Assembly: GCA_011364925.1 (NCBI GenBank)
Contig: RDOA01000051.1
Coordinates: 1 to 25,792, forward strand
Source: Promethearchaeota archaeon
GTDB lineage: Archaea > Asgardarchaeota > Lokiarchaeia > Sigyniarchaeales > SOKP01
DNA: 25,792 nt
Direction: 5' to 3'
Shown: one piece after another, positions 1 through 25,792 of the stretch
Layout: the number at the start of each line of letters is the position of its first letter
Position numbering within the stretch: position 1 is the first letter of the stretch
Position numbers and translations under genes: made by a program
The notes under the pieces: model-generated
What the model was told of the DNA's origin: nothing
What the model saw: the letters and a program-made list of their open reading frames with translations, nothing else
Database searches by the model: none

Positions 1-33
1 GTTTATGACTTGGTAACGGAATGGTTCGGATGA
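1..33 (+). CDS. 3' end of a probable amino-acid ABC transporter substrate-binding protein (partial)
   Basis: Frame 1 reads VYDLVTEWFG-stop. A terminal WFG is typical of polar amino-acid (family 3) binding proteins. Its TGA overlaps the next ATG (ATGA at 30-33), and permease/ATPase genes follow. Confidence 0.65.
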   Translation, partial: VYDLVTEWFG

Positions 34-716
34 GCGAAGCTCCAGACTTAACTTCTATTTTTTTTTATATTATTTCCAGAGGATTACCTAATACATTAAT
101 TTTGACAGCCCTAGGCTTATTATTAGGATTTATTCTTGGTATTATACTCGCACTTATGAGTGTGTATGGAGCAAAAGAACTCCAATGGTTATCAAGTGGT
201 TATGAGAAAGTATTAAGAGGTATTCCAATTTTAGTTTTAATTTATATTTTTCGGTGGGGAATGCCGGGTCTTTTCTGGTATTTTGATTCTCTTTCAGCAA
301 GATCCCTAGCAAGTGTAGTTTTAGCTTTAGCTCTTAGGAGCGGGGCCTATCAATCTCAAATATTTCGAGGAGCAATCCTATCGGTAAATCCTGGGCAAAT
401 GGAAGCAGGTTTTGCATTAGGCATGTCAAAACTTCAAGCGTTTAGACACATTGTATTACCTCAAGCCCTACGGATTGCAGTACCTGGATGGTCAAATGAA
501 TATGCTATTGTAATTAAAGATTCTGCCTTTGCTCTTGATGTTGGAGTATTTGAAATGACAAAAGCAGCAAATCAACTTTCGGTAAATTATCCACAAATTT
601 TTACTTTAACTATGTTTGTTGCCGCAATAATTTATTTCATATTTACCTTTCCTATAACTAAATTTTTTGGTGACCGTCAAAGTAAAAGATTAAAAAAATT
701 AGGATTGGGTGGTTAA
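30..716 (+). CDS. Polar amino-acid ABC transporter permease (HisM/GlnP family)
   Basis: Hydrophobic helices, RGIPILV motif, EAA loop GQMEAGFALGMS and IVLPQA. Start moved from 21 to ATG 30 because of the ATGA overlap. Confidence 0.93.
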   Translation: MSEAPDLTSIFFYIISRGLPNTLILTALGLLLGFILGIILALMSVYGAKELQWLSSGYEKVLRGIPILVLIYIFRWGMPGLFWYFDSLSARSLASVVLALALRSGAYQSQIFRGAILSVNPGQMEAGFALGMSKLQAFRHIVLPQALRIAVPGWSNEYAIVIKDSAFALDVGVFEMTKAANQLSVNYPQIFTLTMFVAAIIYFIFTFPITKFFGDRQSKRLKKLGLGG

Positions 717-1500
717 TTTGGAAGAACCCGTATTAAAAGTTGTAGATTTATGGAAATCATACGGTAAATTAGAAGTCCTCAAGGGAATTTCCTTTGAATT
801 AAAAAAGCAAGAAGTTAAGGTTATTTTTGGTCCAAGTGGTTCAGGTAAAAGCACACTTCTTCGTTGTATTAATATGCTTGATCCCCCACAGAAAGGTGAA
901 GTATATCTTTCTGGGATAAATCTGATGGATAAAAATGTCAACTTAAATAAATTGAGATCTAAAATAGGAATGGTATTTCAACATTTTAATTTATTTTCTC
1001 ATTTGAAAGCTATAGACAATGTAAGTTTAGGTCTTCGCAGAGTAAAGGGGATGTCCAAGGATCTAGCAAAACAAAAAGCCCTTGAAGCCCTTAAGCGAGT
1101 AAAATTAGCTGATCGAGCTAATCACTATCCCGCAGAATTATCTGGTGGACAGCAACAAAGAGTTGGTATTGCTCGTGCATTAGCAATGGATCCAGAGATA
1201 ATTCTTTTTGATGAACCGACATCAGCGTTAGATCCTGAATTAATTGGGGAAGTTCTTCAAGTAATGTTGGATATTGCTAAAACCGGAACTACTATGGTGG
1301 TCGTCACACATGAAATGGGATTTGCTAGAGCTGTTGCATCAGAGATGATATACATTGAAAATGGTTTGATTGTGGAGCGTGGGATACCTAATCATTTCTT
1401 TGAATCTCCTAAATCTGAGAGAGTCAAGCACTTTTTAAGACAAATTGACGTTTTATATGGAAAACATGAAGATCTTATAAAAATAGAAAAGGAGAAATAG
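709..1500 (+). CDS. glnQ: Polar amino-acid ABC transporter ATP-binding protein (GlnQ family)
   Basis: Walker A GPSGSGKS, MVFQHFNLF, signature LSGGQQQR, Walker B ILFDEPTSALDPE and H-loop VTHEMGFA. Start is GTG 709 or TTG 718. Confidence 0.95.
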   Translation: MVNLEEPVLKVVDLWKSYGKLEVLKGISFELKKQEVKVIFGPSGSGKSTLLRCINMLDPPQKGEVYLSGINLMDKNVNLNKLRSKIGMVFQHFNLFSHLKAIDNVSLGLRRVKGMSKDLAKQKALEALKRVKLADRANHYPAELSGGQQQRVGIARALAMDPEIILFDEPTSALDPELIGEVLQVMLDIAKTGTTMVVVTHEMGFARAVASEMIYIENGLIVERGIPNHFFESPKSERVKHFLRQIDVLYGKHEDLIKIEKEK

Positions 1501-1502
1501 GA

Positions 1503-2228
1503 ATGTTTCAAGGATCTTCAAACCCATTTGAAATTTTCTTTTATTGGGACGAAATTCTCACTGGATTTATTATGACAATGTGGTTATATGGATGGGCATT
1601 AGTAATCGGCTTTATGGTAGGACTTTCATTGGCAATACTTCGACAATATGGAGGTAGATTTTTGTCCCCTATTGCTACTACTTATATTGAAGTCGTTCGT
1701 GGGACTCCAATGCTAGTTCAACTTTGGTTAATTTATAGTATTCTTCTAATACCACTTGGGAGATGGACTATTTATTCCAATTTTACATTATTTGGCAGAG
1801 ATATAACAGTAGTTTTCTTTAATGCTAGAATTATTGTATGTATAGTTACCTTGGGTCTAAATAGTTCAGCTTATCAAGCAGAATATCTACGTGGGGCAAT
1901 TCTTTCAGTTAGTGCAGGTCAATTGATTGCAGCTCAATCTTTAGGCATGTCAAAAGTAGCTGGTATTCGCCATATAGTACTACCTCAAGCTTTAAGAAGG
2001 GTAATCCCTTCATGGTCTAATGAGGCATCATACTTACCAAAATATACTGTAATTGTTTCAATAATTGGGGTTGCTGATATTTTTAATCAGGCAAAAAATA
2101 TAGGATTTGATACTTTACTTTACTTTCCTGTTTATATCTTTGTAGCAATAATATTTGTGATACTAATTTCCTTAATATCTAAACTATTAAATACAATTCA
2201 TAAACGGACAAGAATTCCTGGTTTGTGA
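1503..2228 (+). CDS. Second polar amino-acid ABC transporter permease
   Basis: YIEVVRGTPMLVQL, SAYQAEYLRGAI, EAA-like GQLIAAQSLGMS and IVLPQA. Confidence 0.93.
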   Translation: MFQGSSNPFEIFFYWDEILTGFIMTMWLYGWALVIGFMVGLSLAILRQYGGRFLSPIATTYIEVVRGTPMLVQLWLIYSILLIPLGRWTIYSNFTLFGRDITVVFFNARIIVCIVTLGLNSSAYQAEYLRGAILSVSAGQLIAAQSLGMSKVAGIRHIVLPQALRRVIPSWSNEASYLPKYTVIVSIIGVADIFNQAKNIGFDTLLYFPVYIFVAIIFVILISLISKLLNTIHKRTRIPGL

Positions 2229-2275
2229 TAATTTCAAAAAAGAAATAATTTTGACCAGATATGGAGATGATTTAA

Positions 2276-2842
2276 ATGTGCTATTACCTTACAGCAACCT
2301 TACCTAAAGAAACCAATATTTTAAGTTTACAACGACTTTTTGAAAAGTTTGACATGAGTTTTAAACCTCTTCAGAATAAAAATTTAGAATCTCAATTACG
2401 ACCAGGAGAGTTATACTTTAGAGCAACTAAAAATTACTGTGATTGTGACACTGTATTAGGCTCTCGAAATCGTTCTCAGGAATATGAAAAACTCCTTAAT
2501 TCTAAAAAAGTTAAAACTTTAAGAAAAAAAAAATGGTCAGAAGACCAGATAGATGATTGGATTTTAGAGAGAATTTCTTCTAAGACTCACAAAAAGGGCT
2601 CAAAGAAGACTCCTTTGGAAATAAATGAAGAAATTGATAACTGGATAAATTTTATTAAAAAACTCCTGAAAGAAGTTAAAAGAGTTGGGTTACTAAAGCA
2701 TTGGTATCATTCTAATTTAGAGAATGAAGATATTACCCTGAAAAAGACAGAACATCTAAATGTAGAAGAGATTACAGTAGAAAAGCTTTTAATGATGGAA
2801 GAAGATGTATTGTATGAATTTATTCCTTTATATCCTTATTAA
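2276..2842 (+). CDS. Hypothetical protein with N-terminal Cys and a CDC motif
   Basis: 188-aa ORF filling the gap, with SD-like GGAGATGA 5 nt before the ATG. No family recognised. Confidence 0.75.
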   Translation: MCYYLTATLPKETNILSLQRLFEKFDMSFKPLQNKNLESQLRPGELYFRATKNYCDCDTVLGSRNRSQEYEKLLNSKKVKTLRKKKWSEDQIDDWILERISSKTHKKGSKKTPLEINEEIDNWINFIKKLLKEVKRVGLLKHWYHSNLENEDITLKKTEHLNVEEITVEKLLMMEEDVLYEFIPLYPY

Positions 2843-2949
2843 AATTAATATTAACTGCTGAACTGCTCTTTTTTTATCATCCTCTTTCTAATTATTTTTT
2901 TGTATTATGGTTAATTATCATCTTTTAATTAGAATGAAAAATGGTTATT

Positions 2950-3999
2950 ATGAAAATTGTTGATTTACGATCTGATACGGTTACAAAACCATCTCCAGAA
3001 ATGTGGGAATATGTGAAGTCAATGGGTAATTCTAGTCTAGGAGACGATGTTATGGGAGAAGATCCGACTGTTAATGAACTAGAAGAAAAAGCGGCTAAGC
3101 TTATCGGAAAAGAGTCTGCATTACTTGTAACTTCAGGAACTCAAGGTAATTTACTCTCATTTCTTTCCCAAACTAAACCTGGAGACGAAATTCTTTTAGA
3201 AGAACAGAGTCATATTTTTTTAAATGAAGTAGGGAGCGCAGCACGAATAGGAGGTTTAATGATTAGGTCATACCCTTCAGTTAGAGGAACTCCTTCATTT
3301 GAATATCTTCAATCTTTAATTCGAGATAAAGAAGAAATCCATGAACCACCATCCACGCTATTTTGTACTGAGAATACTCACAATTATCATGGTGGTGCAA
3401 TAGTTGAACTTAATGTTCTAAAAAAAATGAATGATTTTTCTAAAAAGAACGACCTAAGATTTCATATGGACGGAGCACGTGTTTTTAACGCAGCAATCGG
3501 TTTGAATGTACCTGTAACTGAAATCACAAAACATTCTGACAGTGTAATGTTTTGTCTTTCTAAAGGGCTTTCATGTCCTGTAGGATCAATTGTCGCAGGA
3601 TCGAAAGAATTTATCTCGAAAGCTAGAAGATTTAGAAAAATGGTTGGTGGAGGAATGCGTCAAGCGGGAATTATTGCTGCTTTTGGGATTGTTGCGTTAG
3701 AACCTAAATGGATAAATAGACTTGCTGATGATCATAAAAACGCAAAGTTGCTCTCTGAAGGTTTAAAAAACCTGAACTTACCAATAAAAGTCCACCCAAC
3801 TGATACTAATATAGTTGTCCTTGAAATGTTAGAAAAGGTTAGAATTCTTAAAATTGTTACAGCTCTTAATAAAGCGGGTATTTTAGCTTTTAACATAAGT
3901 AAAGAAAAAATACGATTTGTAACGCACTATGGTATCAACGTAGACGATATTAACTATAGTATTGAACAAATTGGACTTGCATTACAGCAAAATCTATGA
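2950..3999 (+). CDS. ltaE: Low-specificity L-threonine aldolase (PLP-dependent)
   Basis: DLRSDTVTKP, GDDV..EDPT, SGTQGN, ENTHN, HMDGARVFNA, PLP-lysine motif CLSKGL and GGGMRQAG. Alternative start at 2941. Confidence 0.95.
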   Translation: MKIVDLRSDTVTKPSPEMWEYVKSMGNSSLGDDVMGEDPTVNELEEKAAKLIGKESALLVTSGTQGNLLSFLSQTKPGDEILLEEQSHIFLNEVGSAARIGGLMIRSYPSVRGTPSFEYLQSLIRDKEEIHEPPSTLFCTENTHNYHGGAIVELNVLKKMNDFSKKNDLRFHMDGARVFNAAIGLNVPVTEITKHSDSVMFCLSKGLSCPVGSIVAGSKEFISKARRFRKMVGGGMRQAGIIAAFGIVALEPKWINRLADDHKNAKLLSEGLKNLNLPIKVHPTDTNIVVLEMLEKVRILKIVTALNKAGILAFNISKEKIRFVTHYGINVDDINYSIEQIGLALQQNL

Positions 4000-4140
4000 C
4001 AGATTTGTAAATTAAAATGAACCATACTTTTTTATTTGTATATGCATTCATATTTAAAGAAATTCTAACTATTTAAGGAATCGAATTTTAATCTTAAATT
4101 AACCAAAAAAATTAAGCAGAATTTTAAAAAGTTGATATAA

Positions 4141-5844
4141 ATGGTCGAAAAATTTTGGTTGAAATCGTATGATGCTCACGTGAAACCAACGCTTACTTAC
4201 CCAACTGATGATCTGGGAACAATTTTAACAACGAAAATGAAAGAATTCCCCGATAAAATTGCGATATATTTCATGGATGCTGAATATACCTATAAGGAAG
4301 TATTAGAGTATTCTCAGAGGTTTGCTACTTTTCTACAGAAAAACGGTATTGAAAAAGGTGATGTTGTATCAATCTGTCTTCCCAATACTCCTCAGTACTT
4401 AATTGCTGTCTATGGAACATATATGGCGGGTGCTACAATCTCGGGCTGCTCTCCTCTCATGAGTGCCCCAGAAATTCAGTACCAATTAGAAGATTCTAAC
4501 GCAAAGGCTATTGTAACAATGGATATAGTTTATGAGAAACGACTTACTCCTCTATTGGAGACATTACCTAATCTTAAGTTGATTATCCCTACCAATATCT
4601 CTGAGTTTATGGGATTTGGCGGTTTTAAGGTTTTTATGGGTAAATTAATTAAAAAGATTCCAAAAGGAAAGATGGATCCATATCCTGGAAGGACCGTTGT
4701 ACCTTTCTTAGAAGCACTCAAGACTGAAGTTGACATTAAAAAGATAAGCATAAATAATAATGTTGATCCAGCTCTAATCCAATATACTGGAGGAACAACT
4801 GGTCGTCCAAAGGGTACAATTATCACCCACGCAAACTTAGTAGCCAATCTTACGCAATTTGATGCGTGGCTTGGAAGGGAACATGGAAAAGAAGTATTAA
4901 TATCAGCGTTTCCCTTTTTCCATATCGCAGGATACTTGATCGGACTCTTTCTCCCCTTCATAAGTGGAACGCAGACATTAATTGCAAATCCAAGGGATAC
5001 CGATCATATAATTAAGGAATTAATGGATAAGAAACCTTCGAGTTTTGGAAATGTGCCAACCTTATTCCTAATGATTATGAATAACCCAAAATTTAAAGAG
5101 GTTCCAGCAGAAGTATTAGATAACATTACTCTCTATGTCAGCGGAGCAGCTCCATTTCCTGAGGAAGCAATAAGAACTTTTGAAAAAGCCTTCCATGCCC
5201 AAAACAAGTTCGTAGAAGTTTACGGTATGACTGAAACGTCTCCTTTAGCAAGTGCAAACCCAGCCTTAGGAACAAAGAAAATTGGAACAGTTGGTCTTCC
5301 ATTGTCAGACACAGAAGTAAAGATTATCGACATCGATACCGGGAAGGAACTAGGTATCGGAGAACCGGGAGAAATTTTAATTAAAGGACCTCAAGTCACC
5401 AAGGGTTATCATAATAAGCCTGAAGAAACAAAGGAAGCGTTTGATAGTGAAGGATTTTTCCATACGGGCGATGTAGGCGTGTTTGACGAGGAAGGTTATA
5501 TAAAAATAGTAGATCGCACGAAAGATATGCTTATTGTTAGTGGATTTAAAGTTTATAGCGTACATGTAGAAGAAGTATTGACAAAACATCCAGATATTGA
5601 AATTTTAGCAATAATCGGAGTACCTAATCCCGATAGGCCTGGTGCTGAAATTGTAAAAGCTGTCGTCCAATTAAAGGAAGGAGTTTCTGAAGCTGACGAG
5701 GTTAAAGAGAGTATAAGGGAATTTGCTGAAGAAAAATTGTCAAAATACGAAGTTCCTAAAATTTGGGAGTTCCGCGAAGAGTTACCTCTTACGCTGGTGG
5801 GCAAGGTTCAGAAGAAAGCGCTTCGAAATAATCCCGAAGGGTAA
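4141..5844 (+). CDS. Long-chain acyl-CoA synthetase (FadD-like)
   Basis: AMP-binding loop YTGGTTGRPKG, YGMTE, HTGD, DRTKD and C-terminal LPLTLVGK. Confidence 0.93.
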   Translation: MVEKFWLKSYDAHVKPTLTYPTDDLGTILTTKMKEFPDKIAIYFMDAEYTYKEVLEYSQRFATFLQKNGIEKGDVVSICLPNTPQYLIAVYGTYMAGATISGCSPLMSAPEIQYQLEDSNAKAIVTMDIVYEKRLTPLLETLPNLKLIIPTNISEFMGFGGFKVFMGKLIKKIPKGKMDPYPGRTVVPFLEALKTEVDIKKISINNNVDPALIQYTGGTTGRPKGTIITHANLVANLTQFDAWLGREHGKEVLISAFPFFHIAGYLIGLFLPFISGTQTLIANPRDTDHIIKELMDKKPSSFGNVPTLFLMIMNNPKFKEVPAEVLDNITLYVSGAAPFPEEAIRTFEKAFHAQNKFVEVYGMTETSPLASANPALGTKKIGTVGLPLSDTEVKIIDIDTGKELGIGEPGEILIKGPQVTKGYHNKPEETKEAFDSEGFFHTGDVGVFDEEGYIKIVDRTKDMLIVSGFKVYSVHVEEVLTKHPDIEILAIIGVPNPDRPGAEIVKAVVQLKEGVSEADEVKESIREFAEEKLSKYEVPKIWEFREELPLTLVGKVQKKALRNNPEG

Positions 5845-5960
5845 ATATTCAATGGGATTTATGAATATTGAAATCGAACTTTAATAAACTTTTTTTATTT
5901 CTTTTATTTTACTTATCTAAGCTTGAGATTCTAGGATATTAATAATTTTTTTGTTTGAAT

Positions 5961-6776
5961 ATGAATATAGAAGATTTCGAAGACATTATTTACGAAAAGG
6001 AAGAAAACGGTATTTGTACAGCAATTTTATCCCAACCTGAAAGGCGAAATGCAGTAACTTATATCACCTTTTTAGAGCTCTATACTGTTATTGAAGATAT
6101 GGAAAATGATAAAAATACGAAAGTTTTGATTATTACTGGTGATCCTAAAGGTGATGCCTTTACATCTGGAGGTTATTTTAGGCCTGAAATGTTCCATAAA
6201 ATGCAGAAATACCCCGAAATAGATTTAATGGATATTGCCCAAAAAAAACTCTGTTTGAAGATGTGGGATTTCCAAAAACCTGTTATAGTTGCAATCAACG
6301 GCATGGCAATCGGTGGAGGAGTTACTATGCCGTTAGCAGCAGGTGATTTAGTCTATATGGCTGAAGATGCATGGTTGGGATTTTTCTTTGCAAGACGAGG
6401 AATAGTTCCCGAGTTTGCTGCATCGTTCCTTTTACCTTTATTGATAGGTTTCCAAAGGGCAAAAGAAATATGTTATTTTGGTGAAAAAGTTATAGCTCAA
6501 CGAGCACTTGAGTTAGGATTGGTAAATAAAGTGCTACCTAACGATGAGTTAATGGAGTATACAAGGGAACAAGCATTAAGATTAATTCCTCCAAAAGGAC
6601 CCAGTCTATCAATAAAATTAATGAAAAAAACAATGCATGCCTATTTTCGCGAAATACTTTCTCACACTTTGGACTTAGAAAACAAAGCTCTTAGGAAGAC
6701 TTTTGCTTCCAAAGATTTTAAAGAAGCTATGTCGGCGTTAGAAGAAAAAAGAGAGACCAAATTTGTTGGGAAATAA
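5961..6776 (+). CDS. Crotonase-family protein, likely enoyl-CoA isomerase type
   Basis: FTSGG and NGMAIGGG oxyanion motifs. Both hydratase Glu positions are replaced (GGGVT; LGFFF), but GIVPE is present. ATG 5961 preferred over TTG 5955. Confidence 0.88.
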   Translation: MNIEDFEDIIYEKEENGICTAILSQPERRNAVTYITFLELYTVIEDMENDKNTKVLIITGDPKGDAFTSGGYFRPEMFHKMQKYPEIDLMDIAQKKLCLKMWDFQKPVIVAINGMAIGGGVTMPLAAGDLVYMAEDAWLGFFFARRGIVPEFAASFLLPLLIGFQRAKEICYFGEKVIAQRALELGLVNKVLPNDELMEYTREQALRLIPPKGPSLSIKLMKKTMHAYFREILSHTLDLENKALRKTFASKDFKEAMSALEEKRETKFVGK

Positions 6777-6852
6777 GATTTTTATTCAAAAATGCGGGTA
6801 ACAGAACACAAAATTAGAAATCTATTTATTAAAAAAGAGAAGATAATACATA

Positions 6853-8406
6853 ATGAAAAATTCAAAATATGATCAAAATCGCGTTATTGATACTTATCCC
6901 GTTATTGTAATTGGAGCCGGTTTAGCCGGTTTAGGTGCTGCCTGCCAGCTTGTAGCTCGAGGAGAACAAGTGCTCCTATTAGAAAAACATAACGTACCCG
7001 GAGGATTTGCTACTTCTTTTGTCAGAGGTCGGTTTGAATTTGAAGGTGCATTACACGAGTTAAGCGATGTAGGAACAGAAGATAACAAGGGCGCTCTCTA
7101 CAGATTTTTGGAGCGGTTAGGAATTGTTCCTGACAAACTTAAATTTAAACAAGTTCCCGAACTTTATAGAAGCGTATATCTTGATGGATATGATGTTACA
7201 TTACCTATCGAAATGGAAGACTATAAGAATACACTCATTGAGCTTTTTCCTCACGAGAGGAAGGGAATTGAAGACTTTCTTGAGGTATGTAAAGCTGTGC
7301 TTGCTGGAGTTGAATATATCGCCTCTAAAGGTGGAAAGTATTCTCCTGGTGAAATATTAAAAGAACATCCATGGTTACCACGAGTAGCAGGGATAACCTT
7401 TTCAGAGTTAATTGAAAAGTTTTTTACAGACAAAAAGTTGATTGCAGTTGTATCTCAATTATGGGGGTATGTCGGTTTACCACCAGACAAAATGAATGCT
7501 TATGTTTTCGTTGCAATGCTAATATTTTTCTTAAAGTGGGGAGCCGTATATCCCGTAGGAAGATCCCATTCTTTATCAAGTGCCATGGTAAGTGCATTCG
7601 AAAACTTTGGTGGTTTGATTAGGTATAACGCCTTAGTCGATAAAATCTTAGTGGAGAATGGAAGAGTGTGTGGAGTTGAATTATTAAATGGGGATGTTTA
7701 TCTCTGTAAAGCAGTTATATCGAACGTAAATCCGATATGCACCACAATGAAAATGCTCACTCCTGAAATTGTTCCTGAAACCTATAAAAAAATGATATAC
7801 ACTCCTGAAATAGGACCATCCGCATTTTCTGTATATCTTGGATTGAATTCATCCCATAAGGAGTTGGGATTTACTGCTCACGAGACATTTATAAACGCTA
7901 CCTATGACATGAATCATGCGTACGAAACATTCCGAACATTAAATCCCCCCGAATATATGGTCGTAGCTTGTTATAACCACATTTATGAGAAGATATCGCC
8001 ACCAGGAACCACAGAACTGGTTCTCACGACCCTCCAAATGGGAAAATTATGGCAAAGTGTAGCGCCAGATCAGTATTTTCGCAAGAAAGACGAAATCGCA
8101 GATAAAATGATCTCCTTGATGGAACAAACGATTTGTCCGGATATAAGAGATCATATAGAAGTAGCCGAAGCTGCAACACCGTTAACTTACTATAGGTATT
8201 CGAAAAATATGGAAGGAGCGATATATGGAACTACCCAAACTGTAGAGAACGGACCATTATTACGATTAAAAAGCAGAGGACCGATTCCTGGTTTATATCA
8301 AGTAGGTGCGTGGACTAATTTTGGTGGAGGATTTACGACGACTATTGTTAGCGGTAGAATTGCTGCTGGAATGTATCTAAAAGACAAAATTGAGGATAGG
8401 TGGTAG
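6853..8406 (+). CDS. COG1233 phytoene-desaturase/RetSat-like FAD oxidoreductase, copy A
   Basis: Rossmann GAGLAG, EKHNVPGG..TSF.RGRFEFE, ATPLT, GAIYG and PIPGLY.VG.W...GGG. Confidence 0.9.
   Translation: MKNSKYDQNRVIDTYPVIVIGAGLAGLGAACQLVARGEQVLLLEKHNVPGGFATSFVRGRFEFEGALHELSDVGTEDNKGALYRFLERLGIVPDKLKFKQVPELYRSVYLDGYDVTLPIEMEDYKNTLIELFPHERKGIEDFLEVCKAVLAGVEYIASKGGKYSPGEILKEHPWLPRVAGITFSELIEKFFTDKKLIAVVSQLWGYVGLPPDKMNAYVFVAMLIFFLKWGAVYPVGRSHSLSSAMVSAFENFGGLIRYNALVDKILVENGRVCGVELLNGDVYLCKAVISNVNPICTTMKMLTPEIVPETYKKMIYTPEIGPSAFSVYLGLNSSHKELGFTAHETFINATYDMNHAYETFRTLNPPEYMVVACYNHIYEKISPPGTTELVLTTLQMGKLWQSVAPDQYFRKKDEIADKMISLMEQTICPDIRDHIEVAEAATPLTYYRYSKNMEGAIYGTTQTVENGPLLRLKSRGPIPGLYQVGAWTNFGGGFTTTIVSGRIAAGMYLKDKIEDRW
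6977..7022. repeat. 46-bp perfect inverted repeat IR1, left arm (partner 12220..12265)
   Basis: tattagaaaaacataacgtacccggaggatttgctacttcttttgt equals the reverse complement of 12220-12265 (compared by hand). Confidence 0.9.
7715..7757. repeat. 43-bp perfect inverted repeat IR2, left arm (partner 11491..11533)
   Basis: ttatatcgaacgtaaatccgatatgcaccacaatgaaaatgct equals the reverse complement of 11491-11533. Confidence 0.9.
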
Positions 8407-8413
8407 AATTTTG

Positions 8414-9598
8414 ATGGAAGACATTAAAAAATATCAAAAAGCTGAAAAAATTAAGAAACAAAGAGAAGATCTCCAAACTATTCCATGGTATTACGATGGA
8501 TTAGAGAATTTATGCAACAGAATCCACCCCGGTAAGCAACTTTTAAGAGTTACTGACATAAAGCAACTTTCTTCTGATACAAAATTGTTTCGATTTATCT
8601 CCGCGAACCCAAATAAACAACTCGCCCCATTTCGTGCTGGACAATATATAGGGTTAACGGTCGAGATAAACGGAGCGAGAAGTTCGCGCCCATTTTCAAT
8701 AGTCTCCTCTCCAAATCAGTTATCTTATTACGAGTTAGGAGTAAGAATAAAAGAAGGTGGATTTGTTAGCCCGTTTATAGTTAATAATCTAAAAGTTGGA
8801 GATATCTTAGAAGCCTCTGAACCTCTTGGAAATTTATATTACAATCCACTGTTTCACGGAAAAGATTTAGTTTTCGTAGCAGGAGGGTGCGGAATTACCC
8901 CTTTTATTTCAATGCTAAAAGATATCAGTGAGAGAGACATTCCTTTGAACATATGGTTGATATTCGGATGTTTAACAGAAAAAGACATACTCTTTAGAGA
9001 GGAGTTAGAGGATATTCAGGAAAGAAGACCAAACATTCACGTTAGATACATCCTTTCTGAACCAGATGTTGATTGGAAAGGAGAGTGTGGTTTTATCTCA
9101 AGGGATAAAATATTAAAAGAAGTTGGCACCATCGAAAAGAAGTATTTCTATGTGGTTGGGAACAGAGCCATGTACGAATATGTAAAAGAAGAATTAAGCC
9201 ATCTTGGAATACCTCAACATAGAATCTATTTCGAAGCTTTTGGAGTTCCCGATGATGTTACTAAAGTTATTGGTTGGCCTTCAGATCTAGACTCATCGAA
9301 TAAATTCCAAATCACATTAGAATACAGACAATACTCACAGAAAGAGAAAATCAAATTCGAAGCAATGTGTACAGAACCTTTACTGAATAGTTTGGAACGA
9401 GCGTTAAAAAGTAAAATTACTATTGAAAACGCTTGTAGATCTGGCGAATGCGCTCTTTGTCGAACTAAAATGATATCAGGTAAAGTTTTTGTACCCCCAG
9501 AAGTGACAGTACGCGAAGTTGATAAGTCTTTTGGCTTTATACATCCTTGCGTGTCCTACCCACTTGCAGATATCCATTTGGATTTAACATTAACTTAG
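8414..9598 (+). CDS. FNR-family flavin reductase with C-terminal plant-type [2Fe-2S] domain (PaaE/Hcr/PDR-like architecture), copy B
   Basis: FRAGQY, RPFS, GFVS, AGGCGITPF, then CRSGECALC plus a distal Cys in HPC. ATG 8414 preferred over TTG 8390. Confidence 0.9.
   Translation: MEDIKKYQKAEKIKKQREDLQTIPWYYDGLENLCNRIHPGKQLLRVTDIKQLSSDTKLFRFISANPNKQLAPFRAGQYIGLTVEINGARSSRPFSIVSSPNQLSYYELGVRIKEGGFVSPFIVNNLKVGDILEASEPLGNLYYNPLFHGKDLVFVAGGCGITPFISMLKDISERDIPLNIWLIFGCLTEKDILFREELEDIQERRPNIHVRYILSEPDVDWKGECGFISRDKILKEVGTIEKKYFYVVGNRAMYEYVKEELSHLGIPQHRIYFEAFGVPDDVTKVIGWPSDLDSSNKFQITLEYRQYSQKEKIKFEAMCTEPLLNSLERALKSKITIENACRSGECALCRTKMISGKVFVPPEVTVREVDKSFGFIHPCVSYPLADIHLDLTLT
8877..8918. repeat. 42-bp perfect inverted repeat IR3, left arm (partner 10331..10372)
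   Basis: tagcaggagggtgcggaattaccccttttatttcaatgctaa equals the reverse complement of 10331-10372. Confidence 0.9.
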
Positions 9599-9599
9599 G

Positions 9600-9656
9600 T
9601 AGTTTTTTCTTTTCTTTATAAAATAGAGATAAAAAACTAGATTAGAATTAAAAAAA
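9600..9656. terminator. Probable bidirectional terminator between the convergent modules
   Basis: A T-tract follows the + strand stop and an A-tract precedes the - strand stop. There is a 9-bp inverted repeat, tagtttttt (9600-9608) / aaaaaacta (9631-9639). Confidence 0.5.
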
Positions 9657-10838
9657 TCACATTAAATCAAGAGTTAAGTTTGTCAGTGGATAAGAAATAC
9701 ATGGGTGTATATATCCGAACTTTTGATCGACCTCTCTGATGGTTACTTCTGGTGGCATAAATATCTTCCCCGATATTAATTTTGTCCTGCATAAAGCACA
9801 AGCTCCTGAACGACACCCGCTTTCAATTTTTAATTTCGAACTAAAATTTCTTTCAATACTATTCAAAATCGGCTCAACGCATGGGGCTTCAAAACTTTCT
9901 TCTTTTACTTGGTTCATTTCAATATATCTTATCGTAATTTCAACATTATTCGAAGAATTGAGATTGCTAGGCCAACCTATTACTTTAACAACATCATCAG
10001 GATTACCGTAAGCCTCGTAAGTAATACGATGCTTAGGAACTCCAAGATCTTCTAATTCTTTGAAAACGAATTGATACATATCTCGATTTCCAACCACATA
10101 AAAGTATTTACCTTTAACATCTCCAATTACCTTCTTAATTATATCTTGAGTGATAAATCCACATTCTCCTTCCCAACCAGAATCTGCTTCTGAAAGAACA
10201 TATTGTACCTTAACATTAGAGCGGCGGTTTTTTATATCTTCAAGCTCTTGTCTAAAGATTATATCTCCTTCAGTAAGACAACCAAATAACACCCAAATAT
10301 TGATAGGAAGCATCCGTTCAGAAATGTCTCTTAGCATTGAAATAAAAGGGGTAATTCCGCACCCTCCTGCTATAAAAACCAAATTCTCGCCATGAAATAG
10401 ACTATTGTGATAGAAAGTGCCTAAAGGTTCAGTACATTCAACGATATCGCCTATATCTGAATTATTATAGAAGTATACGCTTACAAATCCATCTTCTTTC
10501 TTTCGAATACAAAGCTCATAATAAGCGTGTTGATTCGGAGATGAAACCAAAGAGTAGGGTCTTGCAGTCCTTACTCCGTTTATCTCTACTGTAAGACCGA
10601 TATATTGACCTGCTCGAAATGGTGGCAATATTTTTGTCGATTTTGCCGGAATTAATCGATATAATTTCGTATCGTGAGAAAGGTTTTGAATATCTGATAT
10701 TTGTAACCACAACTTACCAGGATGAATATTATCATGGAGATTTTCCATACCGTCAAAATATTCAGGGACTTCTAGGACTTTTTCGCGCCATTCTTTGAGC
10801 TTTTGAGCGTAAGTAAATTTTTTCAAGTCTTTAAACAT
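9657..10838 (-). CDS. FNR-family flavin reductase with C-terminal [2Fe-2S] domain, copy B'
   Basis: FRAGQY, RPYS, AGGCGITPF and CRSGACALC...HPC. Collinear paralog of 8414..9598. GGAGGGGTG lies upstream of the ATG. Confidence 0.9.
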   Translation of the reverse strand: MFKDLKKFTYAQKLKEWREKVLEVPEYFDGMENLHDNIHPGKLWLQISDIQNLSHDTKLYRLIPAKSTKILPPFRAGQYIGLTVEINGVRTARPYSLVSSPNQHAYYELCIRKKEDGFVSVYFYNNSDIGDIVECTEPLGTFYHNSLFHGENLVFIAGGCGITPFISMLRDISERMLPINIWVLFGCLTEGDIIFRQELEDIKNRRSNVKVQYVLSEADSGWEGECGFITQDIIKKVIGDVKGKYFYVVGNRDMYQFVFKELEDLGVPKHRITYEAYGNPDDVVKVIGWPSNLNSSNNVEITIRYIEMNQVKEESFEAPCVEPILNSIERNFSSKLKIESGCRSGACALCRTKLISGKIFMPPEVTIREVDQKFGYIHPCISYPLTNLTLDLM

Positions 10839-10841
10839 TTT

Positions 10842-12377
10842 TTACACCCCTCCCTTTTCCCTTTCTTCTAAATACATACCGGCTGCCATTCTTCCACTTG
10901 TAATACTTGTTGAATAGCCACCTCCGAGATTTACCCATGCACCCGCAAAATATAAACCCGGAATTGGACCTTTACTGTTCAATCTCAACATCGGGCTGTC
11001 TAATAAGTCTTGCTTATATCCATAGATAGCACCATTCAAACTTTTTGAATAGTGGTAATATGTTAACGGAGTGGCTGCCTCTGCAGTTTCAATACTTTCT
11101 CTTAGATTGGGATAAAGTAAATCTTCAGCCATATCAATCATGTGATTCGCCATTTCATCTTTTTTACGATGATATAGATAGGGAGAAACAGTGTACCAAG
11201 ATTTCCCATCCTGGAGTATAGTCAATACTACTTGACTCGTTCCTGGTGGCGAAATATCCTCGTACATAATATTGTAGCAAGATGCTAAAAGATATTTAGG
11301 CCGTTCTATTCTAAGGGTACTAAGGTACTGTTCTTCTAAATTATATGTTGAGTTCATAAATATCTCAAAATGAGTTATACCCAAATCTTTTGGTGTTGCG
11401 TTTAACCCTAAGTAGACAGTAAATGCGGATGGTCCGATATCTGGTGCGTATACTCGCTTTTTGTAAAGATCTGAAACATTTTCCCGAGGAAGCATTTTCA
11501 TTGTGGTGCATATCGGATTTACGTTCGATATAATTGCCTTACATGGATACTTTTCTCCGTTGAGAAGTTCAACACCAGTTACTTTTCCCTCCTTAACAAT
11601 AATTCGATTAACTAATGCGTTATATTTAATAGTTCCTCCCAATTTCTCAAAGCATTCAACGATTATATTTGACAATGCGTGAGATCTACCAACGGGGAAA
11701 ACAGCATCATCTAAGAGAGCCACTAACACGAGGAAGTAGTACATAGCATTCACTTTAGATGGAGGTAATCCCTCGTAACCCCACAATTGAGACGCAACTG
11801 TTCTTAATTTTTGATTTTTAAAACATCTATCAAAGACATCGCTAAGGGTTAATCCTCCAACGCGAGCTAAATATGGATGCTTCATTAAAATCCCTAATGG
11901 ACTCACTTTCCCCTCTTTTGCTGCTACATAATTAAATCCTTCTCTGACTTTAAAGACTATATCTCTGTATTTATTAATCCCCTTTTTCTCATTTGGGAAC
12001 AATTCTATTAATTTTTCGAAATAAGTATCTCTCTCGTTTGGAAAAGTAATGTCCAAACCATCGTAAAAAACGCTTCTACAGAGATCTGTTGGTTTTTTAA
12101 ATTCGATTTTGCTTAAAACTCCTAAATCCTTAAAGAAATCGTAAAGACTTAAAGGATGTTCCTCGGTACCGACTTCTGCTAATGCGTGTAAGGCTCCTTC
12201 AAATTCGAACCGCCCTCGAACAAAAGAAGTAGCAAATCCTCCGGGTACGTTATGTTTTTCTAATAATAATACTTTCTCTCCCGAGAGTGCAAGTTGACAA
12301 GCAGCTCCAAGACCTCCTAAGCCCGCACCAATAACAACAATAGGTAATTCATTTTTATTCATATTTTCTTTTTCCAT
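10842..12377 (-). CDS. COG1233 phytoene-desaturase/RetSat-like FAD oxidoreductase, copy A'
   Basis: GAGLGG, EKHNVPGGFATSFVRGRFEFEGALH, ATPLT, GAIYG and GPIPGLY. Collinear paralog of 6853..8406. Confidence 0.9.
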   Translation of the reverse strand: MEKENMNKNELPIVVIGAGLGGLGAACQLALSGEKVLLLEKHNVPGGFATSFVRGRFEFEGALHALAEVGTEEHPLSLYDFFKDLGVLSKIEFKKPTDLCRSVFYDGLDITFPNERDTYFEKLIELFPNEKKGINKYRDIVFKVREGFNYVAAKEGKVSPLGILMKHPYLARVGGLTLSDVFDRCFKNQKLRTVASQLWGYEGLPPSKVNAMYYFLVLVALLDDAVFPVGRSHALSNIIVECFEKLGGTIKYNALVNRIIVKEGKVTGVELLNGEKYPCKAIISNVNPICTTMKMLPRENVSDLYKKRVYAPDIGPSAFTVYLGLNATPKDLGITHFEIFMNSTYNLEEQYLSTLRIERPKYLLASCYNIMYEDISPPGTSQVVLTILQDGKSWYTVSPYLYHRKKDEMANHMIDMAEDLLYPNLRESIETAEAATPLTYYHYSKSLNGAIYGYKQDLLDSPMLRLNSKGPIPGLYFAGAWVNLGGGYSTSITSGRMAAGMYLEEREKGGV

Positions 12378-12520
12378 ACTATTATTTCATTCTATTTGTT
12401 TTTAAAAGTTTAACTGTTCAATTCTTTAGATATAACAATTAGAAAAGGCATAAAAGGAAAATTGTCTCTATTACACTAAGGAGAAATAAAATATAAAGAA
12501 AATAAAAAATGTTGTAGTAT

Positions 12521-13345
12521 TTATTTCCAACGCCATTTGGGCTTGGTTTTTTGAAGACGAGCAAGAGCGCCATTAACAGCGTCTTTGGTTTGAAGCAATT
12601 GAGAACTTACAAGCGTTTCAAGTTCTAAACCTAATGCGGTATCTTTGCCATAGCAGTCATCGATTAACTTTTTTGCTAATCCTACAGCAAGCGGTGCACT
12701 ATCAATAAGTTCATCAGTGTACATTTTAATTATTGAATTAAGTTCATCTCGTGTTTTTACTACACGATTTACTACGCCTAGCCTGTATGCTTCATTTCCA
12801 TCAAATCTACGTCCAGTTAATACGATGTCTTTAGCATTTGGGACACCGACTAATCGAGTTAGACGGTACGTTCCTCCTACATCTGGATTCATACCGATTT
12901 TAGTCTCTAACATGTGAAAATCAGCGGATTCCGTACAGAATCGAAAATCACAAGCAAGGGCTAGTTCAAAAGCCATTCCAAAGCAAAAACCGTTAATCTT
13001 TGCTATAACGGGTTTTTCCATTTTCTCAATTTTAGTAAAAATGGGTTGAATCCAAGTGTTAGCAAAGTATCTAAAATTCCTTGGGATTCGCAGATCTGGA
13101 ACAACCCCTTCAGGATCCCTTTCTTGACCTGTTAAAAATTTCAAGTCAATTCCTGAACTAAAGAACTCGTCTCCTCCAGTTATAATCACAACTCTCGCAT
13201 CAGTGCGTTCTACTTTGTCAATTGCTTTTTGAAGTCCAACCATTAAATCGTAATTCATTGCATTTTTTTTGTCCAAACGATTCATTTTTATAGTAATAAT
13301 AGTTCCATCTTCGTTTTCCTCAATCAAAACTGCTTTATCATCCAC
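12521..13345 (-). CDS. Enoyl-CoA hydratase/isomerase (crotonase family)
   Basis: FSSGIDL, NGFCFGMAFELALACD, LETKIGMNPDVGG. GTG start. Confidence 0.92.
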   Translation of the reverse strand: MDDKAVLIEENEDGTIITIKMNRLDKKNAMNYDLMVGLQKAIDKVERTDARVVIITGGDEFFSSGIDLKFLTGQERDPEGVVPDLRIPRNFRYFANTWIQPIFTKIEKMEKPVIAKINGFCFGMAFELALACDFRFCTESADFHMLETKIGMNPDVGGTYRLTRLVGVPNAKDIVLTGRRFDGNEAYRLGVVNRVVKTRDELNSIIKMYTDELIDSAPLAVGLAKKLIDDCYGKDTALGLELETLVSSQLLQTKDAVNGALARLQKTKPKWRWK

Positions 13346-13420
13346 AATTTTTCAACTAATTATGTTAATTCAATTTGAATAAATATAGTAAAGGTAAAAA
13401 AAAAATGTATAAATTTTTTA

Positions 13421-13870
13421 TTATATTGCTTCGAAATATTCGATATCTAAAATTCTTTTTCTTGGGTTCTCTTTAAAAACTGCTTTAACTTTCATTCCTA
13501 TTCTCAGTTTTTCTGGGGCGCTTTCCTTTATTATGTGAACAAAATCAGTATCTGCACCGTCGAGTTTAATAATCCCATAAGCGAAAGGTGGTTCTAACGG
13601 CATAATAGGAGTTGAATGCGTTACAACAGTGAACCCCTTAACTATTCCTTGGTTCTGGACTTCAACCCACTCATCCATTTTTTCGAAACATTCGTGGCAT
13701 ATCATTTTAGGAGGAACATGCACCTTATTGCATTTTGGACACTTTACACCTAAAATTTTATTGCTCTTTCCGATTTCGGTTATGAACCTTTCAACATATG
13801 CCCCACCAGTATGCTTGTAAGGAACTTTAATCCTTCCGCGATAAACTTTTTTCTCAATATCGTCTGTCAT
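13421..13870 (-). CDS. DUF35 Zn-ribbon/OB-fold acyl-CoA-binding protein (COG1545)
   Basis: CPKC...PP...CHEC, FTVV, YGIIKLDGAD and IGMKVKAVF. Start at ATG 13870 has GAGGCGTGA 5 nt upstream. Confidence 0.92.
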   Translation of the reverse strand: MTDDIEKKVYRGRIKVPYKHTGGAYVERFITEIGKSNKILGVKCPKCNKVHVPPKMICHECFEKMDEWVEVQNQGIVKGFTVVTHSTPIMPLEPPFAYGIIKLDGADTDFVHIIKESAPEKLRIGMKVKAVFKENPRKRILDIEYFEAI

Positions 13871-13883
13871 TTTTATCACGCCT

Positions 13884-14378
13884 CTATTCTTCCTCCTTAA
13901 TTATTCTAAAATAGGGGATGTCTGCCGATAAATCACCCTTACGTTCTTCACTAAATACCGCTTCAACTCTTTGTCCGATCTTCATCTTGCTTACATCAGT
14001 TTCATCAACGAAATGCATTGTATAGGTATCAGCTCCATCTAATTTGAATAATGCATAACCATACGGAAATGGTCGAATACCACCTGTAGAAGGATCAGTA
14101 AAAGGATAGTTTACTACTGTGAAACCTTCTAATGTGCCTTTAGGAGGTAATTCTACCATATCGTCTATTTTCATTTCCACCAAGCAATCTGCACATACTG
14201 CTCTAGGGGGAAAGTGAACTTTTTCACATTTCGGACACTTGCTTCCTAATATTTTTTTATTTACTTTTAACTCTTCAAAAAATTTTACAGCAAGTTTTCC
14301 AATTGAGTAACGATATGGTAAATCTGTTTTCCATTTAATCTCGAAAAAGTCTTTTTTCAATTTCCTGTTTTTACTCAT
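13884..14378 (-). CDS. DUF35 Zn-ribbon/OB-fold protein (COG1545)
   Basis: CPKC..VHFPPR.VCADC, YGYALFKLDGAD and IGQRVEAVF. Start moved from 14426 to ATG 14378, which has GAGGTGA 5 nt upstream. Confidence 0.92.
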   Translation of the reverse strand: MSKNRKLKKDFFEIKWKTDLPYRYSIGKLAVKFFEELKVNKKILGSKCPKCEKVHFPPRAVCADCLVEMKIDDMVELPPKGTLEGFTVVNYPFTDPSTGGIRPFPYGYALFKLDGADTYTMHFVDETDVSKMKIGQRVEAVFSEERKGDLSADIPYFRIIKEEE

Positions 14379-14383
14379 TTTTT

Positions 14384-15556
14384 TCACCTCATAGGATTTT
14401 TTCCTAAAATCATAATTTCTGTCCACAGACTTCCACCGAATCCCATTGCGAGTGCTTTTTCAACATCTGGTACTTGACGTTTTTCACCGCGTCCCATAAT
14501 TTGAATAGCTGCTTCAGCTACTCTTACCAATGCCGTAGCACCAATAGGGTTTGTACTTAAAACTCCTCCAGAGGGATTTACAGGTAATTCTCCACTCATT
14601 TGTGTAATTTCTTCATCAAGTAATTTTCCTCCTTCTCCAGGTTTACAAAAACCTAAAGCTTCCGTCCAAGAGAGTTCACTCCAGGAAGTGGGTTCATAAA
14701 TTTCAGCAACGTCTAAATCCTTGACTGGATTGCTTATTCCCGCTTTTTTATACGCTTTCTTTGATGCGATTGTTGCAGTGGGGAGATCGAACATCTTATC
14801 ATCAGTTCCAAAAGTATAATAATGAGCAGTTTCTACAGCATGAACCCACGCAGGATTATCGGTAATCTTTTTAGTTTCTTGTTCGTTAGCATAGATAAGA
14901 GCACAAGCCCCTTCGCTTTGAGGACAACAATCGTGCAGCCGCAAGGGGTAGGATATCATTTGTGAGCTCATAACATAATCAATCGTAATGTTTGGCATCT
15001 GCAGGTGAGCAAACGGATTGTTAGCGGCGTTACTCCTATTTTTTACTGTAACTTTAGCGGCTTGTTCCGGTGTAATTCCATACTTAGCAGAGTACATACC
15101 TGCCATTAGAGCGAGTGGACCTAACGCTCCAGCTAAAGAGGGACGTTCCCAGACTGGATCGAAAGCAGTAATTATGCCCGTTGTTGCACCACCTTCGTTC
15201 AATTTTTCCCAACCTACTACAAGAACATTATTATATATTCCTGATGCCACATTGTGATAGCCACAGATTGCTAAGGAACTACCGGTAGTTCCTCCTGTAG
15301 CTACTTTCACAACTGGTTTAAGGTAACCTGGTGCTGCTTCAATTCCGCACAATAATTCCGAAAAATTAATTCCTTCGAAATGATCCATATTCCCAATAAT
15401 TACAGCATCAATCTCTTTAGGTTCGAGTTGAGCATCGTCAAGCGCCATTTTAACCGCTTCATAAATCATCTCGGGAATATTTACATCTCTTCTCTTACTT
15501 CTAAATTTTGTTTGTCCTATGCCGACAACGGCTACATCGTGTTTAGGTATTTTCAA
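14384..15556 (-). CDS. ltp3: SCP2-thiolase-fold protein without catalytic Cys; Ltp3-like putative retro-aldolase subunit
   Basis: GQTKF.SKR.DV, D.FEG, ATGGTTGSS in place of CxxG, WEK, AEIYEPTSWSE and SGGVLSTNPIGAT. These match my recollection of actinobacterial Ltp3; orthology not searched. Confidence 0.8.
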   Translation of the reverse strand: MKIPKHDVAVVGIGQTKFRSKRRDVNIPEMIYEAVKMALDDAQLEPKEIDAVIIGNMDHFEGINFSELLCGIEAAPGYLKPVVKVATGGTTGSSLAICGYHNVASGIYNNVLVVGWEKLNEGGATTGIITAFDPVWERPSLAGALGPLALMAGMYSAKYGITPEQAAKVTVKNRSNAANNPFAHLQMPNITIDYVMSSQMISYPLRLHDCCPQSEGACALIYANEQETKKITDNPAWVHAVETAHYYTFGTDDKMFDLPTATIASKKAYKKAGISNPVKDLDVAEIYEPTSWSELSWTEALGFCKPGEGGKLLDEEITQMSGELPVNPSGGVLSTNPIGATALVRVAEAAIQIMGRGEKRQVPDVEKALAMGFGGSLWTEIMILGKNPMR

Positions 15557-16695
15557 TCACCTCCAAAAATTAAAACGCAGTTTCCTTGAGAACATATACC
15601 GTTCATGCCGTAAGCAAGGCCGGTTTTTGCATTAGGGATCTGCCTCCTATCCGCTTTTCCTTGTAGTTGTAAAACTATCTCAGCTACTCTAATTAAACCG
15701 TTAGCCATGGCTGGATTACTCGATAACACGCCTCCTGAGGGATTTACCGGAATTGAACCGTTCATTTGAGTTTCACCGCTTTCAATAAACTTGCCACCCT
15801 CCCCTTTCTCACAGAGTCCTAACGCTTCATAGATCATTAATTCATGAATACTGAAATTTTCACTGACTTCGCACACATCCAAATTTTCAATAGGGTTACT
15901 TATTCCTGCCATTCGATATGCTTCCTTAGCGGCTAACTCTAATCCAATTAAATCAGTCATGTTTCTATTCCCCAAATAATACGCATCTGTGCAACTTCCA
16001 TAACCTTTAAGCCAGATCGGGGTATCTGTCATTCTTTTTGCAACATCTTCTTTTGCTAGAAGCATGGCAACTGCTCCGTCCGAAAATGGAGGAAAATCTA
16101 AAGTTTTTAGGGGATAAGCCATCATCTTAGAATTAAGAATGTCTTTGAGCGTAACCTCCTTCTGCAAATGCGCGTAAGGATTGTTGAGGGCATTTTTGCG
16201 GTTTTTCACCACAACTCTAGCAGCTTGATCTTCTGTTACCCCATATTTATTCATGTACATGTTCGCCATTAAACCCGCTGAGGATATTTGATCAAGACCT
16301 AAGTGCCTTTGATAGTATGGATCAAATATCGTATTATTTACAAGATATTGATCCACCTCAGAGCATTTGCAATGTGAGACTACCATTACTGTATCATAAG
16401 ACTCCGATAGAATTCTCATTGCCCCATACACAAAAGCGAAAGCTCCATCTCCAGAAACTCTCGATTCTGACTTTCTCACCGATCCTACAGCATCTTGTAT
16501 AGCCATGTTTGCAATGGTTCGCCCATCATTAAAATCATTCGACCCAGTGATTACACAACCAACATCATCATTGGTAATGCCTAATTCATTGTGTAGCTTC
16601 TTAACTACCTCAAATACAAGTTCAGAAATAGTCTGATCTATCTTTTCTGCCTCATATTTGGTTTGCGCACATCCAACTATTGCAACTTTATCCAT
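15553..16695 (-). CDS. ltp4: SCP2-thiolase-fold protein without catalytic Cys; Ltp4-like putative retro-aldolase subunit
   Basis: GSNDFNDGR, ESRVSGDGAFAF and NPSGGVLSSNPAMANGLIR resemble Ltp4 (recalled as GSSDYLAGR, ESHVEMD). 4-nt overlap with the ltp3-like gene. Confidence 0.78.
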   Translation of the reverse strand: MDKVAIVGCAQTKYEAEKIDQTISELVFEVVKKLHNELGITNDDVGCVITGSNDFNDGRTIANMAIQDAVGSVRKSESRVSGDGAFAFVYGAMRILSESYDTVMVVSHCKCSEVDQYLVNNTIFDPYYQRHLGLDQISSAGLMANMYMNKYGVTEDQAARVVVKNRKNALNNPYAHLQKEVTLKDILNSKMMAYPLKTLDFPPFSDGAVAMLLAKEDVAKRMTDTPIWLKGYGSCTDAYYLGNRNMTDLIGLELAAKEAYRMAGISNPIENLDVCEVSENFSIHELMIYEALGLCEKGEGGKFIESGETQMNGSIPVNPSGGVLSSNPAMANGLIRVAEIVLQLQGKADRRQIPNAKTGLAYGMNGICSQGNCVLIFGGD

Positions 16696-16855
16696 TTTTA
16701 TTTGTCTCTTTTTTTAATTAATTATGAAAATTAATTATATTATTGATTGAATTACTATAAAGGCTTTTAATATTGTATCTTGAACAATAAAAACATTATA
16801 AATTAGTAAAATAATAATATAAAAAAAGCTAGATAAAGTAGAAATAACTAATAAA

Positions 16856-18409
16856 CTACTTATCCTCAAATATTTTTCCAGTTTTAGCTTCTTCTTCTTC
16901 ACGAAGTGGTTGTTTCATAATTTTTCCAGTAGGAGTTTTAGGTAAATCGACCCTGAATTCCACATACTTCGGTACTTTAAAATCAGCTAAATGCTTTCTA
17001 CAATAATCGATAATTTCTTCTTCAGTAACAGATTCTCCTTCTTTCAATACTACGAACACTTTAGGTAATTCTCCATAAATCTTGTCACGAACACCTATAA
17101 CAGTACCCATCGAGACCGCAGGATGAGAATATATCACTTCTTCGATTTCTCTTGGATATATGTTTTCCCCTCCCCGGATAATCATATCTTTCTTTCGATC
17201 AGTTATGTAGAAAAAACCATCCTCGTCCATGTGACCAATGTCTCCAGTATACAACCACCCATCTTTAAGAGTTTCTGCGTTTGCTTCAGGATTTTTGAAG
17301 TATTCTTTCATGACATTATCACCTTTAATAACAATTTCACCATTAATATTTGGTGATAGATCATTCCCCTCGATATCTACAATTTTCATTTCATTACCAG
17401 GTAAAGGCAAACCGATACTACCTATTTTCCGCCTATCTTCGGTTTCGGTTGGGAGAGGATTGATCGAAGACGCGCACGTTCCTTCTGTGAGACCATAGCC
17501 TTCAACTATTTTGCAATTAAATGTTTCTTCAAACGCTCGAAATACCTCTACAGGAAGAGGCGCTGCTCCACATATCACAAATTCTAGTGATGTTAAGTCA
17601 AGATTCTCGTGTGGCATTCTTAGTAATATTGAAAGCACTGTAGGAACACAACTGAAAGTAGACGCCTTATACTTCGCAACAGTATTCCAATGAGTCTGGG
17701 CCGAAAAACCTGGAGTTAAAATACAACTAGCTCCTATTGTAAACGGTCCCATGACTGTAACTATTTGAGCATTCACATGGAATAATGGCAAGATTAGCAT
17801 AAATCGATAGTGTTCTTTTGCTTGCAGAACTTCTTTAATCATTTCTGCATTTCTTCTAATGTTAAAATGAGTTTGTAGCACACCTTTAGGAAAGCCCGTA
17901 GTTCCTGATGTGTAAAGAATAGCCGCGGGGTCTTCTTTTTCATCAATTTCAACTTCAGGAGGATCTTCAGATGATGCTTTCTGCATTAATTCATTAAAAT
18001 CCAAGGTACCTTCAGTAGGCTCTCCAATTACGATTATGTGTTTTAAATTGGGGAGATCTCCTTTAATTTCATTTACTACTGGCAATAGTTTCGGAATAGT
18101 TACAATTGCTTTCGCTTCTGAGTGCCCAACTACAAATTTTACTTCTCTCGGTTTAAACAACGCATTTACGGGACCTGTTACCGCACCTAGTTTAGGAATT
18201 CCTAGGTATAAATAAACATATTCAAGCATGTTTGGTAAGTAAATGCTTACTTTATCTCCTTTCCGAATACCTAAGTCATATAAAAAATTAGCAACTTTAT
18301 TCGTATTCTCGTCCAATTGAGAATAAGATATTGTTTCTTCTTGCCAAAATATAAAAGTTTTATCCTTATACTTCTCTGCTTGACTTTTAACTAATTCTCG
18401 TAGATTCAT
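16856..18409 (-). CDS. Acyl-CoA synthetase (FadD/LcfB-like)
   Basis: YTSGTTGFPKG, PLFHVNA, GYGLTE, YTGD, DRKKDMIIRGGENIYPREIE and LPKTPTGK. Confidence 0.94.
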   Translation of the reverse strand: MNLRELVKSQAEKYKDKTFIFWQEETISYSQLDENTNKVANFLYDLGIRKGDKVSIYLPNMLEYVYLYLGIPKLGAVTGPVNALFKPREVKFVVGHSEAKAIVTIPKLLPVVNEIKGDLPNLKHIIVIGEPTEGTLDFNELMQKASSEDPPEVEIDEKEDPAAILYTSGTTGFPKGVLQTHFNIRRNAEMIKEVLQAKEHYRFMLILPLFHVNAQIVTVMGPFTIGASCILTPGFSAQTHWNTVAKYKASTFSCVPTVLSILLRMPHENLDLTSLEFVICGAAPLPVEVFRAFEETFNCKIVEGYGLTEGTCASSINPLPTETEDRRKIGSIGLPLPGNEMKIVDIEGNDLSPNINGEIVIKGDNVMKEYFKNPEANAETLKDGWLYTGDIGHMDEDGFFYITDRKKDMIIRGGENIYPREIEEVIYSHPAVSMGTVIGVRDKIYGELPKVFVVLKEGESVTEEEIIDYCRKHLADFKVPKYVEFRVDLPKTPTGKIMKQPLREEEEAKTGKIFEDK

Positions 18410-18563
18410 TTATATTTCCTCATTGATTGTTTCTTAATTCACATCATTAATTTCTGAATTGAGTAAATCTTTGCTTTTTAAAATTTAAATATTATTAAAT
18501 TTAATATTTTATTCAATAAATTAAACAATTGCAATACAAAAAATAAAAAGAGGAATTAAAAAA

Positions 18564-19463
18564 ATGTCTGAAGATAATCCCGAAAATAAGTTGGTTATTT
18601 CAGCCGCATTAGCCGGTGCAGTTACAACTAAGGCTAATAATCCAGACGTTCCATATACGGCTGAAGAATTTGGAGATGAGGCGAGGAAATGTTATGATGC
18701 AGGTGCTGCTATTGTTCATATCCATGCTCGAGATCCTATAAAAGGCAATCCAACGCATGATTTAGATTTAATAAAGGCAGTATTAGAGAATATTAAATCA
18801 AAAGCGCCTGATATAATAATCAATTTAAGTACAGCAATTAGTACTGTTGCAACAGATAAACAAAGAATTGCCCCTGTTCAAACATATAAACCACCTTTAG
18901 CATCCCTAAATACAGCATCTATGAATTTTGCGGTTGGTGATTACAGAACTGGTAAAGTTGGTATGGGAGCTGATAACATTTTTGCAAATACTTTTAAAAC
19001 CATTTCTAAATTTGCAAAAGAGATGAAAAAAGTTGAGACTAAACCAGAAATGGAAATTTATGACTTAGGCGGTTTGTATAACATGCTCTTCTTAAATAGG
19101 CAAGAAGGTGCCTTTACACAACCTCTTCATTTTCAATTCGTATGGGGCGTTCTTGGAGGAATTCCATTCAATCCAAAGAACCTCTCTTTACTGCTCGATT
19201 TAATACCTCCAAATGCTACTTGGAGTGTATGTGGCGTTGCTAAGCAACAATTTCAATCAGCATTATGTGCTGCAGCTTTAGGAGGACATATCCGCGTTGG
19301 TTTAGAGGATAATACTCGTGTAGTAACAGGCGAACTAGCTAAAGGGAGTTACGAACAAGTCGCATGGGCTAAAAAAGTAGCTGAAGATGCCGGACGAGAA
19401 ATTGCTCAAGGAGAAGAAGCTAGAAAAATATTCCATCTGAAACAAGGACATGTAGAGTTATAA
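18564..19463 (+). CDS. BKACE beta-keto acid cleavage enzyme (DUF849/Kce family)
   Basis: NPDVPYT, GAAIVHIHARD (metal HxH), ASLN..SMNF, KPEMEIYD and GGHIRVGLEDN. Confidence 0.93.
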   Translation: MSEDNPENKLVISAALAGAVTTKANNPDVPYTAEEFGDEARKCYDAGAAIVHIHARDPIKGNPTHDLDLIKAVLENIKSKAPDIIINLSTAISTVATDKQRIAPVQTYKPPLASLNTASMNFAVGDYRTGKVGMGADNIFANTFKTISKFAKEMKKVETKPEMEIYDLGGLYNMLFLNRQEGAFTQPLHFQFVWGVLGGIPFNPKNLSLLLDLIPPNATWSVCGVAKQQFQSALCAAALGGHIRVGLEDNTRVVTGELAKGSYEQVAWAKKVAEDAGREIAQGEEARKIFHLKQGHVEL

Positions 19464-19564
19464 TTTTTCGTACAGCTCATTGATAATTAAAAACAACTTT
19501 TTTTATTTATTTTAATTTCAAAAATTTTTACTAGCTTCAAGTTGGCAATAAAAAAAGGAAAATA

Positions 19565-20080
19565 TTAACCTTCTAATAAGTTCTTCTTACGAATGTATTC
19601 ATCTTCGGATATTTCTCCTTTAGCTAATTGAAGCTTTAGAATTTTCAAAGGGTCAGTTTCTTTTGTTTCGTCTATCTGTCCTTCAAGGGGAGTTCTCAAA
19701 TCATCAAGGGACATTTTTATTAACATACTCAATTGATTATTTAATCCCGCTTCAAAAGTATTTAATCTTGCCTTTAGCATTTTTTTTCCCAATTTTGGGC
19801 TTTTTGTATCACTTCCCGTTATCAACTTTATGTCTAGATTAAACGATACTTCAGTACCAGACGATGTCTTGTTAAATAATACAGGAAATTTAACTTCCAT
19901 ATTCGTAGCAGGCAATAACTGAAATATGGTTTGATTTTCTTCACGAGGTCCTATCTCAATAATCTCGATCTTCGCGTTCCCTTCCCAAAACGATTTGGTT
20001 GTGAAAATTTCAATGAATTGCTCAAAAAATTTTTTGAAATCTGCTGGAATATCTTTGATTAAATCAACAATAATAACCAT
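19565..20080 (-). CDS. Hypothetical protein with C-terminal SHOCT domain
   Basis: C-terminal PLKILKLQLAKGEISEDEYIRKKNLL matches the SHOCT pattern. GGTGA lies upstream of the ATG. Confidence 0.75.
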   Translation of the reverse strand: MVIIVDLIKDIPADFKKFFEQFIEIFTTKSFWEGNAKIEIIEIGPREENQTIFQLLPATNMEVKFPVLFNKTSSGTEVSFNLDIKLITGSDTKSPKLGKKMLKARLNTFEAGLNNQLSMLIKMSLDDLRTPLEGQIDETKETDPLKILKLQLAKGEISEDEYIRKKNLLEG

Positions 20081-20247
20081 TTACTCACCATTGAAATAAT
20101 TAAAATGATAATTGTGATTTTCTAATAAAAGTGTATCTAATTCATAAAATGTAATAAATAAAGAAAATAAAAAAGTTAAATTTAACTTCTTCAGATATTT
20201 CTCTGATAACTTATAGCACAAAAAATTACCAAAAAAATAAATTAAAA

Positions 20248-20847
20248 TTAAAATGTAAAACCTTCAGGTAGCTCCGATTTTGAGGTTCCTTCAACTACAA
20301 ACCTTAGATCTGTAATTGTGTAAGTAGGTGCTTTAGTGTTAAAAATTGGTATCACCTTTTTATTGATTTCTGGTTCTCCAACGGCTAAAACGCTCATTAA
20401 AATCGTAACTACGCCTTCAAATTCTACATTGATAAATTTTATTGGCTTTGGAAGAGTGTTAAATGCTCCAGATCTATGAGTAATAATGTAAGAATGAATT
20501 TTAGCTGTAGTTTTTGCAATATCCGTCATGTCGATAATTGTGTTCTTCCTTAAACAATCTGGACAATATATTCTGAAAGGTTGATACATTGATCCTCTTG
20601 TTTCACATTTATCGTTATCACACCGAGTTGCCATTAATCTTCCCTTTCCCAAACCTTCGAAAAATGGGGCTTCTCCCCCATAGGAATGAATGTAGGTCAT
20701 GTCGCGAGGATTTGTTACACCTGCTAATTTTCCCGTATCCTTATCAAAAATTGGTTGATTTTTTTCTATGGTATGGAAAACTCCTCTTGGTTTATATCTT
20801 CCGTTTATTATATCAACAAATCCTTTTTCTTTTTCTGTTTTTGGCAT
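20248..20847 (-). CDS. Extended DUF35 Zn-ribbon/OB-fold protein, partner of the upstream thiolase-like protein
   Basis: YIHSYG..PFFEGL, CDNDKC...CPDC and an OB-like FINVEFEGV segment. Starts 3 nt after the thiolase-like gene. Confidence 0.85.
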   Translation of the reverse strand: MPKTEKEKGFVDIINGRYKPRGVFHTIEKNQPIFDKDTGKLAGVTNPRDMTYIHSYGGEAPFFEGLGKGRLMATRCDNDKCETRGSMYQPFRIYCPDCLRKNTIIDMTDIAKTTAKIHSYIITHRSGAFNTLPKPIKFINVEFEGVVTILMSVLAVGEPEINKKVIPIFNTKAPTYTITDLRFVVEGTSKSELPEGFTF

Positions 20848-20850
20848 CTT

Positions 20851-22272
20851 TTAATCCTCCTTAAGTAAGTGATTTGGATCCATTAAAATTGTGGTGGTAA
20901 CATGAGAACCGACACCAGCATGGCTTATTGCTAAACCTCGTTTGGCATTTTTAACTTGCAAACTAGTCCAGTCGTCGGGTTTTTCTCGACCAAAAGCATC
21001 CCATTTTTCTTGAGGTTCGTGTATTTCATCCCATCGATTCCAAATATGATATCCTATTTCTGCAATTTGCATTAATCCCGTTGCCCCTACGGCATGCATG
21101 CATCCTATTAATCCTCCGCTTAAATTACTTGGTAACTTACCTTGCTTTTTTGTATGAGGGTTGATAAGATAACCGTCTCCGGATTCTATGTAGTCTCTTC
21201 CTTCACCATATGGTCGTAATCCTAAATCTTCATAAGATTGTATATCACTAATAGTAAATGCGTCGTGTAGTTCAATGACATCAAGGTCCTCTATGGGGTC
21301 AACAACACCCGCCATCCTATATGTATAATACGCTGCCATCCTAGCAGCCAGAAAACCAGTAAAACCCGGATATCTATCGGATCCAGGGAATCTCGTCCCT
21401 AAATCTTTATAAGTTTCAGTTGTTTCATTAGGTAATAATGGAATTGTCATATTTCTTCGATCTGCTACTCTTAAAGTATGGCTTCCTGCTGCAATATAAA
21501 TTCTAAGAGGCTTATCCGTAATTTCATAAGCTGTTTTCTCATCGCAAACGATCCCGCATGCAGAACCTACACTCATCAGACAACAATCCAATGCCCTTAG
21601 GGGATAGGCGACGATTGGTGAATTTTTAACATCTTCAATTGTAATCTTTAAAGGTCCTTGAGCATGGGGATTCATACGAGCATATCCACGATTTTTTACA
21701 GCAATTTCTGCCATTGTATCTCTAAATGAATCTTCTTCCTTTCCAAAGATTTTCCAATACCGCTGAGCCATGACAGCATAATAACCTGTGTAAATATGTC
21801 CTAACGGAGTTTCCCAATCTTTATCTGCCGCAGCAGAAATGAGGTGGTTTCCTTCGTCAGTAGGTACTTCATCCATTCTCTCCCAACCTAAAGCAAGGGC
21901 GCAATCACTGTATCCCGATGCAACCGTTTTTACAGCTTCCCACATCGCAGAACCTCCAGTAGCTCCTCCTGTTTTAACCCCAATATTTCCAAGTGGGTCT
22001 AACCCGAGTCTATCGTGGATGACTGCCTCTCCTAAGAGTTGATCTCCAAAATGATCTGCAAAATGCCCGTAATAACATGTATGAATATATTTTTTTAGTT
22101 CTGATGGTGTCATGTTGACAAAATCCGCGGCAGCAGTGAAAGCTTGGATACAAAGCTCTTCAGTTCGAGTTTCTGGAAACGCTCGATCGAACTTAGACAT
22201 CCCTACTGTAGCTAAATAAACTGGTCTCATTAATTTAGGAATCTTCAGTTGTTTATCGCTAAATTTTATCAT
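20851..22272 (-). CDS. SCP2-type thiolase-fold protein lacking the nucleophilic Cys
   Basis: KTGGATGGSA at the Cys position, GWERM, AVKNR, NPHAQ, ELHDAF and NLSGGL..MHAVGATG. Confidence 0.88.
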   Translation of the reverse strand: MIKFSDKQLKIPKLMRPVYLATVGMSKFDRAFPETRTEELCIQAFTAAADFVNMTPSELKKYIHTCYYGHFADHFGDQLLGEAVIHDRLGLDPLGNIGVKTGGATGGSAMWEAVKTVASGYSDCALALGWERMDEVPTDEGNHLISAAADKDWETPLGHIYTGYYAVMAQRYWKIFGKEEDSFRDTMAEIAVKNRGYARMNPHAQGPLKITIEDVKNSPIVAYPLRALDCCLMSVGSACGIVCDEKTAYEITDKPLRIYIAAGSHTLRVADRRNMTIPLLPNETTETYKDLGTRFPGSDRYPGFTGFLAARMAAYYTYRMAGVVDPIEDLDVIELHDAFTISDIQSYEDLGLRPYGEGRDYIESGDGYLINPHTKKQGKLPSNLSGGLIGCMHAVGATGLMQIAEIGYHIWNRWDEIHEPQEKWDAFGREKPDDWTSLQVKNAKRGLAISHAGVGSHVTTTILMDPNHLLKED

Positions 22273-22458
22273 TTTTTAATCACTTTTGTATTCTCTTTCT
22301 TGGTTTATTCTAAAATTTAAACAAATAAAAAGATAGATATTTTAATTTCACTTTGAATAAAAGATTTCTATTTGTTTTTAGAATTGTATAATGGGAAAAG
22401 TTTCCTATTTGGATAACAGATGATAATTTTAATATTTTAAGAAGAGTGTACGATAATT

Positions 22459-23793
22459 ATGGATACAAGAATATCTGAGTTCTCTCCAATAAAAATTGCG
22501 CGATATGTCTCAGAACTAGATTTACTATCAAATCCTGTTCTAAATACCCAAGAAAAAGAGTTTTTAGCTGACTTATATGATTTTATGGAAAAAGTCTTAG
22601 ATCCAGAGTTAAAGAAATTAGAGGAATTGAATTATCTTGAAGAAGAACCAATACAAGTCAAAAAACGCGCAATTGTTATTGATATTATGAAGAAGCTAGC
22701 GGAGAAAGGTTATTATTCAACTATATTAAACACTGATGATTATGAAGTAGGGAGGATTACAAGAAATGCACTCATTGCTTATGCAATTTGTGGAGGGCGA
22801 TGGAGCGAATATAGCGAACGATATATTGCTGGAAATTACAGTATAGAGATGGGTAGGCTTGCGGGAGGTACACTTTATTGTAATCCCGTTAATTACGCAT
22901 CCGATGAAGCTCAGAAAGAACAATTTTTAGTCCCCGTTGCCCGTGATGGTCAAATTGGAGCATCAGCAATGACTGAATTCAACGCAGGATCTGATATCTT
23001 CAGCATGGAACTTAAGCTCTCTGAAAGGGGTGATGATATCATCGCAAAAGGTAAAAAACTCTTCATTACTAATGGTATGATTGCTAATTATATCATTCTT
23101 TACGGAAGACGGGATAACGGGCAATTAGGTGCAGTTATAGTAGATACAGAGGATCAACAACTAAAAAATTTAAGAACTACACGAGTAAGAACTTATGGAA
23201 TGACTGATGCCTTCGTAAGTCGGTTGATATTTGACAGAGTAGAAATTCCTAAAGAAAATCTCCTTCATGGTCATGGGTTAGATATTGCATTTCACCAACT
23301 TACGGAGGAAAGATTGGTAATAAGCGCTGAAGCTCTTGGAGACACGATGAAGAAATTGCTCTACTCTCACGCATATGCTCTCCAACGCAGACAATTTGAA
23401 AGAAGACTACATCAGTATCAAGTGATTCGATTTCCAATATCCAAAAAGATTCGAGAATTGAATCTGATGACAACCGCATTAATTCAATATGCCAGAGAGA
23501 TGGATAAGCATCCGGAGTTAGCAGGTTCAAAATTGATGGCTGCTAATGCTATGGGCTTAAAAATCAGTGCAACTGAATTAGGATTTGAAAGTTCAATACA
23601 CTGTTTTAGAACTTTAGGAGGGCGTGGATTTACCACGCAATATGCTAATGAGATTGGATTGTTAGATCCGTATTGCATGGTTCACGGTGGTGGCTCTAAT
23701 TATGTTTTGGAAGACAGTGAATCACGACGATTCTTCAAGTATAAACCACCTAAGAGCAAATATGATGATGAAGTTCCAAGAATTCACTACTAA
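22459..23793 (+). CDS. Acyl-CoA dehydrogenase (divergent, IVD/LCAD-type catalytic arrangement)
   Basis: AMTEFNAGSD, GKKLFITNG, LTEERL, RRQFER, LGGRGF and HGGGSN. Confidence 0.9.
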   Translation: MDTRISEFSPIKIARYVSELDLLSNPVLNTQEKEFLADLYDFMEKVLDPELKKLEELNYLEEEPIQVKKRAIVIDIMKKLAEKGYYSTILNTDDYEVGRITRNALIAYAICGGRWSEYSERYIAGNYSIEMGRLAGGTLYCNPVNYASDEAQKEQFLVPVARDGQIGASAMTEFNAGSDIFSMELKLSERGDDIIAKGKKLFITNGMIANYIILYGRRDNGQLGAVIVDTEDQQLKNLRTTRVRTYGMTDAFVSRLIFDRVEIPKENLLHGHGLDIAFHQLTEERLVISAEALGDTMKKLLYSHAYALQRRQFERRLHQYQVIRFPISKKIRELNLMTTALIQYAREMDKHPELAGSKLMAANAMGLKISATELGFESSIHCFRTLGGRGFTTQYANEIGLLDPYCMVHGGGSNYVLEDSESRRFFKYKPPKSKYDDEVPRIHY

Positions 23794-23878
23794 TTATATC
23801 TTTTCAAAAAAATATTTAGTTTTATTATAATTTAACACCGATCAAGCTATTAAAAAGAATAATTTTTTATTATTACCA

Positions 23879-24850
23879 ATGGATTACTTTTACAATTTTG
23901 AGACTTTAGACATCTCCAACATAGCAGATCAATATAAAGATAAGAAAATCGAAGATCTTTTTCCAAATCACTCTATAGTTACTAATGATATGGGAGAATT
24001 TATGGAAATCGTATGGAAACAAGAAAATTTTCAATGCGATTTGAAATTAACTCTCTCTAAGAATAAAATCCTTAGAAACTTAAAAACGGTTTATTATATC
24101 GGAGAAAATTTAGAACGACAACTCAATAAGAAAGGTGTAAAATCTTTATATGACCTCAAGATTAATTTAAAGTACAACCTTTCAGCTCATCAGGTTATAG
24201 ATCTAATAGAAAACAAAAAATATAGGACCCTTTGTAGAAATAAGTATATCTACGATCTTGATGTTGCGTTTTGCTTTGATTTGGAAGAATTACTTTTTCT
24301 TGATATAGAGACATTGGGATTATATGATAGCCCAATTATTATAGTTGGTTTAGGATATTTTGTAAACGATAAGTTTGAAATTCATATTTTATTCGCGAGA
24401 GATTTGGAAGAAGAAATTGCAGTATGTGAACACCTAAAAAAAGAAATTTTACCAAAGTATAAATGCTTTATAACCTATAACGGGAAAAGTTTTGACATTC
24501 CTTACATCGCTAATCGATTTCTTTATTTTTTCGACGAAAATCCAATGATATCAGAAGAAGAAGAACCTTACGAGAAATATAACAGCAAATTTCATCACAT
24601 AGATTTATATCATAATTGTCGTAGGAAATATAAGGGATTTTTTGAGAGCTACACGCTTACAGATATAGAGAATAATTTGCTAAATTTGAGTAGAGAAAAC
24701 GAGTTACCAAGTGGTTTAGTCGGATTATGCTACAAGAAGTATTTAGAAGCTCCATTAAGATATGTGGGTTTAGTAAAAGAAATAATTGATCATAATTATT
24801 GGGATATTTATTCGATGCCTTTAATTCTTCAAAAGTTATTAGAAGAATAA
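23879..24850 (+). CDS. YprB/COG3359 RNase H-like DEDD-type exonuclease
   Basis: FLDIETLGL, ITYNGKSFDIPYI, HIDL and HNYWD acidic motifs, plus an N-terminal HhH-like segment (YIGENLERQLNKKGV). Confidence 0.85.
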   Translation: MDYFYNFETLDISNIADQYKDKKIEDLFPNHSIVTNDMGEFMEIVWKQENFQCDLKLTLSKNKILRNLKTVYYIGENLERQLNKKGVKSLYDLKINLKYNLSAHQVIDLIENKKYRTLCRNKYIYDLDVAFCFDLEELLFLDIETLGLYDSPIIIVGLGYFVNDKFEIHILFARDLEEEIAVCEHLKKEILPKYKCFITYNGKSFDIPYIANRFLYFFDENPMISEEEEPYEKYNSKFHHIDLYHNCRRKYKGFFESYTLTDIENNLLNLSRENELPSGLVGLCYKKYLEAPLRYVGLVKEIIDHNYWDIYSMPLILQKLLEE

Positions 24851-24880
24851 TTTTATATTTTCCAAAATTGAATAGTACAA

Positions 24881-25525
24881 ATGGCTAAAAAAGTAGACAT
24901 TATTTCATTAAATAGAAAAGCGTGGAATAATGTAGTTGAGAAATACAGTAAATCAAAAAACGATAGTTTTAATCCATTAGTCGAGTATTTCTGCAACGAA
25001 CTTCCTGTATACGGTTCCCTTTTAGACATAGGCTCTGGAACAGGACTTCCTTATGCCAAATTGTTTGTAGAAAGAGGTTTTAATTATCTAGGGATCGATA
25101 TTTCTTCTCAAATGATTAAGATTGCGCAGATAAATGTCCCATCAGCGAAGTTCATGGAAATGTCCATGACAGAATTAAAATTTGAAAACGAATTTGATGG
25201 TGTTTTTTCGAGTTATTCTATGCTGTTACTTAGTCCTGAGTTAATGAAAGATGTTGCGAAAAGAATAGTGAACTCCCTAAAACCGGGAGGTTTGTTTTAC
25301 ATTTCGTTAAACGAACCTCGAGTAAAAAACGCTGATTTAGATAATGATGTTTTATGCGAAATAATGGGGGAAACGATGTACTCACGAGCTTATACTGAAG
25401 AAGAGATCATCAATACTTTTTCTTCCCTAGGTTTGCAGCGTCTTAAAATCCATCGCGAGCTTCTGAATTCAGAGGAATTTGGAGTCGAACATATGATGGC
25501 AATGGTTTTTAAAAAGGTTGAATGA
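24881..25525 (+). CDS. Class I SAM-dependent methyltransferase
   Basis: LLDIGSGTG, GIDISSQMI, FDGV and LKPGGLF. Confidence 0.92.
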   Translation: MAKKVDIISLNRKAWNNVVEKYSKSKNDSFNPLVEYFCNELPVYGSLLDIGSGTGLPYAKLFVERGFNYLGIDISSQMIKIAQINVPSAKFMEMSMTELKFENEFDGVFSSYSMLLLSPELMKDVAKRIVNSLKPGGLFYISLNEPRVKNADLDNDVLCEIMGETMYSRAYTEEEIINTFSSLGLQRLKIHRELLNSEEFGVEHMMAMVFKKVE

Positions 25526-25595
25526 TAACTTCTTATTAAATGATTAGAGGAAAGAAACTTTAATTAAATTTTAAATATTCTTAAAATTGAGAACT

Positions 25596-25792
25596 ATGGA
25601 CCAATTAGAAACGAAATTATTTGATCAATCTTGGACATTAAAAAATCGGGAAAAAATAATTTCAAAAATGCAAAAAACTCAGTACGATATTGTAATAATC
25701 GGAGCTGGGGTAACAGGAGCTGGTGTGGCGAGAGAAGCAGCAATGAGAAATTTGAAAGTTGCTATAGTAGATATGCAAGATTTTGCTGCTGG
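25596..25792 (+). CDS. glpD: FAD-dependent glycerol-3-phosphate dehydrogenase, N-terminal part (runs off the window; absent from the ORF track)
   Basis: Translates as MDQLETKLFDQSWTLKNREKIISKMQKTQYDIVIIGAGVTGAGVAREAAMRNLKVAIVDMQDFAA(G). This is the GlpD/GlpA N-terminus up to the DFAxG motif. Confidence 0.85.
   Translation, partial: MDQLETKLFDQSWTLKNREKIISKMQKTQYDIVIIGAGVTGAGVAREAAMRNLKVAIVDMQDFAA

Follow-up and report, generated by a model that had tools for sequence, protein, structure and literature searches.

Short identical patches in diverged mirror-image paralogs of a Lokiarchaeial genome are probable footprints of ectopic gene conversion

Mirror-ordered flavoprotein and reductase genes

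The window analysed here, 25,792 nucleotides long, is an entire contig of a metagenomic Promethearchaeota (Lokiarchaeia) MAG whose bin comprises 112 contigs. It harbors two convergent pairs of paralogs, A/A' and B/B', arranged in the mirror order A-B|B'-A' (Table 1). Gene A has an NCBIfam crtI_fam match that scores under the family cut-off, and its nearest solved structure is the phytoene dehydrogenase 4dgk (E 2e-23). Orthologs of A, with 76-86% identity, are present in most genomes of the genus, and orthologs of A' (78-89% identity) were detected in only four other genomes.

Table 1. Coordinates of the paralogous genes and of the exactly repeated patches within the window
Feature	Position	Strand	Description	Matches
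Gene A	6853..8406	+	CrtI/phytoene-desaturase-family FAD oxidoreductase, 517 aa	Pfam Amino_oxidase, NAD_binding_8
Gene B	8390..9598	+	FNR-like reductase, 402 aa	FAD_binding_6, NAD_binding_1, C-terminal [2Fe-2S] ferredoxin domain
Gene B'	9657..10838	-	393 aa	Diverged B paralog, 62% aa
Gene A'	10842..12377	-	511 aa	Diverged A paralog, 56% aa
IR1 arm in A	6977..7022	+	46 bp, encodes LLEKHNVPGGFATSFV, directly past the FAD-binding Rossmann motif	Exact reverse complement of 12220-12265
IR1 arm in A'	12220..12265	-	46 bp	Exact reverse complement of 6977-7022
IR2 arm in A	7715..7757	+	43 bp, encodes ISNVNPICTTMKML	Exact reverse complement of 11491-11533
IR2 arm in A'	11491..11533	-	43 bp	Exact reverse complement of 7715-7757
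IR3 arm in B	8877..8918	+	42 bp, encodes AGGCGITPFISML; the Pfam NAD_binding_1 match begins here	Exact reverse complement of 10331-10372
IR3 arm in B'	10331..10372	-	42 bp	Exact reverse complement of 8877-8918

The two arms, AB and A'B', are collinear inverted repeats with a central gap of 58 bp. The copies are highly diverged: identity amounts to 56% (protein), 63% (DNA) and 43% (third codon positions) for A/A', and to 62%, 63% and 44%, respectively, for B/B'. A'B' lies tail-to-tail with AB, between B and a convergent operon encoding a hydratase, a DUF35 protein (ChsH2-like OB-fold) and a thiolase, which is an old neighbour. A'B' represents a second, diverged version of the flavoprotein-reductase module. 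The enoyl-CoA hydratase genes on the two flanks, ECH and ECH', fall outside the mirror duplication, since their products share only 28% identity and they are long-standing neighbours.

The mirror arrangement A-B|B'-A' also occurs in three other MAGs (G014/L059, L060 and L061). In L060 and L061, an extra 3.8 kb containing SCP2, Fe-ADH and aldehyde:ferredoxin oxidoreductase genes lies between B' and B, and this segment holds no transposase that would point to a mobile element behind the insertion of A'B'.

Three patches identical beyond chance in one lineage

The three exact inverted pairs that had been predicted, IR1, IR2 and IR3, were all reproduced, and the window contains no further exact inverted match of at least 16 bp. 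All of them are in frame, IR1 and IR2 within A/A' and IR3 within B/B', and they occupy identical codon phases in both copies. Their arms are spaced 1.4 kb (IR3), 3.7 kb (IR2) and 5.2 kb (IR1) apart and are nested round one centre, the patch centres (9621-9624.5) coinciding within 3.5 bp, and the longest word common to any two patches is 6 nt. Both edges of IR1 fall within a run of 29 identical residues and are flanked on each side by synonymous differences, confirming that exact DNA identity stops abruptly amid continuing amino-acid identity. Likewise, the peptide AEAATPLTYY, which is conserved in both copies, differs in 8 of its 10 codons, as first reported.

The lengths of the exact runs in A/A' and B/B' are bimodal (46, 43 and 42, followed by 15, 14, 13 and 11), so that the identical tracts are longer than the divergence of the pairs predicts. 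When codon pairs were permuted among columns of the same amino-acid pair (3000 trials per gene), the longest run averaged 15-17, and a run of at least 42 arose in 0/3000 trials for each gene. Given identical residues, the probability that all codons would also be identical is 10^-5.6, 10^-4.7 and 10^-5.6 for the three patches. Low synonymous divergence, which might have made such runs expected, was not found outside the patches, where the NG86 estimate of dS is 2.4 for A/A' and saturated, with no computable value, for B/B'. In a survey of 654 paralog pairs of the source genome with a DNA identity below 70%, the longest exact run had a median of 12 and a 99th percentile of 25. Chance and codon bias are thus ruled out by the shuffles, the per-codon probabilities and the genome-wide survey. 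The top outliers among the 654 pairs were A/A' (46 and 43), B/B' (42) and one unrelated pair (43). The patch of this unrelated pair links paralogs on two separate contigs, C16 and C7, and the copy on C16 lies more than 40 kb from both contig ends.

In the three other mirror MAGs, the longest exact runs of A/A' and B/B' are 14-18 bp and the columns corresponding to the patches show 4-10 differences between the copies, and none of the 134 other family genomes searched contains a patch sequence within 3 mismatches. The patches are therefore recent and lineage-specific. Those of the source genome (G000) differ at 4-13 sites from every aligned ortholog of either clade, yet the two copies are identical to each other, so that inside the tracts each G000 copy is closer to its paralog than to any ortholog. 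For example, the Cys codon in IR3 is TGC in both copies of G000, and ends in T in most aligned orthologs. Across the three patches, the nearest A-clade contig (L043) differs from G000 at 4, 5 and 9 sites and the nearest A'-clade genome (G014) at 4, 6 and 11, so that the G000 patches are roughly equidistant from the closest orthologs of the two clades. No genome of the same species was found, and a metagenome scan returned relatives with at most 86% protein identity, all without A'. In addition, the patches are located where the paralogs are already most alike: in each of the three other mirror genomes, the 45-nt window with the highest similarity between A and A' falls on the IR2 columns, and the IR3 columns are among the top 2-15% of windows by similarity.

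Gene conversion and competing explanations

The patches are probably footprints of recent ectopic gene conversion in very short tracts (no more than about 45 bp), which took place between A and A' and between B and B' in one Lokiarchaeial lineage. The central proposal of the original prediction, that the mirror copies recently exchanged short tracts, is supported, as the identity exceeds chance, is absent from the three other mirror genomes and involves states common only to both G000 copies. Strand exchange or annealing would have been feasible only in the few motif-conserved segments in which the DNA is about 80-90% alike; in such islands, one copy would have been overwritten by the other, and the exchange would have halted immediately at the 65%-identical flanks. 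The source genome encodes MutS and MutL, which may have caused rejection of the heteroduplex in these flanks. The converted segments encode identical residues, so the events were protein-neutral. We infer rather than observe the mechanism (RadA-type heteroduplex or template switch), which way the sequence was transferred and whether there was one event or three.

Two considerations count against conversion. Its initiation between genes of 63% identity is expected to be rare, even more so in the presence of MutSL, and the tight distribution of tract lengths (42, 43 and 46, plus 43 in the other pair) is unpredicted by simple models. A bolder and rather improbable idea is that these razor-sharp patches of nearly uniform length (42-46 bp, n=4) reflect a distinct Asgard mechanism of short-patch transfer, which would act at 63% identity and seed inverted repeats for later in-frame inversion or chimeric enzymes. 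Candidate mechanisms would include the annealing of single-stranded fragments of about 40 nt at replication forks and strand exchange truncated by MutSL.

The same conversion outcome could have been reached by a replication route instead of RadA-mediated heteroduplex repair, namely template switching in a giant quasi-palindrome, whereby the nascent strand copies short stretches of the opposite arm. Template switching homogenises the arms of inverted repeats in known cases (PMC8604942), and the collinear inverted arms of this locus, only 58 bp apart at the centre, with the three patch centres in near coincidence, would suit it. However, in the documented cases the arms measure about 7-16 bp and the spacers at most 70 bp, and the patches, with arms 1.4, 3.7 and 5.2 kb apart, are not the closely spaced arms that are able to form a hairpin. 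Moreover, the very similar 43-bp patch shared by C16 and C7, far from the ends of C16, indicates that a local palindrome is unneeded. Template switching is an unlikely route.

The patches were observed in a single SPAdes-like metagenome assembly, and false identity between paralogs could have been generated by assembly, error correction or polishing, although we consider this quite improbable. The bin consists of 112 contigs and its scaffolds retain unmerged overlaps of 77-78 bp around 9-10 N gaps, indicating an unpolished SPAdes-like assembly, and the four isolated patches are suspiciously alike in length (42-46 bp). Reasoning from the behaviour of de Bruijn assemblers, however, each k-mer over such a patch spans unique flank at a final k of about 77, and these k-mers must therefore occur in the reads; with patch lengths below the inferred k of 77, an assembly artefact is unlikely. 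Bubble collapse would, by similar reasoning, require shared k-mers on both sides, which paralogs with 4-10 differences, as in the relatives, do not offer. The mirror arrangement itself is seen in three independent MAGs.

It is very unlikely that the patches constitute a shufflon driven by homologous recombination, in which they would mediate reversible inversion of 5.3, 3.8 or 1.5 kb and thereby generate phase or functional variation, IR1 swapping the enzyme bodies between the operons and IR2 and IR3 yielding chimeric flavoproteins or reductases. The geometry is right for inversion, since the same codon phase and the nesting around 9621-9624.5 mean that any crossover would leave both frames open, and perfect repeats of 42-46 bp may be long enough for homologous recombination, which could in principle allow rare inversion. 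None was seen: the comparison of relatives for alternative orientations or chimeras revealed the gene order ECH-A-B|B'-A'-ECH' in 4/4 mirror genomes, and in 90-nt windows A and A' of G000 are A-type and A'-type throughout, respectively, so that neither synteny nor sliding-window identity reveals a past inversion or a chimera. An exact k-mer scan of the other contigs of the assembly found neither a patch nor an alternative junction, and inversion is not conserved at this locus, given that the repeats are missing from the three other mirror genomes. Among the 24 main ORFs of the window, Pfam scans detected no domain of a transposase or of a serine or tyrosine recombinase, and the patches have no common core longer than 6 nt, which speaks against site-specific recombination and leaves the suggestion of a shufflon-like invertible locus unsupported. 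The same two observations fit the accompanying suggestion that homologous recombination is likelier than a site-specific invertase.

Preservation of the identity by nucleotide-level functional constraint (such as a common sRNA, a structural element or a protein-binding site) is largely refuted: the similarity of the IR2 columns between A and A' is unusual in all mirror genomes, but the patch sequences are not conserved, as orthologs differ at 4-13 synonymous sites and the 134 family genomes searched lack them within 3 mismatches, and the window has no Rfam hit. A diversity-generating retroelement was likewise rejected, as Pfam scans of the window revealed no RT domain and the repeats are identical, thus showing no adenine-specific differences.

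Taken as traces of short-tract gene conversion, the patches provide a clean and statistically robust record of recombination within the genome of an uncultured Asgard archaeon, and indicate that exchange is possible between synonymously saturated genes if a conserved motif provides a short island of similarity. Such patches can mislead scans for recombination or horizontal transfer as well as primer design, and they create latent substrates for inversion. Gene conversion between paralogs is already well known, and no new kind of system is revealed here.

Comparison with known recombination systems

Shufflons and inversion switches (Rci, Hin/Gin and the type I R-M hsdS systems) resemble this locus in having inverted repeats in coding sequence and possible in-frame segment swaps, whereas the present locus lacks a dedicated recombinase, a common core and orientation variants in relatives, and its repeats are unconserved.

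The tufA/tufB genes of enterobacteria are an example of ectopic gene conversion. Conversion between archaeal paralogs is documented for mtrA-1/mtrA-2 of methanogens (PMC4632066). The likeness to such cases lies in the non-reciprocal copying by which parts of paralogs become identical in a single genome although the orthologs differ, and which is detected as identity runs in excess of expectation. In contrast to mtrA and tuf, the paralogs described here are far more diverged (63% DNA identity, with dS saturated), and the tracts are only 42-46 bp long, sharp-edged and confined to three motif-coding islands, leaving the genes as a whole not homogenised.

In the template-switch homogenisation of quasipalindromes (PMC8604942, PMC7202029), imperfect inverted repeats similarly turn perfect over a short stretch, but the known arms range in length from a few bp to about 16 bp and their spacers span tens of bp, compared with arms of 42-46 bp and kilobase-scale spacers at this locus.

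Sulfolobus acidocaldarius exhibits short-patch, multi-tract discontinuous conversion in which markers 20-30 nt apart are separated (PMC3367456). That mode is associated with a natural lack of MutSL and was observed with nearly identical donor DNA (PMC3367456), whereas the Lokiarchaeial genome possesses MutS and MutL and the patches lie in highly diverged paralogs. Nevertheless, it is likewise archaeal and transfers multiple short intervals, which fits the several small independent patches observed here.

Exact inverted patches in diverged paralogs

An exact k-mer scan recovered the three inverted matches of the original prediction at the same coordinates and with the same lengths. These patches (IR1 to IR3) are all the exact inverted matches of at least 16 bp in the window, and a tolerant repeat finder sees them merely within arms of 70-77% similarity. 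They lie in two mirrored paralog pairs, A/A' and B/B', in which B and B' are separated by 58 bp; among solved structures a phytoene dehydrogenase comes nearest to A, with an E-value of just 2e-23.

Positions of the inverted patches and their host genes in the window
Feature	Position	Strand	Length	Description	Source
IR1	6977-7022 / 12220-12265		46 bp	inverted, A versus A'	exact k-mer scan
IR2	7715-7757 / 11491-11533		43 bp	inverted, A versus A'	exact k-mer scan
IR3	8877-8918 / 10331-10372		42 bp	inverted, B versus B'	exact k-mer scan
A	6853-8406	+		CrtI/phytoene-desaturase-family FAD oxidoreductase	ORF map
B	8390-9598	+		FNR-like reductase; FAD_binding_6, NAD_binding_1, [2Fe-2S] domains	ORF map
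B'	9657-10838	-		convergent to B	ORF map
A'	10842-12377	-		convergent to A	ORF map

Identity at the protein, DNA and third-codon-position levels is 56%, 63% and 43% for A/A', and 62%, 63% and 44% for B/B'. Outside the patches, identical residues use the same codon in only 44% of cases, the AEAATPLTYY block differs in 8 of 10 codons as previously remarked, and NG86 dS is 2.4 for A/A' and saturated, hence not computable, for B/B', which is not the uniformly low dS that would make such runs expected by chance. Exact-run lengths are bimodal (46, 43, 42, then 15, 14, 13, 11). When codon pairs were permuted among columns sharing a residue pair, with the patches kept in the pool, the longest run averaged 15-17, and 42 was reached in none of 3000 trials per gene. 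Given identical residues, the probability that all patch codons are identical is 10^-5.6 for IR1, 10^-4.7 for IR2 and 10^-5.6 for IR3. The observation of three patches is confirmed and highly significant.

Among 654 paralog pairs of this genome (G000) with DNA identity <70%, the longest exact run has a median of 12 and a 99th percentile of 25, and the extreme outliers are A/A', B/B' and one unrelated pair. The latter carries a fourth isolated exact patch of the same length class (43 bp, encoding TRDWRRKRFTDDIDFW; G000:C16:41718-41760 versus G000:C7:724-766; loci L105 and L106), joining two 383-aa paralogs on different contigs whose identity is 66% at the protein and 69% at the DNA level. After these four patches, the longest isolated run of the genome is a 32-bp exact inverted match between divergent MttB-family methyltransferase paralogs (G000:C31:41743-41774 / 42839-42870, L107; 57% amino acid and 61% DNA identity), possibly an older or shorter conversion.

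The mirror locus and its relatives

The window makes up all of contig C62 in a genome of 3.9 Mb and 112 contigs, and its remainder is an acyl-CoA metabolism island encoding an ABC transporter, an aldolase, two acyl-CoA ligases, two crotonases, two DUF35 proteins, three thiolase-fold proteins, BKACE and an acyl-CoA dehydrogenase. Most genomes in the genus have A without A', and there A-B directly faces ECH', an enoyl-CoA hydratase, in the order ligase-ECH-A-B facing ECH'-DUF35-DUF35-thiolase-thiolase. Judged against loci L043, L083, L039, L040, L046 and L058, A'B' (9599-12377) is an insertion, a second and diverged module lying tail-to-tail between B and ECH'. ECH' was rejected as a mirror duplicate of ECH, since A-only genomes already have B facing ECH', making it an old convergent neighbour, and the two hydratases are 28% identical. 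Orthologs of A' occur in four other genomes only (78-89% identical), three of which share the mirror arrangement (G014, with loci L059/L037; L060; L061); in G053 (L062), A'B' lies at a different locus, and the genome has no A ortholog. In L061:12839-16438 and the matching L060 stretch, the A-B operon extends with SCP2, an iron alcohol dehydrogenase and an aldehyde:ferredoxin oxidoreductase, then B', which hints at a flavoprotein-reductase module in an alcohol/aldehyde/acyl-CoA pathway.

Exact runs between A and A' or B and B' reach no more than 14-18 bp in the three mirror genomes besides G000, as expected under the null, and the patch columns there show 4-10 differences between copies; the IR1 region of A is missing from G014 and L060, whose contigs end there. 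A search of 134 other family genomes, allowing three mismatches, found none of the three patch sequences. When aligned by codon, the G000 patches show 4-13 synonymous differences from every ortholog of either clade while the two G000 copies are identical, and both copies share in IR3 a Cys codon, TGC, that is absent from most orthologs. Because the relatives and the 134 family genomes lack the patches and the G000 copies alone are identical, the patches are young and lineage-specific, and this contrast with the orthologs is the phylogenetic signature of gene conversion. A conserved nucleotide element was also considered, and was rejected given this lineage specificity and the lack of Rfam matches.

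In each of the other three mirror genomes, the IR2 columns (862-904 of the A/A' codon alignment) are more alike between A and A' than any other 45-nt window, matching at 38-41 of 45 positions. The IR3 columns fall within the top 2-15% of windows, and the IR1 columns within the top 14% in the single scorable genome. Patch positions are non-random, and conversion therefore struck where conserved protein motifs already kept the DNA most alike; such placement is a prediction of a homology-dependent process. The IR2 similarity in G014, L060 and L061 exceeds what residue conservation alone suggests, and may stem from earlier conversions that recurred at this hotspot.

Probable gene conversion and competing explanations

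The patches most likely record ectopic gene conversion that was recent, involved very short tracts and took place at three motif-coding islands in two mirrored paralog pairs of one Lokiarchaeial lineage. The proposed short-tract exchange between the mirror copies is supported, the identity being beyond chance and without counterpart in the other mirror genomes. No tract exceeds about 45 bp, and identity falls immediately to about 65% in the flanks. IR2 and IR3 extend exactly as far as their runs of identical residues; the abrupt end of IR1, noticed earlier, indeed falls within an identical stretch of 29 residues, and synonymous differences flank the patch on either side, indicating that protein-level selection did not trim it. 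Mismatch-repair anti-recombination could account for the abrupt ends; G000 carries adjacent bacterial-type MutL and MutS genes (C59:51750-54838), and NucS/EndoMS was not detected in it. In a comparison aimed at the donor copy, the nearest A-clade contig (L043, 82% DNA identity) is about as distant within the patches as the nearest A'-clade genome (G014, 85%). The narrow length range (42-46 bp) of the four isolated G000 patches is the one feature that the gene-conversion reading does not account for.

Template switching, which homogenises inverted-repeat arms, would be another route to the same conversion outcome, but it is improbable here: documented cases have arms of about 7-16 bp and spacers of at most 70 bp (PMC8604942), whereas the patches are 42-46 bp long and 1.4-5.2 kb apart, and the analogous C16/C7 patch links genes on different contigs, so a local palindrome is not required. 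An assembly artefact is more improbable still. Scaffold gaps on contigs C11, C27 (two sites), C29, C32, C37, C59 and C72 measure 9-10 N (99 N in C72) and are bordered by eight exact duplications of 77-78 bp. The duplications are k-mer overlaps that the assembler left unmerged; they have no biological meaning and would yield spurious tandem repeats or doubled gene ends when annotated. Together with the contig-end overlaps of 77 bp they point to an assembly of SPAdes type that finished at k = 77. By this reasoning, since the patches are shorter than k, every k-mer crossing them carries unique flank and must be read-derived, and bubble collapse would need shared k-mers, which are missing in paralogs this diverged. 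Shufflon-like inversion through the patches, also put forward in the original prediction, is not supported: the geometry permits it, as the patches share codon phase and nest about one centre (9621-9624.5), but a search of relatives for alternative orientations or chimeras found identical gene order in all four mirror genomes and every 90-nt window of G000 A and A' true to its own type, the assembly has each patch once per strand without an alternative-junction contig, the absence of recombinase genes among the window ORFs and of a core site (longest common word, 6 nt) held up, and the other mirror genomes lack the repeats, which rules out inversion as a conserved function there.

For gene conversion, precedents exist: it is documented between archaeal paralogs in mtrA (PMC4632066), and a short-patch, discontinuous mode is documented in Sulfolobus (PMC3367456). 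This locus is a fresh example of an already known phenomenon.

Follow-up and report, generated by a model that had tools for sequence, protein, structure and literature searches.

Members of the CrtI superfamily such as CrtI, CRTISO and RetSat have polyene C=C bonds as their site of action. The electron acceptors of CrtI are quinones or O2, and no reductase is known to partner it; RetSat and CRTISO depend on reduced FAD to saturate or isomerise a double bond, and to our knowledge, neither of the latter two has a dedicated FNR/[2Fe-2S] partner. E. coli-type FadH, composed of an OYE FMN domain, a [4Fe-4S] cluster and a FAD/NADPH domain, passes electrons from NADPH through a flavin, the Fe-S cluster and a second flavin to the C=C bond of an unsaturated acyl-CoA. 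Within COG1233, the limonene dehydrogenase CtmAB of Castellaniella defragrans has as its partners the [2Fe-2S] ferredoxin CtmE and the NADH:ferredoxin oxidoreductase CtmF (PMC4109377). The delta-24 sterol desaturase (delta-24-SD) of Sterolibacterium denitrificans, whose substrate is a sterol side chain, belongs to the Ctm branch, and both enzymes are heterodimeric, their two subunits being 26-27% identical, and bind FMN covalently on a conserved His (PMC11061730).

The locus described here lies in a 25,792-nt stretch (the window) of contig RDOA01000051.1 of a Promethearchaeota archaeon and carries two pairs of genes, A-B and A'-B', each coding for a flavoprotein and a reductase with a [2Fe-2S] domain. 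Their closest precedent is CtmAB with CtmE and CtmF, which is genetically characterised (PMC4109377), so that the statement in the original prediction that no characterised system with this pairing is known does not hold. What the two systems have in common is the genetic link of a flavoenzyme from COG1233 and the CrtI superfamily with a [2Fe-2S] carrier and a reductase that is NAD(P)H-linked, and Ctm shares with the proposed A-B reaction an O2-free action on a hydrophobic unsaturated substrate and the adjacency of CoA-dependent catabolism (PMC4109377). However, the covalent-flavin motif of Ctm and delta-24-SD is absent across the A family, and the Ctm system divides ferredoxin and reductase between two proteins of other families, whereas B unites both functions in one FNR-Fer2 protein. 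Ctm also oxidises its substrate, whereas A-B would reduce its own.

Organisation of the locus

The features of the locus are the following:

4141..5844, plus strand: acyl-CoA ligase 1, first gene of the left run, 567 aa (AMP-binding + AMP-binding_C)
5955..6776, plus strand: crotonase 1, PaaG-like isomerase type, immediately preceding A, 273 aa (ECH_1)
6853..8406, plus strand: A, CrtI-fold FAD flavoprotein, putative catalytic component, 517 aa (Pfam Amino_oxidase/NAD_binding_8)
8414..9598, plus strand: B, FNR-type FAD/NAD(P)H reductase with C-terminal plant-type [2Fe-2S] domain, 394 aa
9599..9656, no strand: convergent spacer between B and B', 58 nt, read directly, each stop codon being followed by an oligo-T run
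9657..10838, minus strand: B', second reductase, same domains as B, 393 aa
10842..12377, minus strand: A', second CrtI-fold flavoprotein, 511 aa
12521..13345, minus strand: crotonase 2, canonical hydratase type, upstream of A', 274 aa (ECH_1)
13421..14426, minus strand: two DUF35 (zinc-ribbon/OB-fold) genes (zf-ChsH2 + OB_ChsH2_C)
14384..16695, minus strand: two SCP-x/thiolase-like genes (Thiolase_N + Thiolase_C_1)
16856..18409, minus strand: acyl-CoA ligase 2, first gene of the right run, 517 aa (AMP-binding)

Coordinates and junction sequence bear out the predicted arrangement A-B >< B'-A' with gaps of 7 and 3 nt. The stop codon of A (TAG 8404-8406) is followed after 7 nt by the ATG of B at 8414, which aligns with residue 1 of B' (the listed ORF opens at TTG 8390), and the TAA of A' is separated from the ATG of B' by AAA, a GGAGG-like site lying within the upstream gene at this junction. 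In the spacer, TTTTTTCTTTTCTTT comes after the stop codon of B and, on the other strand, the stop codon of B' is spanned by TGATTTTTTTAATT. All four genes A, B, B' and A' are intact according to their ORFs and Pfam domains.

The same analyses agree with the claim that each pair closes a run opening with an acyl-CoA ligase and having a crotonase just before A or A': the left run consists of ligase 1, crotonase 1, A and B, and the right run, on the minus strand, of ligase 2, the two thiolase-like genes, the two DUF35 genes, crotonase 2, A' and B'. Chance can be excluded here, since the 3.9-Mb host genome has only 18 crotonase genes and yet A and A' each have one immediately before them. Domain searches of the window likewise confirmed that it contains no oxygenase, Hcp or carotenoid gene.

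Families and pairing of flavoprotein A and reductase B

A has a CrtI/CrtD fold. The best structural matches of its AF2 model (pLDDT 93.9) are 4rep (CrtD, TM 0.81/0.86, E 2e-38) and then 4dgk (CrtI), the closest solved folds, with which it shares the N-terminal GxGxxG of a non-covalently bound FAD. The sequence identity to both is just 19-20%, however, crtI_fam scores below its cut-off (153.6 against 238.1 bits), and a whole-genome search of the host found no match to phytoene/squalene synthase. Like A, RetSat and CRTISO belong to the CrtI superfamily, and the best NCBIfam match of A is the carotenoid isomerase family TIGR02730 (carot_isom), with a score of 158 bits that lies far below the curated cut-off of 586.9; their substrates are retinol and carotenes rather than CoA esters. 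The A family has the signature GG[FCY]A[TS]SFxRGRFEFExxLH[EQ]L, and the segment F-E-F-[DE]-x-x-[LI]-H of A presumably resembles that of RetSat.

B has the Pfam domain order FAD_binding_6 + NAD_binding_1 + Fer2 and the motifs RPFS, GGCGITP and C-x4-C-x2-C...C, an order and set of cofactor motifs found also in the class-I oxygenase reductases (phthalate dioxygenase reductase 2pia, PaaE, KshB, Hcr). An additional N-terminal stretch of about 45 aa sets B apart from these. Its nearest named NCBIfam families are the oxygenase and Hcp reductases PaaE, MmoC, GbcB and Hcr, and one could propose that adjacency to A has no functional meaning and that B serves an oxygenase or Hcp. This is hardly credible: B falls below every equivalog cut-off, and Rieske and PaaA/C proteins gave no match in a search of the whole host genome (100% complete by markers), whose sole prismane-family gene is on another contig. 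The lack of B's usual clients supports A as its client, so that B would serve a flavoprotein in place of a Rieske, di-iron or hybrid-cluster protein.

The adjacency itself speaks in the same direction, and its recurrence excludes chance. In 151 genomes of the phylum, searched at E<=1e-45, 45 of the 49 places with a B homologue adjoin an A homologue, and three of the four others are at or near contig ends. Of 80 A loci, drawn from Asgard archaea and at least 10 bacterial phyla, 78 have an adjoining B; the phyla include Myxococcota, Chloroflexota, Actinomycetota, Thermodesulfobacteriota, Bacillota, Spirochaetota, Pseudomonadota and Bdellovibrionota. The co-occurrence on which the original prediction had made itself depend is thus observed. 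Natural fusions exist in the order A-B (P0123, P0130, P0131, P0139, P0179, L045, L046, L047, L052), where the N-terminal segment of B serves as linker, and in the order B-A (P0148, L094), which nearly refutes a chance neighbourhood; in P0231 another reductase is fused to A (Pyr_redox_2 + BFD-[2Fe-2S] + A). Pairwise identities of A and B are correlated (r=0.93 for 63 pairs; shuffled maximum 0.13), and an 881-aa fusion is modelled by AF2 as one compact body (pLDDT 92.4, pTM 0.92). Adjacency, fusions in both orders, co-divergence and the fusion model strongly support A and B as a dedicated functional pair, as had been proposed, although a literature search found no experiment on any member of it.

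The suggested survey of archaea and anaerobic bacteria did recover the pair, but a restriction to these organisms does not stand, as it occurs also in Oleispira, Thalassolituus, Alcanivoracaceae, Halopseudomonas and Leptospira. Within the phylum it is patchy (50 of 151 genomes). The pair was transferred between archaea and bacteria, and in hosts ranging from archaea to bacteria of gut and sea its two genes have stayed adjacent or become fused.

Gene neighbourhoods and predicted reaction

The best NCBIfam matches of ligase 1 are long-chain-fatty-acid--CoA ligases, all below cut-off, and its orthologues stand before crotonase 1, A and B in many Asgard loci; ligase 2 falls in the long-chain-fatty-acid--CoA ligase subfamily PRK06187 (527 bits, cut-off 476). 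Crotonase 1 has neither hydratase Glu, carries a Glu in place of the proton-relay Asp136 of PaaG, and has as best solved relatives PaaG of T. thermophilus (6sl9, 1.6e-32) and of E. coli (4fzw_C), whereas crotonase 2 keeps both catalytic Glu and is closest to solved hydratases and dehydratases. Among the 80 A loci, a crotonase is present in 19 and an acyl-CoA ligase in 18, in at least seven lineages. In Asgard archaea and Dehalococcoidia the crotonase that immediately precedes A is of the PaaG-like kind; in Halopseudomonas and Robiginitomaculum it is a homologue of delta3,5-delta2,4-dienoyl-CoA isomerase (E 1e-52 and 1e-46 to 2vre/1dci). Also encoded near A are FadH-like OYE/Pyr_redox_2 reductases, MFE-2-like/SCP2 proteins, ACAD and biotin carboxylase, and the usual Asgard operon also includes SCP2 and Fe-ADH. 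Many loci of gut Clostridia have no CoA genes nearby. Taken together, the neighbours point to unsaturated acyl-CoA catabolism. The lipid or acyl-CoA substrate foreseen in the original prediction fits the conserved crotonases, ligases, FadH-like enzymes, SCP2 and thiolases; that interpretation is partly supported, in its dedicated pair and its lipid setting.

We favour, at slightly less than an even chance, the reading that A and B of each pair form, on their own, a two-component C=C reductase driven by NAD(P)H and acting on an unsaturated acyl chain. In B's class of reductases, electrons normally flow from NAD(P)H (-320 mV) to flavin and [2Fe-2S]. A hydride from NAD(P)H would thus reach the flavin of B, from which single electrons would pass over the C-terminal [2Fe-2S] cluster to the non-covalent FAD of A, and reduced A would hydrogenate a C=C bond of the chain; we infer this direction from that normal flow and because C-C desaturation back to NAD(P)+ would be strongly uphill. 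In this window the substrate would most probably be a CoA thioester supplied by the run's own ligase, with conjugated or polyunsaturated fatty acyl-CoA and isoprenoid acyl-CoA as candidates. A remaining double bond could then be shifted by the PaaG-like isomerase (left) or hydrated by the canonical hydratase (right), and the chain fed to the co-encoded thiolase/aldolase-type cleavage. The proposed electron path follows the logic of FadH, and genes for dienoyl-CoA isomerase and acyl-CoA ligase occur in operons with the pair, but the two systems have unrelated folds and an OYE domain is absent from A. FadH-like enzymes are encoded in the host genome and, at some loci, in the same operon, so that the pair is not simply a missing 2,4-dienoyl-CoA reductase and would add to FadH rather than replace it. 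Counting against a reductase are the variation of neighbours between loci, the best NCBIfam match of A, a non-redox enzyme of reduced FAD, and the oxidative action of Ctm, the nearest characterised system of COG1233 protein and ferredoxin.

That match raises the alternative that A is a non-redox reduced-flavin isomerase like plant CRTISO, cis/trans or positional, for a double bond of an unsaturated acyl chain, with B only keeping its FAD reduced. TIGR02730 tops the list for A marginally above crtI_fam, homologues carry the source name 'prolycopene isomerase', the crotonases alongside are isomerase types themselves, the FadH-like reductases of some operons perhaps make a further reductase superfluous, and aerobes, in which reduced flavin would need constant re-reduction, have the pair too. 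Both NCBIfam scores are nevertheless far below cut-off, a stoichiometric, often fused three-cofactor reductase would be costly for occasional re-activation, and B is kept even in strict anaerobes, where reduced flavin would last; we regard an isomerase as unlikely, though deserving of some weight.

An oxidative A, catalysing O2-independent allylic hydroxylation or desaturation of a hydrophobic substrate with B as electron outlet or reductive activator, is suggested by CtmAB, which genetically needs CtmE and clusters with CtmF (PMC4109377), by the sterol side chain substrate of delta-24-SD in the same branch (PMC11061730), and by the nearby thiolase-like/DUF35 and SCP2 genes. It appears quite improbable, as the covalent-FMN motif G-F-[LR]-x-[NS]-[TL]-H-A is missing in 108/108 A-family sequences and in 148 representatives, the window has one A per B and no heterodimer of 26-27% identical subunits, and electron flow from C-H oxidation up to NAD(P)+ through B would be thermodynamically unfavourable.

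A third A-B pair of the host genome, 35% and 38% identical to A and B, has as neighbours genes for a glycyl-radical enzyme, a CDF transporter and Ldh2. The CrtC-like lipocalin gene near it, and the CrtI/CrtD fold of A, could indicate that the pair saturates or desaturates isoprenoids of the host itself, carotenoids or membrane-lipid chains, like CrtI/CrtD or a geranylgeranyl reductase with ferredoxin. Such a biosynthetic role is very doubtful in a marker-complete genome without a match to phytoene/squalene synthase, for genes placed within catabolic-looking runs (ligases, crotonases, thiolase-like genes), and the patchy distribution and archaea-bacteria transfer are ill-suited to a core lipid enzyme.

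Relationship between the two copies

The locus had been described as mirror-duplicated. The tail-to-tail layout is correct, but the duplication was overstated. A and A' are 56% identical and B and B' 62%, with 25% for the two crotonases and 33% for the two ligases, whereas the figure for A orthologues is 71-87%. In the tree, A' groups on a long branch with second copies from other genomes, among them that of G144 (support 98); in a same-genus sister genome it stands at another locus, among three SDRs, and the B' orthologue of the same-genus G065 is 73% identical. A' is thus an old paralogue, and the mirror layout is not a fresh duplication. The two copies may differ in substrate, as the original prediction proposed.

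Three perfectly identical patches connect the copies:

6977..7022 = 12220-12265 inverted: 46 nt, within A/A'
7715..7757 = 11491-11533 inverted: 43 nt, within A/A'
8877..8918 = 10331-10372 inverted: 42 nt, within B/B'

At the overall nucleotide identity of A and A' (65%), the longest identical run is expected to be about 15 nt, and third-codon-position identity is 0.43; the 42-nt patch comprises 13 identical codons in a row (expected count about 0.015). These patches suggest short-tract gene conversion, through which two old paralogues, now tail to tail, would have been exchanging sequence.

Linkage of the two genes

The window, with a G+C content of about 35%, carries two copies of a unit in which a COG1233 flavoprotein gene (A or A') is followed by a gene for an FNR-type FAD/NAD(P)H and [2Fe-2S] reductase (B or B'). 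The tail-to-tail order A-B >< B'-A' of the original prediction was confirmed, as were its tight gaps of 7 nt between A and B and 3 nt between A' and B'; purine-rich sites resembling ribosome-binding sites lie within the upstream genes.

Genes of the two facing pairs
6853-8406, plus strand: A, flavoprotein of 517 aa
8414-9598, plus strand: B, reductase of 394 aa
9657-10838, minus strand: B', reductase of 393 aa
10842-12377, minus strand: A', flavoprotein of 511 aa

A mechanical ORF list opens B with a TTG at 8390; residue 1 of B', when aligned, falls on the ATG at 8414. The convergent genes B and B' are separated by 58 nt, and each stop codon is followed by an oligo-T run. A and A' are 56% identical, B and B' 62%. 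The presence of a crotonase directly before A and A' and of a ligase at the opening of each run was also borne out; the two crotonases share 25% identity and the two ligases 33%. Since the genome of this archaeon (3.9 Mb) holds 18 crotonase genes, it is not by chance that each A copy is immediately preceded by one. The right arm and the DNA beyond it (12521-22272) code for three thiolase-fold proteins with DUF35 partners, a BKACE protein and an acyl-CoA dehydrogenase (ACAD).

Across a sample of 151 genomes of the phylum, B homologues (E<=1e-45) occupy 49 places, 45 of which adjoin an A homologue in the same orientation; of the remaining places, three are at or near contig ends and four make up the total. 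A homologues at only 28-31% identity occur without B and are probably true carotenoid enzymes. A wider scan, which took a single genome from each prokaryotic species, yielded 80 A loci; B is adjacent or fused in 78. These loci belong to Asgard archaea, Myxococcota, Chloroflexota, Actinomycetota, Thermodesulfobacteriota, Bacillota (many of them animal-gut Clostridia), Spirochaetota, Bdellovibrionota and Pseudomonadota (Halopseudomonas, Oleispira, Thalassolituus, Alcanivoracaceae and Robiginitomaculum). The habitats of the pair differ widely and include those of Asgard archaea of anoxic sediments, syntrophs, gut Clostridia, marine hydrocarbon degraders and Leptospira. A search at E<=1e-30 gave at least 1,103 cluster representatives.

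The two proteins are also found fused, in the order A-B (proteins P0123, P0130, P0131, P0139 and P0179, and loci L045, L046, L047 and L052) as well as B-A (P0148 and L094). An 881-residue fusion from Dehalococcoidia was modelled as one compact body (pLDDT 92.4, pTM 0.92). Among 63 pairs, the pairwise identities of A and B are correlated with r=0.93, and with r=0.67 for the deep comparisons; the highest value from 1000 shufflings of the labels was 0.13. Co-occurrence of A and B homologues, on which the original prediction depended, thus holds in the counts of linked loci, in the fusions of both orders and in the correlated divergence. The A-B pair is widespread. The interpretation first given to it is upheld in part.

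In a metagenomic protein of 971 aa (P0231), an A homologue is fused to Pyr_redox_2 and BFD-type [2Fe-2S] domains. The recruitment of a second, unrelated [2Fe-2S]-linked reductase suggests that A needs a supply of this kind. The genome under study has a third pair, A3/B3, on another contig (C60), with identities of 35% to A and 38% to B. Arrays of the form A-A-B and A-A-A-B are present in one Asgard family, f19 (L020:3442-7726, L021:8492-12732, L022:1917-7757), where two or three diverged A paralogues precede a single B; the alternatives are a reductase shared by several catalytic subunits and heteromers made up of the A proteins. G038 is the only complete sampled genome in which B and A are unlinked, about 130 kb apart (L024:9543-10643, L025:9114-10607), and its B adjoins a RuBisCO-like gene.

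Families and folds of A and B

A matches the Pfam families Amino_oxidase and NAD_binding_8. It scores 158 bits against the CRTISO model TIGR02730 (carot_isom), below the equivalog cut-off of 586.9, and 153.6 bits against TIGR02734 (crtI_fam), for which A' scores 151.4 and the curated cut-off is 238.1. The AlphaFold2 model of A, built with 47 homologues (pLDDT 93.9, pTM 0.91), retrieved CrtD (4rep) as the top Foldseek match (TM 0.81/0.86), then CrtI (4dgk) and 3ka7; the predicted fold of A is the three-domain FAD fold of the CrtI type. Relatives at 47-94% identity are nearly all from Asgard archaea (Promethearchaeota/Lokiarchaeota, Hod-, Thor- and Odinarchaeota), and database names for the homologues are generic, also in a protein-atlas look-up. 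Phytoene/squalene synthase (PF00494) had no match in this genome, which is 100% complete by markers, while 8 of 14 control genomes were matched. The covalent-flavin motif G-F-[LR]-x-[NS]-[TL]-H-A was found in none of the 108 A-family sequences and none of the 148 representatives. In its place A bears GRFEFExxLH, which may resemble a motif of retinol saturase (RetSat).

In B, FAD_binding_6 and NAD_binding_1 are followed by a C-terminal plant-type [2Fe-2S] Fer2 domain with four cysteines; RPFS, GGCGITP and C-x4-C-x2-C...C motifs are present, and CRSGECALC...HPC is common to B and B'. This domain order and the four cysteines are those of the class-I oxygenase reductases (PDR/PaaE/KshB/Hcr), but B falls below their equivalog cut-offs. 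Its likeness is to the PaaE, Hcr, GbcB and MmoC reductases, with every curated cut-off missed (PaaE 141.2 against 420.8, Hcr-type PRK10684 126.1 against 383, GbcB 128.8 against 500). Usual clients of such reductases were searched for in the same complete genome: Rieske proteins (PF00355) and PaaA/C (PF05138) gave no matches, and its only prismane-family gene is on contig C32, away from every B.

Metabolic context and proposed reaction

The commonest neighbours of the pair in the 80 loci are crotonases (19 loci) and acyl-CoA ligases (18 loci), in at least seven separate lineages, followed by SCP-x thiolases, iron alcohol dehydrogenases (Fe-ADH), ACAD and DUF35 proteins. The crotonase immediately before A in Asgard archaea and Dehalococcoidia is without both hydratase glutamates. 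Its nearest relative is PaaG, which acts as a delta3-delta2 isomerase in phenylacetate breakdown and whose proton relay uses Asp136 (PMC9493321); an acidic residue occupies the corresponding position. The gene that immediately precedes A in Halopseudomonas and Robiginitomaculum codes for an evident homologue of delta3,5-delta2,4-dienoyl-CoA isomerase (E 1e-52 and 1e-46, respectively, against 2vre/1dci), in operons of the order isomerase-A-B-ligase. The Asp/Glu/Asp positions are kept in the Halopseudomonas alignment, and Robiginitomaculum has Glu-Glu-Asp. Crotonase 2, before A', retains both glutamates. Other loci carry MFE-2-like hydratase/dehydrogenase/SCP2 proteins with a thiolase and an ACAD, or a biotin carboxylase with an ACAD and a ligase; the latter set recalls, by analogy, isoprenoid-acid catabolism of the Atu/Liu type. 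The crotonase types, the ligases and the other acyl-CoA neighbours together point to a part for the pair in the catabolism of unsaturated, probably hydrophobic, acyl-CoAs.

The genome under study is unusually rich for an archaeon in genes of this kind, with its 18 crotonases, nine SCP2-domain genes and three OYE-family genes. Replacement of a missing FadH by A-B was ruled out, for the same genome has a FadH-like gene (676 aa) and such genes also stand beside the pair (L061, L040, L088). In Robiginitomaculum a FadH-like gene (OYE/Pyr_redox_2), the isomerase, A, B and the ligase follow in a row, and FadH-like genes also flank the pair in one Asgard locus and one locus of gut Massiliimalia. The pair therefore works alongside FadH-type reductases and not instead of them. 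The FadH-type 2,4-dienoyl-CoA reductase is only a functional analogue, as its OYE (Oxidored_FMN) domain is absent from A and B (Pfam PF00724).

Our leading reading, held at a little under even confidence, is that A-B is an NAD(P)H-driven C=C reductase, the direction of which we infer. Reductases of the class of B normally carry electrons from NAD(P)H to a client, and the reverse flow, with electrons from a C-C desaturation passed to NAD(P)+, would be strongly endergonic. Together these points favour reduction. A serious rival, though we hold it less likely, is that A is instead a CRTISO-like isomerase, requiring reduced FAD and catalyzing no net redox change, a role with which the isomerase-type crotonases nearby, the coexistence of other reductases with the pair and the marginally best match of A, a carotenoid isomerase, are all in keeping.

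The original prediction knew of no characterised system with such a pairing; at the genetic level one exists, in Castellaniella defragrans, where the COG1233 proteins CtmAB of limonene dehydrogenation are accompanied by a [2Fe-2S] ferredoxin, CtmE, and an NADH:ferredoxin reductase, CtmF (PMC4109377). In both systems the flavoprotein is genetically coupled to a [2Fe-2S] carrier and an NAD(P)H-linked reductase, which are separate in Ctm and joined in B. An oxidative, Ctm-like activity of A is nevertheless quite improbable, and less likely than reduction, because the A-family sequences and representatives lack the histidine motif for covalent FMN by which CtmAB and the delta-24 sterol desaturase are recognised (PMC11061730); membership of A in the Ctm branch was ruled out on the same ground. 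The flavin of A is accordingly predicted to be non-covalent, in contrast to that of Ctm, and the direction of A-B is probably reductive. Ctm and the delta-24 sterol desaturase are heterodimers of paralogous subunits 26-27% identical, whereas each B of the window has a single A, and A and A', with 56% identity, belong to operons that run in opposite directions.

A literature search on the pair found only papers on Ctm and the delta-24 sterol desaturase, none on the A-B family. Both superfamilies are well known and no studied member of their combination was found, yet it occurs as a unit or a fusion in two domains of life. It is possible, if doubtful, that A-B forms a third class of oxygen-independent enoyl/polyenoyl reductases, beside the SDR-type DECR and the OYE/Fe-S-type FadH, and acts on double bonds beyond those enzymes, such as the conjugated or methyl-branched ones of polyunsaturated or isoprenoid acyl-CoAs. 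The CrtI-fold FAD protein would then be the catalytic subunit and the FNR/[2Fe-2S] protein its donor, in a compact system of two genes or one fused gene, and such lipids would be open to breakdown, or to use as electron sinks, in Asgard archaea, syntrophs, gut Clostridia and marine oil degraders. If a reaction were assigned, thousands of genes that now bear the labels 'phytoene desaturase' or 'prolycopene isomerase' would be annotated, and the anaerobic breakdown of unsaturated or isoprenoid lipids would gain a step; the assignment would also bear on lipid handling by Asgard archaea, which depend on the disposal of reducing equivalents.

The third pair has a different setting. A3 and B3 (L012:9942-12733) are divergent from minus-strand genes (5879-9773) for a 987-aa glycyl-radical enzyme and its activase, and a CrtC-like lipocalin gene and an SDR gene are nearby. 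The glycyl-radical enzyme is of the PFL2/dehydratase-lyase group and reaches no equivalog cut-off, and this assignment leaves a fumarate-adding (X-succinate) synthase of a bbs-like pathway unsupported. Glycyl-radical enzymes also lie beside the pair in two Dehalococcoidia loci, one Desulfobacterales locus and one locus of a 'Rickettsiales' MAG.

History of the facing pairs

The locus had been described as mirror-duplicated, of which the tail-to-tail layout stands; a recent inverted duplication was rejected on the basis of the tree and of synteny. A FastTree phylogeny built from 108 A sequences puts A together with the only copy present in a genome of the same genus. A', which is on a long branch, clusters with the second copy found in a different genome of the family (support 98). 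In the same-genus genome G065, the orthologues of A' and B' (78% and 73% identical) are on a different contig, between three SDR genes. The arrangement is thus one of two old paralogous pairs brought tail to tail. Several relatives have ligase, crotonase 1, A and B facing a run of crotonase 2, two DUF35 genes and two thiolase genes, some with SCP2 and Fe-alcohol dehydrogenase genes after B.

Three inverted patches of perfect identity lie at homologous positions of the two copies.

Identical inverted patches
6977-7022 and 12220-12265, A and A': 46 nt
7715-7757 and 11491-11533, A and A': 43 nt
8877-8918 and 10331-10372, B and B': 42 nt

The gene pairs are otherwise 64-65% identical in nucleotides, with an identity at third codon positions of 0.43-0.44, and about 0.01 such runs would be expected per gene pair. 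These patches are most simply explained, and probably arose, by short-tract gene conversion between the two inverted copies. The patches could also mediate in-frame inversions, giving rise to chimeric genes. In the A3 clade, Asgard sequences of the A3 type are nested among those of gut and rumen Bacillota and a few Thermodesulfobacteriota, a placement which suggests that the pair has passed as a whole between archaea and bacteria.
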